A DNA stretch of 64,000 nucleotides from Epithemia pelagica (lineage: Eukaryota > Protista > Bacillariophyta), in NCBI GenBank assembly GCA_946965045.2, contig OX337241.1, positions 2,480,001 through 2,544,000 on the forward strand, given 5' to 3'. Below the pieces are notes generated by a model that saw only the letters and a program-made list of their open reading frames with translations, did not search any database and was not told the origin of the DNA. Made by a program: the position numbers and the translations under genes. Positions 1 through 64,000 of the stretch are shown here, piece by piece. How positions within the stretch are numbered: the stretch's first letter is position 1; every line of letters begins with the position of its first letter.

Positions 1-487
1 TGTCCCTACGAAGTTAGAATCACTGTAGAAAAAACAGTGGGGGTATGAAAAGCACGGGCCACTACGGTTACCCATATCGATTGATGGAGCTCGTACATAT
101 GTATATTTATAGTGCCCTTGAAGTCCTGTGATGCGGATGGGGCCTCTCTTGGCGTCCAAAAAGCCCCACAAATGCCCTGATGGACACGACACCCAACCGA
201 AACAAAAAATCAATGAATGAGATCCTCCCCAGAATTTTGTCGCGCAAATCGCAATAGACAACCAGCAAACGAGGTTCAGAGGAAATCCATCTTCCCCTCT
301 CTGGGTGGTAAGGACACACAGCAAAGATACACCAAAAGGTTGTGAGGATTGGTGGTGGTGGTCGTCTCTGGAAACAAAAACGAGTTGTTGCATTCATTCC
401 CCACAACGCGCTCGATCGAGATTCTGAGAACCGAACTCACAGTTACACGGAAATCTTTTTTCGCCAAGACGAGAGCCGATCGACACG

Positions 488-2500
488 ATGGCAGACGCTT
501 TGAGGATGAAAGCCAAGAAACGAAACACGAAAACAAAAACAGCAGCAGCACCATCACGTCTCAACGGCCACCAGGAAAAGGAATGTCATTTGCACCAGGA
601 GACTGATTCCAACCAAAACCCCTCAAGTCTCGGTCCGAACCTCAAGAGCCATGTGCCCTGCCAACAACAACAACAAGAAGAAGAACATGGAGACAACCAC
701 AACCACAAGCGCAGCGAGTATTATCGCGTCCTCCTTCCCAAAAATCCCAGTGGATGTACCTTTTATTTTTACGAAACGCCCGAGGGTACGGCCGCCTTTC
801 GCAAATTTGATTGCTTGGCCGATGGATCGCCGTGTGCATCGATTGGCTTGATTCGACACAGGGGCGATGTCTTTTGTCAAGTTCATGACACGTGTTTGCA
901 GTCCTTGACGTACCAACAAGCCCGTCGTGTCTTGAAACGATGTTTTCGTCAACACCTGGTCGTTCCCTTGGTCATGCGCGATTGTACCTTCCAGCGTAAC
1001 ACTACACGGTCCGAACCGACAACCATAACAACGACACTTCCGACAACACTCGTAGCATCTGGTTTGGATCGGAACACTGGAAACACCCAGCCAGCAACGA
1101 GGGTGCCTTGCTCCTCCACCAAACCACACCCCCCAATGACCCGCCAAAGACCACAACAACAACAACTAGTACCAGTCAAGGTCCAACAAACCCAATCTGC
1201 TACCAATTCGTCGGCAGCCCCCAATCATTCTACTACTACTACTTCATCACCATCCTCCTCCCAACAACGACCACCAATCCTCCGAGACGACGACAACAAC
1301 AACAAGACTCGGGATGATAGGGATCATCAAAATCATGAAACTAATCATACCGACAACCAACAACAGCAGCAGCAACAACAACAAAGATTGGAAACCATGA
1401 AACGATTGGAAGCACAATTGCGTCAGATTCGACTCCGGACCAAATCCAGGGCGGCTGCCCTGTACGCCGCACGCCGTCGCAAGGACAAACTACTAGGAGT
1501 ACTAGGACAAGAGCCGTTTGTCGATCGTTCATTTTCTTCGTGGACCGACGATACCACCGAGTGGTCGTCCTTTCTCACCGAACAAGAAGAAGAAGAACAA
1601 GAAGACAATGACAACGACGACAACGAGGATCCTGTTGGGCATGGCTCCTCCTCCATGTACAGAGACAACAATGTCTTGCTGCTGGGAGATGAAACCGTTT
1701 CGGTATCATCCTTATCCTTGCCGCTCTTGGACCAAGCCTTGAGTTTGACTCAAAATGTAGTCACCTTGTTGTTGGATCGGGAAGACGATGACAATCATTG
1801 TACTGCTCATGACGACAAAGATGATGACGACGACCAGTATTGTCACACATACCTCCCGGACCATCATCAGCATACGACAAAAAAGAGGATTAACAAGACA
1901 ATGGGCCGAGTGATATCCTCCCATCCACCCACGTGTATAGTGTTGGACGAAGCCTTGGATTTGACCAAGAGTCTGTGCGCTGTCTTGAACCAAGACGATA
2001 AGGATTTAAAAGAGACCATGGATACCATGTCCGTGCTCATGGATCAAACTTCGGATTGGAATTGCCCACCCGATGCGGCGGCCCATCCGTCCAACAACAG
2101 CACAAGAACCACGAATCCCACAAAAAAGCGAACCGGTTCGAAACAAGAAGGAGGAGAAACCCCGGCGTCGTCGTCGGCGTCGTCATCCTCCTCCTCGTCC
2201 GCATTGTCCCAAGACACGACCACCACCATCACGTCGACTGGGCATGACGACGACGATGACGAGGATGACGATCCAGATCATACCGGCTGTAGAAAAAATC
2301 GCCCTAGAAGGAACAGCCGCAATCGGCATGAGGGTACCAAGACACGTGCCTACCAAGAATTGTTGAATCACGTCTTGGCTTTGAAAACGGCCGTGGCACA
2401 ATTGGAACAAACCATTTTCCTTCAAAAAGAACCATCACCACCATCATCACTCACCGCAAACATCACCACAACAACGACAATTAGTTCTACGACTCCATGA
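488..2500 (+). CDS. Hypothetical low-complexity protein with a PDZ-like domain near the N-terminus
   Basis: 670-aa ATG ORF. The segment RVLLPKNPSG...LADGSPCASIGLIRHRGDVFCQVHDTCLQSLTYQQARRVL (about 720-990) follows the PDZ pattern (GD-x-I-x-x-V-N-like). The rest is Q/T/S/D-rich with a short coiled coil. Confidence 0.55.
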   Translation: MADALRMKAKKRNTKTKTAAAPSRLNGHQEKECHLHQETDSNQNPSSLGPNLKSHVPCQQQQQEEEHGDNHNHKRSEYYRVLLPKNPSGCTFYFYETPEGTAAFRKFDCLADGSPCASIGLIRHRGDVFCQVHDTCLQSLTYQQARRVLKRCFRQHLVVPLVMRDCTFQRNTTRSEPTTITTTLPTTLVASGLDRNTGNTQPATRVPCSSTKPHPPMTRQRPQQQQLVPVKVQQTQSATNSSAAPNHSTTTTSSPSSSQQRPPILRDDDNNNKTRDDRDHQNHETNHTDNQQQQQQQQQRLETMKRLEAQLRQIRLRTKSRAAALYAARRRKDKLLGVLGQEPFVDRSFSSWTDDTTEWSSFLTEQEEEEQEDNDNDDNEDPVGHGSSSMYRDNNVLLLGDETVSVSSLSLPLLDQALSLTQNVVTLLLDREDDDNHCTAHDDKDDDDDQYCHTYLPDHHQHTTKKRINKTMGRVISSHPPTCIVLDEALDLTKSLCAVLNQDDKDLKETMDTMSVLMDQTSDWNCPPDAAAHPSNNSTRTTNPTKKRTGSKQEGGETPASSSASSSSSSSALSQDTTTTITSTGHDDDDDEDDDPDHTGCRKNRPRRNSRNRHEGTKTRAYQELLNHVLALKTAVAQLEQTIFLQKEPSPPSSLTANITTTTTISSTTP

Positions 2501-3419
2501 GTCACCACTGAACTGATCACGGTTCACTAGAGCGTCCTTGAAATGGCCTTGTCGTCCCACACATGAAGGACAAGGACGGAAACGCTTCAATACATGAAAA
2601 ACTCTTGGTCGTACAATTGCTGAAATATTCGACTTTGTGATCGAATTGAGCATGGGTTTTGGAAGAGTTGGAATGGATGGAGAGATGGATTGCCAGATTT
2701 TGTGTATTGCCTCCTTCGTCACCAACAAAAGGGCCCCGGGTATCTATTCATTCATTCGTACTCTTGGAGATTGTCACCCCCATAGCACAGTGTTGTGGTC
2801 TCCAGAAAAAAATATGTCCAGTCAGATACAGGACGAAACTACTACTAGAGTGAATGCCACTCGAGAGAGAACCATGCCAACCACTCGAGAGAGCCATGCC
2901 AATTTCGTAAACCTTGGTGACATCCATCCGACAGAGTCAGACAAGCCTGACCGCCGTCAAACAGTCTGCTTCAATTTCTGCTCTGGCTATACTTGACGTT
3001 TGTGATTATGTGATTGCGGTTGACATCAACTGGCCATCCTGTTTATCGAAGCTGCTCGGGCTGGACCAATTCATTTTAGATTTAGTCTACGAGTACGAGT
3101 AGCTATCTTTTCTTCCGAGTTCATGCCATTGCAGTGTACACTCTTGGAAATTCAATGCATATTCTCTTTTGTGTTCAATGGGCGTTATATCGAAGACTGT
3201 ACACTATAGAAAAATCAGTGCGTTTCATCTTCCGAATTCGATCATCCACTTCTAGTAGTGTACACACTTGAAAATTGTATAAGAATTGTCTTCCGAATTC
3301 ATCCCAGAAACACTACGTTTCTCACTTTTTGATTTGCAAAGCGCTCGGATCGTTTGCTCTCACAAAACCAAAATCATACAAACCAGCAACCAAAATCATA
3401 CAAAAACCAGACAACAAGC

Positions 3420-4460
3420 ATGAAAGCTTTTGCCGTTACCGAATAAAACGCTGTCGGAGACTTGTCTGCACTCAAACAAGTCGAAATGGACAAGCCTTCT
3501 TCTCCTACAGGACATGATCTCCTTATCCGTGTCAAAGCGGTCGCGACAAATCCCATTGACTACAAACGATTGGGAAATCTCGGAAAACACACAGAGGCCT
3601 TTGAAGGAACCGAACCACTTGTCGTGGGATGGGATGCCGCTGGAATTGTCGAACAAGTGGGAGATGAAACTTCCTTATTCCAGGTGGGTGATGAGGTCAT
3701 GTTTGCTGGCGACTTTTTTCGTTCGGGTGCATTTGCCGAAAATGTCTTGGTCGATGAACGCATCGTCGGTCCCAAGCCAGCCAACCTATCATGGAGTCAA
3801 GCTGCCTCCGAGCCTCTCACCTCCTTGACCGCGTGGGAAGCCATTTACGACCAACTCAAGGTTTCTCCCAACAAGCAAGACAATACGGGTAAAACCATTC
3901 TCATTACTGGAGGAGCCGGTGGAGTGGCCACAGCGGCCATTGCTTTGGCCTCCAAAGTCTTGGGACTCACTGTGATTGCCACAGCCTCGCGCGACGAATC
4001 TCGAGACTTTGTCCGTCTAATGGGAGCACATCATGTCATTAATCACCGTGAAAACCTGACACGTCAAATCCAGGAGGAGCTTGGAATTGAAGCCGTTGAC
4101 TATATTTTGCACACGGTGGATTTAACGGGAGATCTCTTTACTGAATTTGTCGGTCTCATCAAACCCTTTGGAGGCATTTGTAGTATTTGGCCTTCGGCCA
4201 CGGTCGATTTGTTTCAACTCTTTTGGAAGTCGGTCAATTTTTCGGCCGTCCTCATGTTCACCCGTCCAGGTCTCAAGAACCAAGAGTCGAAGCGGCAACA
4301 TGATATTTTGACACAACTGTGCCAGTTGTTGGAGGATGGAACCCTGCCCACGCGTCAAACCAATTGCATGGAGTTGACTGCCGACAATTTGCACACGGCG
4401 TTAGAGATGCAAGCCTCTGGCAAATCCGTCGGCAAGATGGCGCTGTATTTCGAGGAGTAG
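3420..4460 (+). pseudogene. Zinc-type alcohol dehydrogenase-like / quinone oxidoreductase (MDR superfamily) with an in-frame TAA at codon 9
   Basis: Motifs VKAVATNPIDYK, VVGWDAAGIV, GDEV, ILITGGAGGV (NAD(P)-binding) and C-terminal GKSVGK. The natural start MKAFAVTE at ATG 3420 is in frame with the 3462 ORF but interrupted by TAA at 3444-3446. Intronless. Confidence 0.85.
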
Positions 4461-5961
4461 ATCTAGCGTAGCCAAAGCAACAGATTCGCAGTACTAATAG
4501 AACAAGTCACAATATTCGAATACAATGTCATGTTCTTCTCTTTTGTTTCTGGTGAAATTCACTTTTGATTCGGCTGTTACGGACATGAGGTTCAGATCAT
4601 TGGGAGAAGTTAATTAAAGGAATCGCTGGTACCACGCATCTCTCTTGTTCTGATTTCATGGTATACCTGACACATGATGCGATCAAAAAAATCATTGATA
4701 CAAAAAAGGTTGCAGGCGGGGCTTTGGATCCAGTTTGGTGTGTGTGGATAGCGGCCTCTCTCTGTACACCAGGGACGAGTCTCAGCCATCCAATCGCATC
4801 AGCCGTGACAACAACCATGAGGCTTCTTCCACCACAAAGACACACATGTCTACCAGCAGCTCTTGAATCGTGTCCTGGTTCTCTCATGATGAAGTATAGC
4901 AATAGTATTGTAGTTGTTGTTGTGGTAGTTTTAACTCCTCAGGGCCGGTCAAAGGAGAAGAACGGACATCCCATCGCCCCAAAGAGGATGGGTGTGTTTC
5001 CCAATCCCAGGACCACTGTGCCTTTCTACGTAGAGAGAGACTAAGCTAGAGGAGACTAAATCGAGAGCCTCTTGGGTAACAGGTAGACTTTTCCATGGCA
5101 TAGGTACTGCATTCCCCCAAAATTTGGTCTCGGAAAATTTTCCAAGACTTGTGCCCGATTGTACTCCGACTGGAAATGGTGTAGAGTTTCCCGTAGCATT
5201 CGTTTGACGGGACTTGTGGGCCATAGACCATTTTGGTCGCGCGACTCCCAAATTTGTCTATGCCCCTACTCGCGCAACCATCTTCCCTCTTCCCACAGCG
5301 CGATGTACGAGTAGTGACCCCCAAAACTCCCATGGTCGTCTCTGCGCCCCTCCATTACAACCACAGACTATCCGACAATTCGGTTTGTGAATTGTCTGGT
5401 TGATCCGTCAAACTGGGTGTATTCTATCCATATATACATTCATCAATCTTAGAAGACCATTGTTGTGGCGATACCAAAAGGGGTTTTGTGGCGCCATTGC
5501 GAAACAGTGGAGACCAGTTTTCCAAGCGCGAGTAATCACCAGTTCCAACCAATCAATCAACAAATCACACGGCTTTGACAGCGTGTGTGTGTGTTTGTAT
5601 CTCCTCTTTGTTTGGTGCAAGGCTGTTCTATTCCTTGCTAGAGTCTATTGAAAGAGAGAAAGATAGTGGCAAGGTTGGTGGAATCCAGAGCGAATAAACC
5701 AACCAAAGAACCAACGATTGATTCATTAATTGATTCACATTGATCCATTCAATCATTCATACAGCTGGGGGTGAACTCACAACGACGACGACAGCGACAA
5801 CTACAACTACAACGACTGATTGTCTGTCACATTCCAACGATTCAGCAATTGGCATTGAATCATTATCATCCCCCTCTCACAAACTACGAAACACAAAAAC
5901 GCAATTGCACGGTCCAAAGAGAACAAGTGACGACGACGACCACCACAAGAACAGTCGTAGT

Positions 5962-7500
5962 ATGAATCCACCACCCTTTCCCAATCAAAGCAGTAGTGCG
6001 GCATGGTCGTTTGCGGCCATTGTACCACAACCACAAGAGCAACCACAGCCAGTGGCGAGAGCAGCCGCACCACGGGAAGCATCGGAACCCCGTACGGCCG
6101 CACCCTTGGTTGTGGAGGAAGAAGATTACGACGACTACAACCATACTACAAGCACCACGACTACAACTTACCATCCGGCAACGGACGACACGGCAGGCAA
6201 TGTGGAGGGACCACCTCGAAAACGACGAGCCTTGCAACCCGATTCGGCAACCGCAGTAGCAGTCTCCAGCCAAGTGCCATCCATTAGCACTGCTGCGGCA
6301 GCAACCAAAGACAGCCACAGTGCCCAATCGACTGCTGCTGCTACTGCTGTGAGTAGTAGTAGTACGAGTGCAGATGCCAGTGTTTCCACGACCAGCACTC
6401 ATGCCAAATCCACGACGACCAACAACAACACAAACAACAAGTCTGCCCCGATCGGTGCTGCTTCCACGGACGACAAGGACAAAAATGCCACTACTACCAC
6501 AGATGTCGATGATACACACACCAGTCAAGATTATTACTTTGATTCCTATGCTCATCATGCCATTCATGAAGAAATGCTCAAGGACCATGTCCGAACACAA
6601 ACCTACCAAACGGCCATTACGCAAAATGCCCACTTGTTTCGCGACAAGGTCGTTTTGGATGTCGGCTGTGGGACAGCCATTTTGTCCCTCTTTTGTGCCC
6701 AAGTCGGCGCCAAACATGTCTATGCCGTTGATTGTTCCAGTATTGTCCAACAAGCCCAAAAAATTGTCACTCGCAATGGCTATCAGGACCAAATCACCCT
6801 CATTCAAGGCAAGGTCGAAGAGATTGAATTGCCTGTGGATCATGTCGACATTATCGTGTCAGAATGGATGGGCTACTTTTTACTCTACGAATCCATGTTG
6901 GATACCGTCTTGTACGCGCGTGACAAGTGGCTCGTCCAGGATGGGACGGGTATTATCTTCCCCGACAAGGCTGTCATGTACATGTCGGCCATGGAAGATG
7001 AAACGGTCCGACGAGAACGCATTGATTTTTGGGACGATGTCTATGGATTTGACATGAGTCCCATCAAGGAAGTGGCCTTGCGGGAGCCGGTTGTGGATGT
7101 GGTGGATCCCAAAGCCTTGGTCACGGACGCCGTGCCCATTTTGCATTTGGATATTTTGACCTGTACCAAGGCCGATTTGACCTTTTGTACCGATTTTAAA
7201 TTGCAGGCTCGTCGGAACGATTACATTCACGGGTTGGTGGCCTACTTTGAATGTGCCTTTACGCAAATCCACAAACCGATTGGCTTTAGTACGGCTCCCT
7301 TTTGTCGCTACACGCATTGGAAACAAACCATGTTTTATGTTCCCGATACCTTGACCATTTGTGCCGGAGAAACTTTGCAGGGACAAATTTCCTGTCAACC
7401 CAATCCTCGCAACAAACGAGATTTGGATATTAGTATTGCCTACCAATTTGAAGGGAAACATTCCAAGATTGATTCGACGGTACACTATCGATTGCGGTAA
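5962..7500 (+). CDS. PRMT1: Protein arginine N-methyltransferase 1 (type I PRMT)
   Basis: YYFDSYAH..IHEEMLKD.VRT, VLDVGCGTAILS (motif I), DIIVSEWMGYFLLYESM (double-E loop) and THW loop (YTHWKQT). First ATG at 5962; long S/T/A-rich N-terminal extension. Confidence 0.95.
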   Translation: MNPPPFPNQSSSAAWSFAAIVPQPQEQPQPVARAAAPREASEPRTAAPLVVEEEDYDDYNHTTSTTTTTYHPATDDTAGNVEGPPRKRRALQPDSATAVAVSSQVPSISTAAAATKDSHSAQSTAAATAVSSSSTSADASVSTTSTHAKSTTTNNNTNNKSAPIGAASTDDKDKNATTTTDVDDTHTSQDYYFDSYAHHAIHEEMLKDHVRTQTYQTAITQNAHLFRDKVVLDVGCGTAILSLFCAQVGAKHVYAVDCSSIVQQAQKIVTRNGYQDQITLIQGKVEEIELPVDHVDIIVSEWMGYFLLYESMLDTVLYARDKWLVQDGTGIIFPDKAVMYMSAMEDETVRRERIDFWDDVYGFDMSPIKEVALREPVVDVVDPKALVTDAVPILHLDILTCTKADLTFCTDFKLQARRNDYIHGLVAYFECAFTQIHKPIGFSTAPFCRYTHWKQTMFYVPDTLTICAGETLQGQISCQPNPRNKRDLDISIAYQFEGKHSKIDSTVHYRLR

Positions 7501-7849
7501 CGACAAAGGGCCACAGAAAAGGAGAGGGTTCACAACGACGAGAGGTTTATTGTACTTTGGATAATGCAGCATACAACAACAGATGAGGAACGACGCTGCG
7601 ACAAAGAAGCTGAAATCATCAGAAGTGTGGGAATCTGACATGGTTCGGCGCAAGAAAAAAAGCTATGTGAATACTGTAGGATACGAATAGATTGTTGCTC
7701 AAGTTAAAAGATATATAAGAAAATTTTCGAACTCAACAAAATCAACTGGTTTGCTTCTACTTCTCTACTGATGTATATTTCTAAATGGTTTGTACAGACA
7801 TATCGCACAATGAATGTGTCCTCACCCAGCCAGCGAGGACACGGTTTCG

Positions 7850-10800
7850 CTACGGAGTCTCATCACCCAATTGTTCGTGCAGGGTCGGCAAGCCCGATCG
7901 ACCATAGCGTCCACTTCCTCCATGTTCCGTTCCTCGTCTGTCGCCGTCCAGCCCTCCACTACCATCGCCAGGATCCGATCCAAAGCTGACACCACTGTAG
8001 TCTAATCGTACGGCGGTATCAGCATTGGTACTGTGGTCGTCGTCGTGATAGGACGGGGGAGCGGAAACGGAATGATGGGGAGGAGCATGATGGTGTTGAT
8101 GGAAGGGATGATGATGGTGATCATCAAACGAAAAGTCGTCGGTGCTATCAATGGAAAGAGTCGAGGCAAACGACGACGTAAACCGCCCACTGTCTGCGGC
8201 GGCCGCCACGGCCGCAGCGGCAGCTGCAGTCGAAGTGGGCGTTGTGGAAGCCGTAGGAGCATGTCCATACGTGTGAGCCCGATGACGGTGCGAATAGGAA
8301 GATTCACCCATGTGAGTATGATGATACGAATGGCCGGGCACAAAAAAGGTGGAGGCTCGTCGCAAGGTTCGTGCCAGGGGTTGCCACCGTTGGCGGGCCA
8401 CAAAGGTCACATTGCTCCACGAATGTCCCGATCGTCGTCGACGTTGTCGTTGAGCCGCCGCCTGACGCAACAAGGTTTCCTTGTAGGCGGCCAATTCCAA
8501 TTTGCTTTGAATCCGTCCCAATTTCCGTCGAGCATGTTCAATCAAGTCATCCTTGGACAAGACACCAGTACCATCCACATCGAGACGGGCAAAATGTTGT
8601 CGCATTTCTTCAATAAAATCGTGGTCCACCTTATCCATGGCCACCAACATGAATTCCAAAAATTCGGCTCGCGACACCTTGCCATCGCCATCGGCATCCA
8701 TAATTTCCAAATCTTGCAAAGACATGTCTCGGGCCGCAAATCGTCGTCGGACTTTGAGGGCTCGTGATTCCATAATGGCTTCGGCCACACTGGACAAAAA
8801 GTGTCCCATGGCACCCACAGCCATGGGAATAAAGAAAATGGCCAAGATGCGTCCTCGTTCGGATTCCGGACTGTAATCGCCGTATCCGACCGTCGTTGCC
8901 GTGACAATGGTAAAGTAAAAGGCATCAAAGAAATCGGCCTCGCCATTGGTATTCATACCCACACCGGAATCGTTGGCCATGCAAAAGGCAAAAATGGTCA
9001 AGAGCATGAGAATCATGAGAAAATGCAACAAGAGTCGCCACAAAATGGCCGACCCTTGACTGGAGGAATGGACCTTTTGTTCTTCGGCAATTTGTTGGGC
9101 AAACAATTCTTGTTCCACCTCCTGTTCATGTGCATCCTCCTCCACTACGTCGTGTTGATGATCCTCTTCCTGCTGGTCTGTGGTTTTGGGTGTTGGTGTT
9201 GATGATGATTGTTGTTGTTGTGTTTTTGGTTGCGAGGCGGAAAAGAGACTGAGCAATCGTTTCTTGGCCATGGTACTGGTTCGTTCGACGGCAGCTTCTT
9301 CGGCTTCCACCATGTGATTGCCCAGGACGCCCAAGACAATGCCCAAGACACAAACGCCGGCCAAGGCATACAAACAGGTAAAGACACGACCGGCGGCCGA
9401 TTGGGGCACCAAATCGCCATAGCCCACCGTCGTGCAGGTCACAACGGCAAAGTACATGGCATCGACCAAACTCCAATGATCCAACCAAAAGGAAAAGGCG
9501 ACCACACTCATGGCCAGGAACCAACCAAACAGACACAAACATTGGACTGTACTAAATTCCAAACCACTGCGAAGGGATTCTTGCGCTTGCGTGCGTTTGG
9601 CCAAGCTGGACAAACTGTCACTCTTGTGGTGGTGCGGGTCCAGCATCCAATGGGAGGTGGTCGTACTCCTCCGGGCGTCGGATGGAGTCAAAAAGAAGGA
9701 GGAGGAGCTTGGATATCGAGTCTTGTCGTCCTGGATACTACTACTCGTACGGTGGTGGTTGGTCGGGTTATTGTTGCTCAATCCTGAATACCGTCGTTGC
9801 AACAACAAATCACCGGATCGAACCTTTTGTTGAATTGATTTCCATGCACAATGCGCTCGTTCACTCGTCTTTTGATGCGATTGCGCATCGGCCAAGAGAG
9901 AGGACAATTCGTCTTCGTCCAAATCCGGATGAGGATGATCGTTGTCGTCGTCATGGTCAGGGTGGCGATGATCCACAAGATCATGATCCTTCTCTGATGG
10001 TCCCCCCCGCTCGGGATCGTGCGCCTGGTGGTGATGGTTGCTGTTTGTAGTGTTGTGATTGGGTAATGGTGACTCTGGATTGGACGGACTGGCATGGTGG
10101 GCACTGGAATTCGTAGTAGGATGGGCTGCCGAGAGCTGTAACAAGAGGGGCGTCGTTTCGGTGGTAGTTTGTGAATCCCCTCGTGGTTGGGTTCCAGTAA
10201 GAGTGTCGTCCTCGTCCTCCGAGTCACTACTACTACTACTATTGGACAAGGACACGGAGGGCGATGCCTGTTGTTTCCAAATGCCCAAAATGGAATCGAC
10301 CAGAGATCGCGTCGGACGATGAAGTCGACGCTTGGTGTTGTTCTTGTTGTTGTTGCTGGTGGTGCGTTGCTTGGTGTTGTTGTTGTTGTTGTTGGCTGGG
10401 TGTGAACCAGCCGAACTGGTAGCCACCGGTGCAGTAGCATTCGTTGTTGTTGTGGTTGCAGCAGGTAGAATCGCTGCCACCATTGTAGAAGAAGGAACAA
10501 TCGTGGTGGAGTGAAACGATGCACTGTCTCGAGGAGAGGTGGAGGAGCGGTGGTTCGTGGTAGTAGTAGTAGTAGGACTGGATGCATGGGTGACGGACAA
10601 GGAGGGCATGGAAGGTCCCCCCTTGTGGTGGTGGTTCGTGGTGGTTGTTTCTTCCGGTGGTGCATTGCTTTCTTCCTTGTCTTGTTCCTTGTGGCGAAAT
10701 CGTCGTGGACCACTCATTGGGGAAGGGACAAAGACATGAGTCAAGGGACTCTGCACCATGCGTCTGCGACGAGTGCGACGAGGTGTTGTACTGCTGTTGC

Positions 10801-11725
10801 TGTGGTTGGTGGTGTTGTCATTGCTCCTACGACTTGCCTGGTGGGGTGTCGAGGCCATTGTTTTTTGGGCCGGAGGAGGTGGTGTGGTCCATGCACAAGC
10901 AGTTGGAGAAGGGGAAGTGGGAGGAAGCGACGGTGGTGGAGGCGGCGGTGGAGGTGCTCCAGAAGGGTGCCCCCGAGAAGCATTCTTTGGCAGGGCCGGA
11001 TCTTCCTCTTCCTCCTCGTCATCCACGAGCAGTACCAACGAATCCGTATCGGCCGGTTGTGACTGGTCCGGTACATCCTTGCCCATCAAAGACGACGACG
11101 AAGAAGACGTGACTGGTTTCGTTTCGTGCTCGTCGGGCACCTTTTTCTCCTCGTCCTGTTTGTGGTGGAACGAAGAAATACCTCGCGTCCACGGTCGGTG
11201 TCGAAAGGGTGGCAACCGAGGCAAGGGAGAGGGGGGAGGCGATGTCGGAGACGACGCAGAGGACGACGATGTGGAAGACAGGGGGGCCGTCGAGGTGGGA
11301 GAAAGGGCGGACGACGATGGCTTGCTGCTGCTCGGTGCATTGTGGAGCGGTGGTGGTACTATTGCTGCTGCTGCTTGGCGGCGCCGGCGGCTCGGAGACA
11401 CCCCGGTTGGAGCGGGAGGAGGAGGAGGAGGCGAAGAAGCTTGGGAAGATGATGGTTCCTGGACAATCATGGTGGGTGCTTCTTGGTTTTGTGGGTGGTT
11501 ATAGGTGCGCCTTGTTGTCGTTTCCCAAAAAATGAATGCAAGGAGAAGGATATTGGAAGCAATCCAGGAACCGAGAAATTGGGAATCAACGTTTCTATAC
11601 GAGATGCCCCCCGACACTAGAACGTCGATAAAAGGAAGCGCGAATGAGAAACACAGACACACACAAGTGCAATGCCAAACCCGAAATGCGAAACAAAAAG
11701 CGATTGTTTGTTGACGATGCGCCAA
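7850..11725 (-). CDS. Two-pore (tandem-pore) K+ channel, TPK/KCO type, with EF-hands
   Basis: Two pore loops (TTVGYGD twice), four TM helices and EF-hand loops DADGDGKVSRAE and DVDGTGVLSKDD. Very long disordered N-terminus. The 5' end is uncertain: the ORF starts at TTG, and a possible upstream exon (11990-11820) could splice to an acceptor at 11617. Confidence 0.9.
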   Translation of the reverse strand: MAHRQQTIAFCFAFRVWHCTCVCLCFSFALPFIDVLVSGGISYRNVDSQFLGSWIASNILLLAFIFWETTTRRTYNHPQNQEAPTMIVQEPSSSQASSPPPPPPAPTGVSPSRRRRQAAAAIVPPPLHNAPSSSKPSSSALSPTSTAPLSSTSSSSASSPTSPPPSPLPRLPPFRHRPWTRGISSFHHKQDEEKKVPDEHETKPVTSSSSSSLMGKDVPDQSQPADTDSLVLLVDDEEEEEDPALPKNASRGHPSGAPPPPPPPPSLPPTSPSPTACAWTTPPPPAQKTMASTPHQASRRSNDNTTNHSNSSTTPRRTRRRRMVQSPLTHVFVPSPMSGPRRFRHKEQDKEESNAPPEETTTTNHHHKGGPSMPSLSVTHASSPTTTTTTNHRSSTSPRDSASFHSTTIVPSSTMVAAILPAATTTTTNATAPVATSSAGSHPANNNNNNTKQRTTSNNNKNNTKRRLHRPTRSLVDSILGIWKQQASPSVSLSNSSSSSDSEDEDDTLTGTQPRGDSQTTTETTPLLLQLSAAHPTTNSSAHHASPSNPESPLPNHNTTNSNHHHQAHDPERGGPSEKDHDLVDHRHPDHDDDNDHPHPDLDEDELSSLLADAQSHQKTSERAHCAWKSIQQKVRSGDLLLQRRYSGLSNNNPTNHHRTSSSIQDDKTRYPSSSSFFLTPSDARRSTTTSHWMLDPHHHKSDSLSSLAKRTQAQESLRSGLEFSTVQCLCLFGWFLAMSVVAFSFWLDHWSLVDAMYFAVVTCTTVGYGDLVPQSAAGRVFTCLYALAGVCVLGIVLGVLGNHMVEAEEAAVERTSTMAKKRLLSLFSASQPKTQQQQSSSTPTPKTTDQQEEDHQHDVVEEDAHEQEVEQELFAQQIAEEQKVHSSSQGSAILWRLLLHFLMILMLLTIFAFCMANDSGVGMNTNGEADFFDAFYFTIVTATTVGYGDYSPESERGRILAIFFIPMAVGAMGHFLSSVAEAIMESRALKVRRRFAARDMSLQDLEIMDADGDGKVSRAEFLEFMLVAMDKVDHDFIEEMRQHFARLDVDGTGVLSKDDLIEHARRKLGRIQSKLELAAYKETLLRQAAAQRQRRRRSGHSWSNVTFVARQRWQPLARTLRRASTFFVPGHSYHHTHMGESSYSHRHRAHTYGHAPTASTTPTSTAAAAAAVAAAADSGRFTSSFASTLSIDSTDDFSFDDHHHHPFHQHHHAPPHHSVSAPPSYHDDDHSTNADTAVRLDYSGVSFGSDPGDGSGGLDGDRRGTEHGGSGRYGRSGLPTLHEQLGDETP

Positions 11726-13525
11726 TAGATGTGCGGTTGGTTGTGCCTGTTGTGTGTGTCACGTGTCCCGTGAAGGAAGAACACGACACACCAAAAAAGG
11801 CCTCGGTCTGTACTTTACCCACCGGGCGCGCCCGGCGATCGTGAATGCGTTTCTGGGGGAAGCGGATAAGGGGGGAAGATGCCAGGATGCGAACTCCTCC
11901 TCCGAGCCACGCACGTATCTGCAAGCACAGATACTGTTCTTGCCATGTATGAAACTGCGCTCGGGAGGACGTGGGTGTGTGGACCCACAAAAATAGAAGG
12001 GGGTAACCACTTCCGTTTTTGCATGAAGTGGGGGGTTGGGGTTGGGGACCTATCGCGTGTCGCGTGTTGCAGTCAGTTGCGTGTTGTGGTACAAGCTCTC
12101 ACAATATGCATGCATCCTTGGTCTTGCTTCTCGATTTTTCTGGTTCCGAATTCATCTAGGAACTAGCTAGGTACTACTTTTTGATCAATAGTAATCGCAT
12201 TGTATTACTCAAGTCTTGTCTACGGAAGATTTGAACAGCACTGTCGTTCGCTGCCGGGACTAAGACTAGAGAGGATGAAGAATCGCATGGCGACCTCGCC
12301 CTTCCGTCAGGAAAACCCACGAGACACACACTTTGCGAGACCAAGAGTCCTCGAGACTCGAGAACTCGTCCCTGCCGACACGTTTGGAGAACGACGACGG
12401 CAGCAACGAAAAGAGCCGCACGGCAGGTACCCCTGACACTTTTTGTCGTCGCTTCGTCCCCGAAAAGACCAGGCAACGCCTGCTATCCTTGATATACTCT
12501 ACAGCAACAAGGTGAAGATGCACAGTACCACTCTCCCCAGATCAACTGCAAACCTCTTACTCCGACAGACACTACTACTTACCAGCCCTTCATCGGTTCT
12601 GGGTCCAGCTTCATCATCTTTTGTTGTTGTCCAGTCCCCATTATTATCATCATCATCTACCAACGACGGTTCCACGACAGCATTAGAAACAACAAGAATG
12701 CAAGGAACCAGCCATTGACCATACTTGTCTGCTTCCCCGCTGTTGTTTGCGACAGTACAAAGAAGAGAGACAATGAAAAAAGAAACAATTGGACCCAATT
12801 GGTGGGGACCCAGCCAGTCTTCATTAAGGGGGCTACGTAGTAAAGCAAGTGTAGTATGGGACCAATGACTTTTTTGGTCGGATTCTTTCTTGTGCAGTCT
12901 TCTTGAGTAAAGTATTGAAAGTGGGCAAACCCCCGTTGATTCCAAACCATCGTGAAAGTAGAATGCACGATTTGGTTGGGCCTTCTATTGGGGGAACCCG
13001 TCGTTTCCGTCACAACGACTACGAGCAAAGTATAGGAACGAGACGCGAGACCAAGCTGATTGGTCGTAAAGCAGGATCGAGTGGGTGAATGAGAAGGGAG
13101 ACGCCATCGGATTAATCGGCGTCTCGGGACGAGCGCAGCCAAGCCTATGGGACACAACTCGAAAGTCGATGCAATATTGAGATTCGCATTATTTGAAAGA
13201 AGTCACACTCAATGAGGCTAGCAGGACAAGTGATAAGTCAATGTCCGTCTGTATTCAGCATCTTTTCCGGACAAAGCCGACACCGATCAGTTGCTTCATC
13301 ACTCATCACGAGATAACTACTTTATCATTTCCATTCAAGAAGGACGAAGCCGAGTACTACTTTAGCTTTTAAGATAATAAGGCTTGTCTCTTCCTTCAAA
13401 TGGAAGGCATTCTCTTGAAGGCGTCTGTTCGCTGAAGAAAAAAGGACTATGGGAAAGAACGAATGACAAGCTCATTCAGTTTCACTAAGGGAGACAAATT
13501 CCGGAAGTTCAGATTCTTCTAGGTA

Positions 13526-14375
13526 GAAGCAACCTGACTAATTTGGCAGCCTGACTAAATTTGGTGGGCGGAATTCTTGGGTCACCGCGATGCCACCGTA
13601 GAAAACTTTGACAATTTATAACTTAACTTCTACTTAACCAATTTTGGAATTTGAGGTGTCATTCAAAAGCCCAGAACGAGATCTGTCGATTGGGCAGTTC
13701 AAAATGTGTTTTTGGCGCCAAATGGATGAAGGAAAGTTTAAATTGGTAGTCTAACTCAGCTACCTGCCCACACACAGTCTCGATCAGATTTGGTGCAGTC
13801 TAGCAAGAAACGACAATGACAAAGTCAGCATCCATCAAGGTAACATGAATGCATAGTGTGTACCCAACAACTTCATTGTTGTCAACATGCTACCTTCAGC
13901 TCCAACAGTATCATTATCATCACACAGACCTGATGATACACGCAGGAACCACTGTTGACATTCTCGCTGTGTCTTGTCCAGAAGGACTGGCATCTATCTC
14001 GACTCCAAGGGAACCAGCAGTATGAACAAGAAGAACTTGATCCTGTCTATTGAGAAAGCCATGAAGGACATGAAAGACAGAATGAATAGGGGAGAAATCC
14101 GATTAATTAGTGTTATAGTGAGAAGTTACGTGTCAATTCACGTGATAGCCCGTATAAAACATTTTGGTCCAAATTAGTACCGGCTATCGCGGTGCCAAAG
14201 TGTCAGGTAGACCAGATATTTGCCAGAATCCAGAAATCCAGAAAATCCTGAATAACTCGACCGGATAGAGCTCGTCGAGCTCTGTCGATTCCGCTGCTTA
14301 AAATTGAAAAAAGTCAACATGGTCGTGACTCAGAATTTCTGGCGTGACTCGTGCGCCAAACCGTCAGGTTGCTTC
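13526..14375. mobile_element. Non-autonomous DNA transposon (MITE-like, about 850 bp) with a TA target duplication
   Basis: TA|GAAGCAACCTGAC..tttggc at the left end and gccaaa..GTCAGGTTGCTTC|TA at the right end. No transposase ORF inside. Confidence 0.7.
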
Positions 14376-14556
14376 TAGTGAGCCAGATCAAATTGAAAGT
14401 GGCACGACGTCAAGTGTTTTCTTCTCCGTACTACTAACTACTACTCATACTTCTTCATCTTTTATATTCTTCACGCATGTTTGCTGAAAAAGTGTGTTGA
14501 GATCCGTGCAGGAGTAGCCAGCAGGGTTATTCTTCGGTTATGGTTCATGTTTCGCG

Positions 14557-14762
14557 TTCGATAACAAAACTCAAAAGATGGAGGGCTTGGGCTGGGGCGA
14601 GCCTGATCGAACTGATATTGGTAGAGAAGACACTCCGAAAAATCATGATTAGAGTGATTAGTACTACTAACTATTGTACGTACGTCAAGAGGGTCAAGGG
14701 CCACAAGCCACAAGCCACAAGCCACAAGTCACAAGTCACAAGGGTCAAGCTTTAAGCCGCCA
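14557..14762 (+). repeat. Dispersed repeat of about 200 bp, copy 1 (copy 2 at 26211-26398)
   Basis: ttcgataacaaaactcaaaagatggagggcttgggctggggcgagcc...ggtcaagctttaagccgcc is near-identical in both places. Confidence 0.9.
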
Positions 14763-15630
14763 CTAATAAGTTTGTACTCGTAATCTTATATCTTATGCCC
14801 TAACCCCTAACGTGGACGTTGGTGATCAATGGATCATGAATTCAACGTTTGAAGTTTGGTCGCGGATTTATGTCGAATTTGGGCGAATGACATCATGTAT
14901 TTTGCCTTCTCCTGCCCAACTGATGGTTCAGCGGTAGGCGGTCAAGCGTCAAGCGTCAAGCAGCTGACCTACTTGTACGAGGAGATTCCCAGCGCTTGAT
15001 TCGATAGCACATAGCACAGCTCTTGACCTTTACTCCTAGAGGTAGTCTGGTGTCTGGTTCCTTTCTCTCTAGCAGTACATCTAGGTAGGAGGTGGCACTA
15101 CCTAGGAGTATATAAGGCTTCTCGCCTTACATGTTACATGTAAGTTACATGGTCACGCAGAAGTTTCTCTCGCGAGTGACACCCTACTTGATTGATGATT
15201 GATCGTGCGGAGCTGGACCAAGGGTCATGGGTCATGGTCCCCAACCCCCAACCCCAGCCCCATTCCGCTCGTAACTTAAATATTAAATATTAAATGCTCA
15301 TTGAGTTGAATTTATCGTGCCAGGTGCCAGCTGCCGGCAATCAGCAAGGAAGCAAGAAGAAGGAGTAATTTTTGGCTCTATTGTTCATACTCGTAGCTCA
15401 TAGCTCATAGCGCTTGATAATATTTCTATTATACATTATTGTATGAGATATGAGAGAAGATAGAGAATGATATCAAAAATGTCCAAGGACCCCAAGGATC
15501 TCTATCATCTTTTGGAATATATGGTTGGGCCTTTTAAATCTCCGAAACAGAGACACCCTTTACCCTTTTGCTAAAACTAAACCGTCCACAAATTTGAGGT
15601 CTCATTTTTCTGAAGGACTATTGAAACAAC

Positions 15631-18600
15631 ATGATGAACTCAGATGACTCCGTTGCGTCCTCGGGCGTGGGTGGACTTAGCAATAAAGAGGAAGAGGATG
15701 ATGCATCTTTTCAACCGTCAGACGAAGCAAAAAACGAAATAGAAGAGATCAAAAAAATGATCAAAGACGAAACGCGCATCGTGCTCGCGTGGCGAATGGT
15801 CGTGATCGTGGCCATGCTACTTGTTTCAACTGGGGTGACTTGTGCCACATACTTCTTCCTTTCCAAACAAGAAGATGATGAGTACGAGAGCTCAGTAAGT
15901 GCTTTTGAGGAGAGGTGCGGTCATTCATGTGTGGTGTGTTCTAGTGCTTCTTACTATGTCCCTTGTTTCCTGTTACTGTAAAGTATGACCAAATCGTTTC
16001 GACAATGATGGATTCAATGCTGAGCCGAGTTGACTCTATCCGTTCCAGCTACAAAAACTTTGGAGATCAATTGACGTCAGTTGCCTTGACTGAAGGAAGT
16101 GAATGGCCCTTCTTCACCTACGAACATTTCAATCAGATTGCACAAAATGCGGAGGTACAAACAGGAGCCCTTGGAGTTTGGATGTTGCCTCTTATTTCTG
16201 AAGCTGAGACAGCCGAATGGTCGCATTACGTCATGACTCATAAGGACTGGTTCGGCGAAGAGCTTAGCAGTCAAATCCCGCCGGTGATCCACACAAGTAC
16301 TGCCAACGGTCCTATGACAATGGCAGACTATCCAGGACCATATGCCCCACTCTGGCAACTGCATCCACTACCGGCATACTCTCTGATGAATTTCGATTTG
16401 ATTCCAATTTCGGCCGAGCTCGAGGAGGGAATTCGAGTAGTTGAAAAGTTGGGAGACGGCGTGATCACCAATAGCTTTTCCACAGCGCTCATTGAACCTT
16501 TGTGGCCCTTTTTAAGCAAAATCAGATCCCATCCAAACGAAACTCTTTCCATCTACATGCAACCTGTCTTTGATGATTTCAACAAGTCTCGCCTAGCGTC
16601 CGTCGCACTTTTCTTCTTGCCATGGGGTTCCTTCTTTACGAATTCAATGCCGGACAGTGTCCGTGGGATTCATCTGGTCCTCAATAACTCGTGTGGGGAG
16701 GCCATCACCTGGGAACTTCAAGGCAACAAGGCTGTTTTCGCTGGCTTGGGAGATCTACATGATACTGACTATGATTCGCATAAAGTCCATTCTCCTCTTG
16801 GACTGTTTGAAGATGACGAGTTGGCTGCTGAGCTTGGAGTGTGCTTCTTTACATTGAATTTCTATCCATCATCGGTATTTGAAGATGATTACATTTCCAA
16901 TCGACCTGTGATTTCAACGGTGATTGTTGGCGCTGTTTTCATTTCAATCATGGCCGCATTCTTGGCCTATGATAGTTTTCAGCGGCGACGTAACACCAAG
17001 GTCATCATCATGTCTCTTTTCCCCAGTACCGTTCGTGATCGAATTTTAGAGCCTGTCCGGGCCAAGAAAGAATCTAAAAAGTCAAAGAATGATCCGTTTT
17101 CGTACAGCTCTTCAGACAAAAAACAGCTTCAAAACTTCCTCGACGGACATCATGAAAGGGAACAAGCAGCAACAATGGGGACGAAATCCATTGCTGATCT
17201 CTTTTTGGAGACCACTATCATGTTTGCAGATATTACAAACTTTACAGCGTGGTCGTCAGTTCGAGAGCCAACACAAGTCTTCACGTTGCTTGAGACTGTG
17301 TTCTCTGCGTTAGATCGCATTGCCAAGCGTCGTGGGGTCTACAAGGTCGAGACTGTGGGTGATTGCTACGTTGCAGTTGTCGGACTTCCGGTCCCTCGAA
17401 AGGACCATGCAGTGGTCATGGCGAAATTTGCCCGCGATGCCTTGGTCACGGTTAAGGATCTTGTGAAACAGCTAGAGCTGACTCTTGGACCAGACACTGG
17501 TGAATTGGGTATCCGAATCGGATTGCACAGTGGTCCTGGTAAGTTCACAAAACATTTTGCAGCAAATGAATCTGTAGATGATCTCTTACCTTTGTTTGCT
17601 TTGCAGTAACGGCCGGGGTCTTGCGCGGGGATCGTGCTCGCTTTCAGTTGTTTGGCGACACCATGAATACAACAGTAAGTGAATTCAATGCGTCCGAAGA
17701 CAAGTCCACGTCAAATTACAAGCTTGCTTTCTCACGACCAACGTCTTGCATAGGCTCGAATTGAGAGTACGGGGACACGCAACAGGATTCACATGTCCAA
17801 GGAAACCGCCGATTTGCTTAGCAGTGCTGGGAAGGGCCACTGGATCCAAGCCCGTCAAGATCTTGTTACGGCCAAAGGGAAAGGCACAATGAAAACGTAT
17901 TGGCTCAACCCCCTTGAAATCAAGGATAGTTACCCCGTCGCTCTCTCCACAAGTTCTTGCTCTCAATCGGAATATGACAATGTTAATACAACTCCTGATC
18001 AAGACGAGATTGCCAGCATTCACAAGCATAATCGTTTGATTGATTGGCAGGTTGACATGTTTGTTGGCCTTCTGAAACATGTTGTTGCGCGTAGAAATGC
18101 ATGCAAGAAGCTTACAACCACTGCGACTCTAGACAAGGACAAGCTTGACTGGAAGCCTGCCTCAGGCAAGATATGTCTAGATGAAGTCAAGGAGATTATT
18201 GAGCTCCCCGAGTTCAATGCACGTGCTGCACGCAGCAAGGAAGATCCGTCGAAAATTGACTTGGGACTCCTTGTTGTGGAGCAACTTCGGACCTATATCA
18301 GCACAATTGCGAGATCATATCGACAAAATCACTTTCACAACTTTGCCCATGCTTGTCATGTAACCATGTCAGTGAAGAAACTGTTATCGCGCATTGAGGC
18401 ACCAGAAGGCCTCGAAGACAGTATACTGGACAATGGAAGAAAGAGCATCCCAGAAGAGCCCAGAGATAGCCGCATGAAAGGAAAGATTGCCTCGTCACTT
18501 CATGACCATACGTATGGCATCACGTCGGACCCACTCACACAATTTGCCATGGTGTTCTCTGCTCTTATTCACGATGTTGACCACATGGGCGTCCCAAATG

Positions 18601-19676
18601 AAGTTCTTGTCAAAGAGGAGGAGTCCTTAGCCAACAAGTATCGCAGCAAAAGTGTTGCGGAACAACATTCCATCGACGTTGCGTGGAATCTCTTGCAGGA
18701 GGAACAGTTCAAAGAACTTCGTGGTTGTATCTATGCGACAAAGTCTGAATTCTATCGATTCCGCCAACTTGTCGTACAGGCTGTTCTGGCCACGGATATC
18801 GTGGACAAGGAATTGAAATCACTCCGCAATGCTCGCTGGGACAGTGCATTTGCTGACTCTCATAGAGAAGAGAACCCCCGCGACACGGTAAACCGTAAAG
18901 CAACCATTGTTATTGAACATTTGATCCAGGCTTCAGATGTTGCCCATACAATGCAGCACTGGTAAGAAGAAATTGTTCCAAATGACGGCGTGATCCTCCT
19001 GCCTTGAACATTGCAACGAATTGCTCACCGTTTTCTCTTTGCAAACCTTTGTCTGCCCAGGCATATTTACCGAAAATGGAACGAGAACTTTTTCCGAGAA
19101 TGCTACCAGGCGTACAAGCTCGGCCGTACGGATAAGAATCCAGTGTCTTACTGGTATAAGGGCGAGCTTGGCTTTTTCGACTTTTACATCATCCCATTGG
19201 CCAAGAAGCTCAAGAAATGCGGAGTGTTTGGGGTCGCCAGCGACGAATACTTGAACTATGCCCTGAAGAATCGACAAGAATGGGAAGATCGTGGGCAGCA
19301 GGTGTTGGAGGAAATGATTCAGTCCATGAACCCATCGGAGGCTCAGGAGAAAACAATGGACAATAGCAAGACCAAAAACGACACGCTCACCAACACCAAT
19401 GAAGTGGCTTCCTATTCATCTCCGTCCAATGCGACAATCGTGGGTGTCAAGTCACCGTCGTACCAAGCCAAGATATATTCACCCCCAATGATATCGGAAA
19501 ACAAAGTAGATGCCCCTTTCCAGGAAAAGTCGTTCGTGCTCGCCCAAACCGTCACCCATCACCAAGGCCCTGGAGGCAGTGCATATTCTGACAACCTGCT
19601 TTCGGACGCGGTGGTCCTTGCCTCATTACAGGAGCAAGAAGTTTTTGTGGAAGAGGACGAAGATTTTCCCAACTAA
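15631..19676 (+). CDS. Receptor-type adenylate/guanylate cyclase fused to a 3'5'-cyclic nucleotide phosphodiesterase (5 exons)
   Basis: Exons 15631-15894, 15984-17538, 17607-17674, 17754-18961 and 19061-19676 join in frame at GT..AG introns. Two TM helices flank an extracellular domain. Cyclase motifs: FADITNFT, KVETVGDCY, RFQLFGDTMNT. PDE motifs: HNFAHACH, HDVDH, LATDI, ASDVAH. Confidence 0.92.
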
Positions 19677-22073
19677 CTCATGAATCGTGTACAACATACA
19701 ATGGGGAGTGTCGATGCCATCGGGATATTTTTGCGTGTCGACCAAAGTATTCAGCATTATACAAAGAAAAAGCCAATCAGCAGAAAAAAGCGACACGTCG
19801 AAAAGACAAATAATTTTTAGGAAATACTTTTGTGAACAGTAATGTCATATGAGTTTCGTTCTTACACATGGAGGTCCACTGATGTTAGGCCAGGCATTAT
19901 TTTGTGCAGTGCTTTGACGCATGTTCAATGTCAATGTCCTCTCCTCGTGGCCATTCTCGATACTTGTGTGTCTCAAGATGCCTGTGGTTTTGGGTGGTAT
20001 TGGTCATTACATTCTCAATATCCTTAACCCTTTGCGCCGATTCAGGAATCGGTCTGTCAGTGACTTTTTGACGGGCGATCGGTCCATGGCGAGCAACACG
20101 ATCACGTACTCAGCAAAGCACCAAACGTACTCGTAGTACCCGCTTTCTGGTGGCACTAACGACAACCAGGAATGACGGCAACAAGGACAATGGTACTACT
20201 ACAGAATCCACAACCATCATATCATGTCGGAGAGTCTTCTCGAGTCGTTTTGTTGTTGTTGTGGGATCCCCACATGGCGTGGCTCGCTTGTCGCACGGAG
20301 TATAGGTGGTGTGTGGCGCACCAATTTGTCTTGGAGGATGCATCAGAAGAATGGTCCTATGCGAGAGTATACTTGTGTTTGTCATCCAAACTTTCTCGTG
20401 AAAAGAAGTAGACTGTCAACTTCTTGCGCTTTGATACCTTGCTCCGAGTCGAAAGGCCGACGATATCGACCCTGAGACATTGGTAATTAGCATCGTCCGC
20501 TCCAAATGAGAGACATTAGAAACAATGGCAGATGAATGCCTTCAAAACCAGGCAATGAAGAACCCAACAGATACAACTTGATACAAGTGTCCGCCAGGAA
20601 CGACACTGAGCACGAAAACCACAAGGAGCCTCGTTCCATTCTAACATTGGCAGTATCGTCCGTGGAGCAAAGACATGTTGTCTGTATCGATTCGCTCATG
20701 GAATAAGTCTTGTGATATAGTTGAAAAGCTGAGAGACGGATTGATTGCGGTAGTCTTGTCGGAGTGTCTTGTCGCGGGACCACATTTGTGTGTCGCACTT
20801 AGATCTCTGACCCTACCGGAAGTCGCACCTGGGTCTCTGACCCTTTCCTATTATCTTATTATTTATATTGTCTGCAAGGGCAATACTATTTTCTACATAC
20901 TTGCAGCAGACCACAAAATCACTGGCTGGATTGACAAAACGCGAACTTTTCCTCACAGTACGAGTACTCGTCACAAAAAAATGTGTCAAGTGTCTACGAT
21001 AAACGATATTCGGTCATCGTGTCGCTATCTGGGGAAGTATACCACTCATATTTGTATTATTAGATCCGCAATTCGCATAGTTCCAAACTCCAAACCACTT
21101 CGTGCGAAAGATGTCACTGTCCACTGTCTATGGTCTTTTGAAGGCGCAGCAGTCTGAGAATTGGCGAGGCAAAGGATGATTTTTCCTGTCCTCAGTCCTC
21201 AGTCCTCAGTCGCGAACTACCAACTGTAAATGCTCCAAATCTAGGCAGAGTTCAGAATTGTCTATGCATCAAGAAAACTAGTCAACTGGTGTATTGGTTT
21301 CACCCAAGTGCCATATAGTGTTCATAAGCAAATAATAAGGAGCAATGACTTTTTCGCTTTTTGGTTTGATCCTAATTCTCAATTCTACACCATCTTTTCT
21401 TGTCGTAGAATGCCAGATAACCGGAATTCGCATTATTCCAAGCCACGTCAAACGAGAAGGGTTCTTCATGTCAAACGAGAAGGGTTTGGTTTGCTATAAC
21501 ACCGTTGGGCGTCGTCCTGGTGTATTCCAGATTAGAAGGGGTGTAACAAGTCCGATTGGAGTGCATCTCTCTTTTGTTCGGATCTTTTGTAGGTCAAGAG
21601 GGGATGAGGCTGTGTTGCCGCGTTGTTGGAGAGTGGGTCCCAGCAGTGACAAGAGAGGATTCTCCTTAACCTCAACCGCAAACCTTGTCCTTCTGGAACG
21701 ACAAAAAGCACTGAAATCCATAGAGATTCAAGCAAACAGAGTAGATAAAACAATTCTTATGAAAAACGTTTTTTTATGAACCAAAAATAATAATATATTC
21801 TCCTTGTTGCATCTGCGTAACAAGAAGAAACGTTGTTGTAATTTGAATCTACCACAAGATAGAAGCCATCTGCTTGTACCAGTCGATCGTAGGTCGTGGA
21901 CAGCAAATCGTTGCATCAAGCCCAAGAATATTGAGGGTGTATCGCATTCCAGCGCCGTTGGATCATGGTGTTGCTGTTGGGTTGGTACCCTTGCTACCGT
22001 CCTGGAGCTGCAGATTCTTGCTGTCGTCTTCTTGAAGACTCTCCCCATTGTATTCCATTTTTGCGTATTCACT

Positions 22074-23495
22074 TCATGGAGTACTAGTAGTAGGTGGTGT
22101 TCCAAGGCATTCGCCAATCCAATGTTGCAAAACTTGAAAGGTAGCGGCAGCACCATGATTGGGCGTTGTGTGGGAGAGTTGGGCCAATGCCACGGGAAGA
22201 ATGGCAGCCGTGACACGCACATGGCCATTCGAATCCATGGCAATGGGGGGCAACAAGGTTTGGGCCTGTGCCAAGCGACGATTCCGTTTCAAGAGGCCTT
22301 GTACCCGTTCTTGATACTGGAAGGGGCGGGAGGTGAAGCGCGGTGTAAAGTGTTGCAAACTGGCATTTTGTTGCAAGGCCTGAACAAGTCGAGGGACGAG
22401 GGCGGGCGGATATTGCGTCAAAATCTTGAGGGTTTGCAAGGCTTGGAATTGGGGAATGTATCGAAGCAAGATTTGATTGCCCTCGTCACGCAAGCCAAAG
22501 CCGGAAAATTCCAAATTCAAGGAGGTCAAGGTTTGATTGGCCGCCACGGCACGCAACAAGGCTTCGCCCATGGCTTGCGACAAGCGACAATAGCGCAAAC
22601 TCAAGGATTGCAATTGGGTATTGTGAGCCAAGGCCGACAAGAAGGGTCTCAGCAAGTGTTGGGCTGTTTCGGTGGTGGTAGAGGCATGTGCCACGGCGGC
22701 AAACATGGTACTGGAATGATCCAAGGTGAGCGATTGCAATTGACTCTTGGGATTTTGCAACACTTGGGCGACACTGGTATTGAGAAAGTGCATGGAAAAG
22801 TGGGCATTGGCACTCAAATCCAATGTTTGCAAGCGTGTGGCATGCTCCAACAGGAGCGAGGCCGATTCTTGACTCAAGAGACAGCTGTGCAACTTGAGTT
22901 CCTTCAATACCGAGTGTTGAAGACCTTGAAGCAAATCTTGAACAATGGTGGCATCGAGACAATGGCCTGACAAGTCCAGTGATTGGAGGGTAGAATTGGC
23001 CGTCAAGAGTTGCTTCAAGGGTGTCTGGTGTGCTTCCAAATAGTCGGAACACAAGTAATTGGACACATTCAAGTCCACAACGGTCGTGTTGGTGTGAAAG
23101 GCAGCCAAGAGCTGGGTAAAGTCGGACTTGGCAAAAAACTTGGCCGCACTCAAATTGACGTGGCTGGGACAATGGCGATCGTTGGCAATCAAATCGACCA
23201 ATTCTTCCAGGACACGAGGCTCACCAAAGTCGCACTGCGACAAATTCAATACTTGAACGGCCTCCTTCTTGGACTTGGCTTGTTCCACCAGAGCACTTCG
23301 AATGGCTTGCATGTCAGTGATGGTAACAACTCTGTGCTTGAGGAAAATGTCTTGATCGTCATCTTCATGATTGGCCTCTTCTTGGTGGTCTTGGGATCTC
23401 TTGATCTCCACCTTTTTCACAGGGACCTTTTTCATTCGAAGAGTGCAAAAGCCTTCTTCGTGTGTGACTTGGATCAAATCGTTTCTCATTGACAT
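22074..23495 (-). CDS. Leucine-rich repeat protein (RNI/NLRC3-like LRRs)
   Basis: Repeated LxxLxLxxN/C units (LQSLDLSGH, LKELKLHSC, LQTLDLSAN, LQSLSLRYC, LTSLNLEFS) and a C-terminal LKRNRRL...LP tail. ATG at 23495 is the likely start within the 23747 ORF. Confidence 0.75.
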   Translation of the reverse strand: MSMRNDLIQVTHEEGFCTLRMKKVPVKKVEIKRSQDHQEEANHEDDDQDIFLKHRVVTITDMQAIRSALVEQAKSKKEAVQVLNLSQCDFGEPRVLEELVDLIANDRHCPSHVNLSAAKFFAKSDFTQLLAAFHTNTTVVDLNVSNYLCSDYLEAHQTPLKQLLTANSTLQSLDLSGHCLDATIVQDLLQGLQHSVLKELKLHSCLLSQESASLLLEHATRLQTLDLSANAHFSMHFLNTSVAQVLQNPKSQLQSLTLDHSSTMFAAVAHASTTTETAQHLLRPFLSALAHNTQLQSLSLRYCRLSQAMGEALLRAVAANQTLTSLNLEFSGFGLRDEGNQILLRYIPQFQALQTLKILTQYPPALVPRLVQALQQNASLQHFTPRFTSRPFQYQERVQGLLKRNRRLAQAQTLLPPIAMDSNGHVRVTAAILPVALAQLSHTTPNHGAAATFQVLQHWIGECLGTPPTTSTP

Positions 23496-24123
23496 TTTTG
23501 ATGTTCGGTTGAAAAACCTTGCCCTTTTTGTTTTTATGGGAGGAGTGTGATCTAAGATTTTTTGATGGCTTGATTGGCCGTGTCTTTGACAAATTGTGGG
23601 ACGAATCCACCAGCCGGACACTGAGCCACCAGAGAACAAACCAAACAACGTGCGCAAGTTCCAAAGTCGCATGCGTATTGCAACAACTCTTGCCTGACAG
23701 ATGTTGTCCAAAGTGTGAGACATGGGACAAGGTAAAAGGCGAAACACAGATTCAAGACAGGGAAAAGGAGACTACCCATTGAAGGGCTGTAGTCTTTGTA
23801 TCTTGAAAGTTTGTAGGGCCTTTCTCAATTCGGCTTAGGCTTGAATGGAGACTGTTCTTCAAGAAGGATGGTATCAAAGCGAACTCGAGTGATCCAGTGA
23901 AAGGATATTTGGTAGGACAAAACACTACACACTACGAATATTGACAAGACGTCTAAATTGGAAAGAAGACAAAGAAGTGGTTGTAGAACAGACAGTCAGT
24001 CCCAGATGTCCACGCAGGAATGAAATAATCCCTGGCGCCATTTCGATGGTCGCATCGTTGTCAGGAGTTTGAGGGATGAACATTACCTCGGTTTTGTTGG
24101 CCAAGTCGCGGTAAAATCGCACC

Positions 24124-24243
24124 TTCTGATGGCCATTTGATCGACAATTTTGCGATGACTAGAAATAGTCGACCTGGGTAGCTCCGTAGTAATTGGTAAT
24201 GATCAGCGTCTTAAAAGTTATGTTGGCCGAATGGCCATCAGAA
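24124..24243. repeat. 120-bp segment bounded by a perfect 14-bp inverted repeat (possible tiny MITE)
   Basis: ttctgatggccatt (24124-24137) and aatggccatcagaa (24230-24243). Confidence 0.45.
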
Positions 24244-25451
24244 TTTCTGGTAGGTAAGCTACGTACAGACCAGATTCGACAATGGAATCATTCTAACTGC
24301 AACAGACCATATCTAGAGTAGTGTCTGCGAGTACCTACTAGCTAGAACAATGCAATCGAAGTAGATACGAAAGGCTACTGGCAATAGAGTAGCTTGCCGT
24401 AGATGATACGGACTGTCTCTCTTGTGGTTGTCACTACATTGTGTAGAACAGAAAAGGGAAAGGATGAAAGCAGAGCCCATACCATGTAGGTCGACTTGAG
24501 GATGCCCCAGGAAAGAGGCATGTCCGGCAGGATCCCTTGCCAGCACCACCCATGTCACCAGTGGATCAACAACCAACCATGGAGATGTATGGGGTAGGGG
24601 GTGAGTGTCTAATGATACAACAGTGTAGTCCAATTTAGAACTGTTCTACGGTTAGCCGGACTCTTTGCTTCCCTGTCGGTTTTAAACTAGCCATGTTGAT
24701 TGATGAGGATTCATCTACTGGCAACCAATGGAAATAAACAAGAACAAGGCAGACACTATAGCTATACATTATACTGGGAGTAGGCAGAGGAGGTTGATAC
24801 CTCTCATACGATAGCTACCAGAACAATCTTGTTTCTCGTCTGGTTCAAGGATCTCCCGGAACTCAAAGTATGTGGATTGCCACCACGGAATGGTAAAGTG
24901 GGTGGTAAAATGATGGATTTGGTCCCAGGGGTTTGGAGGCAAAGATAATTGATAATGCAAAACAAAACAAACACAAGAGTCATCCCACGATTCCACCATT
25001 GTGTCGGAAGGTGAACAGTAGCTATTGTAGAGCTCGAAAGTACGGAAACCAGAGGCTGTGATCAGCGGTAGACCTTTCATTGTTTCCACGACCTTTGCCG
25101 TGTTGGCTTTATAGCCGCCATCGGAATACTGGTCTTTGAGCCAAATCGAACCAAGCCTAAGCAATGGAGTAATTTGTTTCACACAAAAATTTGAAATTTC
25201 CTCTGTGACGACGGGTAGTTTTTCTCAACTAAGCCATAGTCTTCCTATTTCGGAGGTAAGATTCCAAATTCCGTGCCCTACATACGTCGCTGGTAGATTT
25301 CCCTACATACGTACATATACGTAGACTAGTACTGGATGGTCACTGTGGCCATCAATTCTTCTACAAGACACATCATCTCGATATCCACCCCCTAGCGGGG
25401 GTGGCTAAGAGGGTTTAATTTCATTTCGTGTAGCCACCCGTGTCCGGTCTA

Positions 25452-26040
25452 GTCGGCAGGCATATCTCATTTTCACAACCAAGATAACAACACGACAATC
25501 AAACTTTGTTGTTGCTGGTGACCTCCTATGATCACCCCATCATGATCCGACCATCGTGTGATTCATATTAGTACCATGGTAGTGCATTGTGAGCGGCACA
25601 GTGCATGAGGGTCACTCTAGGCAAGGAGGAAAATAGTGGCCCAGCTTTATGGCACGACACGAGACCATGATGGCCCCAAAAACACATGGGAATAGAGGTC
25701 CTGCTGTCGATACACTCCGTTACTACTGTTATGTATATTGTGTACCATTATGTGTCGAAACAATGAATGATAAGAGCCATACATCCCTCTGAGATGCTTC
25801 GTTCGAAATGGTGAGGCGGTGCTTCCGTATGACCGTGCCACGAGGCATGGTGCCTGTGAACCAGCTCCACAATAGACTCAACCTTCATATTTTGGCCATG
25901 CAGATGTATCCTACGCTATTGGTTAGAGGCCTATGACTCGCCCGACAGGTACCAAGTGTCAAAATAGGTGCACAACAACAGGTGCAACACCGAGGTCCGT
26001 GTTGTTATCGCGATGGATGGAATGAGATATGCCTGCCGAC
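25452..26040. mobile_element. MITE-like element (about 590 bp) inserted at the TA of a TCTAGA site
   Basis: Perfect 24-bp inverted repeat including flanks: tctagtcggcaggcatatctcatt (25448-25471) and aatgagatatgcctgccgactaga (26021-26044). Confidence 0.75.
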
Positions 26041-26210
26041 TAGAAACAGGTTATTTTTTCTACCAGAGAGATGGGGGTGTTTCAACGAAATTACAACCTC
26101 AAAAACACGGGTGTCTCGATATCCATTCCAACACAGTATACTTCCTGAGAGATAAGATTCAGATTATCGCTGAGACGTATATTGGTTTAAAATCAGGTCG
26201 CGGTAGACAA

Positions 26211-26398
26211 TTCGATAACAAAACTCAAAAGATGGAGGGCTTGGGCTGGGGCGAGCCTGATCGAACTGATATTGGTAGAGAAGACACTCCGAAAAATCAT
26301 GATTAGAGTGATTAGTACTACTAACTACGTACTACGTCAAGAGGGTCAAGGGCCACAAGTCATACTCGTAAGTCACAAGGGTCAAGCTTTAAGCCGCC
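26211..26398 (+). repeat. Dispersed repeat of about 200 bp, copy 2
   Basis: Matches 14557-14762 with small differences in the tactac and cacaag tracts. Confidence 0.9.
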
Positions 26399-27133
26399 TA
26401 CTCGTATCCACCGATATCAAGACAAAAACCAACTGTCATCGAACTGTCATGATTATCCAAAAGGTTGAAGTAGACATGCTCTAAGGCTGTAGAAAAACTG
26501 AAGGTCGTAATCTAGTCTTCATTCTGGTCATCTATCATTCTGTTAATCGTAGCCCTGCAAGCCCCCTGTCATTGTACTCGTATCTCTCTGTCATTATTTT
26601 TTGTACTCCTATCTCCCCAATCCCCAATCTCCAATCGACATCTCAGATCTCAGAAGATGGCACAAAAAATGACAAAACCAGAGAAAAGAGAAAAGGGGGA
26701 GTCATCTCGAATGCGGCCGGATGATTATCCATGAGCTTGAAGTTTATGAGAGAAACACCATGAAACCTGTAGGCCCAACTAGCTAGCTGGAAAGGACTAG
26801 GTACTACCATTTCCCTACCAGTTTGGTAGCCCACAGCCCCCATTTCCCCCAAAGCCCATACTCGTACTCATAGCCCCCATCCCCCACAGCATCTCACAAT
26901 CTGACATGGGGGAATCTGTAAATTGGTAAGGTGTCTTTTCCAGTCGGGATGCTTTATTCGAGCGACTGAAAAGAGAATATAGTCGCACTGAGTCGCTTTT
27001 GAATCCGAGGTGGCATGACGTATCTTTCAACTTCTACATGCCGATCCAACGAGAAACTTTTTGACACTCTCGACATCTTGAGAGAAAAGGACGTATTGGT
27101 GGTACATAATATCCAATTCCACCCAATTCCACC

Positions 27134-28576
27134 ATGCCCAACGAAACAAACCGTATCAGTGGCGGCCAAGTGCGAGGTACTAGACGGCGGAACCAAGGTG
27201 TGCTATTCGCCTCGTGGATTGGATTGGTCGGATGGCAAATTGTCCACGCACGTGGATGGATGGTGCCACCAAACCACCGTCGCCACTACCATTCGTTGAG
27301 TTCCAATCGCCGGTCCACAGTACCACACAGCTCCAGGAATCCATCCTTGCCCTTGTCGGCTCAAGCCTCCTCCAATGCTCCGGCGGTCACGGAGGATCAA
27401 GAATTGTTTGATGACTTTGTCGACTTCTTGTTGACGCAACAAAGTGAAATTATCCAATCCTTGGAAGACTTGGAAGTGGAATATTCGGCAGCATCCAATT
27501 GCACTCCTGCCGTCTTTAGTCGGGATACCTGGGGCATTTTTGAGGAGGACGACGACGACAAGTCAGCGTCCAGTAGCACCGATGACAAGCCACCCGTCGG
27601 TGGTATTACTCGTGTCATTCAAGGGGGACAAGTGATTGAAAAGGGTGCCTGTAGTTTTACACTGATTGGACAAGGTATTTTGTCCAAGGAACGGGCGGCA
27701 ACCATTCGAGCCCGACAACAACAGCACCAACAACAACAGTCTTCGTCTGCATTTGAGATTCAAGAGGGGGATCGGTATGCAGCCGCTGCCTTGAGTATGG
27801 TCTTGCACAGTCGATCGCCTCATGTTCCCACCTTTCGCAGTGATATCCGAGTCTTTTTGGTACAACAACGACAACAACAACCACAAGAAGACGAGACCAC
27901 CACCGGCACCAATGGCGACGACCCACCGGCGAAGACGGAGGATTCGTCCGATCGTACCTCCTCCAGCATGGCATGGTTTGGTGGAGGCGCGGATTTGACG
28001 CCCTATTATTTAATTCCCGAGGACATTGCCTTTTTTCATCAACACTATGCCGACTTGTGCGACACGCATTGGGGGAAACGTGCCGCGACAAGCAGCAGCA
28101 CAACGGACGACGACGATGAGAACAACCACAACACCTCGTCCTTGTATTCCTATGCGTCCATGAAAAAAGCCTGCGACGAATACTTTTATTTACCAGCCCG
28201 TCAAGAACATCGTGGTACGGGGGGAATCTTTTTTGACGACATGGCCTTGGATTCGGCGAGTTTGGCCTTTTGTCAAGGTGTCGTGACGACCTGGATGCCC
28301 TCGTGGATTCCCTTGGTGCGAGACCGTCAGGAAACGCCAGTCACGGACCAGCACCGTCAGTGGCAATACTTGCGACGGGGACGGTATTTGGAATTCAATC
28401 TCTTGTACGATCGGGGCGTTCGATTTGGACTGGCCAATGCCAATCCACGCGTCGAAGGTGTCATGGTGTCGGCTCCCCCCGTTTTGGCCTTTGAATACAA
28501 TCATGTCCTGGAACCCGGCAGTCCCGAAGCAGAATTAATGGCCGTTCTCAAAACACCTCAGGAATGGATCGACTAG
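27134..28576 (+). CDS. hemF: Oxygen-dependent coproporphyrinogen III oxidase
   Basis: GGITRVIQGG.VIEKGA, SMVLHSRSPHVPTFRSD.R, WFGGGADLTPYY, CDEYFYLPARQEHRGTGGIFFDD, RRGRYLEFNLLYDRG.RFGL. The N-terminal extension resembles a bipartite (signal + transit) presequence. Confidence 0.95.
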   Translation: MPNETNRISGGQVRGTRRRNQGVLFASWIGLVGWQIVHARGWMVPPNHRRHYHSLSSNRRSTVPHSSRNPSLPLSAQASSNAPAVTEDQELFDDFVDFLLTQQSEIIQSLEDLEVEYSAASNCTPAVFSRDTWGIFEEDDDDKSASSSTDDKPPVGGITRVIQGGQVIEKGACSFTLIGQGILSKERAATIRARQQQHQQQQSSSAFEIQEGDRYAAAALSMVLHSRSPHVPTFRSDIRVFLVQQRQQQPQEDETTTGTNGDDPPAKTEDSSDRTSSSMAWFGGGADLTPYYLIPEDIAFFHQHYADLCDTHWGKRAATSSSTTDDDDENNHNTSSLYSYASMKKACDEYFYLPARQEHRGTGGIFFDDMALDSASLAFCQGVVTTWMPSWIPLVRDRQETPVTDQHRQWQYLRRGRYLEFNLLYDRGVRFGLANANPRVEGVMVSAPPVLAFEYNHVLEPGSPEAELMAVLKTPQEWID

Positions 28577-28975
28577 GTAGAGAGAGTGGAGATCCGCACA
28601 CACTCTCTCACAGACACATGGCAAAAAACGCGACGGTGTTGGAAAAGAGGATAATCTTTTGTAGATACTGCGTTGTGTTTTGTTTCGTTCTCAATGGCAT
28701 TACTCGGAAGAACATTGCACTTTTGTGGATCGAAATCCTTCTCTTCGCAACCAACTAGGTACCTAGGTAGATGATCTGAATGGGACAATCATTCCAGCAG
28801 CTTTGCAATTTGTAGGCCTTTTTTGTGTTCGGATCGAGTCCTCTCTCTTTCTGATAGAAGATAGAAGACCCTTTGTGGGGAGTTGGAGTTGGGGGTTGCT
28901 TGCTAGGAGTAGATACTCTCCTATGCGAGTAGCTTGGACTTGCTATGTGAGATGTGAGGGAGAGATGTGGGATTG

Positions 28976-30726
28976 TGGGATGTGGGAGTGGGACACGACA
29001 AACGACAACGACGGATGGTCGCACTGACTGTCACGTTCGTTGTCGGCGCGGTCATTTTGGCATCGCCGACGCATGTGCTTAATTCGGAGAGGAGTCACGA
29101 TAACGTCAGCCGTTGCCAGCATCTATGTCATGTCGGTCGTTTCAAATGTGTCCCCCAAGAATGCCAACACAAAAGTCCCCCGAAACGATCGCCGGTCTAT
29201 CATCTCTCCTAAGGCAATAGTCGGATTCGTCAATAGCCCTTGAAGCTCAACGGTCCACTGTTTAGAACGTTGTTCACAATTTCAATTTTGTTCTTACAAC
29301 GCTCCGACCCTCTACTATGAATGATGCATACCTCCCTCATCAATGCTTGCTTTCGATTGGGTCCTATCTTGATATCAGGAAAGCACGACCGAGTCTTGTG
29401 TTGGAGGGAATGACAAGAACCACCCAACACCGAAATAGGAGTAGCGAGCAGAATATCTACTAGTAGAAAGCAGAATCCCATTGCGCGCATCTCTCAAGAT
29501 GAAAGAAACCACCACCATGACGGCACCAAGGCCTTGGCAAGGAAGCCTTTTCGTATGGTCCTTGCTCCTTCTCCTTCCATGGAGTCATGCCGTAGATCCA
29601 CAATCACATGGTCTCCCCCTTGTGGACGCAGTGCCGGATGAGGCAACAACTACCAACGACAAGGACATTAACAACAACAGACCACACCCACACACGAATG
29701 CCGTACAAGCCACGGTGCGACGAATACTGAGTCGACAAAGACACTTACCGGGAGATAGTCAGAAAAAGACCAAGGAGATGAAAAACTATTACTATTACTA
29801 CATGAACAACGTCAAGGGCAAGGGCAAGAGCAAGGGTGATGACGATGACGTAGACGATCATTACTTCGACTATCATAGCAAGGATTATGATGATTACTAT
29901 CATCACAAACTGCAGGACGACGATGACGATTACTATCACCTGTACGATGATGATCATTACTACTATGATGATGATCATCATTACAAGTCCAGCTCTGGCA
30001 AGGGCAAAAAGAAAAAGATTAACTCCCCGTCTCTATTTTCGTCCAAGGGAGGAGCTCCCGTGTACACTTGGAAGCCCACCATGCCTCCACTGGACATGAA
30101 TTTCACAATGGATGATGACATGACTGGCAATTTCACACACGATCCACCCCTTCCTGTCAGCAAGGGCAAGGGATTTTCCTCTGTGAGTTTTCAATTCACG
30201 GGGAAAATGGGCAAAAAGCAAAAAAAGCCATCGTCATCATCGTCAGGAGACAGTTCCAAGAAACACTTTCGAGATTACCATTTTGATTTGACCAAAGGCA
30301 AGGGAAAGGGAAAAGGCATGGGCATGGGAAAAGGTATGAGCATGGGCAAAGGAAAAGGCATGGGCAAAGGCAAGGGAGTGATTGTGACAGCCAAACCCTC
30401 CGTCTCTCCAATTTTTAATACTCCGGCTCCCAATGAAGACGCTCCTTCTCAGTCACCCACCAATTCGTCGGCACCCAGTTTTACACCGGCACCGTCCACG
30501 GAGCAAACTCCCGAACCTTCGCCACCGCCACCGACCAGCCCACCTACGGCCAACCCATCCAGAACAACCGTTCCGACCAGCATACCCACGACCACCCAGC
30601 CTACGGCCTTCCCAACCTTTCCTTCCGGGACACTCACTCCGTCGCCCACGACCAGCCCACCTACGGGCAACCCATCCGGAACAATTGGTCCTTCCGCGAC
30701 ACTCACTCCGACTCCATCCAATACAG
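28976..30726 (+). repeat. Segmental duplication copy A (copy B at 43317-46419, which carries a 1.3-kb insertion)
   Basis: Runs from tgggatgtgggagtgggacacgac to ...ccatccaatacag and is collinear and highly similar to copy B, with scattered SNPs and small indels. Confidence 0.95.
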
Positions 30727-30734
30727 CTAGCTAA
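29499..30734 (+). CDS. 3'-truncated paralog of the 45186-49295 secreted protein (signal peptide, Y/D/H-rich and KG-rich tracts, PT-rich linker only)
   Basis: Open frame of about 411 aa, nearly identical to the N-terminal third of the full gene. It ends at a TAA (30732-30734) supplied by the transposon terminal repeat. Confidence 0.75.
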   Translation: MKETTTMTAPRPWQGSLFVWSLLLLLPWSHAVDPQSHGLPLVDAVPDEATTTNDKDINNNRPHPHTNAVQATVRRILSRQRHLPGDSQKKTKEMKNYYYYYMNNVKGKGKSKGDDDDVDDHYFDYHSKDYDDYYHHKLQDDDDDYYHLYDDDHYYYDDDHHYKSSSGKGKKKKINSPSLFSSKGGAPVYTWKPTMPPLDMNFTMDDDMTGNFTHDPPLPVSKGKGFSSVSFQFTGKMGKKQKKPSSSSSGDSSKKHFRDYHFDLTKGKGKGKGMGMGKGMSMGKGKGMGKGKGVIVTAKPSVSPIFNTPAPNEDAPSQSPTNSSAPSFTPAPSTEQTPEPSPPPPTSPPTANPSRTTVPTSIPTTTQPTAFPTFPSGTLTPSPTTSPPTGNPSGTIGPSATLTPTPSNTAS

Positions 30735-32148
30735 CGGTGTTAACCGTCAACGCCGGCATCTCCAGAGAGCAACTCATCTGGTTCAGAAAGCGACATTTTT
30801 ACTATGACCCAAAGAGTTTGAAGCCCCTTTGTTAATTATAAAACTTCATGCCAACAAAACCCTCCGATTGCGGGGGTACCTCCCGTCTGCTGTCCATACG
30901 GTTATTCTCAAATTTTCCTAAAAAATGTTAAAATTATTTCTGTTAAATTTCTTTCGATTTAGCACATTATTATAACGTCCAAGCCAACTGTAATAACTGG
31001 CTTCGCCCTATTGTGTAGCCGCTTGCGCTCATGCATGACAGTGAGCGTGAGCCGTGAGACTTGACGAGACATGGACAAAGAAATCTACCAGCCCATTTTG
31101 TCTACTCAATAGTCTATTGTTTCAGAAGCGAGTACTCTTTACGCACAAGTGGATCTAGCTTCACGGAATCATCACACACACACAACACACACACACCATA
31201 CCATGAAATACACACACATGGTGCAATGTGCAATGCACCTCTAGAGGAGTATCAAAACAAGCTCCTGGCACTTTGTCTATGGGAAAGATAAAAGCATAGT
31301 CCACTACTAGTTTAGGCTTCCTGCTTCCTGGGCTTACATACCCCATGATGACGCTGTCAACCAGTGCACTGGTTGATTGTTCATTCCACTGGTTGATTGT
31401 CATGTTTCATGTTGTCATCCTTCCTTTGATGCATTCCACCTTCACTTGTGATCTAGGTGGATGGTTTTGACCATAAAGTTGTCACTTTGGTCGTTCGTCC
31501 GGCTGGGTGGTTTTCTTTTGGTTTTTGGTGTGCTCAGTGCTCATGGTCGTCTTTTGTGGTGTTGCTCGAAAAGTGAGACGATTCTTGGCCCATGTGCCAG
31601 CAATACAAGGCGTGACCGGCGCGTCGATTTCGAACGATCGAAGAGAGGCTGGCGATATCACCCGGCTGGCGCTTTGGGAAAAAATACGAGACAATTTTTT
31701 TCCATTCGGATGACGGACGAACAAAGGTACCCCCCCAATCGCACCCAAATTTAGGCGACCTTCGACTTCAAGCCGTTTCAACGGATGCATTATGGTAGTG
31801 AGAGCGAGACCAACGGTCGGGAGACATCCAATACATATCCAAGAATGACTCCCCGCCTTTGGTCTCGCTGTCCGACCTCCAAGTTGGTCCACATTTCACT
31901 GCCAACAACAATTGCCTCAATTTTCCAAAAAAATCATTGCTAAAAATTATGAGACCAACAAAAGATCGACACGCGACAGAACACTATTATTACATAAAGT
32001 ACAATTTTTTACCTATCGCACTTTAGTCTCCCTCCAACTGACCCAAGTTTCTCCCTCGTGAGCAACCTTGTTGATTGCTCTCCCAATTGACATGATACAG
32101 CTCTGCTGACGTGGAATTGTTGTTTAGCACTGCTTTGAAGTAACCAAC

Positions 32149-35100
32149 ATGCCGACGACACGGAGCAGGACGATGGCTGGAGCCAAACATGGATCATCAT
32201 GTGACGACGACTGCTGCTTACCCAATACTTTCGTTCCCCTCTCCATCCTACAACAATGTGCAGCTCCCCCCTCCACAAATGAATCTCTGAATTCGAACAG
32301 CGAGGAGACTGACAAGATATCACCAAACCAATCGGCGAAATCGAAAGCGAAGAAGACTAAGGCAGTTCCTCCCAGGACGAGACAGAGTAAACGAGTTCTG
32401 GAACAATCCGAAAGAACATCCACTCTCTCCGAACCGTCTTCGGACGAAACTTCTGACGACGATCAAGGCAAGGATATCAAGAAGCCCCCACCACCAAGAA
32501 CAAGAGCCAATCACAAGAACAAGAGACCTGTCCCTCCCAGAACGAGACACAATAAACGACGGAAAGCAACACCTGCACCACCCCCTTCCATGCTTCCATC
32601 CCCAAACAAAAGAACTAGGAGTGTGAGACGAGAGGAAAAAACCACCATTGAAGACTCTGTCCTTGAGCAACAGCGCATCGAAGCACTGAAGATAGACTTT
32701 CACGATTCCAAATACAAGCCGTGTTCTGTTTTCGGTCTCGACCGCAAAATTGGCGAATTCTCGGATTACTTCTTCTGTAGCCAATGTGACGCTGCAGACG
32801 ACGACGAACGACTTGGTGAGCTCAAGGTCAACCGACGAAGGAAAAAGGGCCCTACACATGCATCGCCAAGCATACCAACATACTAAGACCCACTGACCGT
32901 CGATATCCATAGCATGCTCCCAAAAGGTACCTGAAAAAGAAGAAACGTACCAGACGAAGAAAGAAGAAACAAGCTGCCGAAACAACCGAAGATGGTGGTG
33001 CTTCTTGTCGATTCCTCCCTATATTGATCGCTGACCACCAATATCTTTCCGACATTGAAGAAGAAGACCCCGCTGACGTCGAGGATGAAGAAGAAGGCGA
33101 TTCCCCTGCACCTCCGACTCAACCAAACACTCCAGAAGAGGACAACCAAGATGATGTAGAGGAACAAACACCTGTTCCTTCTACGACACCCTTCGTAGAG
33201 ACCGTTGAAGACGATGACGATGACGACGAGGAAGCCAGTCATGATGTTAATTGTAATTCGAATAGTGATAACTCTGTAGAACGTCCCCCTCCCTCAAACA
33301 GTACTCCACCTGAGACCAATGATTCAGCTGATCAATACAAGAAAGAGATTGAAGACCTGAAGAAGCAACTTTGACAGTCCAAGAACAGAATCAAATCGTT
33401 GGAAAGAACTCTCAAGAACACTGAAGAGCAACTCCGGTATGCCAAGAAGAAAAACGAAAAGATTGTCTGCGAGAAATGTAAGACCGACCAACTACCAGCT
33501 TCTTGTTTCTTCCCCGAAGACTCCAAAGAACTCGTTAACTACATAAAACAGTTCATACGAGACAAGACAAAGACCATTTGGAGCACTGAAAGCCGCGCCA
33601 GTAGACTCTTTTTCACCCAACTCGCAGAAATGCTGCTTGACGAGAATATACACAACGGCCAACTGAAAGAATGTGCCTACTCCGTCTTTTGCAACGTACG
33701 AGACAATGTCTTCACCCCTCACAAGATTCTTAAGTTGATGGACAAAAGAGGGGGAGTTTTAAACTACAAAGGTATTGAATTACTTTGAATGGTAGAAACC
33801 GAGGGTGTGCCCAACCAAAGAACTCTTTTGCCGTCATCGAACTGCCTTCAAAAGTACGCTGCGATGGTCGAAGGTTTTGGTCGGGGAGTTTGCCCATTCA
33901 TCATGAAACGCAACGTGAAAGACGGAACTGAGGGGTTCTCATTCCGTGCAGCGGATGTAATTATATGTCTTTTGAAGTCTGGCAAAGTGTTGGACGGCGA
34001 GGCAATGACGAGGGCAATTCGTCTTGTACAAAGCCTTGACGGGGCACTTTTTACCAAGAACCTCTCGCATACTCTTATAGGCATTAAGTTCAACGATCCT
34101 ACAAACCCTTACGCCCAATCAAGAGATTCTGTATTTCCTGTTGGGTGTATCGCTCTGCCCGAGAGTACGTCTATGGTCCACGGAGTATTCTCTCGGGTTT
34201 TCGCGGAAATTCGTGAGGCAACGGAGAAGGTGATTCCGAACGCATTCGAGAACGTCGAACTGGTGCTCGTCACGAACTGTGACATGAGCTGCGATTGGAA
34301 ACTTATGGGACGTGGAGGTGCGGCGAAGCAGCACAAGTTTCCTTGTTCTAAATGCACAGTCCAAAGTGGCAAGTTGCACCAGAGAACTGGTAAACCGGCG
34401 AATTGCGACTTCTGTATCCAATTGGGAAGGGGTGAAGACCCAACATGGATCTGCCGACATACCAAAATGTGCACTGAGAAGTACGTCAAGGAATTGAAGA
34501 AGGAAGTAAAGGATTTTCGCGAGAGTACGATGCCGCAGATATCCAAGGACATCAAAGCCTTACGGAAAGAGTCCCAGTTGTCTATCAATCACCACCCAAG
34601 ATTGGATCCAACAGACGAACACAAAACAAACATCACCTGCATCCACTTTGATTTGTCGGTGGCTTCGTCAGAACAGAGAAGTGAATACTCCAAACGAATA
34701 ACAAATGACCTACGCATTCGACGACTACCGCTATTTGGATCGCTCGAGGTACGGCAACAACGCCTCAAGTCGCAGCAACTAGCAGAATGGGAATATATAA
34801 AGGCATATGAATGCCTTCAGGACATGAAGTCTTCGAAAAAGATGGATGCTTTGGTTATGATGTTGGATTCGATTCCTTGCTTGTTGCACTTGGAAAACCG
34901 AATGGGTATTAAGTTTCTCGGGATGTGTCTCAAATCAGGTTTGACAATTGCCAAGTCTGCAGAGAATGCCACCGATGTAACAATACAAGCCTTCTTGGAC
35001 AAAGTGGCTGGTGTGATGAACACGGAGGTCATCGGTTCTACGACTCAACCGACTCAGTGGAAGGTTCCGTTCGATAAAACGGACAAAAAGATCGGCGATA

Positions 35101-35926
35101 TTACAATGGACAACGTCCGAATTCGCAAAGTTCTCAAGAACTTCGATGCGCTCGTGGATTGTTGTCTAGTAGACCCACTGAAGAAGCAGCAGTTTAAGAA
35201 AGCTGTCAGTAGCTTCCGGTCCGGCATGAAGAAGGTCAATGTCAGACATGGTCTCTCTGATCCAGAAATCATCTCTTTCCAGCGTGACATGGACGACTTC
35301 TTTGCTGAATGGTGTACCCTCTACGGAGAAGATGGTATTACCAACTACGCACACATGCTTGGGAGTGGACATATAATGGAGTATCTTCTCCACTGGAGAA
35401 ATCTCTGGGTCCACTTCCAACAAGGATGGGAAGGTAAGTTCCCATGTTGTTGTTGCGAAGAATGAACCATGATCTTTGACTCACAGACGGCGGAATTGCT
35501 GTGCAGCCTTCAATAGTTTGTTCAAAACATACTATTTCTCCAGAACACAACGTGGTGGGGCAGGAAATGGTGGTAAGGGATCGAAGAGTAGGATGCATTC
35601 TTTAGCAAGATGGCTTCAACACCGGATGGGGCACTACCGAGGAGCAAATCAAGGCCAAGCATCTCAACTTTTCCGAACAAGAACTAGATAAATTCGATGG
35701 ATGGGTAAGAAAGAATGGTGGAACCATTGAGTGTGGTTTACCAATCAATGACGAGTCTCCATTGTGCTTGGAGGATCTCCAGGGACCTGTTGAGGAGAAC
35801 TGGGAATATGGGGTGACCGTGTTGGATACCACCAATGACAACGACGACGACGACGACGAAAGCCCTGGAGTTGATGATCTCTTAAGGGTATTACAAACAG
35901 AAGAGGAGTACTTAGATACAAACTAA
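32149..35926 (+). pseudogene. RAG1/Transib-like DDE transposase, disrupted
   Basis: VQSLDG (D 34038), TNCD (D 34281), FPCSKC, IPCLLHLENR, ITNYAHMLGSGH and QQGWE|AFNSLFK (E 35430, intron 35434-35506) occur in the order of RAG1 D600, D708, C727/C730, LH, H937/H942 and E962. Lesions: frameshift at about 32880, TAG at about 32909, TGA at 33372, TGA at 33786 and a frameshift at about 35625. The acidic tail ends at TAA 35924-35926. Confidence 0.75.
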
Positions 35927-36279
35927 TTGTGTTTTTATTGTCACGAGATATACTACTAAGGCTTATACGAATAGAACTTTGTTGTCGAATGGAACGATCA
36001 CCACTTGAAGAGTGGAACTGTGCTGTTGAATGGAACAATCAGTTGAAGCTACCAACTAGCATTTCTACTTTGTCGATGTCATCCCATTTCTCTGTTTTCT
36101 GATGTTCAGGTGCAAGATCATGATCATAGTCTATGCCGCCAATCACCCGAGCAAGCACAAAGTGACCAGTGGCACCATCTTGGATGGTTACAATCTCAAA
36201 AACGTTCTGTTCGTCCCAGTCTGAGAATTGTTGACCAATGGTAAGGCGGGGGACAGATTGGGTGTCTTTGGTACACGCT

Positions 36280-37040
36280 TGTTATGATTCTCACCTTTAA
36301 CTAGGTGGTGGTGGAATCTACAACACATCGACTGATGCTAGTATTTTATGGCATCCGATGACATTTGTGTAAAAGTGAGAAAAGAATGACGGCATGCTCG
36401 CGGACCTTTAATTTTGGCCAAGGCATGCTCGCAATGCACGCGCTATCGGCGACCGCTCGGATATTGACTATGGCCCATCACGTGCGCGCCCAATATTCTC
36501 AAGCGCGCGCAATCAAGATCCGAGTGAGCACCTCCACGACTTACCTCAACGACCTAAGAAATCAAAGCACGAATCACGATCACGCGAGACCATATTTCCA
36601 TTCCCACAATTCCAAGAATGCAATCAACAACGCGCCAAGAAAACTACCTATATCACAACAAAGCAAGAGCTGTTGGCATTGGTATATGATATAAAACCGC
36701 ATATACTTTCAATACAACAATGCAGGTCTACTCCAACCATTTGAGGACCTATCACACCAGATCCATGGCCGTATACAAGAGCCAGGACTTCGGCTTCATC
36801 AAACACCTTAGTTAGTAATCATCTCACAATCAATAATATCACCATTTTAACACTCATCTTAAGACTAACCTCTTATCAGTGGACCGACTGCCCCCACCCA
36901 CGGCCGACTTCGACTTGCAACTCTTCTCTGACCCGTGGAGGATTGTTGTATCGGTTGGTGATTCGATTGTCGGCTCAGCGAGCCTTTTACCTATCCCAAC
37001 TACCTATTACCCTTCTGAATTCTCAATGAGAGTTCTGCTA
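36280..37040 (+). repeat. 5' LTR
   Basis: Starts TGTTA, ends TTCTGCTA; matches 40940-41700. Confidence 0.97.
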
Positions 37041-37060
37041 GATTAACAGTCTCATCGCTC
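37041..37060 (+). other. Putative primer-binding site complementary to the anticodon-arm (5' half) region of tRNA-Asn
   Basis: GATTAACAGTCTCATCGCTC directly follows the 5' LTR. Its reverse complement GAGCGATGAGACTGTTAATC resembles the D-stem and GTT anticodon arm of tRNA-Asn. Confidence 0.55.
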
Positions 37061-37544
37061 ATTGCCCTGCAGTCGCATTGGAGATCATACTTACCCATCT
37101 ACATTGAGTACAGATTGAGCTACACCAACAAACAAGAGTTAGAGGACAAAGCTACCCAACCCAACAACAGGGCCAGCCTGGCTAAGGCTAGGGTCATCAA
37201 CCCTCTCCTATTCCAGGACCTCAAGCTGGACCAGGACTTCGTGCAACTACCTTCCCAATACTCACCTGACCAGTACTTTGCTGAGGACTACGAGCAAGAC
37301 GAGGAAGCTACCATTATTCCTGACTCCCTGGTTCAACTCGATCACCGCAACGAGTCCGGAAGTGACCAAGGATAAGTATCTTTAAGTAGTTTCCACAACA
37401 AACCAGAGACAAAACCGAGTTCCGCACATCCGGGTTCCCAGCACAACACACATCCGGGTACTGACATACGTGGCACACACGTGGTACATCCGGGTTCAGA
37501 TCACACCACACATTAAATAAACAACGAACCAACCATATACTACC

Positions 37545-40500
37545 ATGGATCCAACATACCCCAAGACACCTTCTCTTCCTTCTGACGACTCAGTACCGCC
37601 TGACATATCAGATACACAAGTGTTCAATCATATCACCCAGCATCTATTTGAATGTGATGAAGAACGAGCTCAAGCCCTTCATCAATGGATAAAACATAGT
37701 GGTTTCGAACACATTCTGAATGTCATCGACTATCTTGCAGTCAATCCAGAAAAGAATATCAAGGACCTTGGACAATACAAGTATGGGAACAAGACGATGG
37801 ATCTGAAGACATTTACAAGGCATCAACTGAAGATCCTAGCACATTGGTCACGAGAACAAACCTCAACCCTGCAGCAGTCTGATTTACCTCGCTCTACCTG
37901 GTTGAACCTCACCAAGGCCAATTATGATCATTGGAGAATCAATGCAGACTTCACCAAGCTCCGTCTGAACCAAGGTTGCATTTCGTCATTTCGTTTAGCA
38001 AAAAGAGAGGTGCTACGTCTTAACAACTACATCTCCAATCTTCGTCTCGATGATTCATGGCACGGCACAACCTATCAGTTTCTTCTCCACTTTCAACACC
38101 AATTCCATCTTCTCGACAATCTGGGATCAATGTTTGATCACATTCCTGGCCACTCCACTAGGATGACCTTCCTGATGAAAGCCGTTGAAAAGGTACCTGA
38201 TTTACGACAAGTCAACATCTTGTCTGGTGCAAAGACACTTTGTTATCAATCATATTTCCGTCTTCTCCTTGATGCCGCATATGATCATGACCAAGCAACT
38301 CGAGCACCAAAGTCTAACCGACTTAAGCATACCAAGCAATGCGACTTTCAATATGATCAAGATTTTCATATCAAAGATCTATCACCCAAAGAAAAACACC
38401 GCATGATTAAGAGAACTAACGTGAAGACCAAGGAATCATCTTCGCTTCGTCCAAAGATCAGTCTTCCAAGAGATCTGTGGAGTAAACTCAACGACAATAG
38501 TCGTCAAGTAATCATTGCGTACAACAAGTCTACCCAGAATCCGTCATCAACAACTGCATGCATGGAACAGACGCATACTCTTGACATTGATCCGGAACCT
38601 GATCCCGACCCTGGTCGTGCATGGATTGACGACATGATTCAAGATGATTCCCAAGACCATCAAGATAATTTCTTTGATCTGATTACCCGGTTGGTTCCAC
38701 AAGTTGTGACCAATATTGATGTCAATCATCCAACATCTGATCTTGCTAATTTGGTGTCCAATATCAAGGCAACATCCATCCCTAATGATTGTCTCGAGAA
38801 CAACAACTGTAAACAGAAAGTTGAGATATCTCGAAATCTGCTCTCTCGCATGTCTTCTTTCTCCGGTGACAATCAATTGACGGGCTATAATCATTGGTAT
38901 CTTGATCCCATGCAAGATACGGCACCTTCTTCAAGGACTGTTGAAAATGATGGCAACAATCCGCATGATGCTTTTGGGAAGTATACCAATCGTGTTGTCT
39001 GTAACCTCAACCTTCTCTTGGATTTACCTTACGATCATGGACCTGATACGCCTTCCTTCTTCACACCCCTGCTTGGAGAATACTGTTCCAAACCATACCT
39101 CCAAGATCAGAACATGGCTGAGAACCGTTATCAGACCGTTAAGAGGACAACATACGTCGTGACCGTTTTGGGCCATATCCCTCTTGAGATCCTCAATGGT
39201 CGCCCACCCGGCATTACCCACCCTCTTTTCTTCCTTATCTGGGACAAGGCCCCCTACTTTACCGAATCATATGCCCTCTCCCACCGTCCCTACCGTCCCT
39301 ACCCTCCCTCTTTTGTCACGACACTTGGCTACTGGCTTGTTTTTGCCCCTCCTATTGGTGATACTTTGTCTCTGGACACTCAACCCCTTTGTTACTCTGC
39401 CATTCTTCATGATGCACCCACGCCACCCAGCAACCTTTGTGTGGATACCTCTTCAGGGGAGGAATCGCTTCCAAGTGAACCCAACGGCAAGCAAGCTGAC
39501 ATTGTTCTCATTTCTAGCAAAGGTGAAGATCCATCCACGCAAATTCCAACGATCAAACATGATGACACTATTGGACAACCTTTCCTTGTTTATGATCCAG
39601 AGGAAAATGGGGAGCAACGACAACCGTATAATGGGGAGCAACCACAACCGTGTCTTATAAGATGCGTCATTGATTTAGAACAAGATGCTCTCAAGCAAGA
39701 AGACTGTATCAAGTACACTTTCTGCAAATCCATTTCCGACATTGACAAGATAATTTCATACCGTCAACATATGGAATACATCAAACAGGACAACCAAGCA
39801 CAGGAAACTGAAGATGACGTTTTTCAGTTCAGGGACGTTGTTGCAGATCAAGAACCGTCAAGTATTAGCAACAATCCTGACTACAAAAGAAGTCACTGTA
39901 ATATACTTGTTGATTGGGAGACTGGGGAGATGATCTATGAGCCTCCGTCACTCATGGTAAATGATGCCTATGCCAAGAAACATGACCTATTAAATGAACT
40001 TGGATGGAAACATCTCAAGCGTTTTGTCAAGACCAGTAAATGCCTTGTTCAAGCTGCCAAACAGCAGTCAAGAATCAAGCAAGTCTGTCGTTCCATCAAG
40101 TACAAGTTTGGTTATCAAATTTCAATGACAAATGAAGAATTAGTTGTTTTGTTAGACAAGCAACATGGTAAAAGAAAGTGGCACGACACTACTGAAGTTG
40201 AGCTCTTTCAGGCTTCACAGATCCAATCCCTCACAAAAGTCAAGGATTGCGTTCAAGCTCAGTTCAAGAGAAGGGAAATGATAAATGCATCACCAAAAGA
40301 GTATCACAAGAACAAGATTCGAATCCATCTTGTAAAACATGATGATAGTCGCCCAGCACTTCTCATCACAGACGAGGCTTTTACCAAAGAACCGGTTGAG
40401 GCAATCTTTCTGTGTACTACTTCCATTCACAACTTCCATACAACCACCTGTCTTGGGATTCTCAATGATATGGATATATGGGGAGCAAAAGTTGGAAATG

Positions 40501-40964
40501 CACACGACCTGGAAGCTTTATCTGGAGAGAAGATCTTGATAGTTGCAAGACAAGAACTCAAGGAATCAGGTCACATCTTGATTACGCACAAGGCCTCAAA
40601 GGGATTAAAATCTTCAGGAGCATGTCGGCGTGACTGTTTCTTTGACATCCCACTTGATATGGATTTGTCACCAACTAAAGCAGATCCCAATATTTGGATG
40701 AAGAAGGCACCTGGGGAGCATAGCTCAAAGGGCACCGACAAGACCTACCAACTGAAGAATGATGAACTGATTACTTATTGCCTGAGATATCTCTATGAGA
40801 GCGTCCGGGATACATTGTCAGTAAGCATTGGAAATTCTGGAAAGTATGGACCACGTTCAAGATCATATTCTTCTGGGGAGGAAACGTTCAGAGGCATGAC
40901 AAGGAAAATAACAATCCTCACTCGACGAATTGTGGGGAGTGTTAGGATTCTCACCTTTAACTAG
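37545..40964 (+). CDS. Degenerate gag-pol polyprotein (open 1139-aa frame, catalytic motifs lost)
   Basis: Gag-like N-terminus and eroded Copia RT motifs KIRIHLVKHD, WGAKVGNAHDLEA, KASKGLKSSGA and KADPNIWMK. No recognisable protease D(S/T)G, integrase HHCC/DDE, RT YVDD or RNase H. Confidence 0.8.
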   Translation: MDPTYPKTPSLPSDDSVPPDISDTQVFNHITQHLFECDEERAQALHQWIKHSGFEHILNVIDYLAVNPEKNIKDLGQYKYGNKTMDLKTFTRHQLKILAHWSREQTSTLQQSDLPRSTWLNLTKANYDHWRINADFTKLRLNQGCISSFRLAKREVLRLNNYISNLRLDDSWHGTTYQFLLHFQHQFHLLDNLGSMFDHIPGHSTRMTFLMKAVEKVPDLRQVNILSGAKTLCYQSYFRLLLDAAYDHDQATRAPKSNRLKHTKQCDFQYDQDFHIKDLSPKEKHRMIKRTNVKTKESSSLRPKISLPRDLWSKLNDNSRQVIIAYNKSTQNPSSTTACMEQTHTLDIDPEPDPDPGRAWIDDMIQDDSQDHQDNFFDLITRLVPQVVTNIDVNHPTSDLANLVSNIKATSIPNDCLENNNCKQKVEISRNLLSRMSSFSGDNQLTGYNHWYLDPMQDTAPSSRTVENDGNNPHDAFGKYTNRVVCNLNLLLDLPYDHGPDTPSFFTPLLGEYCSKPYLQDQNMAENRYQTVKRTTYVVTVLGHIPLEILNGRPPGITHPLFFLIWDKAPYFTESYALSHRPYRPYPPSFVTTLGYWLVFAPPIGDTLSLDTQPLCYSAILHDAPTPPSNLCVDTSSGEESLPSEPNGKQADIVLISSKGEDPSTQIPTIKHDDTIGQPFLVYDPEENGEQRQPYNGEQPQPCLIRCVIDLEQDALKQEDCIKYTFCKSISDIDKIISYRQHMEYIKQDNQAQETEDDVFQFRDVVADQEPSSISNNPDYKRSHCNILVDWETGEMIYEPPSLMVNDAYAKKHDLLNELGWKHLKRFVKTSKCLVQAAKQQSRIKQVCRSIKYKFGYQISMTNEELVVLLDKQHGKRKWHDTTEVELFQASQIQSLTKVKDCVQAQFKRREMINASPKEYHKNKIRIHLVKHDDSRPALLITDEAFTKEPVEAIFLCTTSIHNFHTTTCLGILNDMDIWGAKVGNAHDLEALSGEKILIVARQELKESGHILITHKASKGLKSSGACRRDCFFDIPLDMDLSPTKADPNIWMKKAPGEHSSKGTDKTYQLKNDELITYCLRYLYESVRDTLSVSIGNSGKYGPRSRSYSSGEETFRGMTRKITILTRRIVGSVRILTFN

Positions 40965-41700
40965 GTGGTGGTGGAATCTACAACACATCGACTGATGCTA
41001 GTATTTTATGGCATCCGATGACATTTGTGTAAAAGTGAGAAAAGAATGACGGCATGCTCGCGGACCTTTAATTTTGGCCAAGGCATGCTCGCAATGCACG
41101 CGCTATCGGCGACCGCTCGGATATTGACTATGGCCCATCACGTGCGCGCCCAATATTCTCAAGCGCGCGCAATCAAGATCCGAGTGAGCACCTCCACGAC
41201 TTACCTCAACGACCTAAGAAATCAAAGCACGAATCACGATCACGCGAGACCATATTTCCATTCCCACAATTCCAAGAATGCAATCAACAACGCGCCAAGA
41301 AAACTACCTATATCACAACAAAGCAAGAGCTGTTGGCATTGGTATATGATATAAAACCGCATATACTTTCAATACAACAATGCAGGTCTACTCCAACCAT
41401 TTGAGGACCTATCACACCAGATCCATGGCCGTATACAAGAGCCAGGACTTCGGCTTCATCAAACACCTTAGTTAGTAATCATCTCACAATCAATAATATC
41501 ACCATTTTAACACTCATCTTAAGACTAACCTCTTATCAGTGGACCGACTGCCCCCACCCACGGCCGACTTCGACTTGCAACTCTTCTCTGACCCGTGGAG
41601 GATTGTTGTATCGGTTGGTGATTCGATTGTCGGCTCAGCGAGCCTTTTACCTATCCCAACTACCTATTACCCTTCTGAATTCTCAATGAGAGTTCTGCTA
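40940..41700 (+). repeat. 3' LTR
   Basis: Matches 36280-37040; preceded by the PPT and followed by TSD ACGCT. Confidence 0.97.
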
Positions 41701-43316
41701 ACGCTTTCTTCTGAACCAACGATTGCTGGTTACCATTCGACTCGTTGGAAGGTTCATCAGACGACTTGGAATTATCAGGGGGTGGATGGTTTGGTGACTC
41801 GTCGGAGAGATCACCCTTGAGGACCTTGGCAAGAGCTTCGTTGGGAGGGGGGGGAACGCAATTTACCATCATTGCCAACAGAAAATTGAAACTGCTCGTA
41901 AGAAACAACGACTCGGAAAGAGAAATCAGACCAGCAAAAATCAACCCGTTGAGCACGGCAGTGTTTTTTGATAGGGCCGTCTTCGTCGTCGTCTGCTTGC
42001 CCATTGACCACGGTGATACAGTGATCGTGCTTAATGGGGAGACCTTCTTCACCATCCTTCAATGTGGGCTTACGCTCGGTCAATCCATAGGTAGAACCAA
42101 ATCCGAGTAAGCCACGGAGAAATTTTAATTCTTCTGGAGTCTTGAATCGGATAAGGGAGGAAGGGTACTCCATCCGAACTTTTTTACGAGTGAAGCTTGG
42201 ATCCACGTCTAAATAGGAAGCAGTGGCCATCGAGTTGTGAGTTTTGATGCCGTGGCGTCGACAAAGGTGGACTACATATGTCCAAGTCTCTGTAGGGATC
42301 AATCCAATGGTTTCCCCGGCTACTTCTCTTTCCTCGGCTTGACCAGAACACTTCTTAAGCAATTTGAAAATGGCCTTCCAGATCAGAAATAAACCTACGA
42401 AGGCAGACTGGTGGAAGCATCTTGGGGGGCAAATGGCGCCGTCGGATATGCGTCGTAGAAGGTGTTCGTTGGGGAAGCATAAGTGTAAATCGTGGTCGTC
42501 CAGTTGGACGAGCTTCTCGCGGCTTGATGGGTCTTCGAGATTCTGCAAGGTAACACGGAAACGAGCAATATATACATTGCTAAGGCCGTGTGTCCAGGCA
42601 TTCTTCGGTTTTTTGAACTCGGAGTAATTAAAAACGAATGCTGGGTGAAGAATGATCGAAGCACCATCAACTTTCTTCTGTACAAGCAACTTGGACTGGT
42701 AGAGTTCGATGTTTCTGCATCCTGTCGAAATCAGGATGCGTGGGAAATTGTGTTCCGGTATTTTAGGGAGAGGGGGCGTTGTAGTTGGATTCTTGGGGAA
42801 GAGAGGAGGGAATACAACGAACTTTAGACCTGTTTGTCCAATCCGAGAATGGATCCTTGCAATGGACGTGGTGTTCTTGTCGATTATGATCCGAACGAAA
42901 CTTCCCACACGAAGGTTGTCGTCAATCGCTTTCACGTAGAGGGGTGGTGAATTGATCTGCGGAGGGATGGATGGCATGGTGCTGTTGTCGTCTTGGGCAG
43001 TGAGAGGATGTTGGTCGAAGGATCAAGACAATGAAGGTCGTCTTTGAATGCCTAGACGCATTCTTGTCATTGACGACGTGCTGTATTGGCCTCGGTGGGT
43101 GAGTTCCGAGTTGGTTCATGGCTGAGAAAATGAGGCGAATCTGAATGATGATACGACAGAAAATCTACTTCCTAATTCATAAAAAGTTTGTCGTAGAAAA
43201 GTCTTGATTTTTATGATTATGGTCGCCGGCATGGTTTGTGAGAGTGGCAAGCGCGAGAAATTGGTGATTTGGCACGTGTACCCAGAAAGACGTTAACACC
43301 GTTAGCTGGTATTGTG

Positions 43317-46300
43317 TGGGATGTGGGAGTGGGACACGACAAACGACAACGACGGATGGTCGCACTGACTGTCACGTTCGTTGTCGGCGCGGTCATTTTG
43401 GCATCGCCGACGCATGTGCTTCATTCGGAGAGGAGTCCACGATAACGTCAGCCGTTGCCAGCATTTATGTCATGTCGGTCGTTTCAAATGTGTCCCCCAA
43501 GAATGCCAACACGTCTCGTGTCGTTTGTTAGAACAAGTCCCCCGAAACGATCGCCGGTCTACTACAAGCTGGCTCGAGACGCTACCTGCATGGCATAAAT
43601 AGTGTAAGAAAAACATACAATAAAGTAGGACAACACTTTAGCCAACAGTACCCTAGCGTTCTGGTTTGCCTTCCGGTTTTTCGGTTACGAGCTTGTCCTC
43701 ACATTTTGTCACGCATTTCATTCAAAAAGCAAATATCGATAACGATTAGTGACCGCTTCCCATGACGATGGCCGTCGTAGGCCGTTTGAGGCGGCACCAC
43801 CCCCCAGACTTTTAGTATAGGTGTAATATAACAATACCAGAACGGTGGTGCCGGCTCAAACGACCTGCATCTCGAGCTATACCAGTAGTTACTAGCTAGT
43901 AGTGCTTCACGATCATAAGATCGTGAAAACATGATTGGTTGCGGGGGAACCCAACAGACCATGAAACACAACGGCATTCCATGCCTCGAAGGTACGCTCC
44001 AACAAGGAATCTGCCCACAGAAAGCCAACCATTTTCACCAGTGGAACATGTCGTGGATGCCACCGGTATACGAGCGAATACCACCCACCTGGTTCTTGTT
44101 GTCGTTGTTTATTGTGTAGATGGAATTTGACACAATCGTAGACACGGGGAGAAGAAAACCAGTACACACTGGTGGTCATGCCACGCATAAACAGTGTTGC
44201 CAGTATCCCACACCCCACAAATTGGGAGAGGTGCTGTAGTGGTGGCAGGCCATTTGCAGCGGCAGCAGTAGCTGAGAGTTGAGTTGTTGTCATTGCCATC
44301 CAAAGACTATGAAATAACCCAGGAGCGACGCAAAGCCAATGTCATGAGTCGTCCAAAGCCAATGCCATGAGCCGTCCATTCCATCCGACACCACTTGCTC
44401 CACGGAACGTTGGTTGGTTGATGGATCGTATCTTCTGGTTCTTGTTCTTGTAGAGATGCAGCGTCCCAAAAAACTTCTTCTGCTTCTTCTTCTTCTTGTT
44501 GCTGCTGTTAGATTGTATGGTGCGAGGGAGAGGATACCATGTGACTGGGTGGTTTCGGGTGTTAGTTCTCCGTGCCACAAATGGTATCGTATGCATGCCT
44601 CGAGAAACGAGTTACTGCTCGTATTATTCGTACGGGTAGTGGTGATGCGATGAAAGACCTAGGTCCGATACAACTCTTGTCGTGTCGGAAGAACAAGAGG
44701 CCCTCCATAGATCCATTAAGGCATCATTTTCGACGTTGTATCGGGTTTTGCCATGGCCATGGTCGTCGTCTCCACAAAAGGAAGGGGGCCTATGTCGTGA
44801 CTATAAATTTTTGTGTAGGAATGCCACGTTAGCGTGTCAGTACAGTATTTTTACTCTAATAATCTCATGCAGGTTGCGTCTCGAGCCAGCTTGTATCATC
44901 TCTCCTTAGGCAATAGTCGGATTCGTCAATAGCCCTTGAAGCTCAACGGTCCACTGTTTAGAACGTTGTTCACAATTTTAATTTTGTTCTTGCAACGCTC
45001 CGACCCTCTACTATGAATGATGCATACCTCCCTCATCAATGCTTGCTTTCGATTGGGTCCTATCTTAAAGCACGACCGAGTCTTGTGTTGGAGGGAATGA
45101 CAAGAACCACCCAACACCGAAATAGGAGTAGCGAGCAGAATATCTACTAGTAGAAAGCAGAATCCCATTGCGCGCATCTCTCAAGATGAAAGAAACCACC
45201 ACCATGACGGCACCAAGGCCTTGGCAAGGAGGCCTTTTCGTATGGTCCTTGCTCCTTCTCCTTCCATGGAGTCATGCCGTAGATCCACAATCACATGGTC
45301 TCCCCCTTGTGGACGCAGTGCCGGATGAGGCAACAACTACCAACGACAAGGACATTAACAACAACAGACCACACCCACACACGAATGCCGTACAAGCCAC
45401 GGTGCGACGAATACTGAGTCGACAAAGACACTTACCGGGAGATAGTCAGAAAAAGACCAAGGAGATGAAAAACTATTACTATTACTACATGAACAACGGC
45501 AAGGGCAAGGGCAAGAGCAAGGGTGATGACGATGACGTAGACGATCATTACTTCGACTATCATAGCAAGGATTATGATGATTACTATCATCACAAACTGC
45601 AGGACGACGATGACGATTACTATCACCTGTACGATGATGATCATTACTACTATGATGATGATCATCATTACAAGTCCAGCTCTGGCAAGGGCAAAAAGAA
45701 AAAGATTAACTCCCCGTCTCTATTTTCATCCAAGGGAGGAGCTCCCGTGTACACTTGGAAGCCCACCATGCCTCCACTGGACATGAATTTCACAATGGAT
45801 GATGACATGACTGGCAATTTCACACACGATCCACCCCTTCCTGTCAGCAAGGGCAAGGGATTTTCCTCTGTGAGTTTTCAATTCACGGGGAAAATGGGCA
45901 AGAAGCAAAAAAAGCCATCGTCATCATCGTCAGGAGACAGTTCCAAGAAACACTTTCGAGATTACCATTTTGATTTGACCAAAGGCAAGGGAAAAGAAAA
46001 AGGCATGGGAATGGGAAAAGGAATGGGCATGGGCAAAGGAAAAGGCATGGGAAAAGGCAAAGGCAAGGGAGTGATTGTGACAGCCAAACCCTCCGTCTCT
46101 CCATTTTTTAATACTCCGGCTCCCAATGAAGACGCTCCTTCTCAGTCACCCACCAATTCGTCGGCACCTAGTTTCACACCGGCACCGTCCACGGAGGAAA
46201 CGCCCGAACCTTCGCCACCCCCACCGACCAGCCCACCTACGGCCAACCCCACCAGAACAACCGTTCCGACCAGCATACCCACGACCACCCAGCCTACGGC

Positions 46301-46419
46301 CTTTCCAACCTTTCCTTCCGCGACACTCACTCCGTCGCCCACGACCAGCCCACCTACGGGCAACCCATCCGGAACAATTGGTCCTTCCGCGACACTCACT
46401 CCGACTCCATCCAATACAG
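43317..46419 (+). repeat. Segmental duplication copy B
   Basis: Collinear with 28976-30726 apart from the 43563-44895 insertion and small indels. Confidence 0.95.
43563..44895. mobile_element. Non-autonomous TIR element (about 1.33 kb, TA target, Tc1/mariner-like ends)
   Basis: 30-bp TIRs including the flanking TA, 1 mismatch: tacaagctggctcgagacgctacctgcatg (43563-43592) and catgcaggttgcgtctcgagccagcttgta (44866-44895). The empty site ccggtcTAtcatc is present in copy A (about 29192-29205). Confidence 0.92.
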
Positions 46420-49295
46420 ATCTTTCACCTTCCAATGCCCCCAGTGAAGCCAATACAGATCTTTCACCTTCCAATGCCCCCAGTGAAGCCAATACAGATC
46501 TTTCACCTTCCAATGCCCCCAGTGAAGCCAATACAGATCTTTCACCGTCCAATGCCCCTAGTGAAGCCAATACAGATCTTTCACCTTCCAATGCCCCTAG
46601 TGAAGCCAATACAGATCTTTCACCTTCCAATGCCCCTAGTGAAGCCAATACAGATCTTTCACCCTCAAATGCCCCCAGTGACGCCAATACAGATCTTTCA
46701 CCCTCCAATGCCCCCAGCGAACCCAATGCAGATGCTCCTACCCCAGCGCCACTCACGGCAACCTTCCAGTCGGCCAACACCTTTCCCGCCTTTGACGGAC
46801 AGACCGCCAATTTAGGTCAAGAAGGAGACCCTGCCACTAGTGTTTCGCTTGCCAACTTTGAAGGCAGCAATGCTGTTTGTGGAGCGATTCAATCCGTTCT
46901 GACTCATCCGACGGATGTAACGATTTGCTTTGCCGGAGGAACCAATGGAGGAGTATGGAGAACGACTGGTTGCACGGATGCATTCCCCATTTGGGAACCA
47001 TTGACCGATGAGGAGGAAGTGCAGTCGATCGGAGGTATGGCGTACGACGAGGACGCTTCACCTTTATTAAGTACCATTCTGGTTGGATTGGGTACTCGAA
47101 GTTCCTTTCTTCGGGGTGGTGGCCCGGGTGTGGGGCTACTCTATACTACCAATGCCTTGGACGCACAGCCGACTTGGACCCTCTTAGATAATGGCGGGAC
47201 CTTTCGGAACAATGGAATAAAGTTCAACGACGTCTACGTAAGGGGGGACCTCATGCTTGCGTCGGCTTATGATGACAATACTCCCAACCCCTTCAGTTGT
47301 GGCGATCGGGGTATCTGGAGGTCCAGTGACCGGGGTGTTTCATGGTTTTTGGTGCTTGAGGGCACGTCCCGCGCACTGGCAGCAGATCCGAACGATGAGA
47401 ACCGGTTTTATGCGGTTATTGCCGACGACATTTGTCAGGCGTCGTTCTTTGGTGTTTATACATCGAATGATGGCGGTGACACGTGGACAATCACAAGTGA
47501 CGAAAACGTTCAACATTTGGCGAGTGGGTTTGAGCTAAACAATGCCAAGCTCAGTGTCTCAAGCGATGGATCCAGGGTATGGGCCGCGGTGTTGCAAAAC
47601 GGCAGAAACGCTACTATCAGCTACTCCGATGACAACGGAGGCAACTGGACATTAATGGATCAAATAAGAATCCCCGGTAGCAATGACACTGCCAATGATG
47701 GTTTAAATCCCAGAGAAAAGCCCGGAAGCCGAGGTGCAATCCATTTCAGTCTACTTGCAAACCCCGACAACAATAATGAAGTGTATGTTGGAGGAGATCG
47801 ACAAGAGAGATCCGATGATGGATTCTTTCCGTTGACACCCAATTTCATAGGTGCCACCGACTTTAATGGAGCCCTCTACCGAGGAGATGCTTCAGTCGAG
47901 GCCACTGGAGATACACCCTCCCCCCAATGGGAGCACATGACCCATTCTGACGATATCAATGAGATTCCAGGAGGCGGTACTGCCAGATTTTCGGCTCCTC
48001 ACGCAGACTCTCGGTCCATGATGTTGCGAGCGGACAATGTACTGCTAGAAGGGAACGACGGGGGCATTGTGATCCGCACCTCGCCTCAAGATAAAACTGG
48101 AGACTGGTTTGGAAAATGTGGTAATTTGGAGACATTTGAAGTACATGGCTTTGACTATGATTCGGTTTCCAAAACAATCCTTTTCTGTAACCAAGATGTG
48201 GGAACAATCTTTTCAACTCTAGGTACCATCGGGACGGCCACTTCTTTGTTTACTGCGGATGGAAATGCATGCATGATTGATGAAACGTCTGATCCAGATT
48301 TCACCTTCATGTACTATGGCGTGCAAAATTTGGAATTGTTCTTTCGACGAACAATTGACAAAATATTTGGAACAAGCCGCGTGCAACAAATTGGGTCTGA
48401 CTTTGCTGGACAATCTGGTTTTGTTGCGGTAACGGCAATGAATCCTTCCAATGAGGCACAATTTGCAATTGGATTAACCAACAATCGTATTGCCTTGACG
48501 GTGGACCGTGGAGAGTCTTTCACGGAAACCACATTGGTTTTCTCTGATGGCGACATTGAGGCCATGGCATGGAGTGACGATGGTGCCGTGCTTTATGTTT
48601 CTAATAGTGCTCAAGGTGTACTACAATGCACAAACTCGGATGGTGGACTAACTTGTTCGTCGTCTTCATCGACAATTCCTGAAGGAACTGTGGGCCGCAT
48701 GCTTGTCAATCCAACCAACAACAACGTCGTCTATGTTGCGACGAAAAGTGAAAACGTAGATTTTGCTGGTTTGAGCAACACTCGCATCTACCGATCGGAC
48801 GACGGTGCAATCACATGGAGGGATATCACAGTGAGCGGAAGTTTGGTCGAGTCCGCCAACAATGGTGGTGCCTTGGCGTACATCATTGGTAATGAGACCG
48901 ACGGTGCCGACACCATTGCTGTAGGTACCTCCAATGGTGTTTTTATCCCCGGAGAAGAAGGAGAAGGTGTTTCATGGGTGAGACTAACCACAGGACTTCC
49001 TTCCGGTGTTCCGGTTACTGCCATGAAGTACGAACCTGTTGATGATCGTCTCATTCTTTCCACCCTTGGGCGAGGGCTGTGGTTTGTGGATGCAGCCAGC
49101 GCAATCGTAACCGGTACGACCCCCTCCGCCACTCCACCCGAAGAAGTGGCGGGTGACGTGGATGGTGCCCAAATAGTCAAGACCGTACAAAAGTTTATAC
49201 AATCAAGGCAAGATCAATCGCCAACAATACCACCAGAAGACTCTGACACTGAATACCTGGATGAAAGTATAACGCAGGACAACAATCGGGACTAA
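45186..49295 (+). CDS. Secreted modular protein: signal peptide, RXL motifs, Y/D/H-rich and KG-rich region, P/T/S-rich stalk, BNR/Asp-box beta-propeller (sialidase/VPS10/GH74-like fold)
   Basis: Intronless ORF of about 1369 aa. Hydrophobic leader (LFVWSLLLLLPWSHA), RRIL and RHL motifs, and Asp-boxes WRSSDRGVSW, YTSNDGGDTW, YSDDNGGNW, TVDRGESF and YRSDDGAITW. Confidence 0.88.
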   Translation: MKETTTMTAPRPWQGGLFVWSLLLLLPWSHAVDPQSHGLPLVDAVPDEATTTNDKDINNNRPHPHTNAVQATVRRILSRQRHLPGDSQKKTKEMKNYYYYYMNNGKGKGKSKGDDDDVDDHYFDYHSKDYDDYYHHKLQDDDDDYYHLYDDDHYYYDDDHHYKSSSGKGKKKKINSPSLFSSKGGAPVYTWKPTMPPLDMNFTMDDDMTGNFTHDPPLPVSKGKGFSSVSFQFTGKMGKKQKKPSSSSSGDSSKKHFRDYHFDLTKGKGKEKGMGMGKGMGMGKGKGMGKGKGKGVIVTAKPSVSPFFNTPAPNEDAPSQSPTNSSAPSFTPAPSTEETPEPSPPPPTSPPTANPTRTTVPTSIPTTTQPTAFPTFPSATLTPSPTTSPPTGNPSGTIGPSATLTPTPSNTDLSPSNAPSEANTDLSPSNAPSEANTDLSPSNAPSEANTDLSPSNAPSEANTDLSPSNAPSEANTDLSPSNAPSEANTDLSPSNAPSDANTDLSPSNAPSEPNADAPTPAPLTATFQSANTFPAFDGQTANLGQEGDPATSVSLANFEGSNAVCGAIQSVLTHPTDVTICFAGGTNGGVWRTTGCTDAFPIWEPLTDEEEVQSIGGMAYDEDASPLLSTILVGLGTRSSFLRGGGPGVGLLYTTNALDAQPTWTLLDNGGTFRNNGIKFNDVYVRGDLMLASAYDDNTPNPFSCGDRGIWRSSDRGVSWFLVLEGTSRALAADPNDENRFYAVIADDICQASFFGVYTSNDGGDTWTITSDENVQHLASGFELNNAKLSVSSDGSRVWAAVLQNGRNATISYSDDNGGNWTLMDQIRIPGSNDTANDGLNPREKPGSRGAIHFSLLANPDNNNEVYVGGDRQERSDDGFFPLTPNFIGATDFNGALYRGDASVEATGDTPSPQWEHMTHSDDINEIPGGGTARFSAPHADSRSMMLRADNVLLEGNDGGIVIRTSPQDKTGDWFGKCGNLETFEVHGFDYDSVSKTILFCNQDVGTIFSTLGTIGTATSLFTADGNACMIDETSDPDFTFMYYGVQNLELFFRRTIDKIFGTSRVQQIGSDFAGQSGFVAVTAMNPSNEAQFAIGLTNNRIALTVDRGESFTETTLVFSDGDIEAMAWSDDGAVLYVSNSAQGVLQCTNSDGGLTCSSSSSTIPEGTVGRMLVNPTNNNVVYVATKSENVDFAGLSNTRIYRSDDGAITWRDITVSGSLVESANNGGALAYIIGNETDGADTIAVGTSNGVFIPGEEGEGVSWVRLTTGLPSGVPVTAMKYEPVDDRLILSTLGRGLWFVDAASAIVTGTTPSATPPEEVAGDVDGAQIVKTVQKFIQSRQDQSPTIPPEDSDTEYLDESITQDNNRD
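46413..46724 (+). repeat. Coding tandem repeat, 8 x 39 bp (NTDLSPSNAPSEA)
   Basis: Eight contiguous units with no spacers and a few synonymous or conservative variants. Confidence 0.97.
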
Positions 49296-50064
49296 AGTTT
49301 CCATGATTGTTGAGGACCAATGACAAACGTGTGTGTCACAACATATATACCATCCAATACCAAGAACGAAATTCAAAATCGCATACTACAATAGGGGGTG
49401 GCGAATGGGTCCGCCGATACTACACATTTCATGTCCATTGTAAAGATTACTTTTATACATCCAAGTGTTTCGCATCTTTCTAAGCTTGTAAATTATTCTT
49501 CTGTAAGGATGCTTACTAACAATAAAAATGTTCTTTCCTACAAGTCCATGCCAACATAGTCAATGTTAACAAGGTGCTCGTTCGAAGTTCATGAGTACTT
49601 CGAGACGCCACTGATTCTTGTGGTTCTGTTCATGGTTCCAAATTCCAAATAGTGGTCGGGGGTTTCGGACTTTTTTTTCACGTGTCAACATCATAAAGGG
49701 TCAGTCCGACCATGACCAAGCCCACGCACTCTGCGCTCTGCAGGAACGACGCGAACTTTTAGATACGAATCATGCGAGAAAGCAGATCCTGATACACGTA
49801 TGCATTGTCACACGCAGAGGCTCATGCATGTGTATGATGTGTCCTTTCCTCGTGCTTCTGCTTCTGCAAACTTCGCTGATGAATGAAAAATGGAACAGGT
49901 AGCTTAGGTACTACTTCTACCATGAATCAATATCTTTGGTCTCTACTCCTAGAGGCAGGCAAGTAGAGTGACTATATTGGTGCGACTGTGTTTCCACCTG
50001 TTGAAGATGCCACAGGGTTCTCCTCACTACACGACCGGTAGTTGAAGTGGTAGCGCTCTGTTTG

Positions 50065-52422
50065 CTAGGAAACTGGAATAAATTCGTCTTGCAAGCGGGT
50101 GCCAATGGATGACGACGACGACGATAGGACGGAAGGGAGCCACTGTTGACGCAAGGTCATTGGATCGTCCTCCCACAAGAGATTCTCCAAGAGCTCTTGG
50201 ACTTCATTACTTGCTCCTTTGGTGTCATCCTGATTATGATACAAGATACAGGCATCATCCATGGACAACAGGTCGTGCCATTCTTCCACTGCCAAAACAG
50301 AAAGCAGCGGATCGATATGACAGTAGTCTTCTCCGATACACTCCTCCTCGTGGTCTTCTTCTTCTTCTCTCCCCAAAGAAGGGTTGGTTTGACACTCGAG
50401 TGTTGATTCGCAAAACGAATGGGCGACACAAACAACCCGGTTGGTATCGTCTGGAAATGGTCTGCGAGTCATGCCGTCGAGACATTCCATCCCCGGAGAG
50501 TCGTGAGCATCCGTCCACAAGAGCATCCCGGGAGAGTCCTCCTCCTGTGGTGGTCGCTCCGTGTTGACACAAAGCGGACTCAAACTCACCCAATGCATCC
50601 AATCACCACGATATCGAGCAATGCTTATTGGTTCCTCTTCCTGGAATGAGGACAAACGAGAATCCTCCTCGAGGAGTCGGTCACACAGGGGCCACTCTTC
50701 TTCGTCGTTTTCTTCTTCTTCGTTGTCATATTCGCCATGGTCATCATGGTCGTTTTCGATCCATGCCTCCAACACCAGTGCAGCTTCTTCTTCTTCTCCG
50801 TGGTGATGTTCTGGTCCGGCGGCTGCACACGCCACCAAGAGGTGGGCTTCGTGTTGTTGCTCCACCACCACGGCGCCCTCCTGATCCATATCATTCCAGT
50901 CACATACAATCTCGTTGGAGGTCTCTCGTGTACACACAACAACATTGTCATGGTCGTCCTCATTGGGATCATTGTTGTTGCTGTTGTATGGCAGGACGAC
51001 GACATCCAGGACGACCATGGCGGCTGGAGCATGAACACTGTCACAGATCAACCACAAGCTGCCCCAGTCCGGTTCGTGACATCCGACCGATTGGACACCC
51101 CATGACACGACATGAAAGGTGGTCCGGATCATGCTGTGGTGGTCGTTATTGTCATCGTGGGGTTCATCGGCAACCAGAATGTCGCGATCGTACGCCGTAT
51201 ACTCGTACCACCATTCGTCGTCGAATGGTTCGTCGTTGACGTTGTCATTGTGGTTGGGTCCACTCCGGGTGTTGGTAGTGGTGTCGCTGCCGCTTGTGGT
51301 GGTTGTGGTTGGATTGGTCCGAGTCGGAAGGACGACGACCACTAACACACTCACGCCCACACTCACCACCACGACTACTAGTAGAAACAGGGCCACGACC
51401 AAACTCCACTGGGTCGAATTCCAATGTCGTTTGGAAGCAGGATGTGCTGCTGGTTGTGGTGGTTCTTGTTCTTGGGAGTGTTTGGACGACGACGAGGATG
51501 CTTCTTCCACGTCATTTTGGTTCGTAGGATTCGGCGGTTTGAGGAGGCGCGTGACGTGCGCCGTGGGAATCGTGTCGTGATTCGAGGATGATGATGACGA
51601 CGACGACGATGAGGTGAAGGACTGCGAGATTGTAGTGTTGTGCTGGTTGTGGTTGTTGTGGTTCGGTTCGTGGTTATTGTCTGGAACCAAATAGGCTGTC
51701 ACGAGAATCTCATCGTCGTGGTCGTTTTCGGGAAAGGACGAGGACGATCGAACCGTTCCACCTGTACGGGCCGTAGACGACGAGGATCGAAAGGTTGGAG
51801 TCTCTGGATCATGGTCCGAATGACGACGACGAGAATGAGACGATATATTACTTGGGGATGGTCCTCCTTCTGCAAAGGCACCGGGTTGCGATACTGCACG
51901 CAAGGGCGACGATCGGGTCAAGGAAGCCAGAGGCACGGCTATATCGGCCGCATCGACAGTGGCTTGTCCAGTGTCTTCTTCTTTTTGTGGTTTGGACATA
52001 CCATGTTGTTGTTGTTGTTGTTGTTTCTTGGAATGGTGATGCGGTTTCCGTTTCTCCTTTTTTGGTGGTTTGGACCAATCCTGTTCATGTTCTTGTTCTC
52101 GTTCTTGTTGATGGTGGTGTTCATGTTCTTGTTCATGTTGTTGTTGTTGTTTCTTGGAATGGTGATTGGATTTCGATGGCTTCTTGGTCTTCTTTTTCTT
52201 TGTCTTGGTCTGTTTTGTGGGGGTGGTCGCACCATCAACCGTTGTCGCAGTCGTTGCTGTTGCTATTGTTGTTCTTGGAATGTCTGGCAGGCTATTCTTA
52301 TTGGTGGTGATGAGTTTGGTGGTCTTGATTGGTGTGGGTGACGACGACGACGACGACGACGACGACTGTTCGTCGGTTGGTGTCATTCTACGTTTCTCAT
52401 TTTTGGTATTGGAGAGGACCAT
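50065..52422 (-). CDS. Single-pass membrane protein with a Cys-rich acidic C-terminal domain, family member 1
   Basis: Shares SLTRS.P.RA.SQPGAF, EILVTAYLV, TIPTA.V, one TM, FHVV.WGV.S.GC and YRGDW.HWV.LSP.C with the neighbouring genes. First ATG at 52422. Confidence 0.8.
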   Translation of the reverse strand: MVLSNTKNEKRRMTPTDEQSSSSSSSSSPTPIKTTKLITTNKNSLPDIPRTTIATATTATTVDGATTPTKQTKTKKKKTKKPSKSNHHSKKQQQQHEQEHEHHHQQEREQEHEQDWSKPPKKEKRKPHHHSKKQQQQQQHGMSKPQKEEDTGQATVDAADIAVPLASLTRSSPLRAVSQPGAFAEGGPSPSNISSHSRRRHSDHDPETPTFRSSSSTARTGGTVRSSSSFPENDHDDEILVTAYLVPDNNHEPNHNNHNQHNTTISQSFTSSSSSSSSSSNHDTIPTAHVTRLLKPPNPTNQNDVEEASSSSSKHSQEQEPPQPAAHPASKRHWNSTQWSLVVALFLLVVVVVSVGVSVLVVVVLPTRTNPTTTTTSGSDTTTNTRSGPNHNDNVNDEPFDDEWWYEYTAYDRDILVADEPHDDNNDHHSMIRTTFHVVSWGVQSVGCHEPDWGSLWLICDSVHAPAAMVVLDVVVLPYNSNNNDPNEDDHDNVVVCTRETSNEIVCDWNDMDQEGAVVVEQQHEAHLLVACAAAGPEHHHGEEEEAALVLEAWIENDHDDHGEYDNEEEENDEEEWPLCDRLLEEDSRLSSFQEEEPISIARYRGDWMHWVSLSPLCVNTERPPQEEDSPGMLLWTDAHDSPGMECLDGMTRRPFPDDTNRVVCVAHSFCESTLECQTNPSLGREEEEDHEEECIGEDYCHIDPLLSVLAVEEWHDLLSMDDACILYHNQDDTKGASNEVQELLENLLWEDDPMTLRQQWLPSVLSSSSSSIGTRLQDEFIPVS

Positions 52423-53364
52423 TATGATTTGCGGAACCAACGAATGCGGATTTCGTCTCTCTCTCTCTCGCTCCAGATTATTTTTGGTTAATATTGTTGT
52501 TGTTGCTTCTGTTGTTGTGCGGGTTTCATGCGGCAGGGGAACAACACACACACTCTCTTTGGAATGCGAGGACAATGAAGAAAAAGAGGAACCACACTGG
52601 AAATGAGGATGATGGTATGATGCTGGTGGTTCAATGGCATGATGCGTGTGTGTTCGCTTGGGGACTTTTTACGCGCAGAGCGCAGACGGTCCCCCATGCC
52701 AGTTCCGAATCCAGTGTCCCCACCAAAACTCCCACATTTTTCGACTATTGCCCCCTTTGACTGGATGGTTTGTGGATGCGCCCCTTACGCGCCTGTCGGC
52801 ATGTCCGAACCAAGGACGTTCTAAAAAAGTCGCAAACGACACCCGTCAATCGTGTCGAATTGTCGCACCTGCCAAACGTGGAACAAACTTCAGCGACTAC
52901 TACTGTATGGGGTGGGAACGAGCCACTACGAGAGAATCAAGGGGACAATCCTTCATCAACTATCTCCTTTGGACCGCTGAGAAGTACGATCTTCGGAAGT
53001 CGAGACTCGGGAAAAGCACGAGTAGTCGAGGCACAGGCACCGCAACGGCAAACCCCCAAAAGCATCATCATAAGAGAGACTCACAGCGAACAAGGAACTA
53101 CCAAAATATAGAATATAGAGTCTCTCTCTTGCAACAGCGAGAGACCCATTCTAGTGTGCTCTCCCCGATTTCCTCTCGCCGTCTCTCTCTTTCTCTCGCA
53201 TCTAGAGAGAGCGACACTCCTCGAATCGGTGATCCTTCCAAGGCTCTCTCTACTACGCAACAACACGCAACACACCAACAGCACGTACTGCGCCGTTGGA
53301 ATATAAGTAGTACCTCGATTGGTGGTGTGCCTCTGATCCGTGTTTTGTCACCATTCTAAAAAAT

Positions 53365-55644
53365 ATGGCTCTTGCAGACACCACCAAGAAGGCAGATCCA
53401 AACAGCAACAACAACCACAGCAGGATGGATCCTTTGTCGTCGTCCTTATCCTTTGAGGATGCCACGAATGGACCCTCCTCCCACAACCTCAAAACGAGTT
53501 CTGCGTCGGATAACGAGGAGGAGGAAGCAGGAGAGTCCCACCACACTCGAAACAAACGGTCCGCAGACCAAGGACGAACCAAACGCCACTCCTCCCAGTC
53601 TCCTTTGGAGCCATCCACTACAACCAAGAGCAACAATACCAACGACTCTTTGCCCACACCGATCGAGAAAAGTAAGTCTCCTTCTTCTTCTTCTTCTTCT
53701 TCTTCTTCTTCTTCTTCTTCTTCTTCTTCTTCTTCTTCTTCTTCTTCTTCTTCTTCTTCTCCTTCTTCCAAACGGCAACGACGACAACAACGCCACAACA
53801 ACAACAACAACACGGATCCAACCAACAACAACGACAGTACAGACACTAGAACAAAACAACCACAACAAAATGACAGGGAACAAGTCACTGCTACGGATGT
53901 GCCAGTGGCTCCTGTCGCGTCCTTGACCCGATCGGCTCCCCTACGGGCTTTGTCACAACCGGGTGCCTTTGCGCAACCCGGCTTGTTGTCGTCCTCCTTG
54001 TCATTGCAGCAACCACCATTGGAGACGATGGAGAGGGACCCTCCTTCTACTGCCACCACTCCTTCTTCTAGGGATGCCGAATCGCAGGCAACCATGTCGT
54101 CACAACAACCACCACCGAATGACGAAATTTTGGTCACGGCCTATTTGGTGGAGGAGGAGGACCACCAGAACCAGAACAACAATACTACTAGCACCAACAC
54201 TACCATTCCGACGGCTCAAGTGACTCGCCTGGTCAAACCAACGAACCAAGAACAACAACGACAAGACGAGGAGGAGGAGGATGTCGAGCAACCAACCCCA
54301 CCCCCAAATGTTTCAACGCCCAATGAGGAGGAGGATGCATCGTCGCTGGCCAAACAGAGTCACAACCGTAGTAGGACGACGACCACACGATGGTTGTTGC
54401 TGGCCATTGTGGCTGCGGTATTGATTGTCGTGAGTGTGGGTGTCAGTGTGATTGTTGTCGTCCTGACACAAGGTGGCAGCAACACTGCCACCAACTTGGC
54501 CGGCGAAGACGAAGAGGGCAGTCAAGATGAAGAAGAAGACGATGGGGAGGAAGAGGACGATTCCGAACCAGTACCACCACCATTGGATGCCTTTGATCGA
54601 ACGCTCTTGGAGGCGCAAGATCGCATCATGTTTCATGTCGTGCATTGGGGTGTCCATTCCATGGGATGCGAAGATGCTACAACAGACACTACGAATGGAG
54701 TAGTGTTGGAATGGTCCCCCTTGCATTTGGTCTGTGACAGTTCCACGGCCGCATTGGCCGTGTTGGATATCTGGTCGTCCGCCGACACTACGAATAACGT
54801 CGACGAGAGGATTGCCTGTACCCGAGAATCGTCGCATCAAGTCACGTGTGAGTGGACTAGCGATCCACCCGCATTGGAACAAACCGTCTACCTTTTGGTA
54901 GCCTGTGGGGGCAGTGATCCGGCGGAACCTCCTCCGTTTGTGGGGGCCATTGATGATATGTTTTCCGCACTCGTCTTGGAAGCCTGGCTCGAAGGGACGG
55001 ATGCTTTGGATCCACCGACAAACACTATGGATGGTCCCTTATGTGGACGACCCGTGGGACCATCCCTGCCCAATAATAGTGGTAGCGGTGGTGGTGGCGG
55101 TGGCAATGTAGTGACGCGCTATCGTGGCGATTGGTTGCATTGGGTCACGCTCAGTCCAGTTTGTGCTTCCGGCATTGTCGTGGAACCCGAGGACTTTCCC
55201 CTCTTGTTATTGACACACGCTCCCCAGAATCCTTCGGTACCCATGGTCCAATGTGCCACTGGCTTGACACGCCGGCCCTTTTCGGAGGACCGGGATGGAT
55301 TGGTGGTGTGTGTTTCTCATGACTCGTGTGAAACAACCGTAGCATGTCGTCCCACTGGAGAAGAGAATTGTGTCGGACAAGATGTCTGTCCACTGCAACC
55401 CTTGGAATCGGTCGTGGCGGTCCAAGATTGGGTTACCCTGCTCGACGTGTCACCCAGTCTCCAAGCCTTGATCCTGTCCGCCTGTCACTTGGATACAAAG
55501 GAGGAGAATGAACCCATTCGTCTGCCATTGGAGACATTGTGGCTGGAAGACAATTCGGAAGCCTTGCGTCAATTGTGGCTTCCCTTGGTGTCCGCGGCAC
55601 CATCCGTGATTGCCGATCGATTGGAACAAGAATTTCTCGTGTAA
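53365..55644 (+). CDS. Single-pass membrane protein, family member 2
   Basis: 759-aa ATG ORF with the same motif set; arranged head-to-head with member 1. Confidence 0.8.
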   Translation: MALADTTKKADPNSNNNHSRMDPLSSSLSFEDATNGPSSHNLKTSSASDNEEEEAGESHHTRNKRSADQGRTKRHSSQSPLEPSTTTKSNNTNDSLPTPIEKSKSPSSSSSSSSSSSSSSSSSSSSSSSSSSPSSKRQRRQQRHNNNNNTDPTNNNDSTDTRTKQPQQNDREQVTATDVPVAPVASLTRSAPLRALSQPGAFAQPGLLSSSLSLQQPPLETMERDPPSTATTPSSRDAESQATMSSQQPPPNDEILVTAYLVEEEDHQNQNNNTTSTNTTIPTAQVTRLVKPTNQEQQRQDEEEEDVEQPTPPPNVSTPNEEEDASSLAKQSHNRSRTTTTRWLLLAIVAAVLIVVSVGVSVIVVVLTQGGSNTATNLAGEDEEGSQDEEEDDGEEEDDSEPVPPPLDAFDRTLLEAQDRIMFHVVHWGVHSMGCEDATTDTTNGVVLEWSPLHLVCDSSTAALAVLDIWSSADTTNNVDERIACTRESSHQVTCEWTSDPPALEQTVYLLVACGGSDPAEPPPFVGAIDDMFSALVLEAWLEGTDALDPPTNTMDGPLCGRPVGPSLPNNSGSGGGGGGNVVTRYRGDWLHWVTLSPVCASGIVVEPEDFPLLLLTHAPQNPSVPMVQCATGLTRRPFSEDRDGLVVCVSHDSCETTVACRPTGEENCVGQDVCPLQPLESVVAVQDWVTLLDVSPSLQALILSACHLDTKEENEPIRLPLETLWLEDNSEALRQLWLPLVSAAPSVIADRLEQEFLV
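53683..53760 (+). repeat. Perfect (TCT)26 microsatellite encoding poly-Ser
   Basis: 78 bp of uninterrupted TCT inside the 53365 CDS. Confidence 0.97.
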
Positions 55645-56378
55645 CAAAAGGGAACACGACATATGGCAGGAGCCTCCGAATCCGACCCTATGCACACCTG
55701 TTTTGTGGCACTCTCCCCACACACCGTGCCTTGTATCCCAGTACTGGGTGTCGAGGATCCAGACAGGGGCATTGGTGCACAGTCAGTAAGGTCCGCCACG
55801 ATCGGCTGCACCACACAACAAGGCCGTCCCAACACCCCAAACACTTGCAACAAAGGTTGTGAGAACTAGGTATATACCTTAGAGGTATTACTATCTACAC
55901 GTATCCATGTGGACAGGCAGACGGACGGAGTCGGTCGCGTTTCTTGGTGGCCGGGTTGTGGTCGCTGTTATCGCGGCATGCGGTTTTGTGCTTCTCGGTG
56001 TAAAACCCAGAACAGCAATAATACTTAATAAATAATATCAAGGCATAATCCATAGATTGTCGTTAAATTCTTGTTGGGCGTTTTGCCCGGTCTCATTGGG
56101 CCATTCCAGCAGCAACAACAAAACGCGCAATCACTGGCCCGAGCGTCGAAAAAAAAAAAAGATTTGCAATACAACAACACACACCAAGATAGAGCAGAAG
56201 CCTTTCCGTCCATTGTTTCTGGAGGGACAGGAAGAGAGAGAGAGTGCCTTAGTTTGTGACCTTGTTTTGGAATTGAAACCATCCTCGTCCGTCTACTTGG
56301 AACCTCTGGACAGTCCCTCGACAGTGCTCCTCTCTGGAATCACTTCTTTTGTCTTCTAGAGCCAACAGTCTCGTTTTC

Positions 56379-58745
56379 ATGACGCTCCTCAATTCTTCCC
56401 AGGCTCGTGAACCACCCAACACTGCGACAACGACGAATACATCGACCATGACAAATACGCAAGATACCAAACGGTCCAAACTCAAAACGAAAAAATCCTC
56501 CAAAACCAAGAAACCAAAGGAGGAGGAACCATGGTCCAGGGAGGAGGAGGATACTGCTGCGGACAACGCCCAACGCGACAGAAAAATTCTGGACAAGCAA
56601 GGGAACCACAAAAAGAAGAAACCCAACAAGGAGGGTCACACAACTCCAAAGAAGGCACTCCAAGCACAAGGTTCTTTGAGAGATACATCCAAAAAACAAG
56701 TGCAAACGATTGTTCACCAGGACGTGAAGGACGATGGTAACACTACGAGTGGTGGTGGTGGCGAGAACAACGACAAGAAGAACAACAAGATCAAAAGCGA
56801 CAAGAAAAGTAGCAGCAAACGATCCCTAGATACAAAGCAAAGGAGCAAAAAACATGGCAAGGCCAAGGAATCTTCCGGAAAAAATGTTTCTCCCAACACT
56901 GGAAACATGCCAAATCGGACAGCCACCGTTCCCCAGCACCGAGACCGAGATGACGAATCGATCAGCAGGACCGATCCACAAGACATGGCCTTTCCTTTGG
57001 ATTTGACACGATCGGCTCCAATCCAATCCTTACCTGGTGCCTTTCGCCAAGGAGGAAACCGTCGTCCGCAAGACGAAAATGAGGATAATAGTAGTACCAA
57101 TTTCTTGGTGAATGAAGAAACTACTCTCGAGTCGACACCACAAGAACCAAACAACCCTACCCACAATGCCGTGAACAACACCCGAGATACAGAGAGTAAC
57201 AACAACACCAATACTAATAATGAAGTATTGATCGAAGCCTACTTGGTGGATGACGAACCGTCATCACCACCGGAACAAGACCGGGAAGTCTTTCACGAAG
57301 AACATGAACAAGCCGAACGTCGTCCTACAACCACACTTCCTACCGCCGAAGTCATGCGCATGGTTCATATTCGAGACTCGCAAGTCCGGAATGATGATAA
57401 AAAAGATGATGTGATGGATGAAGAGCAACCATTGCCGTTCGACAATAACAACAACAATGAGACTAACCATCCAAAGACCCGAATAAGTATGTGGATGGGA
57501 CTCGTGTTGGTAGTGGGTGTCGTTGTCGCCATTGTTGTTGGAGTCGTTGTGGGTGTCCTCGTGGCAGGGGGCAGTAGCGAAGGAGGAGGAAGCACCACCA
57601 CCACCACCAATCCTGACAATACTAATGGCAATACCAACACGGACGATGGTACGCCCTCTACCGACGACCAACCCACCATCCCCGATCCAGACATCTTGCC
57701 CGGGGACTTTGGAGTCTATGAAACGGGCATTTTACAACAGCGCGATGTGGCATCCTTTCATGCCTTGCAATGGGGTGTGCAACATTCCGAATCCTGTTAC
57801 TTCCCTCCTACATCGGCCTTGGGAGGACGACAAATTCGTATTGGATGCGATAGTCCCAGTGCTGTGGTCGTCTTGGCCGAAGAACCCTTGCCAGTCTTAC
57901 CAGGCAGCGTGCCACCATCCTCCACTTCATCCCTCTTGACGCCATCAGATGTGACTTTGGAATGTGAACGGGAAGCGGCAAACGAAATTGTCTGTCAATG
58001 GAATAGTGAATTTGGTGACCAACCCTTGACCGCCCTCTATCATCTCTTGGTGGGTTGTGGTGGTGTGCTTGGAGATGATGCCGCCTTGATGATGTATGCT
58101 AAATTGGAAGAATGGGATCAGGACGGAATCGTAGCACCACCGTTGACAGACCCGGGCATTCCTTTGTCACCACCCGAGCTGGAATGCGGCCAAATGGTGG
58201 ACGAGCTCTATGAAGATGTGTCCACCACCACCACGATCCACACCGCATCCTTCCGTGGAGACCTTTTGCAATGGGTCTCGATGAGCATGTTTTGTTTCAT
58301 TGACCCACAAGATCTCTTGGTAGACCCAGAAGCGTCGCCTGACGATACCTTCTTTGAAGTCTTGCCAGTGGAATGTTTCGGAGGAAGTGAAGCGATTGAA
58401 TTGAACCAAAGAGAAGAGACACAACATGTCTGCTTTGCTCATACTATTTGTGAAACAGACCAAGTCTGTACTATTGACGATACTTTTGCGGATTGTACCG
58501 GGGATTCATTTTGCTACATCGACGTGGAAGACTTGCCTGTTGTGGATGGCTTGACCATGTTTCATCAAGATGGACCTTTGCATCCGCGTTGTATATTTCC
58601 AGTGATTGATCTTCCTCAAGAACAGGAGCTTCGACTCATTTGGTTGGATACGCTGCGCAACAATCTGGTTGGCTCGTACTACGATATTTCTATGGAATTG
58701 TCCCTTTTATTGGATATTCCCCCCAATCGAAATTTCGCTGCGTGA
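56379..58745 (+). CDS. Single-pass membrane protein, family member 3
   Basis: DLTRSAPIQSLPGAF, EVLIEAYLV, TLPTAEV, one TM, FHALQWGVQHSESC, FRGDLLQWV and VCFAHTICET. First ATG at 56379. Confidence 0.8.
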   Translation: MTLLNSSQAREPPNTATTTNTSTMTNTQDTKRSKLKTKKSSKTKKPKEEEPWSREEEDTAADNAQRDRKILDKQGNHKKKKPNKEGHTTPKKALQAQGSLRDTSKKQVQTIVHQDVKDDGNTTSGGGGENNDKKNNKIKSDKKSSSKRSLDTKQRSKKHGKAKESSGKNVSPNTGNMPNRTATVPQHRDRDDESISRTDPQDMAFPLDLTRSAPIQSLPGAFRQGGNRRPQDENEDNSSTNFLVNEETTLESTPQEPNNPTHNAVNNTRDTESNNNTNTNNEVLIEAYLVDDEPSSPPEQDREVFHEEHEQAERRPTTTLPTAEVMRMVHIRDSQVRNDDKKDDVMDEEQPLPFDNNNNNETNHPKTRISMWMGLVLVVGVVVAIVVGVVVGVLVAGGSSEGGGSTTTTTNPDNTNGNTNTDDGTPSTDDQPTIPDPDILPGDFGVYETGILQQRDVASFHALQWGVQHSESCYFPPTSALGGRQIRIGCDSPSAVVVLAEEPLPVLPGSVPPSSTSSLLTPSDVTLECEREAANEIVCQWNSEFGDQPLTALYHLLVGCGGVLGDDAALMMYAKLEEWDQDGIVAPPLTDPGIPLSPPELECGQMVDELYEDVSTTTTIHTASFRGDLLQWVSMSMFCFIDPQDLLVDPEASPDDTFFEVLPVECFGGSEAIELNQREETQHVCFAHTICETDQVCTIDDTFADCTGDSFCYIDVEDLPVVDGLTMFHQDGPLHPRCIFPVIDLPQEQELRLIWLDTLRNNLVGSYYDISMELSLLLDIPPNRNFAA

Positions 58746-59632
58746 TCCACGTGTTGCGGGATACGACCTTGTGAAGGACCTTGGTCTTGGGATCGACTTT
58801 GGAAAGAAAGATGCTGTACGTTTTCCGGTCTTCAGTACCCAAACCAGGGACCACAACAAATAGGAACGAGTTTCCTTGACCTTATATCGTAGTGTTTTCT
58901 TCACGCACGGGTTGTAAACAGTCCCAGATTGCGACAAGCTGGTCGACTTGAGGGGTTCCCCTGGTCACTCCGTCACCATGTTTGATTGCAGATGAATTGG
59001 AACAAGAACAGGGCACGTCGGGAGCATCAGACTCCTGTTGTGGCCCCCTCCCCACCATGCAGTACTGGGTCCAACAGACACACAGAGGCCTTTGGTGCAG
59101 TCCGCCTCAAGCTGCCACCGTTCCAATACGGATCTCTTACTAGAGGTTCAAGACTACTCCTGGCTTTCTCTCTTGCGGTTTTGCTAGCCGTAATCCGTAG
59201 GGACAGACAGACGGATGGATTATAGGTCGCGTTTCTTGCCGAGAAGATGCTGCCGTGTTGTGGTCGCTGTTATAACTGCACAGAACAGCAGAAATAATAA
59301 ACAAAAGACGCCGTTGATATTCCTCGCATTCTTGTTGGGCGTTTTGTCCGGTTTCGTTGGGCCAATCCATAAATTTGAACCACAAACGGCAACCACAGGG
59401 GGGAGATTCGAAACTACAAAGTTACAAGACGACAGCAACAATTGTAGAGCAAGAAGCCTTCCAGTCCATTGCGTGTTGAGGGGCAGGAAGAGAGAAAGTG
59501 CAGTTTTGGCCTTTTTTTCGAATCGAAACCATCTTCCTCCATCTATTTGGAACCTCTCGAGTAGAACCTTGAGAGACGTTGGCCAACTTGGATCACTCTT
59601 GTGGAATCGAGAGCCCAAGTAGTAGTCTCATC

Positions 59633-61225
59633 ATGACGCTCAATTCTCTCCAGGCTCAGGAACCACCCAACACCGTGACAACGGCGTCCCATACACAAGA
59701 TTCGCCCTCTGTTCGGTCCAAACTAAAAAAGAAAAAATCTTCCAAAACGACAACCAAGAACACCAAGAAGAAGGACGAGGACGAGGAACCGCTCACCAAT
59801 CAAACTAGTGCTACCAGTTCAAATAATCCCAAACCCAAAGCAAGGACAAGGACAACGACAAAACCACCAAATGGTTCGTCCAGAGATGCATCCAAAAAAG
59901 TCCGAACGACTACGGCTGTCGTTGACCAGGATGTGAATGACAAGGGCGACGAGAGAGTTGATAATCATGATGAAAACAAGCACAAGAAGATCATTCGCAA
60001 CAAGAAAAGAAGCAAGAAATCCCTCCAAACAAAGCAAACGAGCAAACAGCATGACTTACAAAGGGAACCTGCCAACGAAGATGCTTCCCCCAATCATGCA
60101 AATATGCAGTACGCTTCACTTTCCAATACAACAACTACCGTGCCTCAACACCAGCACCATGAAGAAGAATCGAGCAGCATGAGGACCAATCCACATGACA
60201 TGGCCTTTCCTTTGGATTTGGATCGATCGCCTCAAATCCAATCCTTACCCGGTGCCTTTCGACAAGGAGGAAACCGTCGGCCGCAAGAGGAAGAAGAGGA
60301 TAGTAGTAGTAGCAATTTCTTGGAGAATGAAGAAAATACTGCCGAGTCGACACAACAAGAACCAGGCAACAACACCAACAACGACAATAATACGGAGAAC
60401 AACAACAATAACAATGATGTATTGATCGAAGCCTACTTGGTGGATGAGGAACGGTCATCACCTCCGGAACAGGACCGTGAAGTCTTTGACGAAGAACACC
60501 AACAACAACAGGAACCGCCCACACAACGTCGTCGTCCAACAGCCACACTTCCCACCGCCGAAGTCATGCGCATGGTTCATATTCGAGACTCGCAAGTACA
60601 CAATGAAAACAATTATGCGGTGGATGAAGAACAGGCATTGCCTTCCAAGAACAAGAATAAGGAATCAAAGACACGATTGGGAATGTGGATGGGACTTGTG
60701 TTGCTAGTTGGTGTCGTTGTCGCCATTGTCGTTGGAGTTGTGGTGGGTGTCGTCGTGGCAGGGGGGAGTGGTGGTGGTGAAGCAGCAGGACGAGAAGGAG
60801 GAATCAACACGACCACCACCACCCCTCCAGACAACAACACTAATAACAATACTACCACGGACGATGACACACCCTCCACCGACGACCAACCCACCACCCC
60901 GGGTCCGGACATCTTGCCGGGGGACTATGGGGTGTACGACATAAACATTATACAACAGCGCGATGTGGCATCCTTCCATGCCTTGCAATGGGGCGTGCAA
61001 AATTCAGACATGTGTTATTTCCCTCCTACATCGGCCTTGGCAGGACGACAAATTCGTATTGGGTGTGACAGTCCCAATGCTGTGGTGGTCTTGGCCGAAG
61101 AACCCCTGCCAGTCTTACAAGGCAGCGTGCCTCCGCCCTTTACTCCCTCTACCACGGTCCTTTTGACTCATACAGGAGTGACGGGCGAGAAGAAGAGGAT
61201 CCCGTTGACAAACTATAAGGAGTAG
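59633..61225 (+). pseudogene. Family member 4, a close paralog of member 3, truncated in the extracellular domain
   Basis: Near-identical motifs to member 3 up to LLTHTGVT (about 61181). It then diverges into unrelated sequence and stops at 61225, lacking about 260 aa of the Cys-rich C-terminus. Confidence 0.7.
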
Positions 61226-61535
61226 GCAACACTGAAAATGGCCGTTTATTATAAAAGGAGATTAATTTACATGGTGTTGCCTCTGTGATTGATTAGTTCC
61301 TTCCTCTTTCGTGAGGATCATCATTCGCTTTGTCACAAGGACATGAGGAGAAAGCAAAGCGCCATCAAAAGGACGTTCGACAAACACAAGAGTCGACTTC
61401 TTTGTTTGTCGGTCCCCTTGGATTCGCTTCATGAAGTCTTTCTCACCATTGTGAATAGGTTTCTATTAATAGCAACTAGTTTGGAACTACGCTGCCCTTG
61501 CAACAGCAGCAGCGTGTCCAGCAGCATGATACGTT

Positions 61536-64000
61536 CTAGGTAATGCTTGGCAATTCATGTTGCGGAGGAAAAGGACGACTTGGTGGAGGCTGTGGTTGTT
61601 GTGATGATGATGGTGGTGGTTGAGATGCGGGTGGTCGTGCAGACGCATGTGGTGGATATTGTCTTGGTTCATCTCCACTCGTGGCTCGTGCTTCCTCACA
61701 AGCCGCCACAACACGATGGTGCAAGGTGGTTCGATTCACCTTGGCAATGGCAGTTGCAACAGTGGTGGACGGATAGGCTCCTTGATAGGCGGTAGCATAA
61801 TAACCGTATCCTGGGAAGCATTGCATTTCAAACCCAGACCAATGTAACATTTCGGGATCAGCCGAACTTGGCATGGATCGAAAGGCATTGGAATCCACAC
61901 CCAAAAAGACGGGCGGTTGTTGCGAGGGTGTTGGAGACACATTGGAGTCTGTACTAGTGGGATTTTTCTCGGGTCGACGCGTCGCAAAGTCATAGAAATA
62001 CATCCGTTCTGGATAAAGAAAGAAAGGAACGAGGTGACAACACAAAACGATGAGGGGACTACATTCCTGATCGGAGTCTCCTTCGAGTTGCGGACGAACA
62101 ATACGTACCAAAATCGTGCAGTGCTCCCGATTCTTCTTGTTCCTGTCGAAAGATATCCATATATTCTTCCAAATCGACACCCATTTCAATGCCCAACCAT
62201 CCCAACATGGTTTCCGTTAGCCCTCCCATAATGACAATGGTAAAGAGTACGATAAACATGGTGGCAGCGGTAAATTCATCGGCATTTCCGTTGACATTGG
62301 GAAATTCACGGACACAAGCATAGGCCACAGCACCACGTAACCCGGCAAACCACAAAATATGCATCATTTCCCACGAGATTCGTTCCTTCTTGACATTGTT
62401 CATCATACGACCTCTTCGTTCTCGACGTTTGCGCGATTGATGAGTCGTCACCGTTGTGACCGATCCCCGAGTATCTTCGGTATCAAACGAGTTGTTTCGA
62501 GCATTCCGATGATGAGCTTGCATGGCCTGGTTGGAATGGTGATGATGGTGGTGGTGGTGGTGATGCACCATTCCTCCTGGTGGTGGAAAGGGTTGTTGTT
62601 GTACCACCATTCCCAAGGGTCCTCCTCCTTGATGGGAGGACGACGACATGTTGTGTGCATGCGGTGTGGGTTGATTACTCATACTCATGACATTGGTGGA
62701 CACTGTCGATGGTACGGTGGGAACCGCGGCGGGACTCGTCAATGGTTGTTGCGGTTGTTGTTCCAGTGCTGTAGTGGCTGCTCCTGCTGCTGCAGTAGTA
62801 GCAGTGGGAGGATTGGTGGTGTGAGCGACAGTGGAAGTGGCGCCACTGCCACTACCACCGCTGCTTTCGGCACCTTCTTCTTCCCAAACGGCATCCAATA
62901 CGGGTGGTTGCAAGCGATTGGTGGTAGTAGCGGGAGACGGATTGGTGGTGGGAGTCGTCGAATCCGTGTTAATGCTGGAATCCAACGACACATTGTTGTT
63001 ATTGTCGTTACTACTGGGTTGTCCAAAGGTGGTGGGTTCGATTTGGGTGGGTGGTACATAGGAATAATTTTGCAAGGCCGCTGCGGCAAAATCGGCCGAA
63101 TGCTGCGAGGTTGGCGAAGTCGCTTCCAACGAGGACGGTGACAAGGCCATGGGAGTAGTGTGATTGGATCGACGACCTTGTTGTTGCTGCTGCTGCTGTT
63201 GTTGTTGAAATTGTTGTTGCTGCTGTTCTTCATTCGACACGGCATAATTGTGCAAGAGCGCCAGGGGATAAATGGCGGCCCCACGGGCAATCAAACAACA
63301 AATCAAGGAATAGATGATAAAATCCCAATTGAAACTTCCCGAAAAGCCAAAGATGGACAATCCCAATTCCAAAAAGATGCAAGTCTCGGACAAAAAGGCC
63401 ACGAGTTGAAAAATGGTGGCACCCGCCTTTTCCGTGACGCGACTCACATTGGGTGCCACATAGCGACGGACCGACAAACCGGCAAAGAAAATGGTCACAA
63501 TGCCACTCAAGTGCATTGATTCGGCAATCATAAAGGGCACATACATGAGCATGAGGTACAAGGACAGTTCGAGCATGCGATACTTTTTGCGTCGCAAATC
63601 GACCGCCTTGAACAAGAGGGCAAATCCAAATCCAAAGGCCATTCCCAGCAACGGCGATCCCACGGCATCGACCAGAAATTCGGGAAAGAATGCCACAAAG
63701 GCTTCGTAACTGTAGTCCTTATCGGCTCGTAACAAATCCGCAAAGGAATTGTACAAAACCAAGGCGACGGCATCGTTCAAGGCCGATTCTCCAAAGACAA
63801 CATAGAACAAGTGCGGATCGACTCGTTTGGCTTGCAAGACCGCAATCACCGACACGGTATCGGTTGCCGCAATCAGACTGCCAAAGGCAAAGAGTTCGAG
63901 CAAGGTTGGATCAAAGGTGGAAAACAAGTGCCATTGTTGCAAGGCCCACAACATCATGGCACAAACAATCGAGGAGGTAATGGTCCCCATGACGGCAAAC
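61536..64000 (-). CDS. Na+/H+ exchanger (CPA1/NHE family); 5' end outside the window
   Basis: FGSLIAATDTVSV, VFGESALNDAVALVL, SGIVTIFF, AFLSETCIFLELG and WFAGLRGAVAYA. An intron at 62108-62009 joins LHDF|ERMYFYDF. The 3' end position is less certain. Confidence 0.9.

Follow-up and report, generated by a model that had tools for sequence, protein, structure and literature searches.

A degenerate two-gene DDE transposon with a RAG1/Transib-like predicted fold in the diatom Epithemia pelagica

RAG2 is a six-bladed Kelch propeller, usually with a PHD finger, and in ProtoRAG (BbRAGL, PDB 6B40) a second gene lies within the element, tail to tail with the first. All Transib elements studied generate a 5-bp target duplication and carry CAC at terminus positions 1-3 (PMC1131882). 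Transib belongs to the CMCT clade (CACTA-Mirage-Chapaev-Transib; Kojima 2025), throughout which C(2)C and His motifs are common, together with CA..TG termini and a 2-5-bp duplication (PMC12730594), whilst DUF1280 has been identified with the Chapaev transposases and put in one cluster with RAG1 (PMC3985635). A stramenopile RAG-like element is also published: AanRAGL (RAG1L+RAG2L) of the pelagophyte Aureococcus, found by RAG1/RAG2 sequence homology, has 5-bp duplications, CAC termini and genes in the same direction (PMC9435367). The stramenopile host, which a sequence-only reading of the present locus had offered as novel, therefore has a precedent.

Here we describe a cut-and-paste transposon of ~6.2 kb with two genes, present as a dead copy at 30729-43314 of the window (the whole 64,000-nucleotide stretch of E. 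pelagica contig OX337241.1 analysed). It is very probably a rearranged copy of an autonomous two-gene DDE transposon whose family is abundant in diatoms and represents an undescribed CMCT lineage on the RAG1/Transib/Chapaev side.

Gene content and boundaries of the element

The copy spans 12.6 kb, swollen by a nested repeat and an LTR-bounded element (Table 1), and its boundaries agree with homology to independent copies, one relative (L001) aligning from 30729 to 43315. Inverted repeats enclosing both genes, as the sequence-only reading had proposed, were recovered as a perfect 16-nt repeat (30729-30744 / 43292-43307) and a 23-nt right end that is found again at the termini of related elements and has a chance expectation of none (0/100 shuffles). 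Contigs of runs X1, X2 and X3 cross the right terminal repeat to 43344. On the left, the repeat at 30729-30744 is real, but the outer stretch (30719-30728) assigned to it earlier is not part of the element: 30719-30726 (CAATACAG) is host sequence, which recurs at 46410-46419 within the intact copy of the host gene, and 30727-30728 are filler. Two bases of the CACAATA terminus once proposed belong to flanking host. Because the outer left part is host sequence, the left end is a truncated, microhomology-type junction, with neither an intact terminus nor an intact consensus terminal CAATACC, and a contig of run X3 covers 30559-30885 across the junction. Host copy A adjoins this left end and the full gene copy lies at 45168-49295, with 28974-29170 matching 43315-43512 (98.5%) and 29198-30726 matching 44894-46419 (97.6%) in self-BLAST; copy B also holds a 1.33-kb inverted-repeat element (43562-44893) that copy A lacks. 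This microhomology junction very probably cost the element its left terminus and gave rise to the 1.76-kb host duplication on both sides.

Table 1. Positions of features in the window
Feature	Position	Strand	Remarks
Host gene copy A	28968-30728	+	1.76-kb duplicate: secreted-protein gene up to codon ~415, with its upstream region
Left junction and left inverted repeat	30719-30744	+	host-shared part, filler, then 16-nt repeat
Nested high-copy repeat	30855-31748		own inverted ends 30865-30881 / 31725-31741
Transposase pseudogene	32149-35926	+	tblastn with intact relatives; encodes ~1,150-1,200-aa DDE transposase
Transposase frame 1	32149 to ~32835	+	
Transposase frame 3	~32847-35433	+	TGA stops at 33372, 33786
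Catalytic D1	34038-34040	+	invariant or nearly so in 44-62 diverse relatives
Catalytic D2	34281-34283	+	invariant or nearly so, as D1
C-x2-C	34344-34355	+	invariant or nearly so, as D1
Extra Cys/His cluster	34404-34460	+	invariant or nearly so, as D1
H-x5-H	35352-35372	+	invariant or nearly so, as D1
Catalytic E	35430-35432	+	invariant or nearly so, as D1
Transposase intron	35434-35506	+	GT..AG, 73 nt, conserved; directly 3' of catalytic E codon
Transposase frame 1, resumed	35507 to ~35628	+	
Transposase frame 2	~35642-35926	+	
ORF2 C-terminal part	36039-36279	-	Tudor/SH3-like small domain; stop codon 36039-36041
Nested LTR-bounded element	36280-41700	+	LTRs 36280-37040, 40940-41700
ORF2 N-terminal and middle part	41706-42977	-	start codon 42977; 388-aa reading to stop at 41811
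Right terminal inverted repeat	43292-43314	-	intact; inward reading CAATACCAGCTAACGGTGTTAAC
Host gene copy B	43315-49295	+	upstream region and full 1375-aa ORF 45168-49295

The plus-strand open reading frames had been thought to reassemble into a protein of about 1,200 aa, and tblastn with intact relatives as query confirmed this, passing through frames 1, 3, 1 and 2 over 32596-35746 with frameshifts near 32835-32847 and 35628-35642 and two in-frame TGA stops. All motifs listed earlier were located where expected: SLDGA (34032-34046), TNCDMS (34272-34289), FPCSKC (34338-34355), IPCLLHLENR (34872-34901), ITNYAHMLGSGH (35337-35372) and QQGWE (35418-35432). Removal of the proposed intron joins QQGWE to AFNSLFK; the spliced form is present in a database relative (P0009), and most unspliced ORFs stop at the same GWE/GK point. 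Across 44 diverse relatives the two D residues, E, CxxC and HxxxxxH never vary, and the transposase has both the D-D-E triad and a RAG1-like spacing of its Cys/His ligands. The family is large, with 2,633 clusters at 50% identity (E<=1e-3).

The partner gene, ORF2, lies on the minus strand and is split by the LTR-bounded element, with a frameshift near 41811-41890 leading to the frame that is kept on both sides of the insertion. Its end is 112 nt from the transposase stop (~110 bp had been estimated). Identity is 67% with the ORF2 of L001, which is intact at 492 aa, and 35% with that of L004. The link between the genes recurs: a convergent, adjacent ORF2 accompanies the transposase in the window and at nine other loci (L001, L003, L004, L007, L008, L009, L010, Seminavis L005 and, fragmented, L002; 10 elements). 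For the Seminavis ORF2, putative homology to the others is weakly supported by two collinear hhalign matches, each with E 0.048. ORF2 is under purifying selection, with dN/dS of 0.17 between young copies and, between families, dN of 0.27-0.39 with saturated dS. Its C-terminal 70 aa look Tudor/SH3-like, with matches to Tudor/KOW/chromo-barrel folds along the full length of the domain (Z 5-5.7), whilst the N-terminal 390 aa contain predicted helices and the prediction for the protein is mixed alpha/beta (model pLDDT 49). The earlier impression that the partner is not obviously RAG2 held, as no Kelch, PHD or RAG2 signal was found in ORF2 by Pfam, PDB profiles, atlas or fold searches, the full model being poor enough to hide a strongly diverged propeller.

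The nested repeat is 93.6% identical to L002 7064-7924, has a word depth 50-100x single copy and is missing from L001, which aligns over 30729-30859 and then 31745-32030. The LTR-bounded element, with an internal 1139-aa ORF (37545-40964), has 761-bp LTRs that are 99.87% identical and is flanked by a 5-bp duplication, ACGCT (36275-36279, 41701-41705); a contig with the empty site is present in run X1, and the insertion is recent. The copy is inactive, with two stops and two frameshifts in the transposase and, in ORF2, a frameshift plus the recent LTR-element insertion.

Related copies, termini and target sites

Copies with paired termini, which the sequence-only reading had proposed looking for, include five complete ones (L001, L002, L008, L009 and L010) of 6,094-6,246 bp, whose ends match at 20-22 of 25 positions; relatives also include many decayed copies. 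L001 and L008, on different contigs, share 98% identity across 6,249 bp, with unrelated flanks and homology that stops at the termini, and a copy of the L009 family adjoins another element in L007. The terminal CAATAC[CG]AGC is invariant across 9 ends of 6 elements, one of them a metagenome contig of another sample, and all ends take the CA..TG form (CAATAC...GTATTG). Position 3 is thus A, not C, and the CAC heptamer start of Transib and RAG is not found. A 5-bp target-site duplication was found in none of the five complete copies (0/5); in the window copy the rearranged left junction leaves nothing to read on this point. Flanks match over 2 nt (TT/TT) in L008 alone and over 1 nt in 4/5 copies, with cut points not fixed by empty sites. 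To have no target duplication of at least 2 bp is unusual among DDE transposons of every kind, and lies outside the 2-5-bp range of the CMCT clade. The CAATAC termini and the 0/5 count speak against identity with RAG or Transib proper.

Predicted fold and nearest known systems

An AF2 model of the intact relative P0016 (pLDDT 81.8, core >90) places D1 on strand 1, D2 just past strand 4 and E on a helix, which is the arrangement of an RNase H fold. As the sequence-only reading had suggested checking, the model was compared with solved structures by Foldseek: all 49 PDB matches with E<=1e-3 were RAG1, BbRAGL or HzTransib (best E 1e-11), and the first match outside this set had E 0.024. Pairwise alignments by VIA-align gave Z 19.7 for HzTransib (415/480 residues aligned), 19.7 for RAG1 over residues 460-1007 and 18.2 for BbRAGL, against 10.4 for the P element, 8.1 for ISCth4 and 6.3 for Hermes; some RAG1 alignments of the catalytic fold begin as early as residue 391, in the nonamer-binding region. 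Among Swiss-Prot models, eight RAG1 proteins at ~1e-11 were followed by hAT-derived proteins at 3e-5 or worse. To our knowledge, RAG1 and Transib are the sole CMCT members with solved structures, and PDB matches to them are therefore expected for any CMCT member. The fit of predicted CACTA transposases to the model is close to that of RAG1 (TM by query 0.42 vs 0.45), and the best TM by hit in an atlas fold search, 0.70 at rmsd 3.9, belongs to a DUF1280-bearing cluster. Language-model features gave 0.92 for RAG1 clusters (183-187 shared features), 0.93-0.94 for DUF1280 (Chapaev) clusters with RAG1 families masked (184-191 shared), 0.86 for CACTA (129 shared) and 0.83 for Plavaka; DUF1280 is carried by only 12-16% of members in those top-scoring clusters.

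None of this kinship is visible to sequence HMMs, and no named superfamily is linked to the family at the level of sequence. Nothing in Pfam recurred among 44 transposase family members; RAG1_RNase_H, RAG1_ZnC2, RAG1_ZnH2 and RAG1_pre-RNase_H gave no match, even at an E limit of 10, in the window pieces or in 44+9 relatives; DUF1280 had no hmmscan match in any family member; and PDB sequence and profile searches (phmmer, hmmsearch) returned no match beyond coiled-coil noise.

The claim of a RAG1/Transib-like transposon survives in its fold, D-D-E residues and two convergent genes, but not in the Transib/RAG hallmarks of CAC termini and 5-bp duplication. The element shares with Transib (HzTransib, PDB 6PQX/6PQN) the whole-core fold, RNase H DDE, a Cys2/His2 module between D2 and E, and inverted repeats, whereas its two genes occupy 6.2 kb rather than one gene in 3-4 kb, its transposase has roughly double the length, a longer stretch inserted between D2 and E and an additional Cys/His cluster, and HMM similarity is lacking. 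AanRAGL resembles it in its stramenopile host and differs in co-directional genes, termini and duplications. The C(2)C and His motifs, taken earlier as RAG1/Transib marks, are common to the whole CMCT clade (PMC12730594); in the diatom family C-x2-C is invariant and so is the His pair, spaced H-x5-H. CACTA/EnSpm (Transposase_21) is similar in predicted overall fold (~500 residues), C(2)C, CA..TG and more than one gene per element, but differs in its lower feature similarity, its His motif of H(3-4)H, its own termini, a 3-bp duplication and a partner from the same transcript, ORF2 being convergent.

Placement and meaning

Position inside the CMCT clade is suggested by structure and language-model scores. 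It is quite unlikely that the element is a genuine RAG-like or Transib member of ProtoRAG type whose RAG2-like partner diverged beyond recognition or was replaced. Such membership would fit the solved-structure matches with near-complete HzTransib coverage, RAG1 clusters at the top of the feature search, the tail-to-tail gene order, the existence of a stramenopile RAG-like element (PMC9435367) and the ligand spacing. With the established RAG1 residue numbers, D to C is +21/+24 in the diatom and +19/+22 in RAG1, and H to E is 26/20 and 25/20. Such membership is at odds with the silence of RAG1_* Pfam models in 44 members even at E 10, with termini and target sites that depart from those of all Transib studied (PMC1131882), with a D2-to-E distance of 383-395 aa against 254 in RAG1 and the extra Cys/His cluster, with an ORF2 predicted as mixed alpha/beta (pLDDT 49) and showing neither Kelch nor PHD signal, and with Chapaev-type clusters that score equal or higher.

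A divergent family within the Chapaev superfamily (CMC), rather than a separate lineage, is a possibility we regard as doubtful. Once RAG1 families are masked the nearest named clusters carry DUF1280, which has been equated with Chapaev and grouped beside RAG1 (PMC3985635); one such cluster gives the highest TM by hit, the termini are CA..TG, and the C(2)C and His motifs and CMCT membership are shared. Yet DUF1280 is matched in no family member and is scarce in the matching clusters themselves, and the five complete copies show no 3-4-bp duplication. We also know of no Chapaev element with a two-gene structure or a 6.2-kb size. That the genes are host genes, or a domesticated gene and its neighbour, between coincidental inverted repeats is hardly credible: no transposition event was directly observed and no clear target duplication was found, but ten loci carry the same gene pair between conserved termini in different genomic places, 98%-identical copies on different contigs lose homology exactly at those termini, the family comprises thousands of clusters with many decayed copies, and the window copy is itself a pseudogene.

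An intact element of the family has inverted termini of ~17-19 nt starting CAATAC(C/G)AGC, a gene for a DDE transposase of ~1,150-1,200 aa, usually with one intron just past the catalytic Glu, and a convergent ORF2 encoding ~450-570 aa, with 57-112 nt between its end and the transposase stop. Over a core of ~640 aa the transposase shows the RAG1/Transib architecture, which consists of a dimerisation/DNA-binding region, a pre-RNase H region, an RNase H domain interrupted by a Cys/His zinc module, and a C-terminal domain. The enzyme would cut at the CA termini and reinsert the excised element. ORF2 may be an accessory subunit, possibly reading chromatin or nucleic acid through its Tudor/SH3-like C-terminal barrel, and would then be analogous to RAG2 in role and gene position, not homologous.

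A RAG1-like element was known in a stramenopile (Aureococcus, PMC9435367); what is probably new is a large, unnamed and undescribed CMCT branch in diatoms. More speculatively, diatoms might harbour an ancient, independent two-subunit transposase of RAG1 fold, with a Tudor-like partner in the role of RAG2 (Kelch and PHD) and a geometry that leaves a target duplication of at most 1 bp. If true, such a duplication would be unlike that of any described DDE superfamily, and the pairing would be a second, convergent invention of a catalytic subunit and chromatin-reading cofactor encoded tail to tail.

Fold and placement of the transposase

Searches of Pfam with all window pieces, nine full-length relatives and 44 core sequences returned nothing relevant, and phmmer and hmmsearch comparisons against PDB sequences, using the window piece and two query sets built from relatives (A1 and A2), returned coiled-coil noise only. 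The fold was modelled with AlphaFold on P0016, an intact database relative (62 input sequences; pLDDT 81.8, confident). All 49 significant Foldseek matches of this model in the PDB, led by one at 1.5e-11, were RAG1, amphioxus RAGL or HzTransib, and the first match outside these was unrelated (E 0.024). In the Swiss-Prot model set, a million-fold gap separated eight RAG1 orthologues (~1e-11) from the remaining hits. VIA-align Z scores reached 19.7 for HzTransib (415 of 480 residues), 19.7 for RAG1 residues 460-1007 and 18.2 for BbRAGL, against 10.4 for the P element, 8.1 for ISCth4 and 6.3 for Hermes. The model placed D1 of the catalytic triad on strand 1, D2 just past strand 4 and E on a later helix, and all three were invariant in 44 diverse members, together with a C-x2-C motif 21-24 residues past D2 and an H-x5-H motif 20-26 residues before E. 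In RAG1, D708 is followed by C727/C730, and H937/H942 precede E962. The Cys/His spacing of the diatom transposase relative to D2 and E is almost identical, whereas its D2-E insert is longer (383-395 aa versus 254) and contains an extra Cys/His cluster.

Kojima (2025, PMC12730594), however, describes C(2)C and H(3-4)H as motifs common to EnSpm/CACTA, Mirage, Chapaev, Transib, Plavaka, ESTA, Lanisha and RAG1. That work unites them as the CACTA-Mirage-Chapaev-Transib (CMCT) clade, whose termini are CA..TG and whose duplications measure 2-5 bp, and notes that HHpred takes ESTA to RAG1. Solved structures within this clade are those of RAG1 and Transib only. When the ESM Atlas was searched by fold with the P0016 model, CACTA (Transposase_21) and RAG1 were about equal (TM by query 0.42 and 0.45, respectively), and the best TM by hit (0.70) belonged to a DUF1280-bearing cluster. 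Language-model features did tell the groups apart, giving 0.92 for RAG1 (183-187 shared) and 0.93-0.94 for DUF1280 clusters (184-191 shared), compared with 0.86 for CACTA (129 shared) and 0.83 for Plavaka. As Majorek et al. (PMC3985635) identified DUF1280 with Chapaev and placed it together with RAG1, these scores suggest a position for the diatom family within the CMCT clade on the side of RAG1, Transib and Chapaev.

The sequence-only reading had gone further, identifying the element as a RAG1/Transib-like transposon, an identity for which the fold and the C(2)C/His motifs are insufficient. Two features characterise Transib, a duplication of 5 bp and a terminus with CAC in positions 1-3 (PMC1131882), whereas the diatom termini have A at position 3 and a 5-bp duplication occurs in none of the five complete copies. 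Since both features are absent, we assign the family to an undescribed lineage of the CMCT clade, not to RAG or Transib. An active RAG1L+RAG2L transposon with 5-bp duplications and CAC termini has been described from the pelagophyte Aureococcus, and Transib-like genes from bacteria, fungi and plants (Tao et al. 2022, PMC9435367); our literature search found nothing on the present diatom family.

Family, termini and partner gene

Homology between the window and L001, a related locus whose family has ~70% identity in the core ORF of the transposase, begins exactly at 30729 and stops at 43315. L001 and L008, on different contigs, share 98% identity across 6,249 bp, with similarity ending at the termini. 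The sequence CAATAC[CG]AGC was invariant in nine ends of six elements, one of them a metagenome contig from another sample, and the five complete copies measured 6,094-6,246 bp, the two ends of each agreeing at 20-22 of their first 25 nt. The inverted repeat proposed to bound the window element is real, except for the outer part of its left arm (CAATACAG, 30719-30726), which also occurs in the intact host gene copy and is host sequence. No consistent target duplication was found in the five complete copies at several terminus offsets: duplications of at least 3 bp occurred in none, TT/TT in one and a single shared base in four. Inverted repeats were not convincingly found for L003 (contig end), L004 (LTR insertion beside the partner gene) or the Seminavis locus L005. 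A profile search recovered 2,633 clusters at E<=1e-3, and the named family members were diatoms (Epithemia and Seminavis, the latter S. robusta in two cluster look-ups). A third homologue search, run with the A2 profile, yielded proteins of ENA assemblies alone and brought in no further taxa. A distant relative from another sample, L006 (metagenome ERZ27251109, 49-4703), keeps the terminal ACAATACGAGC; beyond this terminus, same-strand ORFs stand in place of a convergent partner, one with a faint His-Me finger/Stc1 signal. In L007 (5933 and 12248), a left end that matches the L009 family's exactly lies on the same strand just past another element's partner gene, and the two family members there are nested or abutting.

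The partner gene, ORF2, is convergent to the transposase in the window, in seven other loci (L001, L003, L004, L007, L008, L009 and L010) and in Seminavis L005, with a gap of 57-112 nt where measured; in L002 it is in fragments. The window ORF2 shares 67% identity with that of L001 and 35% with that of L004. ORF2 dN was 0.27-0.39 with synonymous sites saturated, and dN/dS between young copies was 0.17. ORF2 is therefore a selected protein; its non-synonymous divergence is about as fast as that of the transposase (0.27 versus 0.24 between L001 and the window). The Seminavis partner showed only weak similarity to ORF2: hhalign aligned the two in a pair of collinear stretches, each at E 0.048, which include an FGSTxG..PTL.D motif.

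That the partner is not recognisably RAG2 was borne out, as no Pfam, PDB, atlas or fold match linked the two. Across Pfam, PDB profile searches, atlas features, Foldseek against the PDB, a VIA-wide comparison and an atlas fold search, only a small C-terminal barrel of ORF2 was matched, weakly. Helices are predicted for the large N-terminal part, in a whole model that is poor (pLDDT 49), and the last ~70 residues (pLDDT 70-85) matched Tudor, KOW and chromo-barrel folds over their full length (Z 5-5.7), a likeness to a common small fold that may be taken as a lead only. In the upstream, right subterminal region of the window ORF2 (43121-43229), a contig from run X2 skips 107 nt, which may be an allelic deletion.

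Structure and history of the window copy

Every motif listed in the sequence-only reading was found at its position, and the GT..AG intron it proposed (73 nt, 35434-35506) likewise stood, its removal joining QQGWE to AFNSLFK. Most database ORFs of the family end at this same intron break, P0009 being a spliced form. No RNA run containing the sequence was found, and hence no RNA evidence of splicing or expression. Intact relatives align to 32596-35746 through frames 1>3>1>2, exposing the two frameshifts already claimed along with two in-frame TGA codons, and the window transposase gene is therefore dead. The minus-strand ORF2 starts at 42977, is frameshifted near 41811-41890, and is interrupted by an LTR-bounded element; its end at 36039 lies, in agreement with the earlier description, 112 nt away from the stop of the transposase gene. 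At L004 (8001-11627) the whole 1208-aa transposase is a single unbroken ORF without the intron that elsewhere is conserved after the catalytic Glu, and cluster members of 1208 aa occur on two more contigs.

ORF listing, three-frame translation and self-BLAST resolved a composite locus, in which the element minus its two insertions is ~6.3 kb, the same size as its relatives.

Features of the composite locus, in window positions
Feature	Position	Details
Host gene 5' duplicate (copy A)	28968-30728	Self-BLAST
Transposon element	30729-43314	Two younger insertions inside
Nested ~0.9-kb repeat	30855-31748	Own 17-nt inverted ends
LTR-bounded element	36280-41700	761-bp LTRs, 99.87% identical
Complete host gene region (copy B)	Starts 43315	1375-aa ORF at 45168-49295
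1.33-kb element	43562-44893	48-nt inverted ends (85%), TA on flanks, multi-copy by depth

The ~0.9-kb repeat is missing from the related element L001, has a depth of 50-100x single copy in read contigs, and is 93.6% identical to a copy in L002 (7064-7924), where ~90 bp separate that copy from the left end of the element. The LTR-bounded element is flanked by a 5-bp duplication, ACGCT (36275-36279 and 41701-41705), and has a word depth 100-700x single copy. Its 1139-aa ORF contains no Pfam domain, including no RT or integrase; a Copia-like assignment was dropped on this ground and because the ORF matches its own L004 copy alone. That second copy (92.7% protein identity) adjoins ORF2 of the intact L004 element (~13500-18200). 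A 5,728-nt contig from run X1 joins 31749-36274 directly to 41701-42902 at single-copy depth, so an allele without the LTR element exists, and the insertion seems to be very recent, or heterozygous/polymorphic. The 1.33-kb element lies upstream of host gene copy B and not in copy A. About eight copies of a 39-nt (13-aa) tandem repeat that encodes DLSPSNAPSEANT occupy 46411-46733 of the host gene and start exactly at the point where copy A stops. Dispersed repeat pairs were also present at 14557-14707 and 26211-26359 (151 nt, 98% identity) and at 56919-57913 and 60131-61131 (~1 kb, 80% identity).

The right end of the window element is intact and adjoins the host upstream region. The left end is without the terminal CAATACC and is joined to codon ~415 of the second host gene copy through a shared CAATAC plus 2-4 filler bases; given this microhomology and filler, the left junction looks like a product of repair or recombination, not normal insertion. 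Host DNA of 1.76 kb is directly duplicated on both sides (28968-30728 and 43315-46419, 97.6-98.5% identity), and contigs from independent runs that span both junctions argue against an assembly artefact. In the simplest account, an occupied chromatid or homologue would have exchanged DNA with an empty one through microhomology. Aberrant two-target transposition is an alternative source of these flanks, and either route would leave the 1.76 kb duplicated on both sides.

Implications for the RAG1 fold

The window copy itself is no more than a fossil, of local value for its nested insertions and for the microhomology-mediated duplication of 1.76 kb of host DNA. Arguments on the evolution of RAG1 draw on few lineages: RAGL and Transib from animals, a single RAGL from a pelagophyte, and Transib-like genes of bacteria and fungi. 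The diatom family comprises thousands of clusters missed by Pfam models and RAG1 homology searches, retains a complete RAG1-core architecture and carries an obligate second gene. Intact copies (L004, L008 and L010) are a candidate transposition system for diatoms, where genetic tools are few. The family also provides a deep outgroup from which the RAG1/Transib/Chapaev radiation can be rooted, and a natural test of whether a two-subunit organisation is a recurrent solution for the RAG1 fold.
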